Made by a program: the position numbers and the translations under genes | Part shown: positions 1 to 64,000 of the stretch, piece by piece | Position numbering within the stretch: position 1 is the stretch's first letter | Layout of the letters: every line of letters begins with the position of its first letter | The notes under the pieces: model-generated | What the model was told of the DNA's origin: nothing | Seen by the model: the letters and a program-made list of their open reading frames with translations, nothing else | The model's database searches: none | NCBI GenBank assembly: GCA_029262055.1 | Contig: JAJDAD010000034.1 | Location: 102,430-166,429 of the forward strand | Direction: 5' to 3' | Source: Candidatus Zhuqueibacterota bacterium | GTDB taxonomy: Bacteria; Zhuqueibacterota; Zhuqueibacteria; Oceanimicrobiales; Oceanimicrobiaceae | DNA length: 64,000 nt

Positions 1-10
1 GCATTGGTAT

Positions 11-2008
11 GTGGGATTCAAGGACAATGAAGACCTGACGATTTCTGCCGCTAACCGCCAGAGTGAAAAAGGCGACCAGGAGTGGGTCGAGATCGCGGAT
101 GCAAGTGAGGTGCACGACGGCAAAGTAGCGACGGTCAACATCGGTTCGAAAAGGCTGGCAGTGGCCAAAACCGAAAAAGGTCTCTATGCTGTCAACGCCC
201 GCTGCCCGCATCAGGGTGGGCCTTTGGGTGACGGGGAAATTTGCGGCGAGCATATCAGATGCCCGTGGCACGGCTTCAAGTTCGACCTGAAGACCGGCAA
301 GGGCGTCGGTAATGACGATGTAGTCGAAACCGTCAAAGTTCGTGAAAGCAACGGCAAGATTGAGGCGCTTGCGCCCAAGCCCAAGCGTTCCGGTTGGACC
401 GTCAGTCACGTCATGATGGAGACGCTGGTCGAGTGGGGTGTCAACACGGTCTTTGGCATGGTTGGTCACTCGAACCTGGGCGTTGCTGAGGCGCTTCGTG
501 TTCAGGAGAAGAAAGGCAACATCCGGTATTTCGGGGTTCGGCATGAAGGCGCAGCCGCATTCGCATGCTCCGGTTACGCAAAAGTGTCCGGGAAGCCCGC
601 TGCATGTCTCGCCATCGCAGGTCCGGGCGCAACAAATCTCCTGACCGGTTTGTGGGACGCCAAAATGGACCGGGCTCCGGTCATCGCGCTGACCGGACAG
701 GTCAATTCGCAAGTGCTCGGGCCTGGCGCTTTTCAGGAGATCGACCTGGCTTCTGCTTTCGCGGCGGTCTCGCAGTTCAGCCAAACCGTGCTTTCGGACA
801 GCGACCACCCCGAGCTGGCGTCACTTGCCTGCAAAACCGCCGTCGTTGAACGGAACGTGGCGCATCTCATCTTCCCGGACGAAATTCAGGTACAGGAAGC
901 AGCGGATGTTGGGCCAGGGCGGCCTGAAGGAAGAGTCAGCCAGACCAACATTACACCCCCGGACCAGGCAATTAACTATTCCATCTATCGTATTGCAAGG
1001 GCCAAAAGGCCCCTCATTATTGTCGGTTACGGTGCCGGCGATGGCATGAATGAGGTCATCGCCCTAGCCGAGAAATTCAACTGTCCGATCATCACGACTT
1101 TCAAAGGTAAAGGCCTTATCGCGGACGATCACGAGCTGGGGGGCGGTGTGTTAGGCGCGAGCGGCACTCCGGTAGCCAGTACCCTGATGAACGAATCCGA
1201 CATGCTCATTGTGTTTGGCGCATCTTTTTCCAAACATACAGGTATCGATTCGCACAAACCCATCATTCAGGTTGATTTCGACCGCATGGCTCTCGGAAAA
1301 TTTCATGCAGTTGACGAAGCGGTGTGGGGAGATGTCGGGCTCTCCGCCAAATTGATGGCCGAGCGTTTGCCGGACCAGGTTGGCTGCACCGACCAACGAA
1401 AACAGCTTGTCGACCTGAAGGACTCCTGGCAGAAAGAAAAAGCCGAGCGCGCCACCAAGGACGAAGGCAAGGGACTAAACTCGGCTATCATCTTTGATGC
1501 GTTGTCGCAGGTTGCACCCAAGAACGCCGTTCTGAGTGTGGACGTGGGCAACAACACCTATTCCTTTGGGCGCTATTTTGAGTGCCGGGGCCTGCAAAAG
1601 GTGATCCTGTCGGGCTACCTCGGTTCCATCGGGTTTGGCTTCCCTGCCGGTATGGGAGCCTGGGCGGCAGCCGGACACGATAGCAAGGTCATTGTCGTCT
1701 GCGGCGATGGCGGGTTCGGGCAGTATCTGGCGGATTTTACCACAGCGGTAAAATACAACATGGACATACTTGTCGTTTTACTGCACAACAAAGAGCTTGG
1801 TAAGATCTCCAAGGAGCAGCGTGACGGGGAATGGGACGTCTGGCAGACATCCCTGCAGAACCCGAGTTTTTCCGAATATGCCAGGCTTTGCGGTGGCAGC
1901 GGAACGAAAGTTGAAAAAGCGTCGCAGCTCAAAGCAGCTTTTGAAGAAGGTCTAAAGTCAAAAGGACCGTTCATCGTCGAAATCATTTCAGACGCTCTTT
2001 TGACCTAG
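11..2008 (+). CDS. Rieske [2Fe-2S] domain fused to a thiamine-diphosphate-dependent enzyme (pyruvate oxidase / acetolactate synthase family); probably 5'-truncated by the window edge
   Basis: N-terminal CPH-(17 aa)-CPWH Rieske motif. Downstream are a ThDP Pyr-domain (GPGATNLLTGL...) and a PP-domain GDGGFGQ...N ThDP-binding motif. The frame stays open back to nt 2 and the track start at 11 is a GTG, so the true start may lie upstream. Confidence 0.75.
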   Translation: MGFKDNEDLTISAANRQSEKGDQEWVEIADASEVHDGKVATVNIGSKRLAVAKTEKGLYAVNARCPHQGGPLGDGEICGEHIRCPWHGFKFDLKTGKGVGNDDVVETVKVRESNGKIEALAPKPKRSGWTVSHVMMETLVEWGVNTVFGMVGHSNLGVAEALRVQEKKGNIRYFGVRHEGAAAFACSGYAKVSGKPAACLAIAGPGATNLLTGLWDAKMDRAPVIALTGQVNSQVLGPGAFQEIDLASAFAAVSQFSQTVLSDSDHPELASLACKTAVVERNVAHLIFPDEIQVQEAADVGPGRPEGRVSQTNITPPDQAINYSIYRIARAKRPLIIVGYGAGDGMNEVIALAEKFNCPIITTFKGKGLIADDHELGGGVLGASGTPVASTLMNESDMLIVFGASFSKHTGIDSHKPIIQVDFDRMALGKFHAVDEAVWGDVGLSAKLMAERLPDQVGCTDQRKQLVDLKDSWQKEKAERATKDEGKGLNSAIIFDALSQVAPKNAVLSVDVGNNTYSFGRYFECRGLQKVILSGYLGSIGFGFPAGMGAWAAAGHDSKVIVVCGDGGFGQYLADFTTAVKYNMDILVVLLHNKELGKISKEQRDGEWDVWQTSLQNPSFSEYARLCGGSGTKVEKASQLKAAFEEGLKSKGPFIVEIISDALLT

Positions 2009-2238
2009 GGGAGAGTAAGCGAACCCCGCAGACCTTGAACACCTGGAAGCTGTCGACAACTGTGAATACCCGGAGCGAGGCGCGTTCCCCGAGGTGGGCT
2101 ACAACAGCGGTCTAAGTGCTGATGCCGGCATGGACGGTCACCGGCCGCCGTTCAATGTCATGTTCGCGCCGGCCATCGACGCAGCAGGTACGTTGCCGTT
2201 ATACACCGTAATGGCGTTACTACTAGAAAGGGAGGATC

Positions 2239-2892
2239 ATGAACGACAAAAATAACCAATATCTTGTTCTTACTGGTCTTGTTGGCTTAGTGGCCGCAAT
2301 ATTGGTCGGCGCGGGAGAGTTTCTGTTGCACTACGACCCGTTGGCCAGGTTTTCAGAAACGAGTTACGACTTTATGCGTGCTGCATCCGACCAGCGCCAA
2401 ACCGTTGGCCATTTTATTGGGGTCCTGGGTGTTCCGCTCTATCTCGTTGGTTGCTGGCATATGTACCTGATGTTGAAACCTGCCAACCAAACATGGGCAT
2501 TCATTACATTCCTGGTGGGTGCCTATGGATTCATAATGGGAGGCGATTGGATCAGCTCCCGGGCCAGCATAGGTGCGCTGATTCATTTACAGGACACTGG
2601 TCTACAGGTGGACTCACTGGTCGATCTGTACAGGATTCGGTATGAGAGCCTGCTAACCATTATTCGCGTGACGACCTTTGCGCTATCCTTGATGTTCATT
2701 GGCCTCACCCTGACCGGTCGCTCACACTACCCGAAATGGGCAGCCATCTTCAATCCTATCGTGTTGCTCGTTCTCAGCTTTGTGGTTTATGCGATCGCAC
2801 CCGCCATCGGGAAATATGTGATGCCTATTGCTTTGAATGTTGCGTTCTTTATCTTCTTTTCCATTTCAATTGTGCAGGCACGTAAGCTGTAA
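2239..2892 (+). CDS. integral membrane protein of unknown function (multiple predicted TM helices)
   Basis: 217 aa dominated by hydrophobic segments; strong RBS (AGGGAGG) 5-6 nt upstream of the ATG; no recognisable catalytic motif. Confidence 0.6.
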   Translation: MNDKNNQYLVLTGLVGLVAAILVGAGEFLLHYDPLARFSETSYDFMRAASDQRQTVGHFIGVLGVPLYLVGCWHMYLMLKPANQTWAFITFLVGAYGFIMGGDWISSRASIGALIHLQDTGLQVDSLVDLYRIRYESLLTIIRVTTFALSLMFIGLTLTGRSHYPKWAAIFNPIVLLVLSFVVYAIAPAIGKYVMPIALNVAFFIFFSISIVQARKL

Positions 2893-3130
2893 GCGTCCAA
2901 CAGAAGTAATGGGGAAACCGCGAACGAGAGCTTGCACGATTATCCGTGCAGGAGTTTCCTTTTGGCACGCCGGCATGTCTTCGCATGCTGATGGGCATCG
3001 CATTGATACGATGTTTCCACTGAGGAGCAGGTGTTCTCCACTTTTGCAAGATAGAAGGGAACTGTTTCAGACGCGCTTTGACTCGGATGTCACTAGTTTT
3101 CACTCAAAAGGCTAATCCCAAGGAAACAAT

Positions 3131-4747
3131 ATGAGCAGCGAACATCCTGAAGGTATGGAATTGCTTTTCAATGCCCAACACAACAAGTCGACGGCATTTA
3201 CCCTAGAGGAAAGGGCTAAGTACAAACTGCGGGGATTGCTGCCTGCGTCCATTTGCAGCCAGGAAGCTCAAACAGTTCGGACGTTAGAGAACATCCGGCG
3301 CAAGGAATACGATATCGAACGCTACATCTATTTGCAAGGGTTGCAGGGCCGAAACGAGCGCTTGTTCTATCGCCTGATCATCGATCATATCGAAGAGTTG
3401 ATGCCGATTATTTATACCCCGACTGTCGGCCAGGCCTGCCAGGAGTTTGCCCACATCTTTCGCCAACCTCGCGGTTTTTATATCACGCCCGACGACGGTG
3501 GGAACATCCGCCAAATGCTCGATAATTGGCCGGAAAAAGACGTCCGAATGATTGTCATCACCGATGGTCAGCGTATCCTGGGCTTGGGCGACCTGGGCGC
3601 GAATGGCATGGGAATACCGCTTGGTAAGCTGTCGCTGTACTCGGCGGGTGCAGGTATTCATCCCTGCCAGTGCTTGCCGGTTATGCTGGATGTAGGGACC
3701 AATAATGAAGAGCTGCGCAAGGATCCGCTCTATCTTGGCATCAACCGGGAGCGCTTGACCGGCGACGCCTATCTTGAGTTGGTGGACGAGTTTGTCGAGG
3801 CGGTGCGCGATGCATTTCCGCGGGCGCTGATCCAGTTTGAGGATTTTCTCACTCCGAATGCTTTTGCACTGCTGAATCGCTACCGTAACGATATCCTCTG
3901 TTTCAACGACGATATCCAGGGCACGGCTGCAGTCGCACTGGCCGGTGTCTATGCCTCTACCCGGATTTCCGGCATCGATTTTAAGGACCTGCGCATCATG
4001 TTTCTTGGTGCGGGATCGGCCGCCACCGGAATTGCCGATCTCATGAAGGCGGCTTTTTGTGACGCCGGCTTGAATGAGGCGGAAGCGGCCCGCAGGTTGT
4101 GGTTCGCGAACCGCAGCGGCCTGGTGGTCAAGAGTACAGAGAACCTCAAGCCGCACAACGTGCCTTATGCCCATGACCATCCGCAGCTTGACTTTCGCAG
4201 CGCCATTGAGTCTATCCGGCCGCATGTCCTGATCGGCGCGACCGGCTCGCCCGGTACTTTTACACAGGAAATCGTGGCACTGATGGCCACCATCAATCCC
4301 CGGCCGGTAATTTTTGCTTTGTCAAACCCCACCTCGCGCGCGGAATGTACAGCGGAGCAGGCCTATGAGTGGAGTGGCGGCCAGGCTATTTTTGCCAGCG
4401 GTAGCCCGTTTTCTACTGTCACTTTTCGGGGTAAAACCTATCGTCCGGGCCAGGGCAACAATGCTTATGTCTTCCCCGGTATCGGCCTGGGTGCCCTTGC
4501 CTGCAACGCCAGAGTGATCAGCGACGAGATGTTTCTGGCTGCGGCCCGCACACTTGCGGACATGGTTTCGGAGTCCCATTTGAACGAGGGTACCATCTAC
4601 CCGCCGCTCACTGACATCCGTAGCGTTTCCCTGGCAATTGCAGTTGCCGTGGCAGAGAAGGCCTATCAACAAAATCTCGCCATAGATGAACGGCCGGCGG
4701 ATTTGCACAAGTACATTGCCGATTCCATGTACGATCCGACTTACTAA
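3131..4747 (+). CDS. NAD(P)-dependent malic enzyme (oxaloacetate-decarboxylating malate dehydrogenase)
   Basis: Full-length similarity to the malic enzyme family (IYTPTVGQAC..., GLGDLGANGMGIP, dinucleotide-binding FLGAGSAATGIA); 538 aa. Confidence 0.9.
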   Translation: MSSEHPEGMELLFNAQHNKSTAFTLEERAKYKLRGLLPASICSQEAQTVRTLENIRRKEYDIERYIYLQGLQGRNERLFYRLIIDHIEELMPIIYTPTVGQACQEFAHIFRQPRGFYITPDDGGNIRQMLDNWPEKDVRMIVITDGQRILGLGDLGANGMGIPLGKLSLYSAGAGIHPCQCLPVMLDVGTNNEELRKDPLYLGINRERLTGDAYLELVDEFVEAVRDAFPRALIQFEDFLTPNAFALLNRYRNDILCFNDDIQGTAAVALAGVYASTRISGIDFKDLRIMFLGAGSAATGIADLMKAAFCDAGLNEAEAARRLWFANRSGLVVKSTENLKPHNVPYAHDHPQLDFRSAIESIRPHVLIGATGSPGTFTQEIVALMATINPRPVIFALSNPTSRAECTAEQAYEWSGGQAIFASGSPFSTVTFRGKTYRPGQGNNAYVFPGIGLGALACNARVISDEMFLAAARTLADMVSESHLNEGTIYPPLTDIRSVSLAIAVAVAEKAYQQNLAIDERPADLHKYIADSMYDPTY

Positions 4748-4830
4748 GACTTACCGGAGCCTGGCAGACCTGGACCTGCGACAAGGTCTAAGCCTGCGGT
4801 AGACCGTATACGACAGAAGGTTAGACATCC

Positions 4831-6885
4831 GTGAAGAAGCAATTTGAAAACAAAGAGATAAGTTGGCTGTCATTCAACGGCAGAGTATTGCAGGAGGCAG
4901 GCGATCCGACGGTTTCACTGATGGACCGGATCAAGTTTCTCGGCATATTTTCATCCAATCTCGATGAGTTTTTTCGCGTGCGTGTGGCCAATCTTAAACG
5001 ACTGGCGACGCTGGGGAAGAAGGCAAATGCAATTGTAGGCACTGACCCGAAGAAGACCCTCTCAAAAATCCAGGAGACTTTTCTGTTACAGGAGGACGTC
5101 TTTGAAGCCACCTATAGTCAAATCCTGGGTGAATTGCGGCAGAAAGGGATCGCCGTTATTGATGAGGAAGAAGTCAACGCGGAGCAAGGGGAATATGTCA
5201 AGAACTATTTCCTGCAAGTCGTGCGTCCAAAGCTCGTGCCGTTGATGTTGGATGGAGGGTCGACAGTACCTCACCTCAAAGATGGCTCTCTCTACTTAGC
5301 CATCCGCTTACTGAAAAACCGTGGTGGCAAACCGAAACATGCGCTTATTGAAGTACCGACGGCCTCACTGGGGCGCTTTGTCACGTTGCCGGTCTGTCGC
5401 GACAGCCAATGCATCATGTTTCTGGAAGACGTAATCCGCAATTGTCTGGGCAGTATCTTTACCATATTCAACCATGATCGCATCGAGGCATACTCGCTCA
5501 AGCTAACCCGGGACGCTGAGTTGGGTGTTGACGACGACCTGTCAGAAAGTTACATGCACAAAATCTCCAAGAGCATCAAGGGGAGGAAGTCTGGGACGCC
5601 GGTACACCTCATATACGACCGCCGCATATCGAGTGACTTTCTGAAGCTGCTGGTGACCAAACTGCAACTGAAGAAAGACAACTGCGACCTGATCCCTGGC
5701 AGGAAGTATTTGAATTTGAAAGACTTAATGAGCTTTCCGAAGCTGGATATGCTCAGTCCCAACGAGGCCGGAACCGCCCCGCTTGCACACAGAGACTTTG
5801 ACTCCAACGGTAGCATCTTCAAAGATATTCGTGAAAAAGATATCCTGCTTCATTACCCGTATCAGAGATTTGAGTATGTTATCGATTTTCTTAGGGAAGC
5901 AGCGATCGATCCAAAGGTGACCGCCATAAGAATGACGCTTTACCGCGTCGCTAAGGATTCGAATGTAATAAATGCTCTGATCAATGCCGCCAAGAACGGT
6001 AAATCGGTGACAGCCGTTGTGGAGTTAAAGGCCCGATTCGATGAGGAGCCAAACATCTACTGGGCTGAAAAGCTGCAGGAGGAGGGCGTAAAAGTCATCC
6101 ACGGCGTACCCGGCCTGAAAGTGCACGGCAAACTGATCTTGATTACCCGTCGCGAGAAAAGGGCCGACGTGCTGTACGCAAACATCGGGACCGGCAACTT
6201 CCATGAGGCGACCGCGAGAATATATTCCGATCACGGGCTCTTTACCGCAAATTCCTCAATCACCAAGGAGTTACAGAAGGTCTTCGGGCTGATCGAAAAC
6301 AACTATAAACGAGGTTCATTTAGGCATCTGCTAGTGTCCCCCTTCAATCTGCGTCAGAAATTTGTTAAGCTAATCAACGCTGAAATAAAAAACGCTCAAA
6401 ATGGCCAGAAAGCATTTATCATCGTTAAACTCAACAACCTGGTCGATAAGGCAATAATCACAAAGCTCTATCAAGCCAGTCAGGCAGGCGTGAAGATCAA
6501 ATTAATGGTGCGTGGCATGTGCGCACTGGTCCCCAACGTCAAGGGGATGAGCGAGAACATTGCGGCCAAACGCATCGTTGACAGGTTTCTTGAGCACACG
6601 CGACTGCTGGTCTTTTGCAGCGCTGGCGACCCGAAATACTACCTGTCCTCCGCAGATTGGATGTATCGCAATCTTGATCGCCGCATAGAAGTGGCTTGTC
6701 CACTCTACGATAAGGCCATTCAGGGCGAGATAAAACAATTTTTGGAAATTCAATGGGCCGATAATGTTAAGGCTACCTGGATCGACCAAAAATCTAACAA
6801 TGAAGTGGCACCAGACGAAAGAAAAGTGAGAGCGCAGGACGTCCTCTATGAGTATAACAAAGCGAGACTTCAGAAGGAATGTTGA
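4831..6885 (+). CDS. ppk: polyphosphate kinase 1
   Basis: Classic PPK1 N-terminal motifs (SWLSFNGRVLQEA, RIKFLGIFSSNLDEFFRVRV); 684 aa, typical length; GTG start. Confidence 0.9.
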   Translation: MKKQFENKEISWLSFNGRVLQEAGDPTVSLMDRIKFLGIFSSNLDEFFRVRVANLKRLATLGKKANAIVGTDPKKTLSKIQETFLLQEDVFEATYSQILGELRQKGIAVIDEEEVNAEQGEYVKNYFLQVVRPKLVPLMLDGGSTVPHLKDGSLYLAIRLLKNRGGKPKHALIEVPTASLGRFVTLPVCRDSQCIMFLEDVIRNCLGSIFTIFNHDRIEAYSLKLTRDAELGVDDDLSESYMHKISKSIKGRKSGTPVHLIYDRRISSDFLKLLVTKLQLKKDNCDLIPGRKYLNLKDLMSFPKLDMLSPNEAGTAPLAHRDFDSNGSIFKDIREKDILLHYPYQRFEYVIDFLREAAIDPKVTAIRMTLYRVAKDSNVINALINAAKNGKSVTAVVELKARFDEEPNIYWAEKLQEEGVKVIHGVPGLKVHGKLILITRREKRADVLYANIGTGNFHEATARIYSDHGLFTANSSITKELQKVFGLIENNYKRGSFRHLLVSPFNLRQKFVKLINAEIKNAQNGQKAFIIVKLNNLVDKAIITKLYQASQAGVKIKLMVRGMCALVPNVKGMSENIAAKRIVDRFLEHTRLLVFCSAGDPKYYLSSADWMYRNLDRRIEVACPLYDKAIQGEIKQFLEIQWADNVKATWIDQKSNNEVAPDERKVRAQDVLYEYNKARLQKEC

Positions 6886-6904
6886 GCTAGCTTTTTGTCC
6901 ACGT

Positions 6905-6926
6905 GCGGTCGTCAACCGCTTTTTTG
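6905..6926 (+). terminator. putative intrinsic terminator after ppk (gcggt-cgtca-accgc + TTTTTT)
   Basis: 5-bp GC-rich stem, 5-nt loop, followed directly by a T6 run 20 nt after the ppk stop. Confidence 0.35.
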
Positions 6927-7284
6927 CTGTATGGACGTTTGCACCCAAAACATCCTGCCTTTTCGGACCCACCTTCCGACCTTGAACCAGCCCGATTCTC
7001 GCAAGTCCCGCTTTTCTTCTTTAGGTTAGCACATTCTCCTATTTGCCTCTCATGGTTCAAGATTTCCCTTGAAACAACACAGAATTAGGCGTACACTATC
7101 GGAAACGTTGGGTGCGAGATGCCTTGTTGCCTGTGTGGCCTCGCAGAACCGGTATTGTGGCTTCTACGTCCCTGGCTCAGAGTCGCACTGATTTGGCAGA
7201 ATTGAGGTACGCGAGGCCTGCAAAACCGCTGGTCCGACTCTCCTTTGGTCATTATGAACTGGTACATTACGGCACCATTCGAGA

Positions 7285-8589
7285 ATGAGAACTCCGAGAT
7301 TCCTCGTTGATATCACCTGCATGTTGTTTTGGGCAGTACTGCTGTTTTGCGCCGGTTGCTCCCAACGTCCATCCGAAAGAGAAGGGGTTATCACCTATTG
7401 GTCAGCCAATAGTCAATACGAGCAGGATTTGGCTAAGGTTGTAGTGGCAGAATGGAATCAACTGCACCCTGACATACCGGTAAGGCACCAGCCGATCCCC
7501 GAAGGCCAGTCCAGTGAAGAAATAATCTTGGCAGCCGTGGTTGGCGAGAGTCCGCCAGACATCTATTCTAATATGTGGCCGGGCGATGTGGAGATTTATG
7601 TGAAAGCCAAAGCGCTGGTACCACTCAGCGACTTCAGCGACTTCGTCTCGGTTGCAGACTCCAGGTTGAAGCCTGAACTCGTGGAAGAGGCACGGTCGCT
7701 GGATGGGAAAGTCTACCAGATTCCCTGGAAAACGAACCCGATTATGATGTTGTACAACAAGGGTGTTCTGGCAGAAAATGGCTTTGCGCATCCTGCAAGA
7801 ACCTATTCGGAGTACTTGGCGCAAGCGAAAGCACTCACCGCTGATTTGGACGGTGATGGGTATACTGACCGCTACATGAGTTTGCTGGATATCCGGGCTA
7901 TCTGGTGGCAGCGTTTCTTTGATTACTATACATTTTATGTTGCCGCAACCGGTGGCAAGACCCTCATGCGTAACGGCCGGCCGACGTTTGATAATCCAGA
8001 ATCTGTTGCCGTCTTCGATTTTCTAAAGACGCTGTTTAAAGAGGAATATGCGCCGCTTGAAAAGGCCACGGGCCGTGGCGACCATTTCTTGGCGGGCCGG
8101 GTTCTTACCCGTTTTACCGGACCCTGGGAAATTACCCACGCCGAAAAATTCAAACCGGATGGATTCGAATATGACTTCGCGCCCATACCGGTGCCGGACG
8201 GATTCGAGGGGCCGGTTTACACTTATGGCGATTTCAAAAACATCGTGATATTTCGTACGAGCAACAAGGCCGAGGCAGCGTGGCAATTTGCGAAATTTAT
8301 GATTTCACGCAAGAATGATCATCGGCTCTTAACCATGACCAGCCAGATACCCATTCGGAAGAATGTTCTTGGAGATTCATTGTACCAGGAATACTTTCAG
8401 GAAAATCCCATGATGATGAGGTTTGCACGGCAGGCTGAGTATGTCCGGGGGATCGATTTAAGCAAAGCCATGAAAGAGGTTTTCGACGCTATTTCGCAAG
8501 AATACGAAGCCTGCGTGGTTTATGCAGCCAAATCGCCGGAAGCGGCGGTCCATGACGCATCCAAGAGGGTGGAGTTGATATTGAAATGA
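7285..8589 (+). CDS. ABC transporter substrate-binding lipoprotein, carbohydrate type (solute-binding family 1)
   Basis: Signal peptide with a lipobox-like LLFCAGCSQ; overall SBP family-1 character; stop overlaps the next permease gene by 4 nt (ATGA). Confidence 0.75.
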   Translation: MRTPRFLVDITCMLFWAVLLFCAGCSQRPSEREGVITYWSANSQYEQDLAKVVVAEWNQLHPDIPVRHQPIPEGQSSEEIILAAVVGESPPDIYSNMWPGDVEIYVKAKALVPLSDFSDFVSVADSRLKPELVEEARSLDGKVYQIPWKTNPIMMLYNKGVLAENGFAHPARTYSEYLAQAKALTADLDGDGYTDRYMSLLDIRAIWWQRFFDYYTFYVAATGGKTLMRNGRPTFDNPESVAVFDFLKTLFKEEYAPLEKATGRGDHFLAGRVLTRFTGPWEITHAEKFKPDGFEYDFAPIPVPDGFEGPVYTYGDFKNIVIFRTSNKAEAAWQFAKFMISRKNDHRLLTMTSQIPIRKNVLGDSLYQEYFQENPMMMRFARQAEYVRGIDLSKAMKEVFDAISQEYEACVVYAAKSPEAAVHDASKRVELILK

Positions 8590-9476
8590 AAGCCGGGCTG
8601 CACAAGAACAAGAAAGGCAAGAGCGACAAAATAGGGTACCTGCTGGTGTCGCCGTACTTGCTGCATCTCTGCTTGTTCGTTGGATTCCCGATTGTTTTCT
8701 GTTTCGTTCTGGTGTTCCACAAATGGGACATCGTGTCTGAGATGGAATGGGTCGGCCTGACTAATTTCAGTCGACTTTTTCAGGATAAACTGTTCTTCAA
8801 GGCGATTCTAAACACGCTGACTTTTCTTTTGGTACATATTCCTTTGCAGTTGATCATAGCGCTGTTCTTGGCGGAGTTGCTCAACCAGAAGCTCAAAATT
8901 CGTGGTTTCTTCCGGGCGTCTTTTTTTATGCCAGTGGTGGTTTCGGGTGTGGTGATTACGATTTTATGGGACCAAATATACGCCCAGGACACCGGAATGC
9001 TCAATCTCATACTGGCGAAATTCGGGATGCCAAAAATGCGGTGGTTGACAAGCCCGGAGCTTGCCATGCCCAGCATCGCGATTATGGCCACCTGGAAGAA
9101 TGTCGGATTATACATCGTGCTGTTCCTCGTTGGCTTGCAAGCTGTGCCGAAGTATCTCTACGAAGCAGCAGACCTCGAAGGGGCATCGCACTGGTACAAG
9201 TTCACCAGAATCACGCTGCCAATGATCAATCCGACCGTTTACATGGTGGTGATTCTGTCAACTATTGGCGGCTTCTCACTCTTTATTGAGCCGTATGTCA
9301 TGACCGGCGGCGGGCCGATGAACTCGACTCTTTCGGCGGTTCTGTATATTTATAATCAGGGCTTCTTTTTCTATCACATGGGTTATGCAGCCACGCTTGC
9401 GTTCTTCTTTGCAGCTATCATTTTCGCGGTGATCATGATTCAGAGAAAAGTAATTGAAAAGGAATCGGCGTACTAG
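8586..9476 (+). CDS. ABC sugar transporter permease (MalF/UgpA-like)
   Basis: Six TM segments; EAA loop 'EAADLEGASHWYKFTRITLP'. Confidence 0.85.
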   Translation: MKAGLHKNKKGKSDKIGYLLVSPYLLHLCLFVGFPIVFCFVLVFHKWDIVSEMEWVGLTNFSRLFQDKLFFKAILNTLTFLLVHIPLQLIIALFLAELLNQKLKIRGFFRASFFMPVVVSGVVITILWDQIYAQDTGMLNLILAKFGMPKMRWLTSPELAMPSIAIMATWKNVGLYIVLFLVGLQAVPKYLYEAADLEGASHWYKFTRITLPMINPTVYMVVILSTIGGFSLFIEPYVMTGGGPMNSTLSAVLYIYNQGFFFYHMGYAATLAFFFAAIIFAVIMIQRKVIEKESAY

Positions 9477-10283
9477 GTGAAAAAACTACAACAATATTCG
9501 CTCCTTGTTTTCTGGACGGTCCTGTTCATCTACCCTTTCTTATGGATGCTGTCCGCGACCCTTCGGCCTGAGCGAGAGATCAAGGGTTTTGGCATTTGGC
9601 CGTCGGAGGTGAGCTTGTACAATTACGCTCAGGTCTTCGAGAAGATTCCTATCTTGCGCGCGTTCCTCAACAGTATTTTTGTCGCATTAGTGGTCACTGT
9701 GGCCGTGGTGGTATTTTGCTCAATGATCGGATACGCGCTTAGCCGCCTGCATTTCAGGGGCAGGGACGCCATCTTTTATATTGTGTTATTCACCATGATG
9801 ATTCCTTTTCAGATCATCTTGATTCCGCTCTATATTCTCATGGTGAAGTTTGGTTGGGTGAATTCTTACCTGGCCCTGATTGTCCCGTGGATGGTGAGTG
9901 CGCTCGGTATTGTTCTGTTCAGGCAGTATTTTCAAAGCATTCCCAAGGACCTCCTGGAGGCGGCCCGAATCGATGGCTGTAACGAAGTGCAAATTATTTT
10001 CAGAATCATTTGGCCTAATTCGATCCCAACGTTGATCACAGTTGGGATCTTGACTTTTATGACCACTTGGAATGAAGTGCTTTGGCCGCTCATTGTTATC
10101 CGTGACACTCATTTGATGACCATGCCGCAACTGGTGACCATCTTCGCCGTGGGCGGGCAGGCGGAGAATCAGCTCGGCGTGCAGTTGGCGGCTGCAACGC
10201 TTCTGGCCTTGCCTGTGATCGTCGCCTACGCGTTTTTTCAAAAATACTTCATCGAAAGCATGGCGACTACAGGTTTGAAATGA
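9477..10283 (+). CDS. ABC sugar transporter permease (MalG/UgpE-like)
   Basis: TM protein with EAA loop 'EAARIDGCNEVQIIFRIIWP'; directly abuts the previous permease gene. Confidence 0.85.
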   Translation: MKKLQQYSLLVFWTVLFIYPFLWMLSATLRPEREIKGFGIWPSEVSLYNYAQVFEKIPILRAFLNSIFVALVVTVAVVVFCSMIGYALSRLHFRGRDAIFYIVLFTMMIPFQIILIPLYILMVKFGWVNSYLALIVPWMVSALGIVLFRQYFQSIPKDLLEAARIDGCNEVQIIFRIIWPNSIPTLITVGILTFMTTWNEVLWPLIVIRDTHLMTMPQLVTIFAVGGQAENQLGVQLAAATLLALPVIVAYAFFQKYFIESMATTGLK

Positions 10284-10308
10284 ACTCAGATAATCCCAAC
10301 TTGAGGAA

Positions 10309-11634
10309 ATGCCGATAGTGAAAACCACAATGCTCGCCCTGAAGCCAGTCCGCTTCTTCTTGTTCATCCTGTTGCTTCTGGGCTGCAACCGCGAGGCGGC
10401 ACAGCAGAAAGTGGGCCTGCAGTGGGTGAACCTTGCCCACTTGAATCACTTATATGAGGAGGTTGTGATCGATGGCAAGCCAATGGCCATCATTCACATC
10501 TATTCCGAGTATCCCGACTACGAGTGGGTGGATGCCAGTGATGAGGGCATCGCTTGCGTAGATGATGTGGCGCGGGCTGCTGTGGTCTATTTGCGCCATT
10601 TTGAAATAACAGAAGATTCTGCCAGCCTTGAGCGGGCCCGCAAGCTACTTGAGTTTTGCCGCTACATGCAGGCCGAGGATGGACAATTTTACAATTTTAT
10701 CTACCAGGACCGTTCGAGAAACACGGACGGCAAGACCAGCTTCAAGAGCTTTGGCTGGTGGGCCGCACGTGGTCTGTGGGCTCTGGGCGAGGGCTATCGC
10801 GTTTTCCTCAAAAGAGATCCGCAATATGCACGCCAGCTTGAAACGCAGATTAAAAAAACCTTCCCCCAAATCGATTCTTTACTTCGGCACTATCCTGTGG
10901 TTGAGACCACAGATGGCTTCTCAGCACCGCAATGGTTGCTTTACAATTCTGCGGCAGATGCCACTTCTGAGCTGATGCTGGGTCTAGCAGCCTATGCAAA
11001 GGCATCAGGCAATCCGATAGTCCTGAGTTATCTTGAGAAATTTGGGGAGGGCTTATTGGCGATGCAACTTGAAGCTGGGTCCTATTTCCCCAGCGGTTTG
11101 CATTTGTCATGGCAAAATACCTGGCACGCCTGGGCAAATGGCCAGACTCAGGCCCTGGGCAGGTTAGCAAGTTTGGTTGAAAACCCACAGTTCATTGAAG
11201 CCGCAAGGTTGGAATGCACGGACTTCTACCCCAAGTGGATTGAACATGGTTTTCCACGCGAGATGACCTTTGTACACAACGGAACCCCCAAGATTGACAA
11301 GATCATGCCATTCGACCAAATCGCCTACGGATTGCGCCCGGCTGTTGTTGGTGCTCTGGTTCTTGCCGACTTGACTGGAGAAGAGCAATTTTCTGAGCTG
11401 GCCGCAAAACTTGCAACCTGGTTTTTCAAGAGTAATCCGGCAATAGCACAAATGTACGACCCGAAAACCGGACGTTGCTACGACGGCATTTTGTCGGCAA
11501 CTCAGGTTAACCGAAACTCCGGTGCGGAGTCAACGATTGAAGCGCTCTACGCTCTCCTGGAAGTCGAGGCTGATCCGGTGGCTAAAGAATGGCTGATGGA
11601 CTATCTCGAAACCCAAAATAGCGGAGGGGGCTGA
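10309..11634 (+). CDS. secreted/lipoprotein with an unidentified conserved domain, possibly glycoside-hydrolase-like; shares a C-terminal motif block with the C-terminal half of the GT4 fusion at 12754-15093
   Basis: Signal peptide + LLGC lipobox. Shared block 'YDPKTGRCYDGIL...NRNSGAESTIEALYALL' vs 'YDPKTGGCRDGLT...NQNEGAESSLAWLLSLM' in the later ORF. Embedded in the GH130/GT4/ABC carbohydrate locus. Fold and function are unknown; a glycoside-hydrolase-like role is only a guess. Confidence 0.5.
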   Translation: MPIVKTTMLALKPVRFFLFILLLLGCNREAAQQKVGLQWVNLAHLNHLYEEVVIDGKPMAIIHIYSEYPDYEWVDASDEGIACVDDVARAAVVYLRHFEITEDSASLERARKLLEFCRYMQAEDGQFYNFIYQDRSRNTDGKTSFKSFGWWAARGLWALGEGYRVFLKRDPQYARQLETQIKKTFPQIDSLLRHYPVVETTDGFSAPQWLLYNSAADATSELMLGLAAYAKASGNPIVLSYLEKFGEGLLAMQLEAGSYFPSGLHLSWQNTWHAWANGQTQALGRLASLVENPQFIEAARLECTDFYPKWIEHGFPREMTFVHNGTPKIDKIMPFDQIAYGLRPAVVGALVLADLTGEEQFSELAAKLATWFFKSNPAIAQMYDPKTGRCYDGILSATQVNRNSGAESTIEALYALLEVEADPVAKEWLMDYLETQNSGGG

Positions 11635-12579
11635 ATGTCAAGTCGAGAGGATCCACGGGAGTTGTTCCAACGTTTTGAAGGTAATCCAATCTTGACTGCC
11701 AAGGATTGGCCCTATCCGGCGAATACTGTTTTCAACGCCGGGGCAACGCGTTTCAACAACCAAACTCTCTTGCTTATCAGAGTTGAGGACTTGCGTGGAA
11801 GTTCTCATTTGACTGTTGCCACGAGTAGAGATGGCGTAACCGGTTGGGAGATAAAAGGGCACCCGGCACTTCATCCTGACGATGGCCTGTCATCAGAAAG
11901 CTGGGGCATAGAAGATCCACGCATAGCTTATCTTGAAACGGATGAGAAGTACGTTATTTGTTACACCGGCTACTCGCGTGGAGGACCGGCGGTCTGTTTG
12001 GCCACGACTGACAGTTTTAGGGATTTCAAGCGGTATGGCACGATCTTGCCACCTTTCAATAAGGATGCTTCAGTATTCCCAAAGAAGATAGGCGGTCAGT
12101 ATGTGCTCATTCATAGACCGGCCTTTTCCGAAGAATCTGCGTACATCTGGCTGGCCAAATCACCGGACCTACAACACTGGGGGCAACACGGGTTGGTGAT
12201 GGAGACACGGCCGGGATTTTGGGACTCACAAAAAATTGGGATGGGCCCGCCGCCGATTGAAACATCGGAGGGCTGGTTGATTCTATATCACGGAGTTCGA
12301 TTAACGGCAGCTGGTTCAATTTATCGATTGGGCCTTGCGCTTTTGGACCTCGAAGATCCGGCGAAGGTAATCCGAAGGAGTCAACAATGGGTTTTCGGCC
12401 CGTCCACCGACTTTGAGCGAGCAGGGGATGTTGACAACGCCAATTTCCCTTGCGGACTCGTTGTCGATGAGCAAACGGATGAGTTGTATTTGTACTATGG
12501 CGCCGCCGACACCTGCCTGGCGCTCGCCACTGCGAAGGTCAGCGAGCTGCTTGAATTCGTGAGAAAGGACGGTTGTTAA
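11635..12579 (+). CDS. GH130-family glycoside phosphorylase / 'glycosidase-related' protein (DUF377, 5-bladed beta-propeller)
   Basis: Motifs typical of GH130 beta-mannoside phosphorylases (GIEDPRI, WLILYHGV); 314 aa; the start codon overlaps the stop of the upstream gene. Confidence 0.75.
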   Translation: MSSREDPRELFQRFEGNPILTAKDWPYPANTVFNAGATRFNNQTLLLIRVEDLRGSSHLTVATSRDGVTGWEIKGHPALHPDDGLSSESWGIEDPRIAYLETDEKYVICYTGYSRGGPAVCLATTDSFRDFKRYGTILPPFNKDASVFPKKIGGQYVLIHRPAFSEESAYIWLAKSPDLQHWGQHGLVMETRPGFWDSQKIGMGPPPIETSEGWLILYHGVRLTAAGSIYRLGLALLDLEDPAKVIRRSQQWVFGPSTDFERAGDVDNANFPCGLVVDEQTDELYLYYGAADTCLALATAKVSELLEFVRKDGC

Positions 12580-12753
12580 ATGAAATGAGACAGATTTTGA
12601 ATACGAACTTGAGGTGCAAGTAACTCGAAACGGTTTTTCATCAAACGGGATGTCACGCGCGTTTTGCTCTGCTATCCGGATTTATACCATTGTTAAGATT
12701 AGAAAACCGGTCCAAATCAAGCGAAATGCCGGGCTGTCTGGGACTAGCCTCCG

Positions 12754-15093
12754 GTGTCTTATGATAACAACTCAAGTAGGAGTGCTATGTCGTCTACCGA
12801 CATGAACTATGAGGAAATTGGCTCGGTTGCTGTAATCGGCAACTATTTGCCACGCCAATGCGGTATTGCAACCTTCACGACGGATCTTGTTGAAGCGTTG
12901 TCAAAGCAAGCTTCCGACGTGAATCTTGAAGCCATTGTCATGAATGACAACCCGGAAGGATACAAGTATCCTGAAAAAGTGCGATTTGAGATTCAACAGA
13001 ACAAGCTTTCCGATTACAACATTGCGGCGGAATATCTCAATATCAATCAGATGGATATTGTCTGCGTTCAACATGAATATGGCATTTTTGGAGGAACTGC
13101 CGGCAGCCATCTTTTGAAACTCCTGGGAGAACTTCGCATGCCTGTGGTGACAACGCTGCACACCGTACTTAAAGATCCCAAGCCTGAATATCGCGAAGTT
13201 ATGCTTAAGCTGACCGATCTATCTGAAAAACTGATTGTGATGAGTAGGAAAGCCGTGAATTTTCTGACCGATATCTATGACATACCGGAAGAGAAAATTG
13301 CCTTTATCCATCACGGCATTCCAGACGTTCCTTTTGTGGATCCCAACTTTTACAAAGAGAAGTTCAGGGTTGAGGGAAAGAAAGTGCTTCTCACCTTCGG
13401 ACTGCTTGCTCCCAATAAGGGCATTGAACATGTGCTGCAAGCGCTTCCAACTATCATAAAAAAACATCCCGACATTGCTTACATCATTTTGGGAGCCACG
13501 CATCCCAATATTCTAAAAGCGCATGGGGACGAATATCGTATCAGGCTGCAGCAGCTTGTTCATAAACTCAATCTCAGTGATCATGTTCATTTTCAAAACC
13601 GGTTTGTCGGACTGAATGAATTATGTGAGTTTCTTGGTGCTGCAGATGTCTATATTACTCCCTATCTGGAAGAAGCTCAGATTACTTCCGGGACGTTGAT
13701 CTATGCGATGGGATCTGGCAAACCGGTTGTCTCAACGCCGTACTGGTATGCAACAGAGATGCTTGCCGACGAAAGAGGAATAATCGTTCCGTTCCAGGAT
13801 TCTGATGCGATCGCGGAGGAAATCACCAACCTTGTCGACCAGGATATGGATCGTAATCAGATCCGAAAGAATGCCTACAGTTTCACTCGCGAGGCGGTTT
13901 GGAGTGAAGTTTCGAAAAGATATCTTGATGTTTTTTGCGAGGTCAAACTCAAACGTTCGTTACACCCCCGCCCTCGTCACTTATACTCCGATAATATCAA
14001 ATCAATCACCAATTTTGAACTACCGGAAATCAAGTTTGACCACCTGAAAATCATGACCGATGATACCGGTATTCTTCAACATGCCACCTACACCATCCCA
14101 AACAGAAATCATGGCTACTGCACCGATGACAATGCCAGAGCACTAGTGGTTACCGCTATGGCCTGCAAATACTCCTCGCCTAACAGCGTGTGGCTGGATT
14201 CTCTCAGCAACCTATATCTCAGTTTTATACTTGACGCCTATAACGAAGACAATGGCAGGTTTCGCAATTTCATGACCTACTCCCGACAATGGATGGAAGA
14301 AATGGGTTCGGAGGATTCTCACGGCAGAGCCCTATGGGGTCTTGGGAAAATCATTGTCTTCACCCACTATACCGGACAGAAGGATGTGGCGACCCTGCTA
14401 TTCAAACGGGCGTTGAATGCGGTCGAAGAATTCGCTTCTCCCCGGGCTATGGCTTTTGCGTTAGTTGGTATTCATGCTTATCTGGAAAAATTCTCGGGGG
14501 ACAGTGAGGTGCGCCGGATGCGAAAAATTCTTGCGGAAAAACTTTTTAAATTGTTTAAAAATAACACGACTCAGAAATGGCCCTGGCTTGAAAAAAAAGT
14601 CAGCTATGCCAATGGTAAATTAGTCCATGCGTTACTCCTCTCCGGCCAATGGATGCAGCGCAATGATATGATTGAGATGGGACTCAATTCGCTCAGATGG
14701 CTGCTCGACATTCAAACCGAAAAGGGACACTTTTCCCCCATTGGGAGTCATGGCTGGTATGAACAAGATCGCCCCAAAGCTCGTTTTGATCAACAGCCTC
14801 TCGAAGCCAATGCGATGATCGAAGCCTGTGTGGAAGCTTTTAACTTAACGAGGAATAGAGTTTGGCTCGATTCCGCTGTCGTGTGCTTTAACTGGTTTTT
14901 GGGACATAACGACTTGAATCTATCGCTCTATGATCCTAAAACAGGCGGCTGCCGCGACGGTTTGACGGCGGATGGAATCAACCAGAATGAAGGAGCAGAA
15001 TCATCGCTGGCCTGGCTACTTTCGCTGATGGCGTTACAAACCCTTTATTCCGATGAAATTCTAAAACAGCCAACGTCCGAATCAGTAGCTTAG
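12754..15093 (+). CDS. GT4-family glycosyltransferase fused to the unknown C-terminal domain also found in 10309-11634
   Basis: N-terminal GT-B/GT4 features. The C-terminal ~350 aa carry the same DPKTGxCxDG...NxGAES block as the standalone protein at 10309. The track start at 12754 is a GTG; an ATG at 12787 preceded by AGGAG (4-nt spacer) is a plausible alternative start. Confidence 0.7.
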   Translation: MSYDNNSSRSAMSSTDMNYEEIGSVAVIGNYLPRQCGIATFTTDLVEALSKQASDVNLEAIVMNDNPEGYKYPEKVRFEIQQNKLSDYNIAAEYLNINQMDIVCVQHEYGIFGGTAGSHLLKLLGELRMPVVTTLHTVLKDPKPEYREVMLKLTDLSEKLIVMSRKAVNFLTDIYDIPEEKIAFIHHGIPDVPFVDPNFYKEKFRVEGKKVLLTFGLLAPNKGIEHVLQALPTIIKKHPDIAYIILGATHPNILKAHGDEYRIRLQQLVHKLNLSDHVHFQNRFVGLNELCEFLGAADVYITPYLEEAQITSGTLIYAMGSGKPVVSTPYWYATEMLADERGIIVPFQDSDAIAEEITNLVDQDMDRNQIRKNAYSFTREAVWSEVSKRYLDVFCEVKLKRSLHPRPRHLYSDNIKSITNFELPEIKFDHLKIMTDDTGILQHATYTIPNRNHGYCTDDNARALVVTAMACKYSSPNSVWLDSLSNLYLSFILDAYNEDNGRFRNFMTYSRQWMEEMGSEDSHGRALWGLGKIIVFTHYTGQKDVATLLFKRALNAVEEFASPRAMAFALVGIHAYLEKFSGDSEVRRMRKILAEKLFKLFKNNTTQKWPWLEKKVSYANGKLVHALLLSGQWMQRNDMIEMGLNSLRWLLDIQTEKGHFSPIGSHGWYEQDRPKARFDQQPLEANAMIEACVEAFNLTRNRVWLDSAVVCFNWFLGHNDLNLSLYDPKTGGCRDGLTADGINQNEGAESSLAWLLSLMALQTLYSDEILKQPTSESVA

Positions 15094-15102
15094 GCCTGCG
15101 GA

Positions 15103-16137
15103 GTGCTTATGCGCATAGCAATGCTGTCACCGGTCGCCTGGCGAACTCCGCCTCGACATTACGGCCCCTGGGAAAGCGTGGTCTCTCTTCTGACTGATAA
15201 TCTTGTGGCGGAAGGTATTGAGGTGACTCTTTTTGCAACCGGCGATTCTGAAACAACGGGTAAGTTACATGCGATTTGCCCGCGGGGATATGAGGAAGAT
15301 GCCTCTATCATTCCCAAAGTCTGGGAATGTTTGCATATTTCCGAAGTCTTTGAACGCGCTGCCGAATTCGACCTCATACATAATCATTTTGACTTTTTGC
15401 CATTGTCCTATGCCAGTCTGGTCGACACACCAGTCGTCGCCACCATTCATGGTTTTTCATCGCCGGGAATTCTACCGGTTTACAAAAAATACAATGGCAC
15501 TGTGTCCTATGTTGCCATCAGCGCTGCCGACCGTTCTCCGGAACTTGATTACGTTAAAACGATTCATCACGGCATCGATATTCGGCAATTCGATTTTCAA
15601 CCAGAGCCAGACGATCATTTACTCTTTTTTGGTCGTATTCATCCGGATAAGGGAACAAGGGAAGCGATTGAAATTGCGAAGGCATGTCGTAAAAAGTTGA
15701 TATTGGCGGGAATCATTCAGGATGAAGGCTACTATCGCCAGCACGTCGAACCGTTCCTGAACAAGAGCGACGTCGTTTATGTTGGCAGCGTTGGCCCCAC
15801 CGAACGGAATCGATTGCTCGGTAATGCCTGTGCGTTGCTCCACCCCATCCGTTTCCATGAGCCTTTTGGACTGTCCATCATAGAAGCCATGGCTTGTGGC
15901 ACTCCAGTGATCGCGTTTAACAAAGGGAGTATGTCTGAACTCATAGAAGACGGCGAAAATGGCCTTCTTGTCAATACAGTAGACGAAGCCATAGACCGGA
16001 TCGCGCAAATTCGGGATATTGACCGGGCCTCTTGCCGTCGTCATGTCGAACGGAATTTCACTGTTGAACGCATGGCCAAAGAGTATATCCAGGTCTATGA
16101 GACTATTCTTGCAAAGAAGAGACAGCAGGAGAGTTGA
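15103..16137 (+). CDS. GT4-family glycosyltransferase (retaining, GT-B fold)
   Basis: 344 aa; family hallmark C-terminal region (EPFGLSIIEAMACGTPVIA) of group-1/GT4 transferases. Confidence 0.8.
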   Translation: MLMRIAMLSPVAWRTPPRHYGPWESVVSLLTDNLVAEGIEVTLFATGDSETTGKLHAICPRGYEEDASIIPKVWECLHISEVFERAAEFDLIHNHFDFLPLSYASLVDTPVVATIHGFSSPGILPVYKKYNGTVSYVAISAADRSPELDYVKTIHHGIDIRQFDFQPEPDDHLLFFGRIHPDKGTREAIEIAKACRKKLILAGIIQDEGYYRQHVEPFLNKSDVVYVGSVGPTERNRLLGNACALLHPIRFHEPFGLSIIEAMACGTPVIAFNKGSMSELIEDGENGLLVNTVDEAIDRIAQIRDIDRASCRRHVERNFTVERMAKEYIQVYETILAKKRQQES

Positions 16138-16430
16138 GAATGTCGACTCAAAAGCAAGTTGTCACGCGTTATCAAAAGAATCTCATTCTCGCCAGGGATG
16201 ATGTCCCCTATCCTGTCGCTACAGTTCGTAAGGCCGGCACCTGTTCCTGTGACTGGGTTGGGGTGGCCTGGATACCGTGATGTGCGTCGGGACCGTGGTG
16301 ACTGACGATCTGGGGCAGTTTTGTTAGACCGATTCATGCCCGCCGCTGCAGCTAATTTCAAACCGGTCGGACTCTTAACATAAAGCGTCAAGTATGAAAC
16401 ATTGACAATAATTGACAATAATAAAATAAT

Positions 16431-17894
16431 ATGGATATGGATTTGAAATTGAAAATTAAAAGAAAAAAGACAAAAATACTCAGGGACACATCACGTGTTA
16501 TAACGCGTTTACACGTTCCCCATGATAAAACGCGCATTCCCAAAATCGTTAATCGGGTCTTACATCTCACAGAAAGCGATGCAGGAGATTTGATAGAAAA
16601 GATTCTACATGAATTTTCCGATCGGCACAAGAATATCAGGCAGGTGTTGGAACGTCACTGTAACGATGTCGCGGAATATATCCCAGAGAGTGAACAGATA
16701 AGCGAAACTAAAAAACTGCTCATCGGCGCCCATTTTACCATGGAATATGCCATTGAATCCGCGGCACTTTTCAATCCCTCTATTGTACCGGATCCGGATC
16801 AAACAAATGTCCCCGAGGGCGGCATTCGTTTCATCATGAGCCTACGTGCGACCGGTGAAGGCCATATCTCTTCCATTGTCTTTCGCAGCGGGATTATTGA
16901 CAAGCAAAATTCGATTACTTTTAACTCTGCCAGCGAATTTGTCGAAACGCCCGGTCTCCGCGTCGACTCCGCTTATAATCGTCACCTGTTCCTGCTCAAG
17001 CTGATGGAAATGAATGCCTGTAATGACACCACGACTCAGGTGCTTGAACAATTGCCGGAGGAGTTTAGCTATAGCGAGCTCAAGGCAAGAATTGGCCGCC
17101 TTTTATCAGATCCCAATGTTTCAGTCAACAGTGAAGCAATCGAAATCATGCACTGGCTGGCCGATAGCAATTATGAAATAAATTTTCCCGTCGATCACAG
17201 AATATCCGAACGGGTGATTTTTCCAGTCTCAGAAAATGAAACCAGCGGTATCGAAGATGCGCGGTTTGTACAATTTTTCGATGAGAATGGCGAAGTCACT
17301 TATTATGCGACCTACACTGCGTACAACGGCATCACGATTCTACCGCAATTGATCGAAACAAAAGATTTTATTACATTTAACATAATTACCCTGAACGGCA
17401 AGGCGGTTCAGAACAAAGGGATGGCTCTTTTCCCGCGCAAGATCAAGGGTCGGTATGCCATGCTCTCGCGCCAGGACGGCGAAAACAACCACATCATGTT
17501 TTCCGACCATCTCCATTTCTGGCAGAAATCGGAAATCATCCAGGAGCCTATGAAACCCTGGGAATTCATTCAGATCGGAAACTGTGGCTCGCCACTCGAA
17601 ACCAGCGAAGGCTGGCTGGTGCTCACCCATGGCGTTGGTCCTATGCGGCAGTATTCAATCGGGGCGATGCTTCTTGACCTTGATGAACCGGCTCAGATTA
17701 TTGGCCACCTTAAATATCCCCTGCTCACTCCCAATGAAGGAGAACGGGAGGGGTATGTACCTAATGTTGTTTATTCATGCGGTGCGCTTATTCATAATAA
17801 CGAATTGATTATTCCTTACGCCATGTCTGATATCACAAGCGGTATTGCGACCGTCAGTGTGAGCGATTTGATTGACAACATGCGTCCGTTGTGA
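16431..17894 (+). CDS. GH130-like glycoside phosphorylase homologue with a ~230-aa N-terminal extension of unknown function
   Basis: C-terminal ~260 aa resemble the DUF377/GH130 fold (GIEDARF, SEGWLVLTHGVG). The N-terminal half has no recognisable motif. The gene start is AT-rich and sits after a 294-bp spacer carrying a tandem TTGACAATAA repeat. Confidence 0.65.
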   Translation: MDMDLKLKIKRKKTKILRDTSRVITRLHVPHDKTRIPKIVNRVLHLTESDAGDLIEKILHEFSDRHKNIRQVLERHCNDVAEYIPESEQISETKKLLIGAHFTMEYAIESAALFNPSIVPDPDQTNVPEGGIRFIMSLRATGEGHISSIVFRSGIIDKQNSITFNSASEFVETPGLRVDSAYNRHLFLLKLMEMNACNDTTTQVLEQLPEEFSYSELKARIGRLLSDPNVSVNSEAIEIMHWLADSNYEINFPVDHRISERVIFPVSENETSGIEDARFVQFFDENGEVTYYATYTAYNGITILPQLIETKDFITFNIITLNGKAVQNKGMALFPRKIKGRYAMLSRQDGENNHIMFSDHLHFWQKSEIIQEPMKPWEFIQIGNCGSPLETSEGWLVLTHGVGPMRQYSIGAMLLDLDEPAQIIGHLKYPLLTPNEGEREGYVPNVVYSCGALIHNNELIIPYAMSDITSGIATVSVSDLIDNMRPL

Positions 17895-18274
17895 AGCTCA
17901 TAAGTTGCAATGGAAATGATTGAAAAGTATCAGAAACATCTTAAGTCTGGCCAAAAGGAATGCGCCCCGATCTGGGAGATGCGTTTTCGTTAGTCATCGA
18001 GCAAATTTTGACAGGATACTACCCTATTCAAGTTGACCGTTCCTCCGGGCACGCGATCTAGACGTTTCCTTGGCCTCAGGAAAGCAATAAAATATCGATA
18101 GGATCGTCGGTCGAGTAGAATTTGACTTACAAAAAAGTCAAGACCTGGGTTAATCCTGGTTTCGCAACCGTCGATTTGGACGAATTACTGAATGAAATGG
18201 GCTGGCGGTATTTCGACCGTCGTTGTTACCATTCAAATCCGACATGTTTGTAACAAGAAGAATCGAGGAATTCA

Positions 18275-19384
18275 ATGGCAAAAGTAACCCTAAAAAACGT
18301 GCACAAGTACTATGATGACAATGTTGCGGCAGTCGATAACTTCAACGCTGAAATAGCCGATCGGGAATTCCTCGTGTTGGTAGGACCCTCCGGCTGTGGC
18401 AAATCAACTACGTTGCGCATGATTGCCGGATTGGAGGAGATCAGCTCCGGCGAGCTGTACATCGGTGAAAAGCTGGTCAATGATATTCGTCCGAAAGACC
18501 GGGACATCGCCATGGTGTTTCAAAACTACGCCCTCTATCCACACATGACGGTCTTTGAAAACATGGCGTTCGGGCTGAAGCTCAGGAAGTTCTCTAAAGA
18601 CGAGATAAATACGCGCGTGCAAGACGCCGCTGCCCTCCTGGACATAAGCGCTCTGCTCAACCGAAAACCGAAAGCTCTTTCAGGTGGCCAGCGCCAGAGA
18701 GTTGCTGTGGGGCGGGCAATCGTGCGCAATCCGCAGGTCTTCCTGTTCGATGAGCCCCTGTCGAATCTAGACGCCAAGCTGCGTGTGCAAACGCGTGCCG
18801 AAATCTCGAAGTTGCATTCCCGTCTGCAGACAACCATGATATATGTCACCCACGACCAGGTCGAGGCGATGACTATGGGCGACCGTATCGTTGTCATGAA
18901 AGATGGTCTGATTCAACAGGTCGACACTCCGATGAACTTGTATGATTATCCTGACAACCAGTTTGTGGCTGGTTTTATAGGAAACCCGGCCATGAACCTG
19001 ATAGCCGGCAAAATTGTGCGCGACAATGGACTGTTCTTTCAAGCGGGCACGCTGCGCATTCAACTTACGCAGAACCAGGAGAAGCTGTTGAGCAAATACC
19101 TGGATAAGGAAATGACATTCGGCATTCGTCCCGAGGACATTTACGAGGCAGGGACAAATCATGGCGTCGAAGCCCGGGCGGAAGCTCCTTTGACAGTGGA
19201 GGTAGTCGAACCCATGGGAAATGAGACCTTCCTGTACACTACCACTGGAGCGGATTCACTTACCGTGCGGCTCCGAACGGGTAGTTCCATCAAAGTTAAT
19301 GACCAGGTCGCTGTCGTTTTTGATTTGTCAAAAATTCATTTTTTTGAAACAGATACAGGCAATGCCGTGCGTGCGGCCGCTTGA
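18275..19384 (+). CDS. ABC transporter ATP-binding protein, sugar type (MalK/UgpC/MsmX-like)
   Basis: Walker A GPSGCGKST, signature LSGGQRQRVAVGRA, Walker B VFLFDEPLSNLD, and a C-terminal MalK-like regulatory domain. Confidence 0.9.
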   Translation: MAKVTLKNVHKYYDDNVAAVDNFNAEIADREFLVLVGPSGCGKSTTLRMIAGLEEISSGELYIGEKLVNDIRPKDRDIAMVFQNYALYPHMTVFENMAFGLKLRKFSKDEINTRVQDAAALLDISALLNRKPKALSGGQRQRVAVGRAIVRNPQVFLFDEPLSNLDAKLRVQTRAEISKLHSRLQTTMIYVTHDQVEAMTMGDRIVVMKDGLIQQVDTPMNLYDYPDNQFVAGFIGNPAMNLIAGKIVRDNGLFFQAGTLRIQLTQNQEKLLSKYLDKEMTFGIRPEDIYEAGTNHGVEARAEAPLTVEVVEPMGNETFLYTTTGADSLTVRLRTGSSIKVNDQVAVVFDLSKIHFFETDTGNAVRAAA

Positions 19385-19448
19385 GGTAAAGTGAGACTCT
19401 CGGGTACTATCGGCAGGACCAAAATAATCACACAAATCGAGTTCGGAC

Positions 19449-20270
19449 ATGACGCAAATCAAGGGTAAAACCGTTTTTATCACGGGAGCGAGCAGGGGCA
19501 TCGGCAAGGAAATCGGCGTACGACTGGCACGTGCCGGCGCAAATATTGTCGTCGCGGCTAAGACGGCTGAACCGCATCCGCGCCTGCCCGGCACGATTCA
19601 TTCGGCAGCGCAGGAAATCGAGCAAGCGGGTGGAGAGGCGCTTCCGCTTGCGGTGGACATCCGTTTTGAGGACCAGGTTGTAGCTGCAGTGGAGCAGACC
19701 ATCGCGAAGTTCGGTGGGTTGGACATCTTGGTAAACAATGCCAGCGCGATTTCTCCCACCGGCACACTCAAGACCGGAATGAAGCGTTACGACCTGATGC
19801 ATCACGTTAATACCCGCGGAACCTACCTGGTGTCGCGTACCTGCCTGCCGCATTTGCTTGAGGCTGCGAATCCGCATGTGCTGAACCTCTCGCCGCCATT
19901 GAGCATGCAGGAGCGCTGGTTTGCACCGCACGTTGCTTATACCATGGCCAAATACGGTATGAGCATGTGCGTGCTTGGCATGTCCGCTGAGTTCCGCGAG
20001 CAGGGTGTGGCATTTAACGCGTTGTGGCCGCGGACTGCCATCCAAACAGCGGCAATCATGAACCTGTTGGGTGGGCAGGAAGCGTACCGGCGTTGCCGGA
20101 AGCCGGCAATCGTGGCGGACGCAGCATTTGCAATTCTGAGCAGGAACAGCCGCGAATGCACGGGCAACTTCTTTGTCGATGAAGAAGTACTGCGAGCGGA
20201 AGGGGTCACGGACTTCAGCAGCTATGCCGATGTACCGGATTCGGAATTGCTGCAGGACTTCTTTGTTTAA
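19449..20270 (+). CDS. SDR-family NAD(P)-dependent oxidoreductase
   Basis: TGASRGIGKEIG Rossmann motif near the N-terminus, NNAS, YxxxK (YTMAKYG) catalytic motif. Confidence 0.85.
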   Translation: MTQIKGKTVFITGASRGIGKEIGVRLARAGANIVVAAKTAEPHPRLPGTIHSAAQEIEQAGGEALPLAVDIRFEDQVVAAVEQTIAKFGGLDILVNNASAISPTGTLKTGMKRYDLMHHVNTRGTYLVSRTCLPHLLEAANPHVLNLSPPLSMQERWFAPHVAYTMAKYGMSMCVLGMSAEFREQGVAFNALWPRTAIQTAAIMNLLGGQEAYRRCRKPAIVADAAFAILSRNSRECTGNFFVDEEVLRAEGVTDFSSYADVPDSELLQDFFV

Positions 20271-20322
20271 CCTTCCTTGAGAGAGAATAACGGTTTGCCA
20301 AAGTCCGCAGCAGGCTATTATT

Positions 20323-20370
20323 GCCGTGGCAGGCGCACGGCTTGCGGTGTCAGCTCCGTGCTTTTATTTG
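20323..20370 (+). terminator. putative intrinsic terminator region after the SDR gene
   Basis: gcacgg-(15 nt)-ccgtgc hairpin (with an alternative gccgtg/cacggc pairing) followed by TTTTATTTGCTTTT. Confidence 0.35.
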
Positions 20371-20445
20371 CTTTTCTGATGTGAAGCTGCTATCTTCTCT
20401 GATGTCGAAAGTGTTGCTTTTGGTTTCTAACAAGAGGTCTGAAAA

Positions 20446-21348
20446 ATGAATATGTCTTGGCGTATCTTCCTGCTCTCACTGATTGCATTTTCAGTTTTTA
20501 CGGAAGTAGTTGTTGCCGGTGGCAAGCCCAGACTTGCGGTGGTGGAATTCGAAGCCAAAGTACCTAAAGCTAAACGCGAGCTTGGTACGGCGATGACGGA
20601 CCTCCTCATAGACGCCCTGGTCAAAACACGACGATATGCGGTTCTGGAACGTACGGTCATAGACAAAATCCGGCAAGAGCAGGATATGACCCTGTCCGGT
20701 GAAGTTGATGCTGCAACCGGCGCTAAATTTGGCCGCATGATCGGTGCGGAGTTTCTGGTAGTCGGCGCGGTCACCAAGTTCGAGGAAAAGGGTGGAGGTG
20801 GCGTCGGCGGTTTGTTGAGCCGCAAGGTGGCAGGCGGCTTTGGGATGCAGGTCTCTGAAGTCGGGATGACGTTGCGGATCATCAACTCTACCAGCGGTGA
20901 AATAATGGCCTCAGAGAAAGTAAGCCAGAAAGAAAAGGCGATTGGAATCGCGGCCGGAACGAGCATTGGCGGCATTCCGCTTGGCGGTGTGCTCTACAAG
21001 AGCAAAGCCATGCAAACCGCCATTGACAAAGCGATCCAGAAGTCGGTGGCGATCATCGGTGACCGCCTGCCTGAGCCTGATCCCAACGCTCCTGATGTTT
21101 CAGTCATCGAGGTCGAAGTGGCGGGAGTCGATTTTAAGTTGCTGAAGATATTTGCCAAAACCATCAAAGGCCTGGATGATGTCTCCAACGTATCGCGGAC
21201 GTTCAGCGATGGCGTAGCCACGTTCGTTGTGCACTACGAAGGTACGGCCGACGAGCTGGCTGAGGCGATCGATGAAGCGAAGCCGGACGACGTGAACCTG
21301 GAGATCACAGGTTTCTCGGACCGCCGGATAGAGATGGAAGCACAGTAA
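20446..21348 (+). CDS. CsgG-family-like outer-membrane lipoprotein with an extra C-terminal domain
   Basis: Signal peptide. N-terminal region resembles the CsgG family (LAVVEFEAK...TDLLIDALVKTRRYAVLERTVIDKIRQEQ) with a Gly-rich loop. The last ~100 aa are an unrelated small domain. No csgE/F/A/B nearby. Confidence 0.5.
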   Translation: MNMSWRIFLLSLIAFSVFTEVVVAGGKPRLAVVEFEAKVPKAKRELGTAMTDLLIDALVKTRRYAVLERTVIDKIRQEQDMTLSGEVDAATGAKFGRMIGAEFLVVGAVTKFEEKGGGGVGGLLSRKVAGGFGMQVSEVGMTLRIINSTSGEIMASEKVSQKEKAIGIAAGTSIGGIPLGGVLYKSKAMQTAIDKAIQKSVAIIGDRLPEPDPNAPDVSVIEVEVAGVDFKLLKIFAKTIKGLDDVSNVSRTFSDGVATFVVHYEGTADELAEAIDEAKPDDVNLEITGFSDRRIEMEAQ

Positions 21349-21837
21349 GAGCGTTCAGGCAAAGGCGGGAACAGTGTACAGTCCGTCACCTTGCGCTTAG
21401 AATGACCTTACTTGCGACTGAGAAATAAATCACCCCGCGATGTTTTCGAACAGGCACAAGGCCCCCAATTCTTGGATTCTCAATGGACGGAAATCAGCTC
21501 AAGGTTGTTCAGCGGGCGTTGAGAGAAGGCGGATTTGATTCCTGTTTCGGTAGTTTGTTCCATGTTGTCAGCAGCGCGTGCTGCATTCTGACGTTGTTCC
21601 TGCTACACTCGCAGCCCTCCCGTGATTGGCCCAATGCCAACCCGGCAGAAATTCCACCACCCTTGCGCAACGTGACAAGCCACAGGGCACACAGCTCGGG
21701 ATTTACTTTCTTGCCAACCCTAAATACCGTACACGTCAAAATCATACGCATGGCCAGGCTAGGGCCCGAGGCTCTTTCTCTGACACCGGTCGATGCAGAT
21801 ATACGAACAGACAATGAGACAAACATGAGGTTCAATA

Positions 21838-23961
21838 GTGGGCATTAATCTGGACACTATCTTTCGGCCTTCCTCAGTAGCAGTGGTTGGAGCATCTGCA
21901 ACCAAGGGCACGTTGGGGCGCGAGATTTTCGATAAATTGCTGGATACCGATTTCAATGGCCCCGTCTATCCGGTAAATCCCAAAGCCAACTACATTCACT
22001 CGGTAAAAGCTTACACTGATTTAGCCTCTATCCCGGGCGAAGTGGATTTGGCGGTCATTGTCGTCCCAAAACAGTTCGTTCTGCAGGTGGTGAGGGACTG
22101 TGCTGACAAGGGCGTAAAGGGCCTGGTCGTCATCACCGCCGGATTCAAGGAGACAGGGGAGGACGGCGCCCGGCAACAGGCTGCCATGGTAGACATTTTG
22201 CGGGCGCACCAAATGCGCATGGTCGGCCCTAACTGCATGGGGGTGATCAACACGGAGCCGGATATTCGCCTCGATACTACGTTTGCGCCTATTGTTCCCA
22301 TGAACGGAAATGTCGCCCTGGCCTCGCAAAGCGGCGCCCTGGGTCAGACGATCCTCGAGCATGCGCACGAGCGCGACCTTGGCATTTCAATGTTCGTTAG
22401 TGTCGGCAACAAAGCCGATATTTCCGGCAATGATCTGCTCGAGTACTGGCATGACGAACCCACGATTGAAGTGATTCTAATGTATCTGGAGAGCTTTGGT
22501 GACCCCGCGAGGTTCTTCCGGTTGGCAAAAGAAGTGAGTTTAAGAAAGACCATTGTGGTGGTCAAGTCGGGCAGAACATCGTCGGGCGCGCGCGCAGCCA
22601 CATCGCACACGGGCGCGTTGGCCGGCACTGATACGGCTTACGACGCTCTGTTTAAACAATGTGGTGTCGTTCGCGCGGATACGATAAACCAGATGTTTGA
22701 TTTCGCCATGGGGTTTTCCAACCTACCGCTGCCGGCTGGCCGGCGCGTGGCCATCATCACAAACGCCGGCGGCCCCGGAATTATGGCCGCCGATGCCTGT
22801 GAGAATCACCATCTGGAGGTCATCGAGTTGGGCCAGAAGACCAGACAGGCACTGCGCGAGCGGCTGGTGCAGGATGCGTCGGTTGAGAACCCGGTCGACC
22901 TGCTTGCCGGCGCCCAGCCCGAGGAATTCCAGGTGGCGTTGGACCTGGTTCTGCATGATCCGGCGGTCGATGCAGTGATCGTCATTTTCGTTGCGCCTGT
23001 GATCACAAGTCCACCAGACGTCGCTTCCAAGATAGCGAAAGCCGCTGCTGGTTTTAACAAACCAGTGCTGGGTTGCTTCATGGGAGTACAAGGGGTAGCT
23101 ACCGGCATTGAGGAGTTACACCGGCACCGCATCCCGGCGTTCGCTTTTCCTGAATCAGCCGCACGAACGCTGGCAGCAATGGTTGACTATAAGCGGTGGC
23201 TGAGTACGGCCGCGAGCCCTGTTCCCAAAATAGACTGTAACAAGGAGCAGGCGTTGCAAGCAATCGCCGGGGCGCAAGCCGCAGGCCGCCAGCTCTTAAC
23301 CCTGGCGGAGTGTTTGCGGGTTTTGCAGGCTTACCAAGTCCCCTTTGTGAAAACAGCCATTGTAGACACCCTGGACAGTCTGTTGGCTGCCGCGGAGGAA
23401 ATGGACTTTCCTCTGGTCTTGAAATGCACCGGCGAAAAGATCGTACACAAATCCGAGTTTGGCGCCGTCAAATTGAATATTACTGACACGGAGGAACTGC
23501 GGGCAGCGCATGCAGAGCTCCTGGCCTCTCTGGGCCGGCACAACATCAAGCCGGCGGCAGTTTCTCTTGTCTTGCAAGAGATGCTGTCGGGCGGGAAGGA
23601 AGTTGTGAGCGGTGTGAGTCGGAACAGCGACCTCGGGCCTCTCGTTATGTTTGGCTTGGGTGGCATCTATGTCGAGTTCCTGAAGGATGTCACTTTCAGA
23701 CTGGCGCCGCTGACTGATTGCGATGCCAGTAACATGATGCAGGAAATACGTTCCTATCCCATCCTTCAGGGCGTTCGCGGCGAGGCGCCGGTGGCTGTTG
23801 ATTTTGCACGCGATGTTCTCCTGAAGCTCTCCCAGCTAAGTTTGGATCTGCCCCAGATTGAGGAAATAGATCTCAATCCAATAGTACTCTACCCGGAGCC
23901 AAGTCGCTGTGCTGCAGTAGATGTGCGAATCGCGATCAGATCCGAATCCGTCGCCAGTTGA
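21838..23961 (+). CDS. ADP-forming acetyl/acyl-CoA synthetase (fused alpha-beta, NDP-forming acyl-CoA ligase family)
   Basis: N-terminal CoA-binding domain (VAVVGASATKG), a succinyl-CoA-synthetase-like ligase-CoA domain and a C-terminal ATP-grasp; 707 aa as for fused ACD enzymes; GTG start. Confidence 0.8.
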   Translation: MGINLDTIFRPSSVAVVGASATKGTLGREIFDKLLDTDFNGPVYPVNPKANYIHSVKAYTDLASIPGEVDLAVIVVPKQFVLQVVRDCADKGVKGLVVITAGFKETGEDGARQQAAMVDILRAHQMRMVGPNCMGVINTEPDIRLDTTFAPIVPMNGNVALASQSGALGQTILEHAHERDLGISMFVSVGNKADISGNDLLEYWHDEPTIEVILMYLESFGDPARFFRLAKEVSLRKTIVVVKSGRTSSGARAATSHTGALAGTDTAYDALFKQCGVVRADTINQMFDFAMGFSNLPLPAGRRVAIITNAGGPGIMAADACENHHLEVIELGQKTRQALRERLVQDASVENPVDLLAGAQPEEFQVALDLVLHDPAVDAVIVIFVAPVITSPPDVASKIAKAAAGFNKPVLGCFMGVQGVATGIEELHRHRIPAFAFPESAARTLAAMVDYKRWLSTAASPVPKIDCNKEQALQAIAGAQAAGRQLLTLAECLRVLQAYQVPFVKTAIVDTLDSLLAAAEEMDFPLVLKCTGEKIVHKSEFGAVKLNITDTEELRAAHAELLASLGRHNIKPAAVSLVLQEMLSGGKEVVSGVSRNSDLGPLVMFGLGGIYVEFLKDVTFRLAPLTDCDASNMMQEIRSYPILQGVRGEAPVAVDFARDVLLKLSQLSLDLPQIEEIDLNPIVLYPEPSRCAAVDVRIAIRSESVAS

Positions 23962-23982
23962 GGTAGAAAAGGCCGTGCCGCG

Positions 23983-24651
23983 ATGTGCTGCCTTCCGGAG
24001 ATTTTCAAAAGAACTAATCCGGCGTTTACATTCTTCCCGTTCGCAACATCAATAGAAAACAAGGAATTCGTGGCCACCATCAATCTTTTCCCGGAAAACG
24101 CGCTGCTGTCCCGCATAAGGGCGAACGACCGCACCGTTCTCGGTGAGCTGTTTGCCCGCTACCGCAGACTTGTCACGAGTCATGTGAAAGCGAACGGCGG
24201 GAACCAAGCAGACGCAGACGACATGCTGCAGGAGGCGATCATTCTCTTGTGGCAGAAGGTCTGTAGCGCAGAGTTCGAGTTGACCTCGAAGCTGGGGACA
24301 TTTTTGTTGGGCGTCGTGAAGAACAAATGGCGGGCCGAGCGCCGCAAACGGTCGCGCATGGTATATGACGGCCTGCCTGCGGATACTCCTGAGTCCGGGC
24401 CGACCATGCTCGACCAGGTCATTTCTGAAGAAAAGAGCAGAGCAATCCAGCGGGCGATGACACGACTGGGATCGCCTTGTAAAGAACTTTTGACCATGTT
24501 CTACTTTGAACAACGCGATACGCGCAGCATCGCCAAAGTGCTTGGCTTTGCCAATGCTAACGTCGTGAAAACCAAAAAATACCAGTGCAAAAAGAGGCTA
24601 GGGGATATCTTGTCAAGCAGGTTGATTAAAGCGCGGGAGACACCCGAATGA
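23983..24651 (+). CDS. ECF-type RNA polymerase sigma-70 factor
   Basis: Region 2 (RTVLGELFARYRRLV...DMLQEAIILLWQ) and a region 4 HTH (CKELLTMFYFEQRDTRSIAKVLGFANANVVKTKKYQCKKRL). The first ~30 aa look non-sigma; an in-frame GTG at 24070 preceded by AAGGA is a plausible true start. Confidence 0.8.
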   Translation: MCCLPEIFKRTNPAFTFFPFATSIENKEFVATINLFPENALLSRIRANDRTVLGELFARYRRLVTSHVKANGGNQADADDMLQEAIILLWQKVCSAEFELTSKLGTFLLGVVKNKWRAERRKRSRMVYDGLPADTPESGPTMLDQVISEEKSRAIQRAMTRLGSPCKELLTMFYFEQRDTRSIAKVLGFANANVVKTKKYQCKKRLGDILSSRLIKARETPE

Positions 24652-25742
24652 GTTGTCGAAAATACACTGAGAATGATTTTGCTGAAGACTATCTTTTGGG
24701 AAAGCTGGGCCCGCAGACGAAGCAGGCGTACGAGCTGCACCTGAGTAATTGCCCGGATTGCCGCGCACGCCTGGAAAAGGAGACTGAACTTGTGGCGGCG
24801 TTTCGTGCGTTTGGACACGCAGAGATGAAGCGCGAGATAGCGCAGCAAGCCGAAGAGCAGCGTGCCGGTTCGGGCGCCTTTAGCTGGCAGGTGCTAACCC
24901 GGGCCGCCGCAGCGCTGGTGATTCTGCTACTTGGGCCGGGTCTGCTGCACCTATATTTTGATGAGGCGCAGGTGGTCGAAGTTAATTCTGTTACGCCGCA
25001 AAGGCCCGTCGCCATATCTGAAGATGAGCTGCCGGCAGATGCATTGTCCGTTGACGTGGCCGGGCCGGGCGTGGATTCCGACAGGCTACCCGCAACCCGG
25101 TCGGCGACAGTGGATGCACAGAAAAGGCCTGAGCGCCGGGCGAAAGACCTGCCCGGGTCAATGTCTGCTTCGGAACCCAGTGCAGTTCGAGAGGAGAAAA
25201 TGATGCTGAAGAAGGATGCCAAAACCGACCGTCGTGGACACACCAGCAGGGAATCGCTGAGCCTGTTTGAACTTGCCGGTACCGAGACCGAGACCGACAG
25301 GGCCGATTCAGACATGAAAATAGCTGAAAAGGCGTCTCTTCCTCCGGAACCCAGCAGGCTGGATGCTGCAGAGTCATCCGTGTTGTCCGGGATGCTGCGC
25401 AGTGCATCCACCGAATCGACCGTGATGGATTTCCAGGTTGGAAACACAAGTGTGGAAATTTATTTCAACCGGCAGGGCGGTCCGCCCGGGCTCCGCCAAA
25501 AGAGCAAGAGCGTGGCATTACCCGATTCGTTCGTGGTGCAAGTGCTCTCAGCAACCTCGGGTAAGATACTTTTGTCATTGGATGTCCCACGGGCCTTTCC
25601 CATTTTGGACCAGGAAACGGTCACAGTCACGCGGCCTGTCCCAAGCGTTCTGCGCCTGCAAATCGGGACAGAATTCTATAGAATTGAACTTCGAGATACG
25701 GCTCCCTTTACAACTTCTGCGATGAAGGAAGAACGGAAATAA
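24648..25742 (+). CDS. anti-sigma factor, zinc-finger type with a single TM helix and a long periplasmic/outer domain
   Basis: Overlaps the sigma gene by 4 nt (ATGA). N-terminal HLSNCPDCRARLEKE putative zinc-finger motif, hydrophobic helix AAAALVILLLGPGLL, low-complexity Ala/Ser/Glu-rich C-terminal region. Confidence 0.65.
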   Translation: MSCRKYTENDFAEDYLLGKLGPQTKQAYELHLSNCPDCRARLEKETELVAAFRAFGHAEMKREIAQQAEEQRAGSGAFSWQVLTRAAAALVILLLGPGLLHLYFDEAQVVEVNSVTPQRPVAISEDELPADALSVDVAGPGVDSDRLPATRSATVDAQKRPERRAKDLPGSMSASEPSAVREEKMMLKKDAKTDRRGHTSRESLSLFELAGTETETDRADSDMKIAEKASLPPEPSRLDAAESSVLSGMLRSASTESTVMDFQVGNTSVEIYFNRQGGPPGLRQKSKSVALPDSFVVQVLSATSGKILLSLDVPRAFPILDQETVTVTRPVPSVLRLQIGTEFYRIELRDTAPFTTSAMKEERK

Positions 25743-25744
25743 CA

Positions 25745-25774
25745 AAGCCGCCACCCAAATGGGTAGCGGCTTTT
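25745..25774 (+). terminator. putative terminator hairpin after the anti-sigma gene
   Basis: aagccgc-(14 nt, internally paired)-gcggctt stem starting 3 nt after the stop codon, followed by a short T run. Confidence 0.35.
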
Positions 25775-25903
25775 ACGAGGGAGGAAAGAAATGAAATTCT
25801 TTATGGGTCGTATGTTGTTTTGACTACTTTTATGTGCAATCATTGTCGCTTGCACACACTATTAGAATCGGCTGCAAACGGGTTTTCCTTTACCAGAAAA
25901 AGA

Positions 25904-25932
25904 TTGACAACCAAACAAAAATATGTTACATT
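25904..25932 (+). promoter_or_regulatory. candidate sigma70-type promoter (TTGACA-17-TACATT) upstream of the STAS gene
   Basis: Perfect -35 hexamer and a 17-nt spacer to a 4/6 -10 hexamer, ~60 nt upstream of the ATG at 25990. Confidence 0.3.
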
Positions 25933-25989
25933 TGCTCAAAATTTCCCCATGATAGCGAGTAAGTTGGTCATTTTTAGGAGGATTCCGTT

Positions 25990-26328
25990 ATGCAAATAAA
26001 CGAGCACCGCGAGGGCGATGTAGCAGTTATTGCGCTGAAAGGCAAGTTGATGGGCGGGCCGGAGACACAGGCTGTCCATGAAAAGATCAAGGAACTCGCG
26101 GAAAACCAGGTCCAGAAAGTTGTGATCGACCTGGGGAAAGTCAAGTGGATGAATAGCTCCGGCCTGGGCGCCATCATGGGATCTCTCACCACTATGAAAT
26201 CCTCGGGCGGCGACCTGAAGCTCGCCAATGTAACTGACAAAGTAAAGAGCCTGTTCATGATCACGAAGCTAGTGACCCTGTTCGACACTCACGAAAGCGT
26301 TGAAGAGGCCGTCGGCAGTTTCAGTTAA
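25990..26328 (+). CDS. STAS-domain anti-sigma-factor antagonist (SpoIIAA-like)
   Basis: 112 aa; STAS layout with the conserved phosphorylatable-Ser context 'KWMNSSGLGAIMG'. Confidence 0.8.
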   Translation: MQINEHREGDVAVIALKGKLMGGPETQAVHEKIKELAENQVQKVVIDLGKVKWMNSSGLGAIMGSLTTMKSSGGDLKLANVTDKVKSLFMITKLVTLFDTHESVEEAVGSFS

Positions 26329-26389
26329 TCCACTCATTTTGTTTCTCCACAGTCCAGGCACATTCGATTAAACTTTCACGGAAAAGGGG

Positions 26390-28057
26390 ATGTCAATGCA
26401 AAAGCGCATACTAAGCGTGAGCTTGTCCGTGACCGCCTTAATACACCTGTTAGCAGGTAGTGCTGTCACTCAGCAGGCTAATCTAAGCCGGGACCTTGAG
26501 CCAGTCATCGTCATGGGAGTGGACCTCAGCGGACTGGACGGCGTTCCGCTGGCGGAGTTGTTTCTGTACAAATATGATAGCGCCGCCGGCTGGCAACAAA
26601 TTCCTTTTCAAATAGATGAAAAAGGGTCAATCGATGGCGGGGCGCCTGACTACTTCGTGCCTGATGACGGGCTTCTGGACGCCGATGACGAGCTTTCATT
26701 CATGGCAAAAGACGGGGGAGACCTCGCAGCAAACAGTTGGATCGAAGATCCCGCTTCACAGACCTTTGGCCGGTACCAAATAGAAGTATCTAACCCTTTG
26801 GCGGCAGGCGAGGCCAACTGGGTCTATCTTTACCGCTCATCTTCACTGACAACAGATCCGAATCTCGCAGACTATATTTCGTGGTCACCTTCGGCGAATC
26901 CCGCAAGTCCGGGCCAGGACCGGATCAGCAGCCAATTCTACGAGATAGGACATGGCGAAAATGGTTTCCCGAACGACCTGCTTATCACGCAGGCCGGCGG
27001 TGGCAACGGGCAAGACATAATGGATCGCCTCAAGTTCAGGGCGACCATCCCCTTTCTTGGCTCCAGCTTGCCACTAGATGAAGATGACATCCAATTCCTT
27101 GCGAGTGAAAATGATTCCCTCCGCATCATAGACGGTAAAATACGTATCATACGAGAACTCAACGCTTCCATTAATTTCCTGGGCGCCCTCCCGTTCAGTT
27201 CCCCGCCATTGTTCTACTATCCATACTCGCTGGAGTTTGATGTCAGGGTTCCCACGGTTGCCGGTCTTCTGACTTCTTTGAATAGTGGCCGAGTCTCCCT
27301 GGATCTGAACAGCAATGCGTCGGGCATGAACCTGGTCAGCGCCAACAATTCTGTCCCGGGTTTCACTGTCGATGGCACTGCGGATCCAGTTGATCGGACC
27401 GTAGATAATGTCTTACCTGGCGGCAACTGGTTCTACCTGAATGGCCCACAAGGTACGGTGGTTCACCTCTTTCCGCTTGGCACAAATGTCGGTGATACGC
27501 GTCTGCTCTATTACGAAGACAGCAACCCGACACCCGGCTCGGATGATACCGGCGACGGCCAGTCTTTCGGAGATACCGGGATCGACATTATTGGGAATAT
27601 TGCCCTGCCGCTGACCATGGGGTATCGTGGCTACTTTTTGGATAGCAATCGTTCCAGCCAGGTTGGCGCAGAAATCGCGTCGTATGAAGCGAACAAGCTC
27701 GTTACCGCTGCCAGCAACCAGAGCTTCGGCGATGTCACGTCTGTCCGGGAGACCGGTGGCACTGAATTGCCTAAATCTTTCACCCTGTTTCAGAACCATC
27801 CGAATCCGTTCAATCCATCTACCGAAATCCGCTATTCGATCGATCGTACTTTCAAGGGCGCTGTCATTCTGAAGATCTATAATCTGCTCGGGTATGAACT
27901 GAAGACCCTGGTAAACGAACCGCAAACCCGGGGGAGTTACGAGGTACGTTGGGACGGCAGCGATAGCAAGGGCAGACAAGTCGGCTCTGGTGTTTACATC
28001 TACCGTCTGCAAGCCGGCGACTTGCTCGAGTCGCGCAAAATGTTGCTCATCAGATAG
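26390..28057 (+). CDS. secreted protein of unknown function with a C-terminal T9SS sorting domain (Por secretion tail)
   Basis: N-terminal signal peptide. C-terminal ~80 aa 'FQNHPNPFNPSTEIRYSI...VYIYRLQAGDLLESRKMLLIR' match the type-A T9SS CTD. The N-terminal ~450 aa are paralogous to the next ORF. Confidence 0.8.
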   Translation: MSMQKRILSVSLSVTALIHLLAGSAVTQQANLSRDLEPVIVMGVDLSGLDGVPLAELFLYKYDSAAGWQQIPFQIDEKGSIDGGAPDYFVPDDGLLDADDELSFMAKDGGDLAANSWIEDPASQTFGRYQIEVSNPLAAGEANWVYLYRSSSLTTDPNLADYISWSPSANPASPGQDRISSQFYEIGHGENGFPNDLLITQAGGGNGQDIMDRLKFRATIPFLGSSLPLDEDDIQFLASENDSLRIIDGKIRIIRELNASINFLGALPFSSPPLFYYPYSLEFDVRVPTVAGLLTSLNSGRVSLDLNSNASGMNLVSANNSVPGFTVDGTADPVDRTVDNVLPGGNWFYLNGPQGTVVHLFPLGTNVGDTRLLYYEDSNPTPGSDDTGDGQSFGDTGIDIIGNIALPLTMGYRGYFLDSNRSSQVGAEIASYEANKLVTAASNQSFGDVTSVRETGGTELPKSFTLFQNHPNPFNPSTEIRYSIDRTFKGAVILKIYNLLGYELKTLVNEPQTRGSYEVRWDGSDSKGRQVGSGVYIYRLQAGDLLESRKMLLIR

Positions 28058-28140
28058 CGTTACTAACAACCACATAAGTTTCCCGATAGGCTTTTGCGCC
28101 TACTGCTACAACACCTGCTCGGGGCAAAAGGAGGAGGAGA

Positions 28141-30060
28141 ATGCTTAGATGTTTTCCTGCACCGAGGCTTGTTGTATTACTCTTGCTAGGGTTGCTGGCA
28201 TCAAAAGCCTTTGCTGAGAACTTTGACCGCAACTTGGAGCCGGTGGTCGTTTCCGGGGACGCTTTTTCTTTCCTGGCAGAGCATCCGGTCTCCGCGTTGT
28301 TCTTGTACGCTTTTCGGGCCGAAAGTCAGACCTGGCAGCAGATACCTTTTCAAATTGATGAGAGGGATGCCAGCGGGAGTTTTTTCAATGCCGGCGGAGA
28401 CGAGACGTTGGGCCTGGACGCAAACGACGATTTGGTTTTCATGACAAAAGACGGAGGCAGCAAGAACGACTTCTCTTGGATTGCAGACCTGGACTCACGC
28501 AATTTCGTTCGTTACGAGATTGGTGTAAAGGACCCACTGAGCGGCGGGGTGGTTTTTGCCTACCTGTACGCCTCCAATCAACTGCTACCGGATCCAAATC
28601 TCACGGATTATGTGACATATAACCCGGCTCCGTCGGGGAGCCCCGGAGAGGATGGCGTGGCTTCAATTTTTTATGATATGCAACACGGCGCCAACGGTTT
28701 GCCCGAGGACATCAGTGTTACTGCCCTGGGTGGCGGCAGCGCCGTGGACCTTCTCGACCGGCTTAAGTTCAGGGCCGGGGCGTCTCTCATCATCAATGTA
28801 AACGTCACTGAGGATGCTCTCCGGTTTGAGGACGGCGACTTTGTCAGGGCGCGCGATGGTATGATCAGGGTCATCCGCGAAGTGAAAGCAACCATGAACA
28901 TCCGACTTGGCTTTTTTGGCAGCTTAAATGTGGACATGCCGATTATGCCGACCGTATTCTATCCCTACTCCAGCTCTTTGAGCATTCGCATACCTGAAAT
29001 CGGCAGCGCCTCCGTGTCCGACGGCCGGATCTCACTGGATCTTAACTCAAGCGCAAACGGTATGAAATTCGTCAGCGCCAACAACCCGGAACCGGGGTTC
29101 GCGATCGACGGTCAGCCGGACGAACACGTGCGTGAAGTGGATAGCGTGCTGCCCTCAGGTAATTGGATTCACACGGGCGGAACCGCAGGCACGATTGTCA
29201 GCCTTTTCCCGATAGAGCTAACGGTCGGCGGCCGGCGGGAATTCTACTACAAAGATGATTCGGGCAACGATGGCGACGATACCGGCGATGGTCGAAGTTT
29301 CGCGGACGCCGGCATTTCAATGCTAGATGGTGTGGCGACGCCATTCACAATCGGGTACAAGGGCTATTATCTTGCCCGGGATCTGCCGAGTACAACCAGC
29401 AGCGATATTGCATCTTTTGAAGCGAATCCGTTCCAACTTACCGTGATTCCTGAAGATTTTGCCACAGTGCCGGTAGAACTGGTGAGTTTCTCCAGTCAGG
29501 TTCTCGATGAAGAAATTTTGCTAACCTGGGACACTGCCACAGAAAGCAACAACCTGGGCTTTGAAGTCGAGCGCAGGTTCGCAGAAGCGGAAGCGTGGCA
29601 GAACCTGGGGTTTGTCCGCGGGAAAGGGACTACCAGCGTGCCGCAGGCGTACGAGTTTGCCGACCGCGATCTCAGCGCGGGACTGCGGGAATACCGGCTA
29701 AAACAAATTGACACTGACGGGAGCTTCGAATACTCAAATATGATCCAGGTGACGGTTACCAGACCGGTGGTATTCGCACTGCATCAGAATTTCCCTAATC
29801 CCTTCAATCCTGCGACGATCATTAATTTCGAGGTGTCAGACAAGGCGGGTTCGCAGGCAATCCAGACGTCTTTGACTGTATTTGATGTTCTTGGCCGTGA
29901 GGTTGCCGGTTTATTGAATGACAGCTTGCCCGCCGGCACGCACTCGGTTATCTGGGATGGTACTGGAAGTGACGGACTACCGGCCGCTTCCGGACTGTAC
30001 ATATATCGTTTGCAGTCAGGGAATTCCGTGCAAACCCGGAAAATGCTGCTTTTGCGTTAG
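28141..30060 (+). CDS. secreted protein, paralogue of 26390-28057, with an extra Ig/FN3-like module and a T9SS C-terminal sorting domain
   Basis: Signal peptide. Shared blocks with the upstream ORF (LEPVVV..., WQQIPFQIDE, DRLKFRA, RISLDLNS, VSANN..PGF, DDTGDG.SF). Extra module VELVSFSS...LTWDTATESNNLGFEVERR...YRLKQIDTDGSFEYS. CTD LHQNFPNPFNPATIINFEV...LYIYRLQSGNSVQTRKMLLLR. Confidence 0.8.
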   Translation: MLRCFPAPRLVVLLLLGLLASKAFAENFDRNLEPVVVSGDAFSFLAEHPVSALFLYAFRAESQTWQQIPFQIDERDASGSFFNAGGDETLGLDANDDLVFMTKDGGSKNDFSWIADLDSRNFVRYEIGVKDPLSGGVVFAYLYASNQLLPDPNLTDYVTYNPAPSGSPGEDGVASIFYDMQHGANGLPEDISVTALGGGSAVDLLDRLKFRAGASLIINVNVTEDALRFEDGDFVRARDGMIRVIREVKATMNIRLGFFGSLNVDMPIMPTVFYPYSSSLSIRIPEIGSASVSDGRISLDLNSSANGMKFVSANNPEPGFAIDGQPDEHVREVDSVLPSGNWIHTGGTAGTIVSLFPIELTVGGRREFYYKDDSGNDGDDTGDGRSFADAGISMLDGVATPFTIGYKGYYLARDLPSTTSSDIASFEANPFQLTVIPEDFATVPVELVSFSSQVLDEEILLTWDTATESNNLGFEVERRFAEAEAWQNLGFVRGKGTTSVPQAYEFADRDLSAGLREYRLKQIDTDGSFEYSNMIQVTVTRPVVFALHQNFPNPFNPATIINFEVSDKAGSQAIQTSLTVFDVLGREVAGLLNDSLPAGTHSVIWDGTGSDGLPAASGLYIYRLQSGNSVQTRKMLLLR

Positions 30061-30177
30061 GATGATCGGTGTGTTCATGTTAGCCTGCATAATTCATAAA
30101 TCACCTAATCATCCTGGAAGGATCTTCTCCGACAAAGTTTGTGCTTATCGAACGTCACTGGGCTTTATGGTGCCAGA

Positions 30178-30217
30178 GAGATTAACCCCGATTTCCCGCG
30201 AGTTCATGAATTATTCA
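30178..30217 (+). repeat. 40-bp intergenic direct repeat, copy 1 (gagattaacc...agttcatgaattattca)
   Basis: 34/40 identical to the copy at 30417-30456; immediately followed by three tandem NNCACGAAG 9-mers. Confidence 0.6.
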
Positions 30218-30368
30218 CCACGAAGTTCACGAAGGGCACGAAGAAAAAACCTGTATTCGCCGAGGAGTGGTCATCCTCAAGTACTTAGATCCATGAAGAT
30301 TACAGTGCCATGGTGCACAAGATTTCAAATCTCTTTTTCTTCCTTCGTGAACTTCGTGTGCTTCGTGG
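30218..30368. repeat. inverted pair of triple 9-bp iteron arrays (3x NNCACGAAG at 30218-30243; 3x inverted at 30343-30368) flanking ~100 bp
   Basis: Arm 1 is ccacgaag-ttcacgaag-ggcacgaag. The reverse complement of arm 2 is ccacgaag-cacacgaag-ttcacgaag. That gives six CACGAAG heptamers in 150 bp. Confidence 0.55.
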
Positions 30369-30416
30369 TTAAGAACTAATCCGAATTGCACGCTTTTATA
30401 TGTTATTGCTCTCAAG

Positions 30417-30456
30417 GAGATTAACCTTGATTCTCTGCAAGTTCATGAATTATTCA
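30417..30456 (+). repeat. 40-bp intergenic direct repeat, copy 2
   Basis: 85% identical to 30178-30217; lies 60 bp upstream of the radC start. Confidence 0.6.
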
Positions 30457-30515
30457 GGTAGATGAAGGAGGGCATCTTGCGATGATCGTCAGGCTCACTA
30501 ATCCCGACTTCTGCT

Positions 30516-31223
30516 GTGTCGGCGGGTATTAACTTGGCAAGATACACACCGAAAATTCCCGACTGGCCCGAAAGCGAACGCCCACGCGAACGCCTGATCA
30601 AATTTGGCGCTGCCGGCCTGTCGGATGCCGAGATTCTGGCGATTTTGCTAAGAGTCGGAAATCATGAGACCACCGCAATCGATCTTGCACGTCACATCAT
30701 AAACGATTTCGGCGGATTTCGTGGCCTGGACTCGCGATCAGTGGCGGAACTGTGCGAAGTGGCTGGCGTCGGACCGGCCAAAGCAGCGCAAATAAAGGCT
30801 GCAATCGAACTGGGGAAACGCTTATTTCTTGAGGAAGCTGCACCCCAAAGTAAAGTAGAGAGCAGCGAAGATGTTTTCAAACTTGTCAGCCCACATCTAC
30901 AGAATTTGAACCACGAAGTTTTCAGGATTCTGCTGCTTACCAGCCGCAACGCGGTCATCGCCGACAAAGTCATGTTTGCAGGCAGTTTGACTGAGAGCAT
31001 CGTCAGCCCGCGTGAGATCATAAAAGAGGCAATCAATCAGGCAGCGGCTTCCGTGGTTTTTGTCCATAATCATCCCTCGGGGGACCCTGCACCGAGCAAT
31101 GAGGACAAGCGCGTAACCAGCCATCTCAAGCAAGCTTGTGAAATGGTCGGCGTAAATGTGCTGGACCATATTATTGTGGCAAATTCAAAGTACTATAGTT
31201 TTGCTGATTCAGGCTTGTTCTAA
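30516..31223 (+). CDS. radC: RadC-family JAB/MPN-domain protein
   Basis: N-terminal helix-hairpin-helix region (ERPRERL...LSDAEILAILLRVG) and a C-terminal JAMM motif HNHPSGDPAPSNED. Confidence 0.85.
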   Translation: MSAGINLARYTPKIPDWPESERPRERLIKFGAAGLSDAEILAILLRVGNHETTAIDLARHIINDFGGFRGLDSRSVAELCEVAGVGPAKAAQIKAAIELGKRLFLEEAAPQSKVESSEDVFKLVSPHLQNLNHEVFRILLLTSRNAVIADKVMFAGSLTESIVSPREIIKEAINQAAASVVFVHNHPSGDPAPSNEDKRVTSHLKQACEMVGVNVLDHIIVANSKYYSFADSGLF

Positions 31224-31326
31224 ATCGTACCCCGCTGTACTTTTCAAAAAAAGCATTATATTGACTGACTTGTCACAGTGGACAACTCGGCGCATTTAGC
31301 TAATTCAATACACAACGGGAAAATCA

Positions 31327-32715
31327 ATGAAACTGCTCAAGACACTTGGCCTGCGTGACATCGTTTTGCTTAACGTTACCGCAATCGTGGGATTGCGCTG
31401 GATTTCGCTTGCCGCGGCAGGCGGAAACTCTTCGATGGTTTTGTGGTTTGCGGCGCTCGGGCTTTTTTTTCTGCCCCAGGCGTTTGCCGTCATCGAGTTG
31501 ACCCGTCGGCTTCCGGGCGAGGGCGGCGTTTACCTCTGGACCAAGACTGCTTTTGGGGATTTTCACGGATTCATGTCCGGCTGGTGTTACTGGACCAACA
31601 ATCTGGTTTATTTCCCGAATCTACTGGTCTATGTTGCAGGTATCTCGGTGTTCGTTGCCGGCAGCGGGTATCAGGCCGTGGGCGAAAACAAAATCTACGT
31701 GGTTTGCTTTTCGCTGGCCATGTTGTGGGCAGTGATGATTTTTAACGTGTTGGGTTTAAGGCTTGGCAGGTGGGTCCACAATCTGGGTGGCGTGGGCACC
31801 TGGATGGCCGGTGCAGCTCTCATCGTGTTCGGCTGCATTGCGTTGTTTCGTTTCGGTTTGGCAAATCCAATGCCGGCGGATTCGTTCTTTGCAGGCATTT
31901 TGACCGGAGACAAGCTATCATTTTGGGCGTCGATGTGCTTTGGCTTTGCCGGGCTGGAACTGGCTTCGGTGCTGGCTGGAGAGGTGAAAGACGCGCAACG
32001 CACCATCCCCAGGGCCGTGATATTGTCTGGTGTAGTGATCGCGGTGATTTATGTCATAGGCACGTTTGCGCTTCTGGTGGCGCTGCCCGCAAGTGAAATC
32101 AGTATCGTCGCCGGTATCCTGCAGGGGATTGCCAGCGTGGCGCACAAGGTTGGTTTCGGCTGGGCGTCAAACATCATAGCTTTGTTCATCACGCTTGGCG
32201 GAATGGGTGGCTTGATGGCGTGGTTTACAGGAGCAGCGCGCATACCGTTTGTGGCAGGCGTGGACAAGTATCTGCCGGAAAAGTTCGGGAAAATTCACCC
32301 GAAGTACGGGACGCCTTATGTCGCAGTCGTGGTGCAGGGATTGATCGCGACTCTTTTCATCATTATGAGTTTCATTGGTTCAACTGTCGAAGAGGCCTAC
32401 CTAATTCTCATCGACACGACATTGTTGGTCTATTTCATTCCGTATGTCTACATATTTTTGGCGTATATCGTGCTGAGAATGCGCGGAACAAGCGACTCCA
32501 ACGTTGTGACTGTTCCGAAGAGCCATGCTCTGGCATATTTGCTGGGCGTTTGCGGATTCGCGACGGCCGTCGCCGCCATGGTTTTTTCTCTGATACCATC
32601 AGCGGATGTGGGAAACGTTCTGCTTTACGAAACAAAAGTTGTCGGCGGATTCCTGATGTTCGTCGTGGTGGGAGCCGTCATCTACTGGAGTAAGTCTCGT
32701 AAACAAGCACGCTAA
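31327..32715 (+). CDS. APC-superfamily amino acid permease
   Basis: 462 aa, ~12 TM segments, typical APC N-terminal consensus (FFLPQAFAVIELTRRLPGEGGVYLW). Confidence 0.85.
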   Translation: MKLLKTLGLRDIVLLNVTAIVGLRWISLAAAGGNSSMVLWFAALGLFFLPQAFAVIELTRRLPGEGGVYLWTKTAFGDFHGFMSGWCYWTNNLVYFPNLLVYVAGISVFVAGSGYQAVGENKIYVVCFSLAMLWAVMIFNVLGLRLGRWVHNLGGVGTWMAGAALIVFGCIALFRFGLANPMPADSFFAGILTGDKLSFWASMCFGFAGLELASVLAGEVKDAQRTIPRAVILSGVVIAVIYVIGTFALLVALPASEISIVAGILQGIASVAHKVGFGWASNIIALFITLGGMGGLMAWFTGAARIPFVAGVDKYLPEKFGKIHPKYGTPYVAVVVQGLIATLFIIMSFIGSTVEEAYLILIDTTLLVYFIPYVYIFLAYIVLRMRGTSDSNVVTVPKSHALAYLLGVCGFATAVAAMVFSLIPSADVGNVLLYETKVVGGFLMFVVVGAVIYWSKSRKQAR

Positions 32716-32733
32716 GCTAACGCGAGGACAAAA

Positions 32734-33000
32734 ATGTGCCGCAACATAAAGACGCTGTTTAACTTCGAGCCACCCGCCACTGATGACGAAATCCGGGCGG
32801 CATCCGTGCAATTTGTACGCAAGCTGAGCGGTTTCACGAAACCGTCCAGAGCCAACGAGGCTGTTTTCGAGCAAGCCGTGCTCGACGTTGCCGAGATTGC
32901 GAGTCATCTTCTAAACTCCCTGGTAACAAACGCTCCGTCCCGCAACCGCGAAGCAGAAGCGGCCAAAGCGCGAGAGCGCAACGCAAGACGATTTGCTTGA
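32734..33000 (+). CDS. DUF2277-family small protein
   Basis: From memory, this family begins MCRNIKTLFNFEPPATD[D/E]EIRAA...FVRK.SGF.KPS.ANE; the ORF matches that pattern; 88 aa. Confidence 0.55.
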   Translation: MCRNIKTLFNFEPPATDDEIRAASVQFVRKLSGFTKPSRANEAVFEQAVLDVAEIASHLLNSLVTNAPSRNREAEAAKARERNARRFA

Positions 33001-33315
33001 CACGGCCTGGCCCTCCCTTTTGCCCCGCACTCTTTTCCCGCACGGTTCGACTCCCCTATTTTCAGGATTTGAAGAAAACGACATTTTAGGAAGTTCGGCG
33101 GGCTTTTACACGATGTATCATTAAGAGAATCAGGCCAGTCAGATTCAATGAAGTGCTGTGCCGCACCGTGTGCATATTTCTCGTGAGTACATAGTGTGAG
33201 CGAGTCCTGGCATTTTCACGAAAACTCTTCTGGCTATACGCCAAGCAATTTCCAATTAATACTGTTCTGTTGACCGGGAACAGGAGCCGCAATGCCACAG
33301 TGAGGCGGTTGGCGG

Positions 33316-33693
33316 TTGCGACTTTTCCCGTGTTGTGGAGATAAGCAAAAAAGAATGACTGGCATCAAGATCAACGATTTGCAGCTGGGGATGGAGCTGG
33401 ATGAACCTGTCCGGAACTTACAGGGCAAAGTACTGTTCGATGCCGGCAGTGCGATAACGGAAAAGCACGTCAAGGCGCTCAAGGCCTGGGGTGTCACCGA
33501 GGTCCAGATCGTTGATTTCAGTGCAAGGGATACGGCGTTGCCTGGTGACGTCAAAGACGAGGAAGAAACCGAGGCTAAGCAGGGGTCAATGATAGAGGCA
33601 CGAGTGCAGGATTTGTTTAAAATGACAGACTGTGAGGATCCCGTGATTCAGGAACTATATCGCCTTGCGCTTGCGCGTGCAGGTGCGGAGTAG
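33316..33693 (+). CDS. small DUF3391-like domain protein (N-terminal module of HD-GYP/HDOD signalling proteins)
   Basis: Pattern I.I.DLQLGMELDEPV....GKVLFDAGSAITEKHVKALKAWGVTEVQIV resembles DUF3391. The track start is a TTG; the ATG at 33355 (MTGIK...) is the more likely start. Sits 10 nt upstream of the HDOD gene. Confidence 0.45.
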   Translation: MRLFPCCGDKQKRMTGIKINDLQLGMELDEPVRNLQGKVLFDAGSAITEKHVKALKAWGVTEVQIVDFSARDTALPGDVKDEEETEAKQGSMIEARVQDLFKMTDCEDPVIQELYRLALARAGAE

Positions 33694-33702
33694 GACAACA
33701 AG

Positions 33703-34548
33703 ATGGACGATGTGAAAACCCTTGTTCGTAGTGTCAAGAGTATATCCAGTTTACCCACTGTGTTCATCAAAGTGGGCGAGTTGATAGAAGACCCGGAAAG
33801 TTCTGCAGTGCAGGTGGGTCAGGTGATTGAGAATGACCCGGCCCTGACTTCCAAGTTACTCCAGTTGGCGAACTCGGCGTTTTACGGATTTCGAGGGCGC
33901 ATAGAAACGGTGACCAGGGCGGTGTCCATTATTGGTTTCAAGCAACTCAAGGACCTTGTCCTGGCAATATCGGTGCGATCCACCTTCGGAGAGTTTGAAG
34001 ATAACAGCATGCTGACCATGAAAAAATTCTGGGAGCATTGCATTGCCAGCGGGATTGCCTGCAGGGTGTTGTCGGTCTATCAGGGCAATCGCGCCTGCGA
34101 AAGCGCATTTGTCGCCGGATTCCTACACGACCTCGGGCGTCTGCTCTTGTTGGAACGTTATCCGGAAAAATGTCTGCGGATCTACGAAATTGCCCGGGAG
34201 GAAGGCAGAGCACCCGAGGAAATCGAAAGAGAGGTTTTCGGTTTCACACACGCTGATGTCGGGTCCGAGCTGGTGCGGACCTGGAATCTCCCGGCTTCGC
34301 TCGCCGCCGCCATCGCTTTCCACCATTGCCCTTCGCAAGCGAACGAGCACGCGAAACTGGCATCGATTGTACACGTTGCAGACGTCATCGTGCATTCATG
34401 CGAAATGGGGACAAGCGGCAACTTCCGTGTTCCAGCGCTCGATAAGGAGGCATGGAAGGCAACCGGACTCAAAAGCAGTGCCTTAAACCCAGCAGTCCTA
34501 AAACTACATGAGCAATTCGAAGAAACAACCGCTTTCTTCCTGAACTGA
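33703..34548 (+). CDS. HDOD-domain signalling protein
   Basis: HDOD consensus over the first ~200 aa (PTVFIKVGELIEDPESSAVQVGQVIENDPALTSKLLQLANSAFYGF...VSIIGFKQLKDLVLAISV). Confidence 0.75.
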   Translation: MDDVKTLVRSVKSISSLPTVFIKVGELIEDPESSAVQVGQVIENDPALTSKLLQLANSAFYGFRGRIETVTRAVSIIGFKQLKDLVLAISVRSTFGEFEDNSMLTMKKFWEHCIASGIACRVLSVYQGNRACESAFVAGFLHDLGRLLLLERYPEKCLRIYEIAREEGRAPEEIEREVFGFTHADVGSELVRTWNLPASLAAAIAFHHCPSQANEHAKLASIVHVADVIVHSCEMGTSGNFRVPALDKEAWKATGLKSSALNPAVLKLHEQFEETTAFFLN

Positions 34549-34580
34549 GCTGAGTTTTTTACCAAAAGAATCCTTATGGC

Positions 34581-36887
34581 ATGGGCGATTCTAAAATAAA
34601 ATATCTTGAAAAGAGAGTGGCACACCTGGAAAAGGTCAACCAGAAGGTGCTTGCCGCCCTTGAATCCATAAAGAGTATTGCCAGATTTCAGAGTAAAATC
34701 GGTAACAAGTATGACCTGTCTCGAATTTTGGAAGAGAGCAGAGACGAAATACTGCACCTGATCAATTTTAAGAGTGTGACCTTTTTTCTTTATGATGAAG
34801 AATCTGTCGAGTTCATCCCGCAGCACTTTTATCCTGCTTTCCTGAAAGAAGATCTGCAAAAGGAAATTGACAAACAAATCGAGCAGGGTATGTTTGCCTG
34901 GGCTCTGGGCCAGAATGCTCCGGTGGTGACCAAGCCACTGCATCTGGATACGGGTCATGAGATTGTCCTGCATGCCCTGGCGGCTGACAATGATACGTTC
35001 GGGATGTTTGTGGGGCAATTGTCAGTTGCGAAAAAACATATCGACAGTGAGACTCTGGATGTCCTGAACATCGCCCTGATGACTACCTCCCTGGCGGTGG
35101 AAAATGCCCGGCTCTACCACGGTATTGAAGAGGCCAACAGCAGCTTGCAACGCAGGGTGGAAGCGAGAACAGCGGCGCTCGCTCAGCTGAATAGCGAACT
35201 ACAGGACGAGATTGCCGACAGGAAACGAATAGAAGAAGAATTGCAGGCGGCCAAAGATCAGGCGGAGTCCAGCAGCAAAGCCAAGAGTGAATTTCTGGCC
35301 AATATGAGCCATGAAATCCGCACGCCAATGAACGCGATCATCGGCATGACGGACCTCACCCTGGAAACGGACTTGACTCAGGAACAAAGAGAGAACGTCG
35401 ACGTTGTCGCATCTGCTTCAGAGGGTCTGCTCAACCTCATCAACGATATCCTGGATTTTTCAAAAATTGAAGCTGGTCAGATAGAGTTGGAGGATGTGGA
35501 TTTCAGTGTGGCTGATCTCGTGACCGAGGTGGTCAAGATTCTCGCGGTCGGAGCTGAAAAGAAGAACTTAAGACTGCTTTCCGATGTCGCCTCTGACATT
35601 CCTGATAAGGTTGTTGGGGACTCGACCAGGATACGGCAGATACTATTGAATCTTGCCAACAACGCGATCAAATTCACCGACACGGGTGAGGTTGCCCTCG
35701 AAGTTAAGATAAATCAGACGGTGGTCGGTCCAGCCCGACCTGACGCTGAACTGGATCTGCACTTTTCAGTACGCGATACAGGCATAGGGATTTCGACCGA
35801 GAATCTTCAGAAAATCTTCGACAAGTTCTCTCAAGCTGACAGCTCGATGAATCGCAGATTCGGCGGGACCGGGCTGGGTTTAAGTATTTCCAAGCGGCTG
35901 GTTGGGCTAATGGGCGGCGAAATGTGGGTGGAAAGCCAACCGGAAAAGGGAAGCACATTTCATTTTAACCTGATTCTCCCTGCCGTGCACGGCCAGGAGT
36001 CAAAGGCATTGGAGCCGCTGGAACGAACAGCCCTGGTTGTTAGCGCGAATGACACGAATCGTCTCATTCTTGCCAGGACCCTGAACAGGCAAGAATTCAA
36101 AGTGTATCAGGGAACAAGCATCCAAAGCGCTCTTTCTGTTTTGAAGAAGTCATCACCACAGGTTAACGTCGCTTTCTTGGATCATGACATGCCCGCAATG
36201 GATGGTATCGAGCTTGCGAAGAAAATCCGAGCAGATGAAAGCTACTCCGCTTTGCGAATCATCATGCTCTGCCCGGGTGATTCGGCAAGCCGGGAGGAAT
36301 TAGAGGGAGTTGCTATCTCGGATTGCTTAATCAAACCGGTTAAGCAGGCGAAGCTGCTCGATTGTATCAAAGATCTCAGCGCTAAACCGAAAGCACCAAA
36401 GATAGTTGCGGCGGGTAGGAGTGACAAAAAGAACACAGCGTCTCAGGCCGGCTTGATCCTCGTCGCGGAAGACAGTCCGGTGAGCCAGAAAATTGCCTGT
36501 AAGGTTTTGGAAAAAGAAGGATATTCCGTGGATCTGGCAGAGAACGGTAAGAAGGCTGTCGGACTGGCGCGCGACCGAACCTATGACTTGGTCCTGATGG
36601 ATGTCTGCATGCCTGTCATGGATGGTCTGGAAGCGACACAGGAGATTAGGGAGTTTGAGCGAACTTCAGGCAAAAGCCCGGTTCCCATTGTCGCGTGGAC
36701 GTCACAGACCATAGCCGAGTATCGTGAACAGTGCCTGAGCCACGGCATGGATGACTACCTGTCAAAAGCGGTGCACCAGGCCGGTTTGCTGGAAATGGCA
36801 AACAAGTGGATTGGCAATCCGGTCGCAGTACGGGTAGTCAACGATGTAACAGAAGGGAGGACCTTACGGCAGGTTGCCGACAGGTGA
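34581..36887 (+). CDS. hybrid sensor histidine kinase / response regulator (N-terminal GAF-like sensor, HisKA, HATPase_c, two receiver domains)
   Basis: H-box [21 protein letters not shown]-boxes ([26 protein letters not shown]), two REC domains with conserved Asp ([10 protein letters not shown]; [11 protein letters not shown]). Confidence 0.9.
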
Positions 36888-37104
36888 AGACCCCGGCAGC
36901 CGCTGCACTACCACGACACAGAGTCCTGCCCGCGCCAGCCGCACCCTTTCCATTCAAGATTCCTTCAATTTTATTCTCTATGGACGTGGTTTGAGCGGTA
37001 GGCACGCGTCCTAAAACTCAATCCCCGTTTTTTCATCCTCAGTTCGTGGCTTTTCAGGCACGAATGACAAGTAGTTTTCAGGAACATTTATTTCAAAATA
37101 CCGC

Positions 37105-37133
37105 TTGAAATTTAAGGCCTCGTTCTTTATAAT
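37105..37133 (+). promoter_or_regulatory. candidate sigma70 promoter TTGAAA-17-TATAAT upstream of the aconitase-family gene
   Basis: 5/6 -35, 17-nt spacer, perfect -10; 45 nt upstream of the ATG at 37179. Confidence 0.4.
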
Positions 37134-37178
37134 GGTGCGGTCTTAACCAGCGAAAGAATTCGCGGAAGAGGAATCACA

Positions 37179-38453
37179 ATGGGCATGACATTAACTGAAA
37201 AAATTCTGGCAAATCGGGCAGGCATAAGCGAAGTCAAGCCAGGAGATTTGGTGATTTGCAAAATTGATATCGCGATGGCGACAGATATTTCGTCGCCCCT
37301 GACAATAAAGGTGTTTGAGGAAATGGGCGGCAGCCGGGTTTTCGACCGTGAGAAAGTACCGTTGGTGCACGACCACCTGGTACCCGCAAAGGACATCAAG
37401 TCCGCGGAATTTTCGAAGATGATGCGCAATTTTGCCGCGCAACAGGACATAGAGTACTACTACGAAGTAGGGCGCTCCGGGATTTCCCACCAGCTCTTGC
37501 CGGAACAAGGTTTGATTCATCCCGGTGATGTCGTGTTTGGCGCTGATTCCCACAGTACTACCTATGGCGGACTGGGGTGTTTTGCTACTGGCGTCGGCAG
37601 CACGGATATGGCGGCGGCATGGATTCTGGGAGAAAGTTGGCTGCGCGTGCCTGAGTCTATCAAAATCCGCTTCACCGGGAAACTGCAGGAATGGGTTTCC
37701 GCAAAAGATATGATGCTGCTTGTTTGCCGCGATTTGGGTTTGGAAGGCGGCACCTACCGCGCGCTGGAGTTCGGCGGACCAACCATCTCCGCCATGCCCA
37801 TGTATGACCGTTTTGTTTTTGCCAACATGACAATCGAGTGCGGCGGCAAGAACGGCGTCGTCATCCCGGATGACACGGTCCGGGAGTATCTGACCGGCCG
37901 GGCCAAAAAGCCCGCCGACGAGTGGGACTTTTTTGAGCCGGATGCGGATGCAACGTATTATCAGGAATTGAATTACGACATCAGTGATTTGCAGCCCATG
38001 GTGGCCAAACCAAATCTGCCGGGTAATGTCGTTTCCGTGTCAGAGGTTGACCCTGTGCCGGTCGACCAGGTTTACATCGGGTCGTGCACTAATGGTAAGA
38101 TCGAGGACCTGCGCATCGCAGCCAGTATACTCAAAGGTCAAAAAGTCAACAAGACAACTCGCATGGTTGTAGTCCCTGCAACCGAGCAAATATACCACGA
38201 AATGCTGACAGAAGGACTTGCCGAAGTCTTTCATGAAGCCGGCGCTTCTGTTGGGCCGCCGACCTGTGGCGCATGTTTCGGCGCGCACATGGGAGTGATG
38301 GCAAAGGATGAAGTCGGTGTCTTTACCACAAATCGGAATTTTGTAGGGCGCAACGGAGATACATCGGCACAGGTCTACCTGGTCAGCCCGGCCGTCGCGG
38401 CCGCAACCGCAATCCGTGGAGTCATCACCGACCCGCGCGACATTATGCATTAG
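37179..38453 (+). CDS. aconitase-family dehydratase large subunit (3-isopropylmalate dehydratase / homoaconitase LeuC-type, short archaeal-like form)
   Basis: 424 aa; aconitase catalytic-domain motifs incl. the Fe-S ligand region (GSCTNG, CGACFG); no LeuD/small subunit adjacent. Confidence 0.8.
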   Translation: MGMTLTEKILANRAGISEVKPGDLVICKIDIAMATDISSPLTIKVFEEMGGSRVFDREKVPLVHDHLVPAKDIKSAEFSKMMRNFAAQQDIEYYYEVGRSGISHQLLPEQGLIHPGDVVFGADSHSTTYGGLGCFATGVGSTDMAAAWILGESWLRVPESIKIRFTGKLQEWVSAKDMMLLVCRDLGLEGGTYRALEFGGPTISAMPMYDRFVFANMTIECGGKNGVVIPDDTVREYLTGRAKKPADEWDFFEPDADATYYQELNYDISDLQPMVAKPNLPGNVVSVSEVDPVPVDQVYIGSCTNGKIEDLRIAASILKGQKVNKTTRMVVVPATEQIYHEMLTEGLAEVFHEAGASVGPPTCGACFGAHMGVMAKDEVGVFTTNRNFVGRNGDTSAQVYLVSPAVAAATAIRGVITDPRDIMH

Positions 38454-38506
38454 CCTCGGACACAACAGGCGTATCCGGGGCAAAATGGAAAGGTTCTGGC
38501 ATTCAG

Positions 38507-39487
38507 TTGGCATCTCAGGAGGAAGTTAACGACCTCGTCATCATCGGCGCGGGTCCCAGTGGATTGGCCTGCGCCATAGCTGCTCATGAAAACGGCCTGC
38601 AATACGTGCTGTTGGACAAAGGCTGTCTGGTCAATGCTATTTTCAATTTTCCGCCGAATCTTATCTTCTTTTCAACTGCTGATTTACTGGAAATTGGGAG
38701 AGTACCCCTCATCATTTCCGACGAGAAACCCACTCGGACCGACTTGCTCAAGTATTACCGGTTGGTTAGCGAGCACTACGGGTTGAACATCAAGCTGTTC
38801 CACAATGTTTTGGCCGTCGCAGGGGACCATCCTCGCTTCGTCATCAATGTGGAAGACCGGCCGAACTTGGTGGCAAAGAATGTAGTGATTGCTACCGGAC
38901 AGTATGACCGGCCTAATCTGCTGGGAATTCCCGGGGAAGATCTCGACAAAGTGAGTCACTATTACACGGAGCCGCATAGTTTTTACAAAAAGAAGGTAGC
39001 CATTATCGGGGGGAAGAATTCTGCTGTTGAATTTGCGCTGGACCTTTATAAGAACAGCGTGGACGTGACTTTGATTCATCGGGGAGAGACCTTCGGGAAA
39101 TCGGTAAAATACTGGATCCGCCCGGATATTGAAAACCGCGTCAAGGAAGGAAAAATCAAAGCCATCTTCAACGCAACGGTGAAAGAGATTAGACCCGGGA
39201 GTATTGTTGTGGCGGACAGTGACGGAGAACAGGTGCTGGAAAACGATTTTGTGTTTGCCATGACGGGCTACCACCCGGACACGGATTTCCTGCAGCAGAT
39301 GGGAGTTGTGATTGGAGAAAGGCACACGCCTAAGCACGATCCGGAGACACTTGAAACTAATGTGCGCGGGATCTACGTTGCCGGCGTGGTCACCGTCGGA
39401 TCCGAAGGCAGCAAAGTCTTCATCGAAAACTCACGTGCGCATGGCAATCAAATCATAGGACATATACTAAATGGCCGCCAAGACTGA
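38507..39487 (+). CDS. YpdA-family FAD/NAD(P)-binding oxidoreductase (putative low-molecular-weight-thiol disulfide reductase-like)
   Basis: GAGPSGLACAIAA FAD motif; the block LVNAIFNFPPNLIFFSTADLLEIG closely matches the YpdA-family N-terminus as I remember it (no search run); second dinucleotide motif IIGGKNSAVEFA; 326 aa; TTG start. Confidence 0.65.
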   Translation: MASQEEVNDLVIIGAGPSGLACAIAAHENGLQYVLLDKGCLVNAIFNFPPNLIFFSTADLLEIGRVPLIISDEKPTRTDLLKYYRLVSEHYGLNIKLFHNVLAVAGDHPRFVINVEDRPNLVAKNVVIATGQYDRPNLLGIPGEDLDKVSHYYTEPHSFYKKKVAIIGGKNSAVEFALDLYKNSVDVTLIHRGETFGKSVKYWIRPDIENRVKEGKIKAIFNATVKEIRPGSIVVADSDGEQVLENDFVFAMTGYHPDTDFLQQMGVVIGERHTPKHDPETLETNVRGIYVAGVVTVGSEGSKVFIENSRAHGNQIIGHILNGRQD

Positions 39488-40871
39488 CAGTTTCGACCTC
39501 GCTGTAATTGGGGGTGGACCCGGTGGGTATGTAGCAGCAATCCGGGCTTCGCAATTGGGCATGAAGACGTGCGTGATCGAGAAGGACCGCCTTGGTGGCC
39601 TTTGCCTGAACTGGGGCTGTATCCCAAGCAAGGCCTTACTGCGCAGCGCCGAGGTGTATCACCTGGTGCAGCAGGCTGACGAGTACGGCATACAGGTTGG
39701 GGCAGTGAATTTCGATGCGAGCAAGATTATCAAACGCAGTAGAGCCACTGCGGATAAACTCAGCAAGGGCGTCTCGTTTCTTCTAAAGAAGAACAAGGTG
39801 ACGCACATCTCCGGACACGGCTCTCTTGCCGGTGATGGACAGATCACAGTCGTCAATGACGGCAAGACAGAGAGTATTCAGGCGCGCAATATTGTCGTGG
39901 CCACGGGTGGTTTCACGCGTTCTCTGCCGGGTGTCACCATCGACGGCAAGAAGATCATCTCCAGCAGAGAAGCGCTTGTTCTCGACAAGCTTCCGAAATC
40001 TATCATTATTATTGGGGGCGGCCCTATCGGCGTGGAGTTTGCGTATTTTTACAATGCCTTTGGGGTGAAATGCTCGATTGTAGAAATGCTGTCTCACATC
40101 CTGCCGTTTGAGGATAAAGAAATTGCTACCACTCTGCAGCGCAGTTTCAAGAAGAAAAAGATGGCGATCCTGACGGAGACCAGGGTCGAGAGCATCAAGA
40201 GCAGCGCCAAGGGCGTGACGGTTGACGTGTCAACCAAGTCCGGCAGCAAGACGCTGACCGGTGACCTGGCGCTGATGGCCGTTGGATTCGGTGGCATGGT
40301 CGAGAATGTTGGATTGGAGAAGGTCGGTGTAAAAATTGAGAAGACTTTCATCAAAGTAGACGAGAATTACCAAACCAACGTCCCCGGTGTCTTTGCCATC
40401 GGTGATGTGATCGGACCGCCGCTATTGGCGCATGTCGCCTCTGCCGAAGCCATTTTCATGGTGGAAAAGTTGGCAGGTCATGACGCCGTGCCGGTCGACT
40501 ATGCCAACATCCCCGGGTGTACCTATTGCCAGCCACAAGTAGCCAGCGTAGGCTTAACCGAACAGAAAGCCATCGAGGCCGGTTACAGCGTGAAAGTCGG
40601 CAAGTTCCCGTTCCAGGCGAACGGCAAATCTATCGCCATCGGCGAGACCGAAGGTATGGTAAAGTTGATTTTTGAGGAGAAATACGGGGAGTTGCTTGGT
40701 GCCCACATCATCGGCGTCGAAGCAACGGACATGATTGCAGAGCTCGGCCTTGCCAGATCTCTGGAAACGACTTACACCGAGGTTCTCAAAACCGTGCATG
40801 CGCATCCGACGCTTTCGGAAGCCGTCATGGAGGCTGCGGGCGACGCGTTGGGTGAGGCAATACACATTTAA
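39471..40871 (+). CDS. lpdA: dihydrolipoyl dehydrogenase (E3)
   Basis: GGGPGGYVAAIRASQLG FAD motif, redox-active disulfide GGLCLNWGCIPSK, C-terminal dimerisation domain with the HAHPTLSE His-Pro-Glu motif. Confidence 0.9.
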   Translation: MAAKTDSFDLAVIGGGPGGYVAAIRASQLGMKTCVIEKDRLGGLCLNWGCIPSKALLRSAEVYHLVQQADEYGIQVGAVNFDASKIIKRSRATADKLSKGVSFLLKKNKVTHISGHGSLAGDGQITVVNDGKTESIQARNIVVATGGFTRSLPGVTIDGKKIISSREALVLDKLPKSIIIIGGGPIGVEFAYFYNAFGVKCSIVEMLSHILPFEDKEIATTLQRSFKKKKMAILTETRVESIKSSAKGVTVDVSTKSGSKTLTGDLALMAVGFGGMVENVGLEKVGVKIEKTFIKVDENYQTNVPGVFAIGDVIGPPLLAHVASAEAIFMVEKLAGHDAVPVDYANIPGCTYCQPQVASVGLTEQKAIEAGYSVKVGKFPFQANGKSIAIGETEGMVKLIFEEKYGELLGAHIIGVEATDMIAELGLARSLETTYTEVLKTVHAHPTLSEAVMEAAGDALGEAIHI

Positions 40872-40928
40872 TCGTAGTGCGAGTTACTGTTCGGCCAAAC
40901 TCATTTTAGGGCTCAAAGGGCTGAGGAT

Positions 40929-41645
40929 TTGCAGAACGCTACGCTTTTGACAACCGGCTTGCTCGACTACCAGTCCGCCTGGGATTTGCAGAAATCGATC
41001 ATTGCGGACCGGATTGCCGGAAACGTTCCGGACACTCTGATTATGACGGAACATCCGCACACGTACACGCTCGGCAAGACCGGGCGGGAAGACCACCTGG
41101 TCGCGGATGAACTGAGCCTGCAGAGAAGAGGAATCACCGTATACCGTATTGACCGTGGCGGGGATATCACCTACCACGGGCCGGGGCAGATAGTGGGATA
41201 TCCGATTCTTGATTTGCACAATCATTTCCTTGATTTGCATAAATATTTGCGTGCGCTGGAGGAAGTGCTGATTTTGACCTTGTCCGATTATGGCATCGCG
41301 GCCGGCAGGGAAGAAGGCATGACAGGGGTCTGGATCGATGGCGCCAAGATAGCAGCAATCGGAGTAAAAGTAAGCCGTTGGGTTACCATGCACGGCTTCG
41401 CGTTCAACGTGAACACTGATTTAAGCTATTTTAATAATATTGTTCCGTGCGGCATAAGCGACAAGCCTGTGACTTCACTCGCTCAGCTTCTGGGCCGGGA
41501 GCCGGACCATCTGGAAGTAGAGGAAGTCGTGGCCAGCCGCTTTGCCGAGATTTTTCACTTAAAGTGGCTGACTGCCACAGAGATACCGACATCCATGAAA
41601 GCTGCAAGAGATTACCTCGTGGCCCCGCGAAGGGTGGTGGCCTGA
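40929..41645 (+). CDS. lipB: lipoyl(octanoyl) transferase
   Basis: RGGDITYHGPGQIVGYPIL and the catalytic-Lys region AAIGVKVSRWVTMHGFAFNV. Confidence 0.85.
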   Translation: MQNATLLTTGLLDYQSAWDLQKSIIADRIAGNVPDTLIMTEHPHTYTLGKTGREDHLVADELSLQRRGITVYRIDRGGDITYHGPGQIVGYPILDLHNHFLDLHKYLRALEEVLILTLSDYGIAAGREEGMTGVWIDGAKIAAIGVKVSRWVTMHGFAFNVNTDLSYFNNIVPCGISDKPVTSLAQLLGREPDHLEVEEVVASRFAEIFHLKWLTATEIPTSMKAARDYLVAPRRVVA

Positions 41646-41646
41646 G

Positions 41647-43194
41647 ATGGCGAGATTACACGAATATCAAGGCAAAGAAATCCTGCGGCAATTCAAAGTG
41701 AAGACGCCGATGGGCTTTCTTGCGTCGACGCCCGAGGAAGCCGCGCAGGCGGCCAAAAAAGTGGGTGGGCGCACAGTTGTGAAGGGGCAGGTTTGGCTTA
41801 CATCCCGGGCCGCGCTCGGTGCGATTCAATTCGCTGAAGATGAGACCGAAGCAAAAACACGGGCCGCGAGTATCCTCGGTCTGAAGTTGAATGATTTCGC
41901 AATAGAGCAGGTTCTGGTCGAAGAAGTCATCGACATCCAGCGCGAATTCTATGCCGGCATTATCATCGACGACTCTGCCAAGGCGCCGGTCATGATCTTT
42001 AGTTCCATCGGTGGTTCCGGCATTGAGGAGATCGCGGAGGAGCATCCGGATAAAGTTGCAAAGGCCACCATCGATATCGGAACGGGTCTGCGCGATTACC
42101 AGGCGCGCAACTTGATCCGGCGCACCGGCATCGGCGGCAAGCTTCAGATGCAGCTGGCCAATGTCCTGGTGAAGCTTTGGCAGGCCGCCCGCAAGTACGA
42201 AGCTCGTTCCGCAGAGATCAACCCGCTGGTCCTCACCGGCGCAGGTGATGTGCTGGCCGCGGATTGCCGGATTACGGTTGACGATTATGCTGTGTTCAGG
42301 CACCCGGATCTCGGCATAGAGATTGCCCGAGAGTTGAACCGTCCGCCTTCACGGCTGGACAAGATTGCCTACGACGTTGAAAAAGACGACTACCGCGGTA
42401 CCTTCTATTTTATCCAAATGGAACAAGGGTTTGAGGCCGGACAGGGCTTCGTTGGGTTCCACGGTGCGGGTGGTGGCGGCTCCATGATGTCCATGGACGC
42501 CTTGCACGCGCAAGGATTCAAGCTGGCCAACTTCACCGACACCAGCGGCAATCCGGCTGCATCGAAAGTCTACCGGGCGGCTCGCATCATTTTGGCACAA
42601 AAGAACATCGATGCTTATTTCGGCTCCGGCTCCGGAGTTGCGAGCCAGGAACAGTTCCACTCGGCGCGGGGCCTCGCAAAGGCGTTTATTGAGGAAAACC
42701 TGTCTATCCCCGCAGTCATCCGCCTGGGCGGCAACTCGGAAGACAAAGCCATCGATATTCTGGAAAAGTGTACCGAGCATCTGCCGGTGCCGGTGGAAGG
42801 CTACAAAAAAGATGACTCCGCTCACTTTTGCGCTGAGCGGCTGACGCAGCTGGTGAAGGAGTTTGACGGGTCGCAGGCTGCGGGACAAGGCTTCAGCAAA
42901 CCGGAATTTGATAAACCGTACCGGTTCGAGTCTATAACCGGCTCCATCACGTTTGACCACGGCGTGTGCGCTGACTGTGACCACAAGGCTTGTGTTGAGA
43001 GCTGTATTCCTGAGATTTTGCGTCTCGACGATGACGGTTTGCCGGTTCTGGCAATCAGCGCCGAGGAAGCGAAGGCAGGCAAATGCATCGAGTGTCTTGC
43101 CTGTGAGATGGAGTGCATTTATCATGGCAAGCGTGGCGCGTACATCGACTTGCCCATCGCAGGTTTGGACGAATACCTGGAGGAGGCGACCTGA
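41647..43194 (+). CDS. SucC-like ATP-grasp subunit (succinyl-CoA synthetase beta / citryl-CoA synthetase large-subunit family) with a C-terminal ferredoxin-like 2x[4Fe-4S]-motif extension
   Basis: N-terminus MARLHEYQGKEIL matches the SucC/AclA start. ~390-aa ATP-grasp + CoA-ligase body, then ~125 extra aa with CADCDHKACVESCIP and CIECLACEMECIY cysteine clusters. Confidence 0.6.
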   Translation: MARLHEYQGKEILRQFKVKTPMGFLASTPEEAAQAAKKVGGRTVVKGQVWLTSRAALGAIQFAEDETEAKTRAASILGLKLNDFAIEQVLVEEVIDIQREFYAGIIIDDSAKAPVMIFSSIGGSGIEEIAEEHPDKVAKATIDIGTGLRDYQARNLIRRTGIGGKLQMQLANVLVKLWQAARKYEARSAEINPLVLTGAGDVLAADCRITVDDYAVFRHPDLGIEIARELNRPPSRLDKIAYDVEKDDYRGTFYFIQMEQGFEAGQGFVGFHGAGGGGSMMSMDALHAQGFKLANFTDTSGNPAASKVYRAARIILAQKNIDAYFGSGSGVASQEQFHSARGLAKAFIEENLSIPAVIRLGGNSEDKAIDILEKCTEHLPVPVEGYKKDDSAHFCAERLTQLVKEFDGSQAAGQGFSKPEFDKPYRFESITGSITFDHGVCADCDHKACVESCIPEILRLDDDGLPVLAISAEEAKAGKCIECLACEMECIYHGKRGAYIDLPIAGLDEYLEEAT

Positions 43195-44099
43195 TGTCAA
43201 TCCTAATCGACGATGATACCAGAGTGCTCGTGCAGGGCATCACGGGCCGCGAAGGATACACACGCGCCAAGCTCATGATGGAATATGGCACCAAAGTGGT
43301 CGCAGGGGTCACACCGGGAAAGGGCAACCAGACCGTCCTGGACGTGCCGGTCTATGACACGGTAGAGCAGGCCGTGGAAGCCGCACCGGAACTGAACACT
43401 TCCGTGATATTTGTTCCGGCGCCACTGGTTAAGAATGCTGCTCTTGAGGCCATCGATGCCGGTATCAAACTGCTGGTCATCGTGCCGGACCGCGTGCCTA
43501 TTTACGATGTTCTCGAAATTGCGAGTGCAGCCCGGCTGAATGGCGCCAAATTTGTCGGCCCGAACACTTTGGGTTTGCTATCCGTCGGCAAAGGTGTGTT
43601 GGGCATGATTGGCGGCAGGGCTGAGACCGCCCGCGCCTGGTTCAAGCCGGGCGACGTTGGCGTTACCTCGCGCAGCGGCGGCATTACGTCCTCTATCTCT
43701 TACTACTTAAGCAAAAGTGGAGTCGGTCTCAGTTCCATTGTCCACGTCGGGGGTGACGCCATCGTCGGGACGCCACATCCCGAAGTGATCAGGCTCTTTC
43801 AGGAGGATGACGCCACCAGGGCGGTGGTCATGTTCGGCGAGATCGGCACCACACAGGAAGAACAAGTGGCGGACCTGATCGAGCAAGGCATCTTCACCAA
43901 ACCGCTCATTGCGTTCATCGGCGGTAAGGCCGCGAAGTCCGGCACCAGGTTTTCACATGCCGGCGCCATCGTGGAAGGCAACCGCGGCACACACGAGAGC
44001 AAAGTGAAGCGACTGAAAGAGGTGGGTGCACATATTGTTGACAATTTTGATGATATTCCAACAGTAACACAAGAGGTTTTAAGGAAGTTGAAAACATGA
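43194..44099 (+). CDS. SucD-like CoA-binding subunit (succinyl-CoA synthetase alpha / citryl-CoA synthetase small-subunit family)
   Basis: Start ATG overlaps the upstream stop (TGATG) behind a GGAGGAGG RBS. CoA-binding motif VLVQGITGREG; phospho-His loop region GxxGxIxxSGG (SRSGGITSSISYY). The track's 43113 start is an upstream in-frame artefact. Confidence 0.65.
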   Translation: MSILIDDDTRVLVQGITGREGYTRAKLMMEYGTKVVAGVTPGKGNQTVLDVPVYDTVEQAVEAAPELNTSVIFVPAPLVKNAALEAIDAGIKLLVIVPDRVPIYDVLEIASAARLNGAKFVGPNTLGLLSVGKGVLGMIGGRAETARAWFKPGDVGVTSRSGGITSSISYYLSKSGVGLSSIVHVGGDAIVGTPHPEVIRLFQEDDATRAVVMFGEIGTTQEEQVADLIEQGIFTKPLIAFIGGKAAKSGTRFSHAGAIVEGNRGTHESKVKRLKEVGAHIVDNFDDIPTVTQEVLRKLKT

Positions 44100-44890
44100 C
44101 TGACAAGAGTTTGCATTGGAAAACTGCCGTGTCCAAGATTGGACCGAACGAGGTTCGGTTGCGCGGTTACAGGATAGATGAACTGATGGGACGTACGACT
44201 TTTGGCCAGGCCGTCTACCTCGCGCTGAAAGGTGAGTTGCCAACAGAGAATGCCGGTAGGATCATCGACGCGATTCTGGTCTCCTCCATTGACCACGGTG
44301 CGACGCCGCCGTCGGCGCTGGCCGCCATGACCGTGGCATCAACAGGTTCGCCGCTCAATGCGGCTGTCGCCAGCGGCATCCTGGCAATCTCAAAGTACCA
44401 CGGCGGCGCCATTGAGGATTGCATGGGGGCCTTGCTGCAAGTACAGGACAAGATCAAAGCACGACAGTTGGAAATAGGCGTAGCCGCAGAAGAGCTGGTG
44501 GGCGAATATAAGCAGATTCGCCGCAGAATATCGGGTTTCGGCCACCGGTTGCACACGAAAGATCCCCGCACCGAGCGTCTGTTCACATTAGCTGATGAGC
44601 TCAATATAGGGACGCACTACCTCGAGATCGCGCAGGCGATCGAAAGTGAGCTGGAAAAACAATCAGGTAAGAAGCTACCCATCAACGTTGACGGCGCCAT
44701 CGCTGCGGTGCTCTGTGAGTTAGAGTTTTCTCCAAAGCTGGCCAACGCATTTTTCATGATTGCGCGCCTGCCGGGCCTGGTGGCGCATGTGTACGAAGAG
44801 CAAAACCGGCACCGGCCCATGCGTGCGATTCACCCAAAAGACCATGAATACGACGGACCTGAAGACAGGAGGATGCAAGATAATGGATAA
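44096..44890 (+). CDS. short citrate-synthase-family protein, citryl-CoA lyase-like
   Basis: 264 aa (citrate synthase is ~430). Citrate-synthase motifs YHGGAIED and GFGHRLHTKDPR. Overlaps the upstream gene by 4 nt. Confidence 0.6.
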   Translation: MTDKSLHWKTAVSKIGPNEVRLRGYRIDELMGRTTFGQAVYLALKGELPTENAGRIIDAILVSSIDHGATPPSALAAMTVASTGSPLNAAVASGILAISKYHGGAIEDCMGALLQVQDKIKARQLEIGVAAEELVGEYKQIRRRISGFGHRLHTKDPRTERLFTLADELNIGTHYLEIAQAIESELEKQSGKKLPINVDGAIAAVLCELEFSPKLANAFFMIARLPGLVAHVYEEQNRHRPMRAIHPKDHEYDGPEDRRMQDNG

Positions 44891-45422
44891 AAAAACTTTG
44901 CTGGAAGTCATTCCCGAGTTTAATCTGATTAAAGATGAAGAGCTGCGGGAAAACACAATTGCGATCTGGGAGGAGGCGACCAATTACCGCAATTGGACGG
45001 TGGAAGAGCTGCTGAATATTCCGTTTACTCTACTGGCGGATAATGTCAAAATCACCTACTTAGAGCATGTTCGCACTGTTTGTAAAATGTGCGTTGCCTG
45101 CGACGACGTTCTCACCGAAGCCTACCATGAGCGCAAGACACCGGTTAACCGCGACTACCTTGTGGCAGGCGCAATGCTGGCGGATGTCGGCAAGCTTTAT
45201 GAATACGACAAAGAGGACGGGAAGGTCGTGAAGAGTAAGCACGGCAAGTATCTGCGCCACCCGTTCAGTGGCGTTGGCTTGTGTTTTAAATACAACATCC
45301 CTGAAGAAGTCATGCACATTGTCGCAGTACATTCAAAGGAGGGTGACCATTTCCCCAGGTCACCCGAAGCAATCATCTTACACCACGCAGACTTTATCGA
45401 CTTCGATCTGGTCCGCATATAA
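44883..45422 (+). CDS. HD-domain phosphohydrolase
   Basis: ATG at 44883 (MDKKTLLEV) overlaps the previous stop by 8 nt; H...HD...H...D metal-binding pattern (AYHERK...LADVGK...HSKEGDH...HHADFID); 179 aa. The track start at 44760 is an upstream in-frame extension. Confidence 0.6.
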   Translation: MDKKTLLEVIPEFNLIKDEELRENTIAIWEEATNYRNWTVEELLNIPFTLLADNVKITYLEHVRTVCKMCVACDDVLTEAYHERKTPVNRDYLVAGAMLADVGKLYEYDKEDGKVVKSKHGKYLRHPFSGVGLCFKYNIPEEVMHIVAVHSKEGDHFPRSPEAIILHHADFIDFDLVRI

Positions 45423-45463
45423 GTAAACAAGGCACTTTAACGACAAAGATAGGATAACATACG

Positions 45464-46582
45464 ATGGCAAAATACAAAATCGCGTGGTTGCCCGGTGACG
45501 GGGTTGGTGTCGATGTAATGAATGCGGCCCGGGTCGTTTTGGACGCACTGAAACTCGACGCTGATTATGAGCACGGAGACATCGGATGGGAATTCTGGAA
45601 AACGGAAGGAAACCCGCTACCGGATAGAACCATCGACTTGCTGAAACGGACTGATGCTTGTCTTTTCGGCGCTATCACGTCGCTGCCCAAGGAAGAGGCA
45701 CAGTCGCAACTGGTCCCGGAGCTGCAGTGTAAAGGCTTGACTTACTCAAGTCCAATCGTGCGCTTGCGGCAGGAATTCAACCTGCACACGAACTTGCGTC
45801 CGTGCAAGGCGTTTGCCGGTAACCCGCTTAACTACAAGGATGACATTGACCTGGTCGTCTTTCGTGAGAACACTGAAGACATGTATGTCGGCATCGAATT
45901 CCATCCCGTCCCGGACGAGGTCGTGGATGTTCTGGTTAAGCATCAGCCGAAGATGAAGCGCTTCGCTGCCACGCCCACAGATGAAATGGCGATCACCTTG
46001 CGCATCAATACCATCAAAGCTTCAGAATCGATCGTGAGGCAGGCTTTTGAGTACGCGAAAAAACACGGCTACAAGACTGTCACTATCGTTGAAAAGCCCA
46101 ATGTACTACGTGAGACTGGCGGTCTTGTCCTGCGCACCGCACGTAAGGTTGCCGCCAAATACCCTGGCATCGATCTATGGGAAACCAACATAGACGCCAT
46201 GTGCATGTGGTTGGTCAAGAACCCACAGGATTACGGTGTACTGGTCGCCACCAACATGTTCGGCGATATCGTGTCGGACCTTTGTGCACAACTGGTGGGT
46301 GGCCTCGGCTTCGCTTCCAGTGGCAACATCGGTGATAATTACGCAGTTTTTGAGCCCACGCATGGGTCCGCGCCGAAGTATGCCGGACAAAACAAAGTGA
46401 ACCCAATGGCCATGCTGTTGACCGTCAAGTTGATGTTGGACTGGCTTGGAGAGCTGGACATGGGTGGCAGGCTGGAAGAGGCCATCGCCCACGTGATCCA
46501 GGCAGGAGAGGTGAAGACTTACGACATGGGCGGCAATTCGTCCACGCTTGATGTTGCAAAAGAAGTCAGCCGAAATCTCTAA
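45464..46582 (+). CDS. isocitrate/isopropylmalate dehydrogenase-family beta-decarboxylating dehydrogenase
   Basis: N-terminal KIAWLPGDGVGVDV, the metal/substrate motif region (NMFGDIVSDLCAQLVGGLGFASSGNIG); 372 aa. Substrate cannot be assigned from sequence alone. Confidence 0.8.
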   Translation: MAKYKIAWLPGDGVGVDVMNAARVVLDALKLDADYEHGDIGWEFWKTEGNPLPDRTIDLLKRTDACLFGAITSLPKEEAQSQLVPELQCKGLTYSSPIVRLRQEFNLHTNLRPCKAFAGNPLNYKDDIDLVVFRENTEDMYVGIEFHPVPDEVVDVLVKHQPKMKRFAATPTDEMAITLRINTIKASESIVRQAFEYAKKHGYKTVTIVEKPNVLRETGGLVLRTARKVAAKYPGIDLWETNIDAMCMWLVKNPQDYGVLVATNMFGDIVSDLCAQLVGGLGFASSGNIGDNYAVFEPTHGSAPKYAGQNKVNPMAMLLTVKLMLDWLGELDMGGRLEEAIAHVIQAGEVKTYDMGGNSSTLDVAKEVSRNL

Positions 46583-46651
46583 TATCGGCAACGGACTCTT
46601 CCTGATTTGGTAGATGTCCACAGTCCCCTAAAACGTAATCGTAGGAGCATC

Positions 46652-48025
46652 ATGGATTCCATTGCAAGGCAAATAGCACGCTTCTCATTAGGCCTGAAAT
46701 ATGATGATCTGCCGGCAGAAGTCGTGCACGAAGTCAAACGCTATCTTTATGATTCAATTGGTTGTGCTTATGGCGGTTACTCAACGCATGATGTCGGAAT
46801 TATCAAGAAAATCTATGCGGACATGGGCGGGAAGGCCGAGGCCACCGTCATTGGCTCGTCAGACAAGATGCCCGCGTACAACGCGACATTCCTGAACAGC
46901 CTAATGGTGCGTGCACTTGACTTTAATGACATCTATTGGAAAGAGGATCCAAGCCATCCGAGTGACATCATTCCTGTCGCCCTCGCGGTAGGAGAGCGGG
47001 AGGGCAAATCCGCGAAGGAGATTATCACCGCCATCGTACTCGCTTATGAGTTCGAGATGCGCCTGTGCGAGTTCGCCAAGCCGGGCGTGCGCGAACGCAA
47101 GTGGCACCACGCCACCCTGACGCAATTTGTCTCGCCCATCGTGGCCGGCTATTTGATGGACCTGACCGAAGACCAGATGGTACACGCAATCGGCATTTCC
47201 GGCTCCCACAATCTCACACTGGGTGCGGTGACCGCCGGTCAGTTGACCATGATGAAAAATACGGTTGACCCAATGGCGAGCCAGAGCGGTGTCATGGCCG
47301 CCCTGATGGCAAGGGAAGGGTTCACGGGTACGGAACAGATTTTTGAGGGGAAAGAAGGACTGATGCAGACGCTCGGTCCGGCGTGGGATGAAAACGAGCT
47401 GGTGGGCAATCTCGGCGACGCGTACAAGATTCTTGATTGTTCGATGAAGGCATTCCCGTGTGAAGCCTTAACCCACTCGCACATCTCAGCCACGCTCAAA
47501 GTGATCACTGAAAACGACATCCATCCGGATGACATCGAGGAGATCACGGTAACAACCATTGCGCGCGCGGTCGACATTCTTTTTGATGCTGAAAAATACC
47601 GGCCCACCTCACGCGAAACGGCAGACCACAGTTTGCCCTATTGTATTGCGGCTGCCGTGGTAGATCGCAAAATTACGACAGACCAGTTCAGTGATGAGAG
47701 AATCCCTGACCCTCAGATCCAGAGTGTTCTGGCAAAAATCAAGGGGGAGGCCAGTGAGGAATTTGAGAAAATGTTCCCTGCCAAACAACCCTCGAAGGTT
47801 CGTGTCAGGCTGAAAAGCGGCGCGGAGCATTCGGCACAGTTGGACTACCCGAAAGGTGACCCACGCGAGCCCATGACTGAAGAGGATTTGGACAACAAAT
47901 TCAGAAGCCTGAGCTCTGGTCTCCTGAGTGCCGAAGGCTGTGATCGCGTAAAGTCAGCCATCTGGAACCTGGAAGATTTCCAGGATCTCGGGCGCTTCAT
48001 GGCAGTGCTGAAAATCGATAAATAA
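46652..48025 (+). CDS. MmgE/PrpD-family protein (2-methylcitrate dehydratase-like)
   Basis: Family N-terminus MDSIARQIARFSLGLKYDDLPAEVVHEVKRYLYDSIGCAYGG; likely ATG at 46652 after AGGAG; ~457 aa. Confidence 0.8.
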   Translation: MDSIARQIARFSLGLKYDDLPAEVVHEVKRYLYDSIGCAYGGYSTHDVGIIKKIYADMGGKAEATVIGSSDKMPAYNATFLNSLMVRALDFNDIYWKEDPSHPSDIIPVALAVGEREGKSAKEIITAIVLAYEFEMRLCEFAKPGVRERKWHHATLTQFVSPIVAGYLMDLTEDQMVHAIGISGSHNLTLGAVTAGQLTMMKNTVDPMASQSGVMAALMAREGFTGTEQIFEGKEGLMQTLGPAWDENELVGNLGDAYKILDCSMKAFPCEALTHSHISATLKVITENDIHPDDIEEITVTTIARAVDILFDAEKYRPTSRETADHSLPYCIAAAVVDRKITTDQFSDERIPDPQIQSVLAKIKGEASEEFEKMFPAKQPSKVRVRLKSGAEHSAQLDYPKGDPREPMTEEDLDNKFRSLSSGLLSAEGCDRVKSAIWNLEDFQDLGRFMAVLKIDK

Positions 48026-48060
48026 AAGAAGCCGGGAGGGACAAAACGCGGTGAAATTGT

Positions 48061-48089
48061 TTGACTTATAGCATCGCAGTCTTTATATT
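48061..48089 (+). promoter_or_regulatory. candidate sigma70 promoter TTGACT-17-TATATT upstream of nuoA
   Basis: Good -35/-10 hexamers with 17-nt spacing, 39 nt upstream of the nuoA ATG. Confidence 0.4.
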
Positions 48090-48127
48090 GCGACGTCTCA
48101 AACAGACCTGTCTCCGGCATATCTCAA

Positions 48128-48481
48128 ATGAATGAACTGATTGCAGTCTTAATAATGTTTCTGGGCACTGGCGCTCTGGTTGCGGTGATGCTTTCCCTCT
48201 CAAACTGGCTCGGGCCGAAGAAGATGAACCCGGTCAAAAGCGAGACCTTTGAGTGCGGCAATATCCCTATCAGCGTAACCTCCAACCGTTTTCCGGTTAA
48301 GTTCTACACCGTCGCCATTCTGTTCGTCTTGTTTGACATAGAAATCGTCTTTCTGTTCCCCTGGTCGGTTGTTTTTCAAAGCCTGGGCATGCAGGCCTTT
48401 GTTTCCATGGTGTTGTTCATCGGGGTCCTGGTTCTCGGCCTTGCTTACGCCTGGAGGAGGGGGGCGTTGCAATGGGACTGA
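48128..48481 (+). CDS. nuoA: NADH-quinone oxidoreductase subunit A
   Basis: 117 aa, 3 TM helices, conserved FDIEIVFLFPW. Confidence 0.9.
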   Translation: MNELIAVLIMFLGTGALVAVMLSLSNWLGPKKMNPVKSETFECGNIPISVTSNRFPVKFYTVAILFVLFDIEIVFLFPWSVVFQSLGMQAFVSMVLFIGVLVLGLAYAWRRGALQWD

Positions 48482-48948
48482 GAGGACTGTTCGGCGGCGA
48501 CAACGTGGTTACCACCAAGCTGGATGACGCCATTGGCTGGGCCAGGAAATTTTCCCTTTTTCCCTATCCATTTGTTACAGCCTGTTGCGGCATGGAGTAT
48601 ATGTCCGCCTCGTCTTCACACTACGATCTCGACAGGCTCGGCGCGGCTTTTCCCCGGTTTTCGCCACGTCAGGCCGACATGCTCATGTGCGTCGGGACTG
48701 TGAGCCAGAAGATTGCGCCGGTCTTGCGTCGTGTTTATGACCAAATGTGCGAGCCTAAATACGTGGTTGCTTTCGGGGTTTGCACCTGTACCGGTGGTTT
48801 TTACAATGATTATTCGACTGTGATGGGCATTGATACCATTCTGCCTGTCGACGTCTATATTCCAGGCTGTCCTCCCCGGCCGGAAACTGTCATTCAGGGT
48901 TTGATGCTGCTTCAGGACAAAATTCAAAAACAGAAGCAGGAATACTAA
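48472..48948 (+). CDS. nuoB: NADH-quinone oxidoreductase subunit B
   Basis: N2-cluster ligands: CCGMEYM, GVCTCTGGFY, GCPPRPE. Confidence 0.9.
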   Translation: MGLRGLFGGDNVVTTKLDDAIGWARKFSLFPYPFVTACCGMEYMSASSSHYDLDRLGAAFPRFSPRQADMLMCVGTVSQKIAPVLRRVYDQMCEPKYVVAFGVCTCTGGFYNDYSTVMGIDTILPVDVYIPGCPPRPETVIQGLMLLQDKIQKQKQEY

Positions 48949-48955
48949 GTTCAGC

Positions 48956-50821
48956 ATGATGCACATTTTCCGGGATTTGCAGAAAGAGCTTGGGGATTTC
49001 GTCTACGATGCGTACACCCATCATGGTGATGCGGTTGCGATCATAGACAGAAAGGCCATTCATGAGGTCTGTTCCTACCTGCGCCAGCAAAAAAACTTCG
49101 ATTTTCTGTTCGATTTGACCTGCGTCGACTACCCCGACCGCACTCCCAGATTTGAAGTGGTTTACCAGCTCCACAGCTTTGCCACCGGTGAACGTTTAAG
49201 ATTGAAAGTCCCGGTTGACGAGCGCGATCCGCAAGTCATTTCTGTGTCTGATATTTGGGATATTGCCAACTGGTACGAGCGCGAAGTGTGGGACATGTTT
49301 GGTGTCCGGTTCAAAGGGCACCCGGACTTGCGACGCTTGCTCATGTACGACGAGTTCAAGGGCCACCCTTTGCGGAAAGACTATCCCATTACCAGGCGCC
49401 AGCCGCTGGTCGGTCCGGATAAGACAAACAATAGCGTCATCAGCCCGACCCTGGAGCAGAGCAGGCAGGCGATGGATGAGTACGTCACCGAGGAAAACGG
49501 CCTCAAAGTCAAACACATGTTTCTGAATGTGGGGCCGTCGCATCCGGCAATGCACGGCGTTGTCAGAATTGTCGTGGAGCTCGATGGTGAAAAAGTCGTG
49601 GGCTCTGACCTCGGCATCGGCTATTTGCATCGCTCGTTTGAAAAGCACTCGGAGAGCATTTACTACAACGGCGTCTTTCCTTATACCGACAGGCTTAACT
49701 ACGTTTCACCCCTGATCAATAATGTTGGATACGCCCTTGCGGTCGAAAAGCTGCTCGGCATCGAGACCACGGAACGCTGCAAGTTCATTCGCATGATCAT
49801 GTGTGAAATATCGCGCATCGCCGACCACTTGACCTGCATCGGCGCTATGGCCATGGAGTTGGGGGCGATGACGGCGTTTCTCTATTTCATGGAAGCGCGC
49901 GAGGCCATGTACCAGCTCATCGAAGAGGTTACCGGAGCGCGTGTAACCATCTCTTATGTCAGGGTCGGCGGCGTTAAAAGTGAGTTTCCGGATAATTTTG
50001 AAAAGCGCGTTCGCCTGCAACTGAAGAGCGTGGAAGAGCAAATAGACCAGGTCCACAGATTGCTGACGCGCAACCGTATTTTCGTGGACCGGGTCCGCGA
50101 TGTTGCCGTAATTTCGTTGGACGACGCGATTTCATATGGATTTACGGGACCGATGCTGCGTGCGTGCGGCAGTGACTACGATGTGCGCAAGCAATTCTCC
50201 TACTGCAATTATGACCAAATAGACTTTGAAGTACCGGTCGGAGAAAACGGTGACGTTTTTGACCGCTATCTTGTCCGAATGGAAGAGATAGAGCAAAGCA
50301 TCCGCATCATCGACCAGGCTTTCGAAAAGATGCCCGCCGGCGCCATTATGGTGGATTTCGAAGGTCAGGAAATTCCGGCTGATAAAATGGCCGATCTGGG
50401 CAAATTCGGCCAGACCAGCGGTTTGCTCAACCAGGTCGCCGTCACTGATCCGACTTTACTGGGGAGCAACGCCGCCTTTCACTCGCAAGTGTACACGGCA
50501 GACAAGCGTGTCGCTTTGCCTGCAAAAGAAAAGACATACGGCAGCATCGAAGGCCTGATAAATCACTTTATGCTGATTATGGAAGGCTACGGCATTCGTC
50601 CACCTGGTGGCGAAGCGTACGTGCCGGTTGAGGGTGCAAACGGCGAGTTGGGGTTTTATGTGGTCAGCGATGGCAGCGACAAAGCCTATCGGGTGCGCTG
50701 CCGGCCGCCGTGCTTTTCGTTTGTTGCCGGTTTTAGCAAGTTGATTCAAGGTGGGCAACTGGCGGATATCGTGCCCGCTTTCGGCTCGATAAATATGATT
50801 GCTGGAGAGCTAGACCGATGA
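48956..50821 (+). CDS. nuoCD: NADH-quinone oxidoreductase fused subunits C/D
   Basis: NuoC (30 kDa) region ...WYEREVWDMFGVRFKGHPDLRRLL... continuous with the NuoD (49 kDa) region NVGPSHPAMHGVVRIVVELDGEKV; 621 aa; no hydrogenase-type CxxC pairs. Confidence 0.9.
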   Translation: MMHIFRDLQKELGDFVYDAYTHHGDAVAIIDRKAIHEVCSYLRQQKNFDFLFDLTCVDYPDRTPRFEVVYQLHSFATGERLRLKVPVDERDPQVISVSDIWDIANWYEREVWDMFGVRFKGHPDLRRLLMYDEFKGHPLRKDYPITRRQPLVGPDKTNNSVISPTLEQSRQAMDEYVTEENGLKVKHMFLNVGPSHPAMHGVVRIVVELDGEKVVGSDLGIGYLHRSFEKHSESIYYNGVFPYTDRLNYVSPLINNVGYALAVEKLLGIETTERCKFIRMIMCEISRIADHLTCIGAMAMELGAMTAFLYFMEAREAMYQLIEEVTGARVTISYVRVGGVKSEFPDNFEKRVRLQLKSVEEQIDQVHRLLTRNRIFVDRVRDVAVISLDDAISYGFTGPMLRACGSDYDVRKQFSYCNYDQIDFEVPVGENGDVFDRYLVRMEEIEQSIRIIDQAFEKMPAGAIMVDFEGQEIPADKMADLGKFGQTSGLLNQVAVTDPTLLGSNAAFHSQVYTADKRVALPAKEKTYGSIEGLINHFMLIMEGYGIRPPGGEAYVPVEGANGELGFYVVSDGSDKAYRVRCRPPCFSFVAGFSKLIQGGQLADIVPAFGSINMIAGELDR

Positions 50822-51294
50822 GCAAAGTAGCGTTTTCTCAGGAATCGCTGTCGGAATTTGAGCGAATTGTCGCGCAATATCCCGAGCGTCGGGCAGCCAT
50901 GCTCCCGACATTGTATCTCGCGGAGAAAGAATTTGGACACATTTCCCCCGAAGTCGAGGTCTACGTCGGTGAGTTGTTGCAAGTGCCGGCTATCAAAGTG
51001 CGGGAGGTGCTGACCTTTTACACGCTTTTTGCCAGCAAGCCACGCGGTAAACTGCACTTTCAGGTTTGCCGGGGGATTTCGTGTGATTTGCGCGGCTGCA
51101 CCAAGATCATAGAGCATTTACAAGAAAAGCTGAATTTGAATTCGGAAGAAACGAGCGCCGACTTGGCGTACACTTTGTCAGAAGTCGAATGCCTGGGTGC
51201 CTGCGAGACTGCACCGATGATGCAGTTGAACGACGATTATCACGGCGATCTGACGACAGAAACGGTAGATCTTATTCTGGACGAAAAGAAGTAG
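50818..51294 (+). CDS. nuoE: NADH-quinone oxidoreductase subunit E (24 kDa, [2Fe-2S])
   Basis: Cys ligands CRGISCDLRGC ... ECLGACETAP. Confidence 0.9.
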   Translation: MSKVAFSQESLSEFERIVAQYPERRAAMLPTLYLAEKEFGHISPEVEVYVGELLQVPAIKVREVLTFYTLFASKPRGKLHFQVCRGISCDLRGCTKIIEHLQEKLNLNSEETSADLAYTLSEVECLGACETAPMMQLNDDYHGDLTTETVDLILDEKK

Positions 51295-51301
51295 CCCGAA
51301 T

Positions 51302-52597
51302 ATGGCCGGCAAAATAATCTCAAAGTTCTTCGACATCGATGGCGGAAACACTATCGATGTTTATGAACGCCACGGTGGCTACCAGAGCATTCGCCGCGTC
51401 CTTAAAAAAATGGCGCCGGGACAGGTGACCGACGAGGTTCTGAAGTCCAACCTGCGTGGATTAGGCGGCGCCGGTTTTCCGGCGGGCCGGAAGTGGTCCT
51501 TCATCCCTAAGGACAGTCCCAAACCGAAGTTTCTGGTGGTCAACGCCGATGAAAGCGAACCTGGTACTTTCAAAGATCGCTACATCATGGACAGGTACAC
51601 GCATGGTCTGTTCGAAGGGATCATGATCGCCTCTTATGCCATCGGCGCAAACAAGGCATTTATCTACATTCGGGGCGAATACGTCCGACAGGCGGAGAAT
51701 CTGGTCGAGCAGATCAAGTGTGCCTATGACCGCGGCTACCTGGGAAAGAGAATCTTCGGTACGAATTTCAATCTCGATTTGGTCGTGCATCGCGGCGCAG
51801 GGGCTTACATTTGCGGAGAAGAGACCGCGCTGTTAGAGTCTCTCGAAGGCAAGAAGGGCTGGCCTCGGATGAAGCCACCGTTTCCCGCCATCGAGGGGGC
51901 GTTCAAGTGTCCGACCATCGTCAATAACGTTGAAACCATCGCCTATGTCCCGACCATTCTGCAGGAGGGCGGCGAGTGGTTTTCCGAGCTAGGTTCGGAA
52001 CGCAACGGTGGACTTAAACTGTATGGTGTCAGTGGTCATGTGAAGAAGCCCGGCGTGTACGAGTTGCCCATGGGAACATCGCTGCGTGAGATAATCTACG
52101 AACACGCCGGTGGCCTGCAGGACGGCAGAAAGCTAAAAGCGGTTGTGCCCGGCGGTTCGTCCGCTCCGGTTTTGACCGCCGACGAAATTGACGTGAAAAT
52201 GGATTACGACTCGCTGGCAAAAATCGGTTCCATGCTGGGAAGCGCCGGCGTCATTGTGATGGACGACACCACTGACATTGTTCGAGCACTATACGTCGTC
52301 ACCCGCTTCTATCATCACGAGTCATGCGGTCAGTGCACACCGTGCAGAGAGGGGACCGGCTGGGCCGAGAGGATCTTGAAACGCATTCTGGACGGAAATG
52401 GCAGGAGCGTGGACATAGATAATTTACTCAATATCGCGGGCAATATCATGGGCAACACCATTTGTCCGCTCGGCGATGCCGCAGCCTTGCCGCTGAAAAG
52501 CTACCTGACTAAATTCCGGGCCGACTTCGAAGCCGCAGTATCCGACAGAAACGGGGTTGGAAAAGTCGCAGATGAACCTGTTTCTTTGTTGAATTAG
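51302..52597 (+). CDS. nuoF: NADH-quinone oxidoreductase subunit F (51 kDa, FMN/NADH site)
   Basis: GLGGAGFPAGRKW, FMN/NADH motifs, N3 cluster ESCGQCTPCREG. Confidence 0.9.
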   Translation: MAGKIISKFFDIDGGNTIDVYERHGGYQSIRRVLKKMAPGQVTDEVLKSNLRGLGGAGFPAGRKWSFIPKDSPKPKFLVVNADESEPGTFKDRYIMDRYTHGLFEGIMIASYAIGANKAFIYIRGEYVRQAENLVEQIKCAYDRGYLGKRIFGTNFNLDLVVHRGAGAYICGEETALLESLEGKKGWPRMKPPFPAIEGAFKCPTIVNNVETIAYVPTILQEGGEWFSELGSERNGGLKLYGVSGHVKKPGVYELPMGTSLREIIYEHAGGLQDGRKLKAVVPGGSSAPVLTADEIDVKMDYDSLAKIGSMLGSAGVIVMDDTTDIVRALYVVTRFYHHESCGQCTPCREGTGWAERILKRILDGNGRSVDIDNLLNIAGNIMGNTICPLGDAAALPLKSYLTKFRADFEAAVSDRNGVGKVADEPVSLLN

Positions 52598-52606
52598 GGA
52601 AGCTCA

Positions 52607-54256
52607 ATGGTCAAAGTTACGATTGATGGAATCGAAATAGAAATCCCGAAGGGAACGACCGTCATCCAGGCGGCTGAACAGGCGGGCATCGAGATTCCGC
52701 GGTACTGTTATCATCCGGGACTGAGCATCGTCGGTGTGTGCCGAATCTGCCTGGTCGAGATTGAACGCATGCCCAAGCTGCAGGTGGCGTGCTACACGCC
52801 GGCTACAGAAGGCATGGTCGTGCACACCAACACGGAGCAGGTTTTGGAGGCGCGGCAAGCAGTGATGGAGTTCCTCCTGGTGAATCATCCGCTCGATTGC
52901 CCGGTCTGTGATCAGGCAGGCGAGTGCTGGCTGCAGAATTTTTACATGCAGCATGCCTTGCACGACAGCAGGATGTTCGAGAACAAGGTCAAGAAAAGCA
53001 AAGCCCTGCAAATCGGTCCCAACGTCATGCTCGACTCGGAGCGTTGCATATTGTGCTCGAGATGCGTGCGCTTCTGTGACGAAATCAGCAAATCGAATGA
53101 GCTGGGTATCTTCAACCGGGGCGACCGTGCGGAATTGCAGCCCTATCCCGGCACCGAGCTTGACAACGACTACTCCGGTAATACCATCGACATCTGTCCG
53201 GTGGGCGCGCTGACCGACCGGGACTTTCGCTTTCGCACGCGGGTCTGGTACTTGAGCGAAACCGAGTCAATCTGTCCCGGATGCAGCACGGGCTGCAACA
53301 TCAACGTACATCACAACGACCAACGTACCTACAAGGCGGGCGGCAGCCGAGTTTCCAGATTGAAGCCGCGCTACAATCCCGATGTTAACGAATGGTGGAT
53401 GTGCGACGCCGGCAGGTACGGTTTTACGCATGTAGATGCCGACAGCCGTATTCTGGCGCCAACCCGCAGCATCGGCGAAGAACAGGAAATGTCCTGGGGT
53501 GAAGCTGCCTCCGAGATAATGACCAAACTCAGGGAGGTCATCTCAGTCCACGGAAAAGAGAGTGTCGGTGTTATCCTGTCCCCACAAATGACAAATGAAG
53601 ACTTGTTTGTTGCCCGGCGTTTCTTCCGGGATGGACTTGGGTTGAAGCACATCGATTTTGAGGTCGCACCGTTGACTACAGGCGCAAAGGACGATTTCCT
53701 GATCAAAGCGGATAAGAACCCAAACACAGCCGGCGCGCGCCTTTTGGGAGTTGGAGCAAGACAGGGTTCCGGCATGACCGTTGCCGAGATGCTGGAGGCA
53801 GCGAGAAAACGCAAGTTGCGCGCGCTGTACATTTGCCACCATGACCTTGCCAATGGCTTTGCTGTTGACGTCGTGGAGGAAGCCCTCACGGCGCAGGATC
53901 TGGTCGTATTCCAGGGACCAAACACGAACTCGACATCAGCGCTTGCGCATTATGTGTTGCCGGCGGCGGCTTTCGTAGAGAAAACCGGCAGCTTCACCAA
54001 CTATGCCGAGCGCGTGCAGATGATTCACACTGCGGTTACGCCCTTGGGTGAATCAAAAGCTGATTGGCAAATATTCAGAAGCCTGGCGAAGGAAGCAGCT
54101 ATTTCGGTGCCGTACTTCGAGGCAGAGGATGTCTTTCAGGCGCTAACTGCGGAAGTAGAGGCGTTTTCCGGGCTGCCCTACGCCGGCCTCGCAGGACAGG
54201 GGATTGCCCTCCGTGACGGACAGGCACTTCCGGAATCAGAAACTGTGGTTGCATAA
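52607..54256 (+). CDS. nuoG: NADH-quinone oxidoreductase subunit G (short, 549-aa form)
   Basis: N-terminal [2Fe-2S] (CYHPGLSIVGVCRIC) and [4Fe-4S] motifs (HPLDCPVCDQAGEC; CILCSRCVRFC); shorter than the molybdopterin-domain-bearing forms. Confidence 0.85.
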   Translation: MVKVTIDGIEIEIPKGTTVIQAAEQAGIEIPRYCYHPGLSIVGVCRICLVEIERMPKLQVACYTPATEGMVVHTNTEQVLEARQAVMEFLLVNHPLDCPVCDQAGECWLQNFYMQHALHDSRMFENKVKKSKALQIGPNVMLDSERCILCSRCVRFCDEISKSNELGIFNRGDRAELQPYPGTELDNDYSGNTIDICPVGALTDRDFRFRTRVWYLSETESICPGCSTGCNINVHHNDQRTYKAGGSRVSRLKPRYNPDVNEWWMCDAGRYGFTHVDADSRILAPTRSIGEEQEMSWGEAASEIMTKLREVISVHGKESVGVILSPQMTNEDLFVARRFFRDGLGLKHIDFEVAPLTTGAKDDFLIKADKNPNTAGARLLGVGARQGSGMTVAEMLEAARKRKLRALYICHHDLANGFAVDVVEEALTAQDLVVFQGPNTNSTSALAHYVLPAAAFVEKTGSFTNYAERVQMIHTAVTPLGESKADWQIFRSLAKEAAISVPYFEAEDVFQALTAEVEAFSGLPYAGLAGQGIALRDGQALPESETVVA

Positions 54257-55339
54257 ATGACTGAAAGTATCGGCATTGTTCTCGGTAAGTTGGCGTTCGT
54301 GCTTTTGTTCGTCCTCAATTTTGGCGGCGTCCTTACCTGGGTCGAGCGCAAGCAGAGCGCTTTGATGCAGGACCGCATCGGCGCCAACCGCGCCGCGATT
54401 TTTGGTTTCAGAGCGATCGGCCTGTTTCACGGTATCGCGGATGCTGTCAAGATGTTCACCAAGGAGAGCTTTCGCCCGGCAAATGCGGAGAAGTTCATCT
54501 TTACTTTGGCTCCCGCCATTTCGGTCTTTTTCGCGCTCATCGGTTTTGCCGTTATCCCTTTTGGTGACAAATTGCTTCTCGGCGGTACGGAAATTAACTT
54601 GCAGCTCGCGCCCCTTAACGTCGGCGTGCTCTATCTGTTTGCGGTAGCTGGCATGGCCGTTTATGGTGTCGTGCTCGGCGCCTGGGCTTCGCGAAATAAT
54701 TATGCCCTGCTCGGTGGTTTGCGCGCCGCTGCGCAGATGATCTCCTATGAGGTCGCGCTCGGCGTTTCGATTTTCGGCTGCATCATGATTTACCAAACGG
54801 TAGACTTGCAGGAAATTGTCAGGTGGCAAGGCGGTTACTGGGGCGGCTGGCTGCCTGCCTGGGGTGTCTTTCTGCAGCCGGTTGGCTTCATTCTGTTTCT
54901 AACCGTGGGCATCGCTGAGACCAAACGCATTCCGTTCGACGCACCGGAAGGCGAGTCTGAAATCATCGGCTACAATCTGGAATACAGCGGCATGGGGTTC
55001 GGGATGTTCCTGCTGACGGATTTTATCGAGACCGTAATGATCGCGGCCATCACCGTCACGTTGTTCTTTGGCGGCTGGCAGGTGCCGTACCTGATGCCCG
55101 ACGGCTTTCATTTTCCGTGGGGAGGCACGGTCGAGTTAGCCAACTGGGCGGTTGCGATTTTGCAGGTGGTTTCCTTTACCTTTAAAGTCATCTTTTTTCT
55201 CTGGTTGCAGATGACGATTCGCTGGACACTGCCAAGATTCAGGTATGACCAGATTATGCGCCTGGGCTGGAAATATCTGCTGCCGATTTCTCTCGCGAAT
55301 ATCGTTATCACTGGATTTCTGATTTTGATGCTGAAATGA
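54257..55339 (+). CDS. nuoH: NADH-quinone oxidoreductase subunit H
   Basis: 8-TM ND1 homologue with the conserved N-terminal VERKQSALMQDRIG...GLFHGIADAVKMFTKE. Confidence 0.9.
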   Translation: MTESIGIVLGKLAFVLLFVLNFGGVLTWVERKQSALMQDRIGANRAAIFGFRAIGLFHGIADAVKMFTKESFRPANAEKFIFTLAPAISVFFALIGFAVIPFGDKLLLGGTEINLQLAPLNVGVLYLFAVAGMAVYGVVLGAWASRNNYALLGGLRAAAQMISYEVALGVSIFGCIMIYQTVDLQEIVRWQGGYWGGWLPAWGVFLQPVGFILFLTVGIAETKRIPFDAPEGESEIIGYNLEYSGMGFGMFLLTDFIETVMIAAITVTLFFGGWQVPYLMPDGFHFPWGGTVELANWAVAILQVVSFTFKVIFFLWLQMTIRWTLPRFRYDQIMRLGWKYLLPISLANIVITGFLILMLK

Positions 55340-55938
55340 TCAACGTTCACGACAAACACAAACCCCTGACTTTCATAGAGAAGACCTATCTGCCGGCAAT
55401 CGTCTCCGGTGTATTGCTGACTTCCAGGCATTTCTTTGTAAATCTGACACGCCATATCCTCAGGGCATTTGGCGTCAAACTGAAAAACATGGCGGCGGTC
55501 ACGATTCAATACCCTGAGTTTTTGCGGCCGCTGTTTCCAAGACTACGCACCATGCACCGCCTTACACGGCGCGAAGATGGTACGCCCAGGTGCGTTGCCT
55601 GCATGATGTGTGAAACCGTTTGTCCCGCCAAGTGCATTTACATTATTGCCGATGAAAAGCTGGAAAACCCGCAGATCGAAAAAATGCCCAGGAGCTTCGA
55701 TATCGACCTCGGCCTTTGCGTCTTTTGTGGCTATTGTGTCGAAGCCTGTCCGGAAGATGCCATCCGCATGGACACGGGAATCCTTGAGATTTCAAATTAC
55801 ACGCGGAACGGCATGATTCTGGACTTGGAGACAATGCTTAGCCTTGAACCTATGAGTAGCCGGTACGTCCAGTACGACCGTGGCGGCGAGGTAGTGTCTG
55901 CTGACTATATTGACGAAAGACACCGATCGGATGCTTAG
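55336..55938 (+). CDS. nuoI: NADH-quinone oxidoreductase subunit I (2x[4Fe-4S])
   Basis: CVACMMCETVCPAKCI and CVFCGYCVEACPEDAI. Confidence 0.9.
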   Translation: MINVHDKHKPLTFIEKTYLPAIVSGVLLTSRHFFVNLTRHILRAFGVKLKNMAAVTIQYPEFLRPLFPRLRTMHRLTRREDGTPRCVACMMCETVCPAKCIYIIADEKLENPQIEKMPRSFDIDLGLCVFCGYCVEACPEDAIRMDTGILEISNYTRNGMILDLETMLSLEPMSSRYVQYDRGGEVVSADYIDERHRSDA

Positions 55939-55947
55939 AGTCCTGCC

Positions 55948-55987
55948 GGTATGATTTTGCTCATGATCAGGCCCATACCTTGTTTTT
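55948..55987 (+). terminator. weak terminator-like hairpin between nuoI and the second nuo set
   Basis: ggtatg-(20 nt)-catacc followed by TTGTTTTT, 10 nt after the nuoI stop. Confidence 0.3.
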
Positions 55988-56051
55988 AAGAAAAAAACAG
56001 CTATATTAATTTCATTAAGTCTTACAGGATTTCTAACGAGGGAAGGACCAG

Positions 56052-56600
56052 ATGGCGAACAACCTCCGTCCATTTGTTGGCAAGGAACAACAATTTCTGC
56101 AGGAAGGCACCTACGGTGAGAATTTCATCATTACATCGGTAGACCGCATCTTGAGCTGGGCGCGTTTGTCTTCAATCTGGCCGATGACATTCGGCTTGGC
56201 TTGCTGTGCTATCGAAATGATGGCAACCGCTGCCTCACGGTACGACCTGGATCGGTTTGGGGCAGGCGTCATGCGCCCGAGTCCCCGTCAAACCGACCTT
56301 ATGATAGTCGCCGGCACCGTCACGCTCAAGATGGCAGACAGGATTAAACGGCTTTACGACCAAATGCCTGAGCCGAAGTATGTCCTGGCGATGGGGAGTT
56401 GCGCCACCAGCGGCGGCCCCTATTGGCAGCACGGCTACCACGTCCTGAAGGGCGTCGACCTGATCGTGCCAGTCGACGTGTATGTCACCGGTTGCCCGCC
56501 GCGTCCGGAGGCTCTGATCGACGGTGTGCTCAAGATCCAGGAGAAAATCCGCAAGGAAAGCAATTTTGCGCGTAAGAAGCAGGAAAGGGCGAACGTATGA
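56052..56600 (+). CDS. nuoB: second NuoB homologue (complex I Q-module, N2-cluster subunit)
   Basis: [25 protein letters not shown]; clearly diverged from the first NuoB. Confidence 0.85.
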
Positions 56601-57229
56601 ACCCAGAGGAGATTCACCAGAAACTCCAGGCCAAATTCGCTGATGAGATCATCGCTGTCAATACGGACGCACTCGATCCGTACATCCAGGTGGCACCTGC
56701 ACGCTTCCTTGAAATAGCCACCTTTCTGTGCGAGGATCCGGCTCTGAGTTTCAAGTCGTTGATGTCCCTGAGCGGCATGGACTACGGTGCAGAGACAGAA
56801 TTGGGCGTGGTGTACAGTCTGCATTCCCTGGCGAAGAAACACAAGATCACCATTCGCATCAATGTCGACCGCACGGATGCGCATATCCCTTCCGCTGAGA
56901 CGGTGTGGCGCACTGCTGACTGGCATGAGCGCGAGGCCTATGATCTGTTCGGCATTCACTTTGATGGCCACCGCGATTTGCGCCGAATCCTCTGCCCGGA
57001 GGACTGGGAAGGGTGGCCGTTGCGCAAGGACTACATTGTGCAGGAATACTATCACGGCATGCGTGTTCCGTACCAGGAAGACTGGCAGAAATACGAGACT
57101 TTTTCCAGGAATCCCGAACGGGGCCACCACGTTTTTGAATTCGAATCGAAAGTTCCGGGTTTGCTGAACGGCTCCCAGGAGAACGGCGACGACAGCGCCG
57201 GCAAATCGGAGGACCGAACCGATGGGTAA
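56597..57229 (+). CDS. nuoC: second NuoC homologue (30 kDa subunit), unfused
   Basis: [26 protein letters not shown] core motif; overlaps the upstream gene by 4 nt. Confidence 0.85.
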
Positions 57230-57794
57230 CTATTTCAATAATATCTTTCGGGCAATCTCAACTATCGCAGTGGGCATGGCGGAAACCTGGAAGGCTATGT
57301 TCCGCCCCCCCATCACCTTGCAGTACCCGAACGAGCGCTGGCAACTACCCGTTAATGCGCGCGGCATTCTCTTCAACAATGTCGACGATTGCATCGGCTG
57401 CTTCAAGTGCGCCCGGATTTGCCCGGTGCAGTGCATTTATATCGATACGGTGAAGGCCCTGCCTGACGAAGATCTGGGCAAAGCTTCCATGGGCAACCCC
57501 ATCCGGCAACATTTGGTGCGCTTCGATATTGACATGTTCAAATGTTGCTATTGCGACTTTTGTACAACGGTCTGCCCAACCGAGTGCTTGTACATGACGG
57601 AGGAATATGAGAATGGTGTGTTCAGCCGTGAAAACGGTATTTATCATTTCTCTAAATACTCGCCGCCAGAAGCGATGGCATTGCGCCGACGAGAGCAGGA
57701 GGAGACGATGACCAAGGCGCTCGCAAAAGAAGCAGCGCTGGCCGCGAAGAAAAAGGCCGCGGCGCAAAAAGGCAAGGAAACTGCTGAAGCTTAG
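57222..57794 (+). CDS. nuoI: second NuoI homologue (2x[4Fe-4S]) with a Lys/Ala-rich C-terminal tail
   Basis: CIGCFKCARICPVQCI and CCYCDFCTTVCPTECL; C-terminal ...KALAKEAALAAKKKAAAQKGK. Confidence 0.8.
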   Translation: MGNYFNNIFRAISTIAVGMAETWKAMFRPPITLQYPNERWQLPVNARGILFNNVDDCIGCFKCARICPVQCIYIDTVKALPDEDLGKASMGNPIRQHLVRFDIDMFKCCYCDFCTTVCPTECLYMTEEYENGVFSRENGIYHFSKYSPPEAMALRRREQEETMTKALAKEAALAAKKKAAAQKGKETAEA

Positions 57795-57848
57795 AAATCG
57801 ATTGCAGCAATAGCGCACAAATTTACTACGAAACCGAAGGAACCCAGA

Positions 57849-59099
57849 ATGTTTGGCAATCTCTTTAAAAAGAGACGTTATATCTTCGAAGACGAAAGCA
57901 CCATGGTCTTTGACATGGACCAGACCGCTGGTCGCTACTACGATGAAGCGATGAAGAAGCTCGAAATCGAGGCTTATGAAGGCGATGAGATGATCGTCAA
58001 CATGGGGCCGCAACATCCAAGCACGCACGGTGTGCTGCGGCTGGAATTGGTTCTCGACGGAGAGCTGGTAAAAAAGGTGACGCCTTATCTTGGCTATCTG
58101 CATCGCAACTTTGAGAAACATGCGGAAAATACCAGCTACAACGAAGTCATCCCTTTCTGTGACAGGCTGGACTATCTGGCCTCGATGAACCAGGACCTGG
58201 CCTACGCCCTGGCGGTGGAAAGGCTAATCGGGCTGAATGAGTTGCCGGAAAAAGTTGAATATGCGCGCGTTCTGTGTTGTGAGCTGAACCGGATCGCCAG
58301 CCACCTTGTGGCAGTTGGGACGTTTGGACTGGATGTCGGCGCTTTTACGCCGTTTCTTTGGGCCTTTCGTGACCGTGAAAAAATCCTCGACCTGTTAGAG
58401 TGGCTGTCCGGCGCCCGTATGTTGTACAACTATATTTGGGTTGGCGGTTTGGCCAGAGACCTTCCTGGCGGCTGGCTCGCCAAAGTGCGGGAGTTCCTCG
58501 ACTACTTTGAACCCAAAATGGTCGAGTTCAACAAAGTCCTGACCAGCAATCACATCTTTATCGAGCGAACCGCCCACGTCGGCATCCTGGATCCCGATGT
58601 GGCTGTAAGTTATGGATGCACCGGTCCGGTTCTGCGCGGATCAGGTGTCAAGTTCGACCTGCGCAAAGACGAACCTTACTCTTACTATGACAAGTTCGAG
58701 TTTGATGTTCCGGTAGGAGACGGCCAGTTTGGGCCCCTCGGTTCTGTCCTGGACCGCTTTGTTGTACGGATTCAGGAAATCACGGAGTCAGTCAAAATCA
58801 TCCGTCAGGCGTTGGATGGTATTGAGCCATTCACGGATCAGGATGTTAAGCAAGCAATACCGCGCCGCATCCGGCCTGCCGCAGATGCGGAAATGTATGT
58901 CAGGAGCGAGACGCCGCGCGGCGAATTAGGATTTCTGATCAGAAGCGACGGCTCTGATGTGCCGTCCCGGGTCAAGGCCCGCTCTCCTTGTTTCAGCAAC
59001 ATCAATGTTGTCGATGATTTGTCGCGTGGCGGTCTGCTGGCCGACCTGGTAATCATTATCGGGAGCCTGGATATCGTGCTGGGATGCATCGACAGATAG
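57849..59099 (+). CDS. nuoD: second NuoD homologue (49 kDa subunit), unfused
   Basis: MGPQHPSTHGVLRLELVLDGE start and C-terminal ...SPCFSNINVV...; lacks [NiFe]-hydrogenase CxxC ligand pairs. Confidence 0.85.
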   Translation: MFGNLFKKRRYIFEDESTMVFDMDQTAGRYYDEAMKKLEIEAYEGDEMIVNMGPQHPSTHGVLRLELVLDGELVKKVTPYLGYLHRNFEKHAENTSYNEVIPFCDRLDYLASMNQDLAYALAVERLIGLNELPEKVEYARVLCCELNRIASHLVAVGTFGLDVGAFTPFLWAFRDREKILDLLEWLSGARMLYNYIWVGGLARDLPGGWLAKVREFLDYFEPKMVEFNKVLTSNHIFIERTAHVGILDPDVAVSYGCTGPVLRGSGVKFDLRKDEPYSYYDKFEFDVPVGDGQFGPLGSVLDRFVVRIQEITESVKIIRQALDGIEPFTDQDVKQAIPRRIRPAADAEMYVRSETPRGELGFLIRSDGSDVPSRVKARSPCFSNINVVDDLSRGGLLADLVIIIGSLDIVLGCIDR

Positions 59100-59125
59100 T
59101 GTCAACAATTAACGAGGTTTAATTG

Positions 59126-59161
59126 ACGCCGGCCGGATTTTATGGCTGGCGTTGCGTTTTT
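59126..59161 (+). terminator. putative intrinsic terminator after the second nuoD
   Basis: acgccggcc-(9 nt)-ggctggcgt stem (one G-U pair) followed by TGCGTTTTT, 27 nt after the stop. Confidence 0.45.
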
Positions 59162-59189
59162 GGGCTACTAAAAGAAAAGCGGGCTCGCA

Positions 59190-61193
59190 ATGCAGAACAA
59201 AGAGATAATACTCACTCTGCTGATTCTGAGCAGTATGTCTTTCTTTCTTTGGAGTGTTTACCGGCTTTATCGCCTGGTGTCTTTAGGTAGGGATTCCCAT
59301 GATCCGGTAGAGCATTTTGGTTGGCGCCTGAAGTCGGTTCTCAGGTTTTTTTTCGGCCAAAGGTCCGTGGTGCGGGAACCGTCCGGCTGGGGCCATTTCT
59401 GTATTTTCTGGGGCTTCATGATCTTGGGAATGGCGACCATCGAGATGTTTGTGCGCGGTTACAGTCCCACTTTCCATTGGGGCGTGATTCTTGGTGAGCA
59501 GCTGGATGCCGTGCTGGCAACTGCTTTTGACTTCTGCGGATTGGCGGTCCTGATCGCTATCCTGGTTGCCCTGATACGGCGGTATGCGATCCAACCCGAC
59601 CGCCTGCGCAAGGATTTTGCCGCACGTTTTGACGCAGGCCTTATCCTGGGTATGATTTTCACGCTCATGCTGTCGATGTTCATTGCCAATGGCTACATCA
59701 TAAACAATGAGCGCGCCCTGGCCGGCTTCACTCCGGTTTCCAACCTCTTTTCTACCTTCGTAGTGACCTCCAGTGACGGAGCAATGCCGACGGGATATGA
59801 TATTGCGTGGTGGGTTCATAATCTGATCATTCTGGCATTCTTGTCCTACATTCCACACTCCAAACACGTGCATCTCGTCGGCGCTTTTCCGAACATATTG
59901 CTTAGACGGGATTCGGAGAGAAACCGCAAGCGCGGTGTGCTCAAGAAAATCGATTTCGAAAACGTAGATTTCGAATCTGAAGATGCAACAATCGGAGTGG
60001 GCAAGCTTCAGGATTTCACCTGGCCACAACTGCTTGATCTCTACGCGTGCACGGAATGTGGACGCTGCCAGGACAATTGCCCGGCCTACCATTCCGGAAA
60101 AGCACTGAATCCAGCGCTTGTGATTCACGACCTGAAGGAACATCTGAACGACGTCGGCCCGGCTCATCTTTCAGGCAGTGAGCCTGCCAACGGCAAAGTC
60201 ATGGTCGGTGACGTAATTCCTGAAGAGGTTGTCTGGGCTTGTACAACCTGCCTGGCCTGCGTGGAGCATTGTCCGGTGTTCATAGAACATGTCGATACTC
60301 TGCAGGACATGCGACGGTTCCTCGTGATGGACCAGGGCAGTGTGTCGGAAGAAGTAGCGAAAACTCTGGAAAACATGGAGAATATCGGTAATCCGTGGGG
60401 AATGCCCAATCAAAACCGTATGAAGTGGTGCGAGGATCTGGATGTGCCTTTGATGAAGGATAAAAAAGAAGCTGAGTATTTGTACTGGGTCGGGTGCGCG
60501 GCGGCTCTGGATACAAAAAATCAAAATGTCGCACGCTCCCTGGTGAAGGTTCTGCAGGCCGCGGATATCGACTTTGGCATTTTGGGAACTGAGGAGAGCT
60601 GTACAGGTGATTCCGCCAGGCGCTTAGGCCAGGAATACCTGTTCCAAATGATGGCGGAAAACAACATTGAAACGCTGGGAAGGTACAATTTCCGCAAGAT
60701 CATCACGACCTGTCCGCATTGCTTCAACACACTGGGAAACGAGTATCGTGACTTTGGCACAGATTACGAAGTCATCCATCACTCGGAATTTCTGGACGAA
60801 CTGATCGCGTCAGGAAGAATCAAGCCAAACAAAGTTGATGCAGCAAAAGTAACTTACCACGACGCATGCTATCTGGGCAGGCATAACGGCAATTATGAGT
60901 CACCACGTAATGTGGTTACTGCCACCGCAAATGGTGAACTGGTCGAAATGGAGCGCAACCGCGGCAAAGCCCTTTGCTGTGGCGCCGGCGGTGGCATGAT
61001 GTGGACTGATGAAGATTCTGACAAAAGAGTGAACATGGTGAGGTTCGGGGACGTTGAAGAGTCCGGTGCTGACCTTGTCTGTACCGCATGTCCGTTTTGC
61101 AACATCATGCTCGACGACGCCAGAAAAGTGCGCGGTGTGGAAGATGAGGTACAAGTAAAGGATATCGCGGAGCTAGTCGCGGACGCACTCTAG
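59190..61193 (+). CDS. membrane-anchored HdrD/GlpC/DsrK-like Fe-S oxidoreductase (N-terminal ~6-TM NarI/HdrE-like domain fused to a 2x[4Fe-4S] + two CCG-motif domain)
   Basis: Hydrophobic N-terminal ~230 aa; CTECGRCQDNCPAYHSG and CTTCLACVEHCPVF ferredoxin motifs; CCG-type motifs (ITTCPHCFNTLG; ALCCGAGGGMMW) and CTACPFC. Confidence 0.7.
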   Translation: MQNKEIILTLLILSSMSFFLWSVYRLYRLVSLGRDSHDPVEHFGWRLKSVLRFFFGQRSVVREPSGWGHFCIFWGFMILGMATIEMFVRGYSPTFHWGVILGEQLDAVLATAFDFCGLAVLIAILVALIRRYAIQPDRLRKDFAARFDAGLILGMIFTLMLSMFIANGYIINNERALAGFTPVSNLFSTFVVTSSDGAMPTGYDIAWWVHNLIILAFLSYIPHSKHVHLVGAFPNILLRRDSERNRKRGVLKKIDFENVDFESEDATIGVGKLQDFTWPQLLDLYACTECGRCQDNCPAYHSGKALNPALVIHDLKEHLNDVGPAHLSGSEPANGKVMVGDVIPEEVVWACTTCLACVEHCPVFIEHVDTLQDMRRFLVMDQGSVSEEVAKTLENMENIGNPWGMPNQNRMKWCEDLDVPLMKDKKEAEYLYWVGCAAALDTKNQNVARSLVKVLQAADIDFGILGTEESCTGDSARRLGQEYLFQMMAENNIETLGRYNFRKIITTCPHCFNTLGNEYRDFGTDYEVIHHSEFLDELIASGRIKPNKVDAAKVTYHDACYLGRHNGNYESPRNVVTATANGELVEMERNRGKALCCGAGGGMMWTDEDSDKRVNMVRFGDVEESGADLVCTACPFCNIMLDDARKVRGVEDEVQVKDIAELVADAL

Positions 61194-61328
61194 CGAGCGC
61201 GATTACAGTACGGGTTGTGAACACAAATGAGGTGAAATGACCAGAGCTTCCTTTTTATATTTGGAAGCTCTAAAGCAAGAACAGTTTAAAAACGAATTCA
61301 ACATTTATTGCATTAAGGATAATAGAAC

Positions 61329-63002
61329 ATGGCCAAGGTTGACATGCCCATGCCACAAATGGGTGAAAGCATTACTGAAGGTACCATCATCAGATGGCTG
61401 AAGAAGGAGGGTGAAAATGTCGAGCGGGACGAAATTATTGTAGAAATAAGCACCGACAAAGTCGATTCTGAAATACCTGCTCCCTTTTCGGGAAAACTGC
61501 TGCATATCCTGGCAAGCGATGGCGAAACCGTCGAGGTCGGGACCGCGATTGCCAGCATCGAAACTGACGGAGGTGACGACGCTCAGCCGGCTGTGGCCGC
61601 GCCGGTAGAAGATGAGGTGGCTGCGCCGCAAGAATCGCCTCCAGCCGCCGCGGAACCGGTGGAGAGTCCACCGCCATCGGAGCCGGCAGCAACGCCAGCA
61701 CAGCCCACATCCGGAGCACAAGTCGAGCTAGTTATGCCCCAGATGGGAGAGGGGATCACTGAGGGAACCGTGATTCGCTGGCTGAAGGCCCAAGGTGACG
61801 CCATAGAAAGAGATGAGATAATCATCGAAATAAGCACAGACAAAGTAGATTCGGAAATTCCCTCCCCGCACGCTGGGGTCATAGCTGAGATGCTCGTCGC
61901 AGAGGGCGAGACTGTGCAGGTTGGCACGGTCATCGCCAGAATCGACAGCGCTGGCACCGCCCAGGCCGCTGCGTCTGAAAAAGTAGGCGCGGCTTCTGCA
62001 CCTCCGGCTGTCGAAGAAGTGACTGTTGCGCCCGCGTCTGAAGCGACTGGGCCTGCACCAACGCCCGCGAAGTCGGTTAAGAGTAGGGATGGTAGGAGGT
62101 TCTATTCGCCTCTTGTCCGCAGCATTGCGGCTGCCGAGGGCGTCTCTCATGAGGAATTGGTAAAAATCGACGGAACCGGAGCGCTCGGCAGGGTGACTAA
62201 GAAAGATATTTTGAATTACTTGGAATCGCGTTCCGCAGGGACACCCTCCACTCTGCCGGCTCAGCCGGTGGTACAAGCTTCGAGGCCAGGCGTGGGCTCC
62301 GGGGAGCGGGTAGAGGTCATTCCAATGAACACCATGCGCAAAAGTATTGCCAGGCACATGGTAGCAAGTGTGCAAACATCTCCGCATGTATTTATGATGA
62401 CTGAAGCGGATATGACCGATTTGGTCGCTTATAGAAGCCAGAATAAAGACGCGTTCTTGGAACGCACAGGGACAAAACTTACTTATATGCCATTCATTGT
62501 GAGCGCATGTGTCAAGGCGCTACGGGATTATCCAATGGTCAATAGCTCCATTGATGGCGACAACATGGTTTTGAAGAAGTATATTAATGTAGGTATCGCG
62601 GTTGCCCTTGAAAACAGTGGACTGATTGTTCCGGTGGTCAAGAACGCCGACGAACTCAATGTGGTCGGGCTTGCTCGGGCCATAAACGACCTGGCACAGC
62701 GCGCACGATCAAAGAAGCTGAAACCTGATGAAGTGCAGGATGGAACATTTTCAATCACCAACATGGGTTCCTTCGGGAGTCTTCTTGGTTTTCCTATCAT
62801 CAATCAACCGCAGGTGGCAATTCTTGGTATGGGGACAATTCAGAAGCGACCCGTCGTCGTAAATGACGCTATTGCGATAAAGAGCATGCTTTATTTGACA
62901 TTATCCTTCGACCACCGTTTGGTCGATGGGGCACTGGCGGGCCAGTTCCTTGAACAGGTGGCGGGCTATTTGACGAATTTTGACACTAGCACAATAATGT
63001 AG
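61329..63002 (+). CDS. dihydrolipoyllysine-residue acyltransferase, E2 of a 2-oxoacid dehydrogenase complex (two lipoyl domains)
   Basis: Two lipoyl domains with ISTDKVDSEIP lipoyl-lysine motifs separated by Ala/Pro linkers, an E3-binding domain (RFYSPLVRSIAAAEGV) and a catalytic domain with SFDHRLVDGA. Confidence 0.9.
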   Translation: MAKVDMPMPQMGESITEGTIIRWLKKEGENVERDEIIVEISTDKVDSEIPAPFSGKLLHILASDGETVEVGTAIASIETDGGDDAQPAVAAPVEDEVAAPQESPPAAAEPVESPPPSEPAATPAQPTSGAQVELVMPQMGEGITEGTVIRWLKAQGDAIERDEIIIEISTDKVDSEIPSPHAGVIAEMLVAEGETVQVGTVIARIDSAGTAQAAASEKVGAASAPPAVEEVTVAPASEATGPAPTPAKSVKSRDGRRFYSPLVRSIAAAEGVSHEELVKIDGTGALGRVTKKDILNYLESRSAGTPSTLPAQPVVQASRPGVGSGERVEVIPMNTMRKSIARHMVASVQTSPHVFMMTEADMTDLVAYRSQNKDAFLERTGTKLTYMPFIVSACVKALRDYPMVNSSIDGDNMVLKKYINVGIAVALENSGLIVPVVKNADELNVVGLARAINDLAQRARSKKLKPDEVQDGTFSITNMGSFGSLLGFPIINQPQVAILGMGTIQKRPVVVNDAIAIKSMLYLTLSFDHRLVDGALAGQFLEQVAGYLTNFDTSTIM

Positions 63003-63016
63003 TAGCAGGGGGGATT

Positions 63017-63892
63017 TTGTTCGAAGAAACAACTGAGACTGCGCCACTATCGGTTCGAACCAGGCGCCCGGATTGGCTGAAAGTCCGATTGCCTTTTGGC
63101 GACGGATTTACGGAAACCAGAAGGATCGTGACGCAGCATGGATTGAACACCGTCTGTGAAGAGGCCCGCTGTCCCAATCTGGCTGAATGCTGGGAGCGTC
63201 GAACGGCCACTTTCATGATTTTGGGCGATGTGTGCACCCGAAGCTGCGGTTTCTGTGCGGTCAAAACCGGGCGCCCTGTAGTTCTGGACCGGGATGAGCC
63301 CAGACGAGTAGGGCTGGCAGTCGCCAATCTGAACCTGAAACACGCGGTCATTACTTCGGTGAATCGCGATGAACTGCCCGACGGCGGTAGTGGAATTTTT
63401 GCAAACACTATTTCCCACATTCGGACTCAGGCGCCCCAGTGCCGAATTGAGGTCCTGATCCCCGACTTCAAGGGGAATCCGGAGCCCCTGCAAAAGGTTC
63501 TCGACGCTTGCCCGGACATTTTGAATCACAACACTGAAACTGTACCGAGGCTTTACCGGCAGGTCCGGCCCCAGGGTGATTACCAGTGGAGCCTCGATGT
63601 TCTTCGTATTTCCAAATCGAACAAGATGGTTACCAAAACCGGTTTGATGCTTGGATTGGGAGAGTCAAGCCAGGAAGTACTTGAAGTGATGAATGAGTTG
63701 GCGCAGATTAAAGTCGATATATTGACGCTTGGCCAATATCTTCAGCCAAGCACCGCTCATCTTCCCGTTCATCGTTTTGTGTCCCCGCATGAGTTTGCCG
63801 AATATCGAACTGCCGGCCTGGGCATGGGCTTCAGGCATGTTGAATCCGGGCCATTGGTACGAAGTTCGTATCATGCCGACGAGCACTGCTGA
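63017..63892 (+). CDS. lipA: lipoyl synthase
   Basis: Auxiliary-cluster Cys (CEEARCPNLAECW), radical-SAM CTRSCGFCAV; TTG start in the track. Confidence 0.9.
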   Translation: MFEETTETAPLSVRTRRPDWLKVRLPFGDGFTETRRIVTQHGLNTVCEEARCPNLAECWERRTATFMILGDVCTRSCGFCAVKTGRPVVLDRDEPRRVGLAVANLNLKHAVITSVNRDELPDGGSGIFANTISHIRTQAPQCRIEVLIPDFKGNPEPLQKVLDACPDILNHNTETVPRLYRQVRPQGDYQWSLDVLRISKSNKMVTKTGLMLGLGESSQEVLEVMNELAQIKVDILTLGQYLQPSTAHLPVHRFVSPHEFAEYRTAGLGMGFRHVESGPLVRSSYHADEHC

Positions 63893-63920
63893 GTATCACA
63901 TCAGTGCACCGCTATACAGC

Positions 63921-63941
63921 GTCAAAAAGACTTGACTTTTT
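63921..63941 (+). terminator. weak terminator-like hairpin after lipA
   Basis: gtcaa-aaagac-ttgac followed by TTTTT; short AT-rich stem. Confidence 0.25.
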
Positions 63942-64000
63942 AGGGCTTCAATGTTAAATTGGAATTTCGTATACCTGCGAAGGTGCCAGGTGTTACTCGC

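Follow-up and report, generated by a model that had tools for sequence, protein, structure and literature searches.

A pyruvate oxidase-type ThDP enzyme fused to Rieske, CDGSH and Fer4_19 iron-sulfur domains in Candidatus Zhuqueibacterota

A gene cut by the edge of the window

We analyzed a stretch of 64,000 nt of contig JAJDAD010000034.1 of a Candidatus Zhuqueibacterota bacterium (hereafter the window), which opens within a gene for a thiamine-diphosphate (ThDP) enzyme. The ORF at 11..2008 (+; 665 aa) encodes, in one uninterrupted frame, a Rieske [2Fe-2S] domain and a complete three-domain ThDP enzyme. The frame runs without a stop codon back to base 2 of the window, and a database protein of 871 aa (P0001) is 100% identical across all 665 aa of the ORF. 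Base 2 therefore corresponds to codon 204, and we rejected the GTG at nt 11 as a start codon. Based on Pfam matches on P0001, the 5' 609 nt of the gene lie upstream of the window and encode 203 residues comprising the first CDGSH domain, a Fer4_19 domain and most of the second CDGSH domain. The full architecture of P0001 is CDGSH-Fer4_19-CDGSH-Rieske-ThDP core, with four Fe-S sites, of which only the Rieske site lies fully in the window. The following features were defined:

2..2008, + strand: 3' 77% of the gene, codons 204-871 and the stop codon (open frame, identity to P0001, Pfam on P0001)
2..10, + strand: final three codons of the second CDGSH [2Fe-2S] motif, for H204, W205 and Y206 (alignment with P0001; invariant columns in alignments A1 and A2)
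80..313, + strand: Rieske [2Fe-2S] domain, P0001 residues 230-307 (Pfam PF00355, E 5.5e-18; ligands invariant in 115 sequences)
377..397, + strand: linker K-P-K-R-S-G-W, residues 329-335, from the last Rieske strand to the first helix of the Pyr domain (alignments A1 and A2; AF2 secondary structure)
398..751, + strand: ThDP Pyr domain (TPP_enzyme_N), residues 336-453 (Pfam, 1.9e-32; alignment with PoxB, IlvI and Oxc)
986..1345, + strand: central domain of the FAD/nucleotide-binding type (TPP_enzyme_M), residues 532-651 (Pfam, 8e-30; invariant columns)
1541..1984, + strand: ThDP PP domain (TPP_enzyme_C), residues 717-864 (Pfam, 3e-31; PoxB alignment; survey of cluster representatives)
2006..2008, + strand: stop codon TAG (frame reading)

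The AF2 model of the protein has a pLDDT of 86 and a pTM of 0.81. Scans of the window for Rfam families and tRNAs returned no matches.

A preliminary description of this DNA had reported an uninterrupted fusion of a Rieske domain to a complete ThDP enzyme of the POX/ALS family, and the order of the Pfam domains in a single open frame confirms it. The motifs that it named are all present (CPH at nt 203-211, CPWH at nt 260-271 and GDGGFGQ from nt 1703), and it had rightly suspected that the gene begins upstream, as the frame open to base 2 and the 871 aa of P0001 indicate. Its placement of the Rieske domain at the N-terminus needs to be amended: the domain is fused ahead of the ThDP core, but CDGSH, Fer4_19 and CDGSH domains precede it. 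The suggestion that this Rieske center provides the enzyme with its own one-electron acceptor was incomplete for the same reason, since the three additional Fe-S sites upstream of the window would make it part of a four-cluster relay.

We then considered the possibility that the fusion is an artefact of a frameshift, a chimeric assembly or faulty ORF calling that merged two genes. Members of the clade are encoded in at least 596 species-representative genomes, which span more than a dozen phyla and belong mostly to marine, sediment and symbiont lineages. The full set of domain families was found in 111 of the best 120 database proteins (NCBI, ENA, JGI, Logan), and 115 of these 120 aligned over their full length at 61–85% identity, which provided our alignment of homologues. 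An intact fused ORF was also present in 78 of the 80 best genomic loci, across many phyla. No frameshift was found in the single open frame, and homologues hold the Rieske part in the same polypeptide, two points on which the preliminary description had made the fusion depend. With this survey we reject an assembly or frameshift artefact, whose probability we consider negligible.

Iron-sulfur modules and the ThDP core

The window begins at the last ligand of the second CDGSH cluster, since H204 is the His ligand of the motif C189-x-C191-x8-C200-D-G-S-H204. In full-length P0001, Pfam detected zf-CDGSH in two copies (110 bits) along with Fer4_19 (72 bits), and two C-x-C-x8-C-x3-H motifs lie on either side of the Fer4_19 domain, the pattern that identifies the CDC subtype of type 7 CISD proteins. 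The closest solved CDGSH domain is that of the Ralstonia type 4 protein 3tbm. The ligands of all four sites are invariant or nearly invariant in the 115 sequences (C44/C46/C55/H59; C94/C100/C133; C189/C191/C200/H204; C271/H273/C290/H293). At the Fer4_19 site, C94 is nearly invariant, C100 and C133 are invariant or nearly so, and the nearby H96 is invariant. The presence of three Cys suggests that this cluster is probably [3Fe-4S].

In their passages on type 7 CDGSH proteins, Lin et al. (2011; PMC3174974) describe the subtype CDC as CDGSH-DUF1271-CDGSH, and residues 1-206 of P0001 show exactly this arrangement. The subtype is defined there without a catalytic domain, whereas the module is here the N-terminal part of an 871-aa enzyme; a term search of the CDC passages found no mention of a ThDP or Rieske fusion. 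Another study (PMC5859297) merely lists Rieske_2 among the domains co-occurring with CDGSH. We found no biochemical study of any family member in the full-text literature on fusions of CDGSH, Rieske, rubredoxin or DUF1271 with ThDP enzymes or pyruvate oxidase.

The Rieske domain was also detected on the translation of window positions 2-2008 (PF00355, residues 27-105, E 4.7e-18, 65 bits against a cut-off of 20.3). Its ligand codons are C271 (nt 203-205), H273 (nt 209-211), C290 (nt 260-262) and H293 (nt 269-271), and the boxes C271-P-H273 and C290-P-W-H293 are invariant in the 115 sequences. Both boxes lack the second Cys, as in the low-potential Rieske proteins of the dioxygenase-ferredoxin type, and the stretch is all-beta in the AF2 model. 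The closest solved chains are the Rieske ferredoxins 5bok, 2qpz and 1vck, so that the domain is most similar to the electron-shuttling Rieske ferredoxins of dioxygenase systems. In the linker that follows, S333 is nearly invariant and W335 invariant (alignments A1 and A2); judging from alignments and model, this short linker keeps the Rieske domain near the N-terminus of the Pyr domain.

The three ThDP domains were found in order on the same translation, all well above their gathering cut-offs: TPP_enzyme_N at residues 133-250 (1.2e-32, 112.6 bits against 26.8), TPP_enzyme_M at 329-448 (4.7e-30, 104.5 against 30.4) and TPP_enzyme_C at 514-661 (1.6e-31, 109.6 against 21.9). The cofactor-activating Glu385 (motif RHE, nt 545-547) is invariant in the 115 sequences, and the active-site loop F447-Q448-E449 (nt 731-739) is conserved. 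The Mg-ThDP motif GDG-x(24-27)-N(N) is present as G771-D-G-G (nt 1703-1714) and N799 (nt 1787-1789); both elements are invariant in the 115 sequences and align, as does E385, with PoxB, IlvI and Oxc. In the active oligomer, the ThDP sites are located at the interfaces of dimers. Downstream of this motif, E808-Q809 is conserved, with Glu at 808 (nt 1814-1816) as in PoxB and Trp in E. coli AHAS III (IlvI), a residue equivalent to Trp574, which binds the acceptor in plant AHAS.

Two features of PoxB are missing from this core. The protein ends 7 residues past the PP domain, whereas PoxB runs on for about 40 residues, and alignment with E. coli PoxB revealed no C-terminal amphipathic membrane-binding peptide of the PoxB type; nearly all fused members surveyed have a tail of only 0–3 residues. 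In addition, K804 (nt 1802-1804) stands in place of PoxB F465. This Lys is invariant in A1 and A2, but the survey of cluster representatives showed K, M, E or N at this position across sister clades, with Phe only in the tailed PoxB-like representatives, so that Lys804 does not mark the fused clade as a whole. Without the lipid-binding tail and with F465 replaced, the route to quinone used by PoxB is absent.

In POX and PoxB, a Phe (LpPOX F479, PoxB F465) is placed between the cofactors ThDP and FAD and mediates electron transfer from the first to the second. Its replacement raises the possibility that the central domain binds ADP or nothing, and that the Rieske center oxidizes the hydroxyethyl-ThDP enamine directly in two one-electron steps via a ThDP radical, in the manner of PFOR on a POX scaffold. 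The metallodomain is always joined directly to the Pyr domain by a linker of about 7 residues, and PFOR offers a precedent, since its Fe-S clusters can oxidize HE-ThDP directly. In contrast, the segments that contact FAD in POX and AHAS are invariant in the 115 sequences (nucleotide-pocket segments G545-x-G547, T568-T569-F570-K571, G588-x-S590-G591, G609-x-S611-F612, D628 and G646-D647). Several of these motifs also occur in ADP-binding relatives such as Oxc, but the segment G588-x-S590-G591, which is deleted in Oxc, is kept here. Moreover, when the central domain is compared alone with solved structures, most of the best matches bind FAD and precede those that bind ADP, and AHAS with Met at the position of K804 still binds FAD. 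These patterns suggest that a flavin is probably kept in the central domain, and we consider oxidation without one an unlikely alternative.

Variation of the metal module and gene neighborhood

Of the best 80 loci, the 78 with an intact ORF fall into three forms: Rieske-ThDP, tandem-CDGSH-Rieske-ThDP and CDGSH-Fer4_19-CDGSH-Rieske-ThDP. A 660-aa homologue from Engelhardtia mirabilis Pla133 (L049) exemplifies the form with Rieske only. The nearest sister enzymes (P0126, P0130 and P0133; 40–48% identity) carry an N-terminal rubredoxin instead of the Rieske module. Indeed, every close clade of this ThDP branch has a one-electron metallodomain at the same N-terminal place, whether Rieske, CDGSH variants with Rieske, or rubredoxin. 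The independent fusion of different one-electron carriers at one position argues for a role in electron transfer rather than in regulation. The CDGSH-Fer4_19-CDGSH-Rieske module is also found on other redox enzymes, namely on a Glu_synthase FMN domain (P0155) and on FMN_red (P0163), and in one protein without a recognized catalytic domain (P0203).

Alternatively, the protein might be a non-redox ThDP decarboxylase or carboligase of the ALS/AHAS type, whose Fe-S domains sense O2, NO, iron or redox status. Enzymes of the AHAS type rank among the best matches in both sequence and fold, and the FAD that AHAS binds is vestigial in catalysis. Since CDGSH clusters are labile and respond to redox state and pH, they could switch activity. 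A role of CDGSH proteins in sensing or in donating clusters is often considered (PMC5859297). However, the four different one-electron carriers that occupy the same position in sister clades, the serial chain of four clusters, which is typical of a wire, and the occurrence of the same module on FMN redox enzymes are difficult to reconcile with this scenario. The core itself also differs from AHAS: position 808 is Glu, and the biosynthetic AHAS model TIGR00118 reached 293 bits against a cut-off of 538. Finally, no AHAS small-subunit gene was found among the recurrent neighbor clusters of the relatives' loci. A sensory role consequently appears quite improbable.

The gene neighborhood of relatives provides a candidate partner. 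A GltS-like FMN/[3Fe-4S] gene was found within 10 kb in 26 of the 78 loci and directly adjoining on the same strand in 20 of them, often only a few bases apart or overlapping, which suggests co-translation. Such adjacent pairs occur, for example, at loci L040 and L046 of Candidatus Thiodiazotropha and, for the CDGSH-Fer4_19-CDGSH form, at L015. The product of the GltS-like gene matches PF01645, has the [3Fe-4S] motif C-x5-C-x4-CP and carries at its N-terminus a Rieske, tandem-CDGSH or CDGSH-Fer4_19-CDGSH module. This module is the same as that of the adjacent ThDP enzyme in pairs of types B and C (motif scan) and in two pairs of type A (sequence reading). The shared outer metal module, where examined, suggests that the ThDP enzyme and its GltS-like neighbor form a redox pair.

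For the 871-aa form, no partner gene was found nearby in 17 of 20 loci, and the only conserved neighbor was a CDGSH-Fer4_19-CDGSH-GltS-like gene in the remaining 3; a SAR324 locus (L087) has unrelated neighbors. Within the window, tblastn searches for partner genes with GltS-like, Ferric_reduct-Rieske, cluster c2-c4 and CDGSH-module queries matched only the gene's own Rieske region. The next ORFs in the window encode a DUF6796 protein and an NAD-malic enzyme, and the gene for the latter lies 43 nt downstream in an 87%-identical relative (L001). The malic enzyme gene after the ThDP gene in both places is a weak hint that pyruvate is the substrate.

Proposed electron path and comparison with known systems

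The preliminary description had proposed a 2-oxoacid oxidoreductase of non-standard design, with a quinone or a ferredoxin-like protein as acceptor. We infer that its first part is the best-supported reading, based on the rubredoxins of sister enzymes, the lost PoxB anchor and the putative redox partners neighboring the relatives' genes; a direct quinone acceptor is unlikely, given that the protein lacks the lipid-binding tail of PoxB. On balance, the protein is probably a soluble POX-type oxidoreductase that feeds electrons singly into its fused Fe-S relay. Its substrate would be a 2-oxoacid, most likely pyruvate given its family affinity, and its acceptor is presumably a protein rather than a membrane quinone. 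In this scheme, the cytoplasmic enzyme would decarboxylate the 2-oxoacid oxidatively, and the two electrons would pass neither to O2, as in LpPOX, nor to a membrane quinone, as in PoxB, but one at a time into the relay. From hydroxyethyl-ThDP, they would reach the probably retained flavin of the central domain, which would act as converter from two-electron to one-electron transfer, and then the Rieske [2Fe-2S] center, which a linker of about 7 residues attaches to the Pyr domain. The clusters beyond it would follow in the order CDGSH-2, Fer4_19 (probably [3Fe-4S]) and CDGSH-1, from which electrons would leave to the protein partner.

Architecture alone leaves the direction of flow unfixed. 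It is conceivable that a partner sends electrons inward through the Fe-S chain to the flavin or ThDP for a reductive or radical reaction, such as reductive carboxylation or acyl-radical chemistry, and the FMN_red fusion P0163 could be an NAD(P)H-driven donor. However, with a potential near -500 mV for the pyruvate/acetyl + CO2 couple and of roughly -150 to 0 mV for Rieske ferredoxin, CDGSH and rubredoxin centers, electrons run downhill only when they pass from the substrate to the clusters; the potentials of these centers are far too positive for 2-oxoacid synthesis. To our knowledge, no enzyme of the POX/ALS family runs reductively, and the usual neighbor has a GltS-like FMN/[3Fe-4S] domain of a family that takes electrons from ferredoxin. 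We therefore consider inward flow very improbable.

The outward flow that we favor can be extended, much more tentatively, to a modular redox system that has not been recognized previously and in which the ThDP enzyme is one node. Soluble donor and acceptor enzymes with the same N-terminal Fe-S 'plug' (Rieske, tandem CDGSH or CDGSH-Fer4_19-CDGSH) would exchange electrons like-with-like. Besides the POX-type ThDP 2-oxoacid oxidase, candidate nodes would be an FMN_red-type flavoprotein, the GltS-like FMN/[3Fe-4S] reductase and a membrane cytochrome b of the MsrQ type. The commonest form of the system would have the ThDP enzyme in the place of ferredoxin or of the NADPH-oxidizing GltD subunit, yielding a pyruvate-driven, oxygen-tolerant synthase of glutamate (or a related imine) that is independent of NAD(P)H and ferredoxin. 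Although we regard this extension as somewhat doubtful, the pairing of matched modules with GltS-like enzymes makes the link between central carbon oxidation and nitrogen assimilation testable.

Three designs of ThDP enzymes that oxidize 2-oxoacids are known: the lipoamide complexes such as pyruvate dehydrogenase, the flavin-linked oxidases and quinone reductases POX, PoxB and PQO, and the oxygen-sensitive [4Fe-4S] enzymes PFOR/OFOR. If our reading is true, a POX scaffold wired to generally oxygen-tolerant Rieske, CDGSH and Fer4_19 clusters would be a fourth. Bacterial CDGSH domains, whose function is largely unknown, would gain a concrete role as links of an electron wire, and an oxygen-tolerant pyruvate oxidoreductase releasing single electrons would be of interest for biocatalysis and bioelectrochemistry.

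Among solved structures, the ThDP core is closest to E. coli PoxB, a pyruvate:ubiquinone oxidoreductase, to plant AHAS and to the pyruvate oxidase of L. plantarum. By sequence, the best PDB match was PoxB (3eya), which aligned along the entire ThDP core with an E value of 3e-66, and Foldseek retrieved PoxB (3ey9/3eya, TMt 0.88) and C. glutamicum PQO (9ev5, 0.87). The best NCBIfam matches were models of pyruvate oxidase and pyruvate dehydrogenase, although the whole protein reached no curated cut-off (NF006377, pyruvate oxidase, 391 bits against 742; TIGR02720, 284 against 638; NF006591, 283 against 792). The enzyme shares with PoxB and PQO the three-domain ThDP fold, the catalytic Glu, the GDGG...N motif, the F-Q-E loop, the Glu at 808 and, as predicted here, the oxidative decarboxylation of pyruvate. 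It differs from PoxB by an identity of only about 26%, by the missing C-terminal lipid-binding tail of about 40 residues, by the change of Phe465 to Lys804 and by an N-terminal extension of about 335 residues with four Fe-S sites. Family, fold and central-domain motifs are also common to L. plantarum pyruvate oxidase (1pox) and to the AHAS of plants and bacteria (1ybh, 6lpi). The segment G803-K804-I-S-K-E808-Q809 resembles the LpPOX motif G-F479-I-K-D-E483-Q, with Lys instead of Phe at position 804. Biosynthetic AHAS differs by the Trp of IlvI at Glu808 and by its regulatory subunit, for which no gene was found among the recurrent neighbors.

Type 5 CDGSH proteins, described in passages of PMC3174974 as tandem CDGSH with a glutamate-synthase FMN domain, and ferredoxin-dependent glutamate synthase are kin of the relatives' neighbor gene. 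These GltS-like proteins are putative partners rather than homologues of the ThDP enzyme, and none is encoded in the window.

Finally, the enzyme resembles PFOR/OFOR in the working principle proposed here, a ThDP enzyme passing the electrons of a 2-oxoacid outward through a built-in Fe-S chain. The Pfam domains of PFOR (POR_N, POR, PFOR_II, PFOR-type TPP_enzyme_C and 2x[4Fe-4S] ferredoxin) had no matches in the window translation or in P0001, and the likeness is an analogy of mechanism, not family membership. PFOR requires CoA and relies on three low-potential, oxygen-sensitive [4Fe-4S] clusters, whereas the enzyme described here carries Rieske, CDGSH and Fer4_19 clusters, of higher potential and generally oxygen-tolerant, on a POX scaffold.

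Domain order and metal sites of the fusion protein

The open reading frame at 11-2008 (+) comprises 665 codons in one uninterrupted frame. A Pfam search with the translation of nt 2-2008 recovered four domains.

Domains in the window, numbered by residue of the nt 2-2008 translation
27-105, +: Rieske [2Fe-2S] (E 4.7e-18)
133-250, +: TPP_enzyme_N (E 1.2e-32)
329-448, +: TPP_enzyme_M (E 4.7e-30)
514-661, +: TPP_enzyme_C (E 1.6e-31)

The top solved relatives by sequence were E. coli PoxB (3eya, E 3e-66), plant AHAS and L. plantarum pyruvate oxidase (POX), each aligned over the whole thiamine-diphosphate (ThDP) core. The motifs CPH (nt 203-211), CPWH (nt 260-271) and GDGGFGQ (from nt 1703) are all readable in the DNA. 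Together, the domains, the motifs and these matches over the whole core confirm the preliminary description of a Rieske domain fused without a break to a full ThDP enzyme of the POX/ALS family. Its suggestion that the gene starts upstream of the window also holds: the frame runs without a stop codon from base 2 to the GTG at nt 11, and the database protein P0001, with 100% identity across all 665 residues, is 871 aa long. Window base 2 corresponds to codon 204 of P0001, whose numbering is used below, and the first residue is His204, the final ligand of the second CDGSH cluster. In P0001, Pfam places zf-CDGSH, Fer4_19 (80-141), zf-CDGSH (161-205), Rieske (230-307), TPP_N (336-453), TPP_M (532-651) and TPP_C (717-864) in this order. 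The CDGSH-Fer4_19-CDGSH layout of its N-terminal 206 residues is what Lin et al. 2011 (PMC3174974) term a type 7 CDGSH protein, subtype CDC.

The best 120 database matches, from sources such as SAR324, Kiloniellales, Gemmatimonadota, Latescibacterota and Leptospirales, were 61-85% identical to P0001 over the alignment. All of the domain families were present in 111 of them, 109 of which are 860-900 aa long; we regard it as extremely improbable that the fusion is an artefact. Conservation was read from two alignments, of 30 and 115 sequences.

Conserved sites in both alignments (P0001 numbering)
CDGSH-1: C44, C46, C55, H59, invariant
Fer4_19: H96, C100, C133, invariant; C94, nearly invariant
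CDGSH-2: C189, C191, C200, H204, invariant
Rieske: C271, H273, C290, H293, invariant
ThDP core: E385, G771-D-G-G, N799, K804, E808, Q809, invariant

The Fer4_19 site has three Cys only, with Ala97 where the second Cys is usual and His96 beside it; judged from these ligands, its cluster may be a [3Fe-4S] or a non-Cys-ligated [4Fe-4S]. The second Cys pair typical of high-potential Rieske proteins is missing from both Rieske boxes, and the nearest solved chains are dioxygenase-system Rieske ferredoxins (5bok, 2qpz, 1vck).

Distribution and architectural variants

The preliminary description raised the question of how widespread the Rieske-ThDP fusion is. With one genome scanned per species, two search peptides, both clade-specific, located at least 596 loci with a relative. 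Of the best 80 loci, 78 had an intact, classifiable frame.

Forms of the fusion among 78 loci
Form A: CDGSH-Fer4_19-CDGSH-Rieske-ThDP, about 870 aa, 20 loci
Form B: Rieske-ThDP, the fusion as first described, about 660 aa, 51 loci
Form C: tandem CDGSH-Rieske-ThDP, about 750 aa, 7 loci

Record titles name Alpha- and Gammaproteobacteria, Acidobacteriota, Gemmatimonadota, Actinomycetota, Bacteroidota, Nitrospirota, Nitrospinota, Poribacteria, Myxococcota, Cyanobacteria, Deinococcota, Leptospirales and Planctomycetota, the last with the cultured Engelhardtia mirabilis Pla133. Many of these records are metagenome-assembled genomes, marine or symbiont.

HMMER was also run exhaustively against 1.84 billion cluster representatives, and Pfam was then applied to the matches. 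The next-nearest ThDP enzymes (P0126, P0130 and P0133; 40-48% core identity) carry an N-terminal rubredoxin in the place of the Rieske domain. This sister clade, which also includes P0141 and P0143 (the locus of P0130 is L086), is 36-48% identical to the Rieske-fused enzymes, and its C-terminal tail is short or absent (0-8 residues). Fusions of the CDGSH-Fer4_19-CDGSH-Rieske module to a glutamate-synthase FMN domain (P0155, 754 aa) and to an FMN_red (WrbA-like) flavoprotein (P0163, 574 aa) were also found, as was the module without any recognised catalytic domain (P0203, 391 aa). By these architectures, the whole module is portable.

Neighbouring genes in relatives and in the window

Clustering the reading frames of all loci revealed a sole strongly recurrent neighbour, a protein of about 540 aa that combines a glutamate-synthase FMN domain (PF01645) with a C-x5-C-x4-CP [3Fe-4S] motif. 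This GltS-like gene is no more than 10 kb away in 26 of 78 loci (L015, L022, L027 and 23 more, e.g., L040, L046 and L036) and directly adjoins the ThDP gene on the same strand in 20 of 78, often with a gap of a few bases or an overlap.

Examples of the GltS-like gene
L015: 8123-9958
L022: 5200-7029
L027: 12151-13698

Its N-terminal metal module tracks the outermost module of the ThDP enzyme. All form B pairs with a complete frame have a Rieske domain on the GltS-like partner, both form C pairs (L027, L039) have tandem CDGSH, and, of the three form A pairs (L015, L017 and L022), the two whose sequences were read, L015 and L022, have CDGSH-Fer4_19-CDGSH. The two genes thus look like a like-with-like redox pair. 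Form A loci have no further conserved neighbourhood beyond these pairs.

Among the 51 form B loci, a fusion of a Ferric_reduct (MsrQ-like) membrane domain with Rieske accompanies an unknown 269-aa protein in 8; an unknown protein of about 290 aa is found near 11 and a Na+/H+ exchanger near 7. The transmembrane haem domain carries its Rieske C-terminally (e.g., L061:4938-5999 (-), L024, L047, L049, L062, L075), and the protein of about 269 aa beside it has an N-terminal membrane segment. The Ferric_reduct-Rieske protein could serve the soluble Rieske enzymes as their acceptor in the membrane. None of these recurrent neighbours was found in the 64-kb window.

Genes following the ThDP gene in the window
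2239-2892, +: DUF6796 membrane protein, between the ThDP and malic-enzyme genes
3131-4747, +: NAD-malic enzyme
4831-6885, +: polyphosphate kinase 1

In L001, an 87%-identical relative, the malic-enzyme gene lies 43 nt downstream of the ThDP gene. Since malic enzyme, a pyruvate producer, lies downstream in both, it hints weakly at pyruvate as the substrate. The order NAD-malic enzyme to polyphosphate kinase 1 is common to both; a DUF6796 gene of L001 is 8 kb upstream, not between the ThDP and malic-enzyme genes. In the window, the DUF6796 gene is followed by a terminator-like hairpin (2931-2952).

Further features of the window
7285-19384, +: sugar cluster with an ABC transporter (binding protein, two permeases, MalK-like ATPase), two GH130 phosphorylase-like and two GT4 glycosyltransferase genes
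21838-23961, +: 707-aa protein with CoA_binding, Succ_CoA_lig and ATP-grasp_5, the architecture of ADP-forming acetyl-CoA synthetase
48472-57800, +: complex I (nuo) row with fused NuoC-NuoD (621 aa)
57849-59099, +: second, separate Complex1_49kDa-type frame (416 aa), downstream of the row
59190-61193, +: CCG-domain/4Fe-4S dicluster protein, HdrD/GlpC-like (667 aa)
61329-63002, +: 2-oxoacid dehydrogenase E2 component with two lipoyl domains

Elsewhere, ADP-forming acetyl-CoA synthetase partners PFOR and yields ATP from acetyl-CoA. The E2 gene implies that a classical lipoamide-type 2-oxoacid dehydrogenase is present in the organism too. Across positions 1-64000, nearly every long frame is encoded on the + strand. 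GC skew stays above zero in all 4-kb bins, and its cumulative value climbs steadily to 0.90. No tRNA genes or Rfam families were detected in the 64 kb.

Proposed electron route and comparison with known enzymes

The family was aligned with PoxB, IlvI and Oxc from the E. coli K-12 genome. The protein ends seven residues beyond the PP domain, and the C-terminal lipid-binding peptide of PoxB, roughly 40 residues long, is therefore absent. PoxB Phe465, the counterpart of LpPOX Phe479 between ThDP and FAD, is replaced by Lys804; across the fused clades this residue is K, M, E or N, and Phe is found only in tailed PoxB-like representatives. Glu808 aligns with a conserved Glu of PoxB, whereas IlvI has a Trp equivalent to the acceptor-site Trp574 of plant AHAS. 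Central-domain segments that contact FAD in POX and AHAS structures are invariant, including G588-x-S590-G591, which is deleted in the ADP-binding Oxc. Searched alone, the central domain ranked mostly FAD-binding enzymes before ADP-binding ones. Given these segments and this preference, FAD is probably retained, and flavin-free direct transfer as in PFOR, even with the Phe position altered, appears unlikely.

No curated NCBIfam model was reached; the top one was pyruvate oxidase NF006377 (391 bits against a cut-off of 742). An AlphaFold2 model from 115 sequences had pLDDT 86 and pTM 0.81. In a Foldseek search of the PDB, alignments spanned the ThDP core alone (TMq at most 0.55; TMt 0.88 for PoxB); the fused arrangement is thus absent from the solved structures among the matches listed.

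On the simplest reading, the protein is a soluble 2-oxoacid oxidoreductase of the POX type. Its ThDP would decarboxylate the 2-oxoacid, and the enamine would then be oxidised, probably via a retained flavin as a two-electron to one-electron converter. Electrons would exit through the Rieske cluster, which a linker of about 7 residues joins to the Pyr domain, and may travel on via the three upstream clusters to a partner protein. Pyruvate as the substrate is an inference, as are the product, flavin content and acceptor. Clusters serving as sensors on a non-redox enzyme are improbable: chemically different one-electron carriers were independently fused at the same position, the clusters are arranged in series, the exit route of PoxB is lost, flavoenzymes reuse the metal module and the partner gene bears a matching one, all of which argues for electron transfer. 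The 2-oxoacid couple has a potential close to -500 mV, compared with about -150 to 0 mV for centres of the Rieske ferredoxin, CDGSH and rubredoxin types. These potentials favour flow from substrate to clusters, and inward flow is very improbable.

Full-text literature searches found no paper on a CDGSH/Rieske-ThDP fusion; in the portions of the CDGSH surveys considered, the only mention is of co-occurrence of CDGSH with Rieske and Fer4_19 domains (PMC5859297; PMC3174974). Automatic annotations call family members 'CDGSH iron-sulfur domain-containing protein', 'thiamine pyrophosphate-binding protein' or 'pyruvate oxidase'. We consider the new element to be a built-in Fe-S exit route on a POX-family ThDP oxidoreductase, which would share the working principle of PFOR without being related to it.

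Follow-up and report, generated by a model that had tools for sequence, protein, structure and literature searches.

Why should the genes for an ABC sugar importer be parted from their ATPase gene by a run of glycosyltransferase and phosphorylase genes, and what might be the role of a domain, here called X, that two genes of this locus have in common? We addressed this question in a 64,000-nucleotide stretch of a Candidatus Zhuqueibacterota contig (the window, analysed at its full length). An ORF check found all the ORFs where a preliminary description of this DNA had placed them and, together with Pfam searches, bore out its gene set for a carbohydrate locus, to which we add one element and several domain boundaries:

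7285..8589, + strand: CUT1-type sugar-binding protein (SBP; Pfam SBP_bac_8 and SBP_bac_1)
8586..9476 and 9477..10283, + strand: two ABC permeases (Pfam BPD_transp_1 in both)
10309..11634, + strand: lipoX, exported lipoprotein of 441 aa with one X domain (lipobox; 7TEM/YPO2471 family)
11635..12579, + strand: short GH130 of module A, predicted cytoplasmic phosphorylase with beta-1,2-type markers (Pfam PF04041, 206.9 bits)
12754..15093, + strand: GT4–X fusion ORF, 779 aa (Pfam GT4 domains at residues 37-379; no match past ~400)
12787..13965, + strand: atypical GT4 domain of the fusion (Pfam Glycos_transf_1 and Glyco_transf_4; PimA alignment)
13966..15093, + strand: X domain of the fusion, residues ~405-779 (candidate catalytic residues D458, D459, D735, E749)
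15103..16137, + strand: canonical GT4, TeGSS-like predicted alpha-1,2-glycosyltransferase (phmmer against 7FG9/7FGA, E 9e-82)
16140..16348, + strand: short-GH130 pseudogene relic of module B, ~210 bp (tblastn, tblastx)
16431..17894, + strand: long GH130 of module B, 487 aa (Pfam matches residues 258-484 only)
18275..19384, + strand: MalK/UgpC-type ABC ATPase (Pfam ABC_tran, OB_MalK, TOBE_2; NCBIfam UgpC subfamily, 495.9 bits)

Two gene modules, one inside the other

The preliminary description read these genes as a single importer operon split by five genes between permeases and ATPase. The five genes are present, joined by a sixth element, the GH130 relic; the single operon, however, gives way to two separately conserved modules spliced together, the second partly decayed. 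Module A comprises the SBP, two permeases, the exported X lipoprotein, a short GH130 and the MalK-type ATPase; module B is a cytoplasmic cassette, normally of four genes, that encodes the GT4–X fusion, a TeGSS-like GT4, a short GH130 and a long GH130. In the present genome module B sits inside module A, between its GH130 and ATPase genes, which is why the importer operon appears split; the ATPase belongs to module A and has been displaced by the insertion.

Module A recurs elsewhere, even though many of the contigs compared are truncated: of 80 genome-scan loci anchored on lipoX, 51 have an SBP orthologue (42-67% identity) upstream of it, 53 and 58 have orthologues of the two permeases (57-81% identical), and 51 have a GH130. 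The GH130s that follow lipoX elsewhere are 57-68% identical to that of module A here, which is only 39-40% identical to the short GH130s of module B. The MalK ATPase orthologue begins ~1 kb beyond the GH130 match in L079 and in L060, where a 37-bp gap precedes it, and L032 and L025 appear similar. Among solved structures the SBP is best matched by Listeria Lmo0859 (4GQO, E 4e-35), with maltose-type binders a long way behind.

Module B keeps an identical gene order amid unrelated flanks in six of six other loci; those with a named source come from Planctomycetota, Desulfobacterales, Zixibacteria and Pseudomonadota, and the remaining two lie on large contigs. The co-occurrence of fusion and GH130s that the preliminary description had raised thus holds in all six, and none of these module-B loci includes a transporter or flippase, polyprenyl or export genes. 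In the window, the exact slot of the cassette's short GH130 is occupied by the relic, in which the first 33 codons are joined to the last ~30, frame-shifted and with an internal stop; it is detected by tblastn against the segment (E 3e-13 and 4e-13) and against the whole window (E 2.7e-9 and 1.2e-5), and by tblastx with L088 (E 2.4e-19). It is the deletion remnant of module B's short GH130.

The X domain: family, fold and candidate activity

The shared domain had been introduced as an unknown one, which is half right: profile searches of lipoX gave no significant Pfam or NCBIfam match, but a solved structure exists, and some homologues match the Pfam GH9 model. A phmmer search with lipoX places X in the family of PDB 7TEM (E 1.9e-84), a structural-genomics entry for the stand-alone Yersinia pestis 'putative exported protein YPO2471'; X falls into cytoplasmic and exported clades, and 7TEM is only ~20-25% identical to the fused cytoplasmic one. 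Literature searches on YPO2471, 7TEM and PH1107-related proteins found no paper, and nothing published on the activity or gene context of 7TEM.

The fold of X is an (alpha/alpha)6 six-hairpin barrel. Of 259 diverse fused and free members, at least 98% retain two neighbouring Asp residues and a Glu near the C-terminus, and at least 97% retain D54, D55, R58, R121, W205, W207, N216, Q276, W310, D331 and E345; the conserved polar set reads Asp-Asp, Arg, Asn, Gln, Asp, Glu. D54/D55, N216, Q276 and E345 fall no more than one residue from a predicted helix start, and R121 lies five residues into its helix; in lipoX the candidate catalytic residues D85, D86 and E407 occupy invariant columns (alignment A3). 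Fold and conserved residues support the earlier expectation that X, in lipoX and fusion alike, is a glycosidase-like domain, as judged from sequence, and not a chance motif.

None of the families earlier proposed for X (GH63, GH15, GH37, GDE_C, GH125) proved nearest; its neighbours are AGE/cellobiose-2-epimerases, GH76 and GH9. The Pfam GH9 model matched 12 of 23 X homologues at E <= 1, and eight rescanned homologues gave co-linear matches of 27.9-35.7 bits against a threshold of 27.7 bits. We nevertheless do not file X under GH9 (PF00759), whose signature motifs are DAGD, H-x-R and NEVA: neither X domain of the window reaches any GH9 score.

The nearest functional neighbours by fold are the epimerases, which counts against our preferred explanation. 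X could be an AGE/cellobiose-2-epimerase-type epimerase or isomerase that converts an imported or synthesised mannoside to the form GH130 phosphorolyses, a converting role that cellobiose 2-epimerase plays in beta-1,4-mannan catabolism. We consider this very unlikely: X is only 8-14% identical to epimerases, AGE-type enzymes rely on two His residues of inner helices whereas the 259 X domains share no conserved His beyond residue 39, and an exported lipoprotein clade would be an odd place from which to feed a cytoplasmic phosphorylase. In another reading, the target of module A is alpha-mannan of fungal or yeast type with beta-1,2-mannose caps, and X is a GH76-like retaining endo-alpha-mannanase with Asp-Asp as nucleophile and acid/base. 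This too is quite unlikely, as the HMMER segment that pairs the DD motifs falls short of significance (-1.1 bits), the Pfam GH76 match in the window protein covers another hairpin (residues 345-397 against profile 159-206), GH92, GH125, GH99 and GH38 alpha-mannosidases are absent from the loci inspected, and it would leave unexplained why thousands of genomes have X fused to a cytoplasmic GT4.

Export of lipoX is indicated by a K/R-rich N-terminus followed by FFLFILLLLG-C26 (lipobox LLLLG-C26); among 120 homologues, a hydrophobic stretch near the N-terminus was seen in 94 and a lipobox in 37, and at least 584 relatives were confirmed in a species-genome scan. The fusion ORF opens at a GTG (12754), and translation probably starts at Met12 (ATG 12787), giving a 768-aa protein identical to P0001. 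It is no assembly or frameshift artefact, as the preliminary description had anticipated: over 100 proteins of 764-799 aa in the databases match it near full length (97-99% coverage, 72-100% identity), and relatives across several phyla retain 72-75% identity.

Glycosyltransferases and phosphorylases

The GT4 half of the fusion is atypical, with FGLLxPxKG for the canonical GR...KG motif and Tyr for the second Glu of EX7E, deviations conserved in 66 diverse fusions. Lacking the canonical diphosphate-binding Arg and that Glu, it may differ in function from the usual nucleotide-sugar transferases, a point against our explanation. The second GT4 aligns end to end with TeGSS (43% identity over 341 columns) and conserves its residues Y18, R179, K184 and E256, Trp10 being shifted by one position. 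Unlike TeGSS, its orthologues in L002 and L003 are fused to a mannose-6-P-isomerase-type cupin (PF01050), and the copy here has no adjoining sucrose-phosphate synthase. Its nearest characterised relative uses UDP-glucose, not GDP-mannose, and the locus holds no gene for GDP-mannose synthesis; both facts weigh against a mannose-based scheme. So does the mismatch between GT4 enzymes, which make alpha linkages, and GH130, which acts on beta-mannosides: the glycan would have to be of mixed linkage, or the enzymes would act on different molecules. TeGSS is a glucosylsucrose synthase and alpha-1,2 oligosaccharide elongator (PMC9909042).

A further reading is that the product of module B is not a polymer but a small compatible solute, a heteroside or short oligosaccharide such as an osmolyte of sucroglucan or mannosyl-glycoside type, with X as the dedicated hydrolase that clears it once stress is over. 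We regard this as unlikely: chain elongation by TeGSS is itself processive, the pairing of an exported X with an ABC importer points to a glycan big enough to need cleavage outside the cell, and the two GH130 architectures recall the oligomer and dimer phosphorylase pair of Thermoanaerobacter (PMC4264767).

For GH130, a Glu beside the catalytic Asp and a Lys are the published beta-1,2 markers (PMC12814180, PMC4599007). The Glu adjoins the Asp in 13 of 13 GH130s examined, and the Lys (K184 position) is found in the module-A short and the long forms; both intact window enzymes carry Glu-Asp and Lys. Mapped onto Uhgb_MS, Teth514_1788 and TM1225, the markers of the module-A enzyme are R49, E93-D94, K143-D144, R161 and K200; the corresponding residues of the long GH130 are R139, E275-D276, K329-G330, R347 and Q381. 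The long form has the beta-1,2-oligomannan phosphorylase Teth514_1788 as its best match in both sequence and structure. Its N-terminal extension, billed as novel and ~230 aa long, is present but composite: a ~100-aa N-terminal hairpin and helical region comes first, residues 103-179 are genuine GH130 strands and 184-245 form a ~60-aa helical insertion. The extension is kept family-wide (67-84% identity over 96-100% of length) and is therefore not peculiar to this genome.

Several observations point the other way, towards an ordinary plant beta-1,4-mannan or manno-oligosaccharide operon with the GT4 genes as unrelated cell-envelope neighbours. The best PDB match of the short GH130 is the beta-1,4 enzyme TM1225 (E 6.6e-62; RaMP2, E 1.5e-55), and the Pfam model is likewise named for beta-1,4-manno-oligosaccharide phosphorylases. 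Related loci contain a LacI regulator and a GH2 beta-mannosidase (the latter within module-A loci L007 and L060), and source records annotate the fusion as a 'glycosyltransferase involved in cell wall biosynthesis'. We find this reading highly improbable all the same, for Glu, not Tyr, stands beside the catalytic Asp in all the GH130s (PMC4599007, PMC12814180), and Lys, not Arg, at the specificity position of the window's two enzymes. Moreover, GH5 or GH26 mannanases are absent from this locus and the others inspected, as is cellobiose 2-epimerase from the loci inspected; GT4–X, GT4, GH130 and GH130 form a fixed unit in six of six loci, free of export genes; and the presence of X in both modules links them. 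Besides the TM1225 match, two findings do count against our own explanation: module-B short GH130s carry an Arg-Asn pair like that of beta-1,4 enzymes, and the long GH130 is found as well in loci of purely catabolic appearance, L007 and L009 among them.

A proposed route for a mannose-containing oligosaccharide

The most likely role of the locus is to take up, phosphorolyse, build and remodel a mannose-containing oligosaccharide, apparently the same one in both modules; we rate this explanation as a whole as evenly balanced. Mannose is suggested by GH130 in both modules with its beta-1,2 markers, by the match of the long form to Teth514_1788, by the GH2 beta-mannosidase of L007 and L060, and by the cupin fused to the second GT4 in L002 and L003. 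Module A would scavenge, with flux running inward: the lipid-anchored X enzyme would cut an extracytoplasmic glycan, the importer would take up the fragments, and the cytoplasmic GH130 would phosphorolyse terminal beta-mannosyl residues, presumably of beta-1,2 type, to alpha-mannose-1-phosphate. Module B would both make and recycle such an oligosaccharide intracellularly: the canonical GT4 would elongate an acceptor from a nucleotide sugar with alpha-1,2-type linkages, and the reversible GH130s would add or remove beta-mannosyl units with Man-1-P and phosphate. X, fused to the atypical GT4, may cleave or remodel the chain, for example to regenerate primers, much as the MmpH hydrolase serves the GT4 ManT in mycobacteria. 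Module B would have been inserted between the GH130 and ATPase genes of module A and would later have lost its own short GH130 by internal deletion. The lack of GH5/GH26, the beta-1,2-type GH130s and the TeGSS-like GT4 favour turnover of a specific oligosaccharide over generic polysaccharide use, as first suggested.

Known systems share parts of this logic. The beta-1,2-mannoside salvage cluster Teth514_1785-1796 of Thermoanaerobacter sp. X-514 likewise unites an ABC importer, two GH130s and a GT4 in one unidirectional cluster, its GH130s being beta-1,2-mannoside phosphorylases of different chain-length preference (PMC4264767). It differs in having a GH5, a mannose-1-P guanylyltransferase and two ATPases, and in lacking the GT4–X fusion and the long-form GH130; no X domain is reported for it, though two of its products are described just as 'hypothetical proteins'. 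The mycobacterial methylmannose-polysaccharide system combines ManT (GT4) with MmpH, an (alpha/alpha)6 endo-mannosidase (PMC9883506). There the two are separate genes, methyltransferases take the place of GH130 phosphorylases, the polymer is alpha-1,4-linked, and identity to X is ~12%, so that the likeness is one of logic, not family membership. Also comparable are the Leishmania mannogen cycle (GT108 MTP enzymes) and dual-activity GH130 enzymes (PMC12814180). For Leishmania we know of no GT4 or six-hairpin partner, and a mannan store in bacteria with the cassette would be hypothetical.

Modules A and B, one for import and breakdown and the other for cytoplasmic building and recycling, thus appear to be widespread but uncharacterised sets of genes that serve a sugar containing mannose; X occurs in both, and they offer X, the fusion and the long GH130 families as candidate enzymes. 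The pairing that the preliminary description singled out, a transferase and a hydrolase-like module on one polypeptide, belongs to a very widespread protein family.

Gene content and surroundings of the locus

An ORF map together with Pfam and NCBIfam scans bore out the gene list of the preliminary description, which had placed an unfamiliar domain, two GT4 proteins and two GH130-like phosphorylases within a split ABC sugar importer operon.

Genes of the carbohydrate locus, in window coordinates
7285-8589, SBP
8586-9476 and 9477-10283, permeases
10309-11634, 441-aa protein (exported lipoprotein lipoX) with no family match in Pfam or NCBIfam
11635-12579, short GH130
12754-15093, 779-aa ORF; first ~400 residues GT4, last ~375 with no family match
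15103-16137, second GT4
16431-17894, long GH130, 487 aa; Pfam match confined to residues 258-484
18275-19384, MalK/UgpC-type ATPase

The transport genes encode a CUT1 importer, comprising a family-1 SBP, two BPD_transp_1 permeases and a MalK-type ATPase with an OB/TOBE domain. The Listeria SBP Lmo0859 is presumably linked to a GH130 gene, Lin0857; the existence of the Listeria lmo0858-0865 cluster is documented. Malic enzyme and polyphosphate kinase genes lie 5' of the locus, unrelated genes lie on its 3' side, and a terminator-like hairpin is found at 6905-6919. Our scan for promoters and terminators did not settle the operon boundaries, with 14 terminator-like sites against a shuffled expectation of 14.1, and no RNA family was found in the whole window at Rfam gathering thresholds. 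The ~381-bp gap 5' of the ATPase gene contains an inverted repeat, TTGACT-(8 nt)-AGTCAA, at 18120-18150.

Just 3' of the locus is a CsgG-family gene (curli secretion channel-like; 20446-21348), followed by a 121-aa ORF without a family and then an acyl-CoA synthetase (ADP-forming)-type protein (21838-23961). Two adjoining large proteins of 555 and 639 aa (26390-28057 and 28141-30060) each have a C-terminal FlgD_ig domain as their sole Pfam match; large secreted proteins adjoining lipoX in a comparison locus from another genome, L006, also carry this domain at their C termini. Taken with best matches that resemble Caldithrix and KSB1, this hints that the host belongs to the FCB group.

Two modules and their proposed history

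The locus is very probably a composite of two modules. The SBP and permease genes do stand apart from the ATPase gene, as had been described, but the locus is better read as two independently conserved modules than as one split operon: an import set (module A: SBP, two permeases, lipoX, short GH130 and ATPase) and a cassette (module B: a GT4 fused to the domain shared with lipoX, hereafter X; the second GT4; a short GH130; and the long GH130).

In the neighbourhoods of fusion and long-GH130 homologues, the four cassette genes keep the same order (GT4-X, second GT4, GH130, long GH130) in all six loci (L002-L005, L088 and L089, all from other genomes), encoding proteins of 767-773, 339-450, 313-314 and 387-496 aa, respectively. 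None of the six contains a transporter, and their flanks are unrelated housekeeping genes. In only one of them, L002 (Planctomycetota), the cassette sits between diadenylate cyclase (DacZ/DAC) and GGDEF genes (8998-9888 and 16244-17149), so that osmotic or second-messenger signals might control it there.

When a single genome was scanned for each species, at least 584 relatives of lipoX came to light, from Calditrichota, KSB1, Ignavibacteriota, Bacteroidota, Gemmatimonadota, Bacillota, WOR-3 and others. Orthologues of the window SBP were present in 51 of the best 80 lipoX loci, those of the permeases in 53 and 58, and a GH130 in 51, many contigs in this set being truncated. The MalK gene lies directly 3' of the GH130 gene in L060 (gap 37 bp) and L079, with similar spacing in L032 and L025. 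Module-A loci additionally carry a GH2 beta-mannosidase (L007 and L060), a LacI regulator (L063) and a PorV-like outer-membrane protein. Several, in Bacteroidota and KSB1, encode large extra proteins that might bind or cleave glycans at the cell surface as partners: ~1040-aa proteins with Laminin_G_3 and T9SS sorting domains immediately 3' of lipoX (L006 14773-17898 and L007 11380-14511), a 1068-aa protein without a family upstream of the PorV-like gene (L060 2642-5848) and a protein of 855 aa that matches GDE_C faintly (L007 6391-8958).

The short GH130 of the window shares 57-68% identity with import-locus GH130s, compared with 39-40% for the cassette short GH130. A relic of the latter lies in the ~294 bp that separate the second GT4 from the long GH130, where its initial 33 codons, 58-70% identical to those of L002-L005 and L088, are followed by its final ~30 (65-70%); the two pieces are in different frames, with a stop codon, and ~250 codons are deleted. 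The relic is confined to 16138-16430, the gaps at 12580-12786, 17895-18274 and 6886-7284 having no translated similarity to any fetched locus. In the simplest history, module B would have been inserted into module A between its GH130 and ATPase genes, and its own short GH130 would have been lost afterwards; L006 offers a partial parallel, with the order SBP, permease, permease, lipoX, fusion, GH130.

The promoter scan also gave a strong, near-consensus sigma-70-like site at 16402-16430 (TTGACA, 17 nt, AATAAT; 11/12 matches), which lies inside a tandem 'TTGACAATAA TTGACAATAA' repeat and ends one base before the long GH130 ATG. If this site is functional, the long GH130 transcript would be leaderless or Met3 would be the start; the database copy of the protein (P0241) starts two residues later than the window ORF.

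Domain X: family, fold and candidate chemistry

The lipoprotein signal of lipoX ends in LLLLG-Cys26. The motif block that the preliminary description had seen in both family-less regions reflects significant similarity between them (BLASTP E 5e-10), and both match PDB 7TEM ("putative exported protein YPO2471", Yersinia pestis), lipoX over residues 37-437 with E 1.9e-84 and the C-terminal part of the fusion with E 3.6e-10. With significant sequence similarity and the same fold, an (alpha/alpha)6 six-hairpin barrel, X belongs to the 7TEM/YPO2471 family; literature searches for YPO2471, 7TEM and 'PH1107-related' found no paper. The family comprises 4913 cluster representatives (50% identity, E <= 1e-3) and includes an exported clade, in which 94 of 120 lipoX homologues have a hydrophobic N-terminus, and a mostly GT4-fused cytoplasmic clade, in which such a run occurs in 2 of 67 short representatives, several of these being fragments of fusions. 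In rare architectures X is followed by a BD-FAE/alpha-beta-hydrolase esterase (P0381) or a GFO/IDH/MocA oxidoreductase (P0389); P0426, an X-domain protein of 1122 aa, has an extra ~380-aa region ahead of its GT4, and P0417 is a further X-domain protein.

The fold neighbours of X include GH76 alpha-1,6-mannanases (27.8), a GH9 exo-glucosaminidase (26.7) and the mycobacterial endo-mannosidase MmpH (25.3), with many other six-hairpin enzymes further down the list and a concordant result from Foldseek; epimerases are also among them. Across 259 diverse domains, fused and free, the residues kept at >= 97% are (X-domain numbering) G50, D54, D55, R58, N101, R121, G168, W205, W207, N216, Q276, W310, G313, N315, D331, N341, G343 and E345. 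In the predicted structure, D54/D55, N216, Q276 and E345 would lie at or within one residue of helix starts, and R121 five residues into a helix. The helix-start face of the barrel is the active site in six-hairpin enzymes.

These residues bear on which neighbour X might resemble in its chemistry. The catalytic His pair that AGE/cellobiose 2-epimerases carry on inner barrel helices is absent, and because none of the 259 domains' positions beyond residue 39 is a conserved His, the His/His chemistry of the epimerase neighbours is disfavoured. As to GH9, the Pfam model PF00759 is matched by 12 of 23 lipoX homologues at E <= 1 (best E 7.9e-9) and co-linearly in the eight that were rescanned, at 27.9-35.7 bits against a gathering score of 27.7. 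X also recalls GH9 in having an N-terminal Asp pair and a C-terminal Glu, its D54/D55 ... E345 being comparable with the GH9 Asp pair (DAGD) and Glu (NEVA) by sequence order only. We did not adopt the GH9 assignment, because neither X copy in the window reaches the Pfam threshold and the motif comparison extends to sequence order only; indeed, neither copy matches PF00759 at E <= 1. The direct adjacency of the two Asp residues, a pair kept in 99% of the 259 domains, recalls GH76; the sole sequence alignment that puts them on a GH76-like DD (4MU9) is insignificant, and the Pfam GH76 matches of X are weak and fall on a different hairpin from the pair. The N-terminal Asp pair and C-terminal Glu likewise recall Asp47, Asp50 and Glu262 of MmpH, the residues picked for mutagenesis in that enzyme (PMC9883506). 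On balance, we think it somewhat more likely than not that X is a glycoside hydrolase or transglycosylase.

Glycosyltransferases and GH130 enzymes

The preliminary description had considered an assembly or frameshift artefact as an unlikely origin of the GT4-X fusion. We reject it, since the best 120 of at least 8000 candidate homologues are 764-799 aa long and cover 97-99% of the query at 72-100% identity. Source names among the homologues include Desulfobacterales, Caldithrix, Zixibacteria, Planctomycetota, Pseudomonadota and Thermodesulfobacteriota, all of them except the last represented by fusions 72-75% identical to that of the window. An exact-sequence look-up of the 779-aa ORF gave no match; the database copy of the fusion has 768 aa and starts at Met12.

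Pfam Glycos_transf_1 and Glyco_transf_4 score above gathering in both the fusion and the second GT4. The fused GT4 lacks the canonical combination of GR...KG and EX7E: in an alignment with PimA, GR...KG reads FGLLAPNKG, with the diphosphate-binding Arg replaced by Leu, and the EX7E region reads ...EEAQITSGTLIYAMG, with the second Glu replaced by Tyr. Both substitutions hold across 66 diverse fusions, where Q298, S301, G302 and L304 are the conserved residues instead. The second GT4 has canonical motifs (FFGRIHPDKG and EPFGLSIIEAM) and resembles TeGSS, a glucosylsucrose synthase (tll1591; PDB 7FG9/7FGA), over its full length (43% identity, E 9e-82). Tyr18, Arg179, Lys184 and Glu256 of TeGSS are conserved as Y20, R178, K183 and E253, and Trp10 is offset by one residue; full-length similarity and the four residues mark the second GT4 as TeGSS-like and a putative alpha-1,2-glycosyltransferase. 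In two of the six cassette loci it carries a PF01050 mannose-6-phosphate-isomerase-type cupin.

Both intact GH130s have the five-bladed beta-propeller of the family, and their PF04041 scores, 206.9 bits for the short and 118.1 bits for the long enzyme, exceed the cut-off of 26. The catalytic Asp to be expected of GH130 homologues is conserved in the two, D94 and D276 aligning with D137 of the reference enzyme Uhgb_MS.

GH130 residues at the Uhgb_MS catalytic-Asp, K184-D185, R202 and R242 positions, in that order (Uhgb_MS numbering, PMC12814180)
Module-A short GH130 (window): E93-D94; K143-D144; R161; K200
Long GH130 (window): E275-D276; K329-G330; R347; Q381
Module-B short GH130s (other loci): Glu-Asp; Arg-Asn; Arg; Lys

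The three phosphate-binding positions (Uhgb_MS K184, R202 and R242) are all basic in the module-A short GH130. The long GH130 has K329 and R347, with Gln381 at the R242 position and Gly330 at the D185 position; each of the five mapped long-form sequences shows the same residue states, a 52-sequence family alignment has G330 and Q381 as invariant columns, and the whole 487-aa architecture is kept at 67-84% identity in the homologues listed, from at least 8000 candidates. Hydrolase-type Glu substitutions at the phosphate-binding positions were seen in neither short nor long GH130s. In Uhgb_MS, R242 touches the phosphate pair of GDP-Man, and R242A affects transferase activity more than phosphorylase activity (PMC12814180); with Gln381 at this position, the altered phosphate site of the long form may confer a shifted donor preference.

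Glu precedes the catalytic Asp in beta-1,2-active GH130s and Tyr in beta-1,4-active ones (PMC4599007), and a further beta-1,2 marker is a Lys at the +1-subsite specificity position (PMC4599007, PMC12814180). In both modules, every GH130 has the Glu adjacent to its catalytic Asp, and the window enzymes carry both markers, as E93/K143 (short) and E275/K329 (long). Their substrate is probably a beta-1,2-type mannoside. Neither is an equivalog of beta-1,2-mannobiose phosphorylase, since the NCBIfam models for that enzyme score 209.9-238.3 bits against equivalog cut-offs of 450-550.

We propose that module A serves scavenging, in which the exported X enzyme would act first, the ABC importer second and the cytoplasmic phosphorylase last, yielding Man-1-P. 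Module B would carry out cytoplasmic synthesis and turnover of a related oligosaccharide: the second GT4 would perform alpha-1,2-type elongation, the GH130s would act as reversible beta-mannoside phosphorylases, and the GT4-tethered X would cleave or remodel the chain. We give this full two-module scenario an even chance. Its GT4 (alpha) and GH130 (beta) chemistries must fit one glycan, and its weak points are that TeGSS, the nearest relative of the second GT4, uses UDP-glucose and that the fold of X has epimerases among its neighbours. Functionally, the closest precedents are the Thermoanaerobacter beta-1,2-mannoside cluster (PMC4264767), the self-recycling ManT/MmpH pair (PMC9883506), the making of glucosylsucrose by TeGSS (PMC9909042) and the Leishmania mannogen cycle; a broader literature search on GH130 with GT4 returned the Thermoanaerobacter cluster and reviews only.

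A bolder reading, which we consider doubtful, is that the cassette encodes a hitherto unrecognised carbohydrate cycle in the cytoplasm of bacteria from at least half a dozen phyla, a counterpart of the Leishmania mannogen and mycobacterial MMP cycles, with X as a new GH family. A mixed alpha/beta mannose-containing oligosaccharide would then be made from nucleotide sugar and Man-1-P, the fused X would trim the chain to primers, phosphorolysis would recover the sugar, and module A would scavenge this glycan when other cells release it; both the atypical fused GT4 and the Gln381 long GH130 might depart from canonical donor chemistry.

The components all fall within known superfamilies (GT4, GH130, six-hairpin barrels or CUT1 importers). 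To our knowledge, no representative has been characterised of the GT4-X fusion, of the X family as an enzyme, of the long GH130 or of the four-gene cassette, all of which are very widespread. We nominate X, with the crystal structure 7TEM already in hand, as a probable new glycoside hydrolase family, together with a GT4 subfamily without canonical donor-binding residues and a GH130 subfamily whose phosphate site is altered. The breadth and conservation of the cassette mean that its product is probably an abundant, unrecognised bacterial carbohydrate, and the matching module of exported enzyme and importer suggests that organisms of sediments and soils trade or scavenge it as well.

What the first reader, a model, noticed from the sequence alone, without database searches (positions are those of the whole stretch)
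23983..30060. ECF sigma / zinc-finger anti-sigma / STAS antagonist cassette directly upstream of two tandem paralogous T9SS-sorted secreted proteins
A complete partner-switching-style regulatory set precedes two large secreted proteins of 555 and 639 aa. The set comprises an ECF sigma, a membrane anti-sigma with a long low-complexity extracytoplasmic domain, and a separate STAS anti-anti-sigma preceded by its own promoter-like element. The two secreted proteins are clear paralogues over ~450 aa. They share several conserved blocks, including Asp-rich DDTGDG segments, but have no recognisable catalytic signature. Both end in type-A T9SS C-terminal sorting domains. The second has an added Ig/FN3-like module. 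This looks like a dedicated, signal-controlled pair of surface or secreted effectors of unknown function.
Basis: partly seen in the sequence, partly recalled or inferred. Interest (0 to 1): 0.6.

Follow-up and report, generated by a model that had tools for sequence, protein, structure and literature searches.

The report
STAS gene plus T9SS cargo operon
An ordinary stress-type sigma/anti-sigma gene pair sits next to, but appears independent of, a widely conserved operon in which a small STAS switch protein is followed by one or two secreted surface proteins whose unannotated domain has a sugar-handling fold.

Summary
All five genes are real. They are an ECF sigma, a zinc-finger membrane anti-sigma, a STAS protein, and two paralogous T9SS-sorted proteins (44% identical over 433 aa).

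They do not form one partner-switching cassette. The sigma/anti-sigma pair is a self-contained module. It has its own conserved promoter (CGTTTAC-N17-CATnAA), which occurs only once in the 64-kb window. A stable hairpin follows it. Its orthologues sit among unrelated genes elsewhere, and only one relative (L168) shares this placement.

The conserved unit is a sigma-70-like promoter (TTGACA-N17-TGTTACATT), then STAS, then one or two cargo genes. I found it in 11 loci with differing flanks. All four STAS-orthologue look-ups showed it, three of them chosen without bias. Genomes that lack the sigma pair still have it.

No kinase-type anti-sigma or PP2C phosphatase was found in the ORFs scanned.

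The likely role is cell-surface glycan binding or cleavage. Why STAS is coupled to it remains unexplained.

The parts
21838..23961 (+). Flanking gene: ADP-forming acetyl-CoA synthetase-like CoA ligase (707 aa). It serves as a synteny anchor and is not part of the system.
   Evidence: CoA_binding/Succ_CoA_lig/ATP-grasp_5. An orthologue lies upstream of STAS in L001, L003, L085, L094 and L168.
24023..24052 (+). Candidate autoregulated ECF promoter, CGTTTAC-N17-CATCAA, about 18 nt upstream of the probable GTG start.
   Evidence: The same bipartite motif with the same 17-nt spacer lies upstream of the sigma orthologues in L168, L169 and L170. It has one exact occurrence in the 64-kb window. That it functions as a promoter is inferred.
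24070..24651 (+). ECF sigma factor. The ORF is open from ATG 23983, but the probable start is GTG 24070, giving 193 aa.
   Evidence: Sigma70_r2, and TIGR02937 at 64.2 bits. It is 52% identical to the L168 sigma, aligned from window residue 30. Orthologues are 190-193 aa.
24648..25742 (+). ZAS-type single-pass membrane anti-sigma (364 aa). It has an N-terminal Cys3 + H-x3-C-x2-C zinc motif, a TM segment at about 82-100, a polar biased linker at 106-250 and a C-terminal region at 251-364.
   Evidence: zf-HC2 at 25.8 bits. It overlaps the sigma stop by 4 nt. The N-terminal 100 aa are conserved in the partners of sigma orthologues.
25744..25775 (.). GC-rich hairpin immediately after the anti-sigma stop codon, followed by TTTT. 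It is the probable terminator of the upstream unit.
   Evidence: Flagged by the terminator scan. RNA MFE is -20 kcal/mol, z = -3.7, and 0 of 200 shuffles fold as well. An analogous hairpin sits upstream of the STAS promoter in L003, which has no sigma cassette.
25904..25932 (+). Sigma-70-like promoter of the STAS-cargo operon: TTGACA-17-(TG)TTACATT.
   Evidence: It is the best promoter-like site in the region, 10 of 12 matches plus the TG. It is conserved nearly base for base upstream of STAS in L168, L001, L003, L085 and L171, with weaker versions in L121, L172 and L174.
25990..26328 (+). Single-domain STAS protein (SpoIIAA/RsbV-like anti-sigma-factor antagonist, 112 aa) with a conserved WMNS[ST]GLG motif (Ser56).
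   Evidence: PF01740 at 52.8 bits, TIGR00377 at 69.2 bits. It is 90% identical to the L168 orthologue and 67-83% identical to more than 100 other orthologue clusters. The Ser is invariant in 10 aligned orthologues.
26396..28057 (+). Cargo paralogue P4 (553 aa from ATG 26396; the ORF is open from 26390). It has a signal peptide, an N-terminal beta-sandwich, a galactose-mutarotase-like supersandwich (residues about 30-450) and a T9SS type A C-terminal domain (about 470-555).
28141..30060 (+). Cargo paralogue P5 (639 aa). It has the same N-terminal head (residues about 27-445), an added FN3/Ig-like module (about 446-540; nt 29476-29760) and a T9SS type A C-terminal domain (551-639).
   Evidence: 44% identical to P4. 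AF2 model with pLDDT 88.8. Tandem-FN3 and PorU matches. TIGR04183 at 31.5 bits.
30516..31223 (+). Flanking gene: RadC-like JAB protein. It is recurrently downstream of the cargo genes and serves as a synteny anchor. Whether it belongs to the unit is unknown.
   Evidence: RadC lies downstream of the family member in L001, L003, L167, L168, L171, L174 and L100.

Best explanation
The region holds two independent modules that happen to be neighbours.

Module A (about 24023-25775) is a standard autoregulated ECF sigma / ZAS-type membrane anti-sigma pair. The two genes are translationally coupled. The module has its own promoter and a terminator-like hairpin. In one sub-lineage it became inserted between the CoA-ligase gene and the STAS gene. 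Nothing indicates that it controls the adjacent cargo genes.

Module B (about 25904-30060) is an old, conserved operon. A housekeeping-type promoter drives a phosphorylatable SpoIIAA/RsbV-like STAS protein and, 67 nt downstream, two tandem paralogues of a large uncharacterised family of secreted proteins.

The inferred route of the cargo is Sec export, then translocation and surface attachment by the type IX system through the C-terminal sorting domain. The cargo presents an N-terminal head (a small beta-sandwich plus a galactose-mutarotase-like supersandwich) that most likely binds or cleaves a glycan at the cell surface.

The STAS protein is inferred to act through a kinase or phosphatase encoded elsewhere. 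It would couple a cytoplasmic signalling state to production or deployment of this cargo.

Shown: gene content, domain assignments, fold, conservation patterns, promoter motifs. Inferred: co-transcription, T9SS export, a glycan substrate, and any STAS-cargo regulatory link.
For: Module separation:
- The CGTTTAC-N17-CATnAA motif is conserved upstream of four orthologous sigma genes.
- It has one exact hit in the window, before the sigma gene. No + strand hit with 2 or fewer mismatches lies before STAS, P4 or P5, in the window or in L168.
- The hairpin after the anti-sigma gene has MFE -20 kcal/mol, z -3.7.
- The STAS promoter TTGACA-N17-TGTTACATT is conserved in loci with the sigma pair (window, L168) and without it (L001, L003, L085, L171).

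Sigma portability:
- Orthologues at 56-59% identity keep the ZAS partner but have unrelated neighbours.
- Zero sigma or anti-sigma hits turned up in 83 cargo-family loci.

STAS-cargo unit:
- STAS lies directly upstream, on the same strand, with a gap of -4 to 81 nt, in the window and in L168, L001, L003, L085, L121, L171, L172, L173 and L174; L094 has the same STAS-upstream order.
- The upstream flanks differ between these loci (CoA ligase; M61 peptidase/240-aa protein; cyclase).
- All 4 STAS-orthologue look-ups, 3 of them unbiased, found a family member next door.
- 30 of the top 120 STAS clusters share an exact longest-contig length with a cargo cluster. Only 2 sigma clusters do, namely the window and L168.
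- STAS is 90% identical between the window and L168. The sigma is 52%, the anti-sigma 27% and the cargo 54%.

Fold and family:
- pLDDT is 90.
- The domain is always N-terminal after a signal peptide and defines about 2,094 clusters at 50% identity.
- It is fused only to spacer modules (FN3, cohesin, PKD) and the T9SS C-terminal domain.
Against: - Co-transcription is not shown. A weak internal promoter-like site lies inside STAS at 26234-26261.
- The sigma pair's position is shared by L168, so the adjacency is not unique. Read-through or an unrecognised ECF promoter cannot be excluded.
- The ECF motif rests on only four sequences.
- About 60 more distant family members lack an upstream STAS, so the coupling is clade-specific.
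- RadC is also recurrently downstream, so part of the conservation may be inert synteny.
- The fold match is only at superfold level (6-11% identity). No catalytic residues could be mapped. The same fold occurs in non-catalytic domains (the GH38 C-terminal region, the YidC P1 domain, OpgG).
- No T9SS machinery gene was found in the window, so export is inferred from the C-terminal domain alone. The TIGR04183 score for P4 is only just above cut-off.
Confidence: 0.6

Rival explanations
1. The ECF sigma, the anti-sigma and STAS form one signal-controlled regulatory set. The anti-sigma senses an envelope signal, STAS modulates it, and the released sigma transcribes the two cargo genes as dedicated effectors.
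For: All five genes are adjacent on one strand. The same order, sigma / anti-sigma / STAS / cargo, recurs in L168. ECF regulons often include neighbouring genes (general knowledge).
Against: - There is no GHKL-kinase anti-sigma or PP2C in the cassette or in the window ORFs scanned.
- ZAS anti-sigmas are not known STAS partners (my own knowledge).
- The conserved ECF promoter motif is absent before STAS, P4 and P5.
- The STAS promoter is sigma-70-like and is identical in genomes without the sigma pair.
- Sigma orthologues sit elsewhere with other neighbours.
- STAS and cargo persist without the sigma in at least 8 loci.
Confidence: 0.1
2. The STAS-cargo adjacency is inherited gene order with no functional coupling. 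STAS is a general partner-switching component with its own promoter, and the cargo genes are expressed independently.
For: - RadC, which has no obvious link, is also conserved downstream.
- STAS evolves far more slowly than the cargo: 67-90% against 30-55% identity.
- Many distant family members have no STAS.
- A weak promoter-like site lies inside STAS.
Against: - The pair stays contiguous while the upstream flanks change completely (L121, L172-L174 against the window).
- Gaps are short, and L121 has a 4-nt overlap.
- The sigma pair inserted upstream of the unit rather than within it.
- The only strongly conserved promoter lies before STAS.
- No terminator-like site lies between STAS and P4.
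Confidence: 0.2
3. The cargo head is not carbohydrate-directed. It would be an adhesin, a structural surface-layer component or a protein-binding module, with the supersandwich serving only as a scaffold.
For: - No catalytic motif or sequence family matches.
- Fusions are only to scaffold or adhesion-type modules: cohesin, PKD, FN3, a beta-propeller, and once an Omp85 barrel.
- The supersandwich fold also occurs in non-enzymatic contexts such as the YidC P1 domain.
- The conserved Asp-rich DTGD..GD.G loop could be a structural Ca2+ site (this is inference).
Against: Nearly all top structural neighbours are carbohydrate-active or carbohydrate-binding proteins. The many conserved Asp/Glu/Trp/Tyr/Arg positions are typical of sugar-binding sites, though not specific to them.
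Confidence: 0.25

Closest known systems
ECF sigma / ZAS (zf-HC2) anti-sigma pairs, for example the SigR-RsrA or RpoE-ChrR class (named from my own knowledge)
   Same: A two-domain sigma (regions 2 and 4). A co-transcribed, overlapping anti-sigma gene with an H-x3-C-x2-C zinc motif plus an upstream Cys. A conserved candidate autoregulatory promoter.
   Different: The anti-sigma is membrane-anchored, with a roughly 260-aa extracytoplasmic part that has no known domain. The -35-like element CGTTTAC is not the common GGAAC type. The regulon is unknown.
SpoIIAA/RsbV-type partner-switching modules. STAS proteins that control surface or secretion functions (Bordetella BtrV for type III secretion, Vibrio fischeri SypA for Syp polysaccharide) are analogies from my own knowledge.
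   Same: A single-domain STAS of about 112 aa with the conserved phosphorylatable Ser in a DSSGLG-like motif, NS[ST]GLG.
   Different: No cognate GHKL kinase or PP2C phosphatase is encoded nearby, in the window or in any relative's locus. The gene is instead followed by T9SS cargo. The literature library returned nothing for that pairing.
Galactose-mutarotase-like beta-supersandwich domains: aldose 1-epimerases, the GH38 C-terminal region, GH174 endo-1,3-fucanases, PL4 and PL26 rhamnogalacturonan lyases
   Different: Sequence identity is only 6-11%. There is no Pfam, NCBIfam or PDB sequence match. An extra conserved N-terminal beta-sandwich carries the W-x2-IPFQ-[IF]-DE motif. Catalytic residues were not mapped.
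T9SS type A C-terminal-domain cargo of the FCB group (TIGR04183 / Por_Secre_tail)
   Same: An N-terminal signal peptide. A functional head, optional FN3/Ig spacers, and a sorting domain of about 85 aa at the extreme C-terminus with the NxPNPFNP motif.
   Different: The host lineage is KSB1/Calditrichota-like rather than Bacteroidota, judging by the names of homologues. The head domain is an undescribed family.

Membership tests
ECF (group IV) sigma-70 factor | Sigma region 2 and region 4 only, about 170-220 aa | tested here: met
   PF04542 at 38.1 bits (cut-off 24). TIGR02937 at 64.2 bits (cut-off 42.9). Region 4 (PF08281) is below cut-off at 19.2 against 25.7 bits.
ECF (group IV) sigma-70 factor | Cognate anti-sigma encoded immediately downstream | tested here: met
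   4-nt overlap with a zf-HC2 protein. The pairing is conserved in L168, L169 and L170.
ECF (group IV) sigma-70 factor | Autoregulated ECF-type promoter upstream | tested here: inconclusive
   A conserved bipartite motif, CGTTTAC-N17-CATnAA, lies upstream of four orthologues. Promoter activity was not tested.
ZAS (zf-HC2) anti-sigma factor | H-x3-C-x2-C zinc-binding motif in an N-terminal anti-sigma domain | tested here: met
   PF13490 at 25.8 bits (cut-off 22.2). HLSNCPDC plus Cys3 are conserved in orthologues.
Partner-switching module (SpoIIAA-SpoIIAB-SpoIIE / RsbV-RsbW-RsbU) | STAS antagonist with a phosphorylatable Ser | tested here: met
   TIGR00377 at 69.2 bits. Ser56 in WMNSSGLG is invariant in 10 orthologues.
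Partner-switching module (SpoIIAA-SpoIIAB-SpoIIE / RsbV-RsbW-RsbU) | Anti-sigma that is a GHKL (HATPase_c) Ser kinase | tested here: not met
   The anti-sigma is zf-HC2 plus a TM segment, with no HATPase domain. No such gene is among the window ORFs scanned or in the neighbourhoods of relatives. Small ORFs and the rest of the genome were not examined.
Partner-switching module (SpoIIAA-SpoIIAB-SpoIIE / RsbV-RsbW-RsbU) | PP2C (SpoIIE/RsbU) phosphatase | tested here: not met
   None is in the window ORFs scanned or in related loci. It may be encoded elsewhere in the genome.
T9SS type A CTD cargo | C-terminal sorting domain (TIGR04183 / PF18962) at the extreme C-terminus | tested here: met
   TIGR04183 scores 23.3 bits for P4 and 31.5 bits for P5, against a cut-off of 23. 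Pfam PF18962 is below cut-off.
T9SS type A CTD cargo | N-terminal Sec signal peptide | tested here: met
   A basic n-region followed by a hydrophobic stretch in the first 25-30 residues of both proteins. No dedicated predictor was run.
T9SS type A CTD cargo | T9SS machinery (PorU/PorV/SprA/GldKLMN) in the same genome | not testable with these tools
   None is in the 64-kb window. The rest of the genome was not available.
Galactose-mutarotase-like supersandwich superfold | Fold-level similarity to solved members | tested here: met
GH174 / PL4 / PL26 / GH38 / aldose 1-epimerase (as family member) | Sequence-level family membership and conserved catalytic residues | tested here: not met
   The profile search against all PDB sequences found 0 hits at E<=10. 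There are no Pfam or NCBIfam hits. Structural identity is 6-11%.

The most novel reading that the evidence does not exclude
In KSB1/Calditrichota-type bacteria, a highly conserved SpoIIAA-like STAS protein would be the dedicated cytoplasmic switch for one family of type IX-secreted surface proteins. Its phosphorylation state would gate production, secretion or surface deployment of a glycan-handling cargo. This would be a partner-switching input into type IX secretion, with no described precedent. The cargo head would be a new carbohydrate-active or carbohydrate-binding family built on a mutarotase-like supersandwich.
Probability: 0.2. Interest if true: 0.6.

Novelty: new variant of a known kind. 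Interest (0 to 1): 0.4.

Why it matters
The sigma/anti-sigma pair is routine. Two things are worth keeping.

1. The cargo belongs to a large family (about 2,100 clusters at 50% identity) of secreted proteins from poorly studied FCB-group lineages. It has no Pfam model and a confidently predicted carbohydrate-type fold. That makes it a candidate new CAZyme or glycan-binding family for organisms known only from metagenomes.

2. A cytoplasmic STAS switch protein is consistently paired with that secreted cargo under one conserved promoter. No paper in the searched library mentions such a pairing.

If the coupling is functional, it gives a concrete handle on how non-Bacteroidota T9SS cargo is regulated. 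If it is not, the case is a useful warning that adjacent regulator genes need not form one circuit.

Tried and rejected
- The genome-contig scan with the full-length alignment was dominated by the generic T9SS C-terminal-domain motif QNYPNPFN. It returned unrelated cargo and was not informative. I repeated the scan with the N-domain only in metagenome contigs.
- The afdb50 fold library was unavailable.
- The profile search against PDB sequences found nothing at E<=10.
- The Rfam scan of 23800-30600 found nothing at E<=1.
- Four literature searches (STAS or anti-sigma antagonist with T9SS; KSB1 with T9SS) returned 0 papers. The GH174 review gave critical residues but no fold description.
- Pfam survey of the neighbours of distant family members. 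The only recurrent upstream partners were STAS (5 loci) and a MerR-family regulator (4 loci); in L004 that gene is divergent. The only recurrent downstream partner was RadC.
- The first greedy ORF picker mis-called antisense ORFs at the STAS positions in L001 and L003. I corrected those by hand.
- I considered that the hairpin at 25744-25775 belongs only to the sigma operon. An analogous hairpin in L003, which has no sigma pair, shows that it predates the insertion.
Nothing better than 3 mismatches to the conserved motif was found.

Full report
**Observation**

- The first is an ECF sigma. Sigma70_r2 scores 38.1 bits and TIGR02937 scores 64.2 bits, both above cut-off. Orthologues are 190-193 aa and align from window residue 30. 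The real start is therefore probably GTG 24070, not ATG 23983.
- The second overlaps the sigma stop by 4 nt. It carries a zf-HC2 motif at 25.8 bits. Cys3 and H-x3-C-x2-C are conserved in orthologous partners. It has one TM segment at about residues 82-100, a polar linker biased towards A/S/E/D/R (106-250), and a C-terminal part of ordinary composition.
- The third is a 112-aa single-domain STAS. PF01740 scores 52.8 bits and TIGR00377 scores 69.2 bits.
- P4 and P5 are 44% identical over 433 aa (E 1e-101), including the DDTGDG block. Their C-terminal domains are 43% identical.
- Both reach the curated cut-off of the T9SS type A sorting-domain model TIGR04183. P4 does so only barely, at 23.3 against 23 bits. 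P5 scores 31.5 bits.
- No Pfam or NCBIfam model covers residues about 30-450 of either protein.
- P5's extra segment (about 446-540) is modelled as an all-beta module. Together with the C-terminal domain it matches tandem FN3 pairs.

**Are the three regulators one cassette?**

The evidence says they are not, for four reasons.

First, the domain logic fails. Partner switching needs a GHKL-kinase anti-sigma and normally a PP2C phosphatase (established knowledge of SpoIIAA/AB/E and RsbV/W/U). The anti-sigma here is a ZAS-type membrane protein. I found no HATPase_c-type anti-sigma or SpoIIE-type phosphatase in the window ORFs scanned. None appeared in relatives' neighbourhoods either.

Second, the transcription signals separate the two modules.
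- Upstream of the sigma gene lies CGTTTAC-N17-CATCAA (24023-24052).
- The same bipartite motif, with the same spacer, precedes the orthologous sigma genes in L168, L169 and L170, whose upstream sequences are otherwise unrelated.
- The motif has one exact occurrence in the 64-kb window. The two hits at 2 mismatches are on the - strand, and the total of 3 hits is no more than chance would give (5.1 expected).
- A variable-spacer scan found nothing better than 3 mismatches before STAS, P4 or P5, in the window or in L168.
- A GC-rich hairpin follows the anti-sigma stop directly. Its MFE is -20 kcal/mol with z -3.7.
- STAS has a separate promoter, TTGACA-17-(TG)TTACATT, at 25904-25932. It is conserved almost base for base in L168, L001, L003, L085 and L171, so it is present with or without the sigma pair.

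Third, the comparative context separates them.
- Close relatives L001, L003, L085 and L094 have CoA ligase, STAS, cargo and (where the contig extends) RadC, with no sigma pair.
- Only L168 shares the window's arrangement.
- None of the 83 cargo-family loci searched contained a sigma or anti-sigma homologue.
- Sigma orthologues at 56-59% identity keep the ZAS partner but sit beside VWA/TPR genes or GlnA/Cas genes.
- The sigma pair is therefore a portable two-gene module that became inserted upstream of STAS in one sub-lineage.

Fourth, conservation levels differ sharply. Between the window and L168, STAS is 90% identical, the sigma 52%, the anti-sigma 27% and the cargo 54%.

**What is conserved**

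STAS immediately precedes a family member in 11 loci: the window, L168, L001, L003, L085, L094, L121, L171, L172, L173 and L174.

- For the ten loci measured, both genes are on the same strand with gaps of -4 to 81 nt; L094 shows the same STAS-upstream order.
- The upstream flanks vary. They include the CoA ligase, an OmpA-like gene, M61 peptidase with a 240-aa protein, and a cyclase.
- Family membership of the downstream genes was confirmed with an N-domain HMM, at E from 3e-51 to 5e-89.
- All four STAS orthologues I looked up, three chosen without regard to the cargo, had a family member next door.
- As a proxy, 30 of the top 120 STAS clusters share an exact longest-contig length with a cargo cluster. 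Four of those contigs are only 2.8-4.1 kb long. Only the window and L168 match in this way for the sigma.
- The phosphorylatable Ser (Ser56, in WMNS[ST]GLG) is invariant.
- The coupling is clade-specific. About 60 more distant family members lack an upstream STAS.
- RadC is also recurrently downstream, so part of the pattern could be inert synteny.

**The cargo**

AlphaFold2 with a 68-sequence alignment gives a confident model for P4 (pLDDT 90.1, pTM 0.78).

- The model has a small beta-sandwich (about 38-150). This carries the family's most conserved motif, W-x2-IPFQ-[IF]-DE ... D-x-[ND]-DEL-x-F.
- A large beta-supersandwich follows (about 160-445), then the C-terminal domain.
- Foldseek agrees, with E 4e-7 for GH38 and 6e-5 for PL26.
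- Sequence identity is only 6-11%. A profile search of all PDB sequences found nothing. This is a fold assignment, not family membership.
- A profile search of 1.84 billion representatives found 2,094 clusters at E<=1e-3, 525 of them at E<=1e-30. In all but one of the 150 listed hits the domain starts within the first ~80 residues (most at ~20-50), after the presumed signal peptide; P0234 carries it at 863-1237.
- Longer members add only FN3, cohesin, PKD or beta-propeller modules before the C-terminal domain. One is fused to an Omp85 barrel. None is fused to a known catalytic domain.
- Names given to homologues point to candidate division KSB1 and Calditrichota.

**Most likely mechanism**

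Module A is a standard autoregulated ECF/ZAS envelope-signal or redox-signal unit with an unidentified regulon.

Module B is an operon driven by a housekeeping-type promoter.
- Its cargo is Sec-exported, T9SS-translocated and displayed on the surface. This is inferred from the signal peptide and the C-terminal domain.
- The N-terminal head binds or cleaves a glycan. This is inferred from the fold and from the many conserved acidic, aromatic and Arg positions.
- STAS is a phosphorylatable partner-switching component whose kinase or phosphatase lies elsewhere.
- Why it travels with this cargo is unexplained. Precedents for STAS proteins controlling secretion or surface polysaccharide (BtrV, SypA; my own knowledge) make a regulatory link plausible but unproven.

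**Novelty and score**

- The sigma/anti-sigma pair is ordinary.
- The cargo family is an unannotated but large family with a known fold.
- The conserved STAS-cargo pairing has no match in the searched literature.
- I rate the region a new variant of known kinds, with moderate interest (0.4).

Noticed in passing
window 25744-25833; L003 9408-9500: The hairpin after the anti-sigma gene is followed by a strong Shine-Dalgarno sequence (GAGGGAGG) and a 10-codon ORF (ATG 25801 to TGA 25833, MKFFMGRMLF*). L003, which has no sigma cassette, has an analogous A-rich / hairpin / GGAGGAGG / ATGAAAT... element between the CoA ligase and the STAS promoter. The element therefore predates the sigma insertion. 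It could be a terminator or a leader peptide; I did not resolve which. Rfam has no match.
   Followed up: partly
L157 173-2803: A distant family member has the N-terminal supersandwich head fused to an Omp85-superfamily beta-barrel (PF01103, residues 499-829) instead of a T9SS C-terminal domain. This would be an alternative way of anchoring the same head at the outer membrane.
   Followed up: no
L172 9561-12342; L173 8991-12342: In two KSB1 loci the STAS-cargo pair is followed by a giant (>1,500 aa) T9SS protein with DUF5060, apiosidase-like, PKD and FG-GAP domains. This is a carbohydrate-active-type neighbour and is consistent with a glycan-related role for the cargo.
   Followed up: no
L121 3989-7411; L172-L174 upstream of STAS: GIY-YIG nuclease, M61 glycyl aminopeptidase with PDZ, and an unannotated protein of about 240 aa recur upstream of STAS in L172-L174 (the GIY-YIG gene is absent from L121). 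This is a second conserved synteny, different from the CoA-ligase flank of the window.
   Followed up: no
window 30516-31223 and L001, L003, L167, L168, L171, L174, L100: A RadC-like JAB protein lies directly downstream of the cargo gene or genes in at least eight loci, across 30-55% cargo identity. I could not tell whether it belongs to the unit or is only a synteny remnant.
   Followed up: partly
window 37179-48025: A cluster of aconitase, two pyridine-nucleotide-disulphide oxidoreductase-family genes (Pyr_redox_3 at 38507-39487; Pyr_redox_2 + dimerisation domain at 39471-40871), lipoate ligase, an ATP-citrate-lyase-like trio (ATP-grasp_2/Citrate_bind, CoA_binding/Ligase_CoA, Citrate_synt C-terminal part), isocitrate dehydrogenase and PrpD. 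It suggests a reductive or reversible TCA module.
   Followed up: no
window 48956-50821 and 57849-59099: There are two NADH-dehydrogenase 49-kDa subunit genes in one Nuo region. One is fused to the 30-kDa subunit (621 aa) and the other stands alone (416 aa). An HdrD-like CCG/4Fe-4S protein follows at 59190-61193.
   Followed up: no
window 7285-19384: A sugar ABC transporter (SBP_bac_8, permeases, MalK-like ATPase) lies with two GH130 beta-mannoside phosphorylase-like genes (11635-12579, 16431-17894) and two GT4 glycosyltransferases. This carbohydrate locus is upstream of the cassette but is not syntenic with it in relatives.
   Followed up: no
window 33703-36887: An HDOD-domain protein is followed by a hybrid GAF-HisKA-HATPase-REC-REC histidine kinase, 3.6 kb downstream of P5. 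It is a signalling pair with no evident link to the cassette.
   Followed up: no
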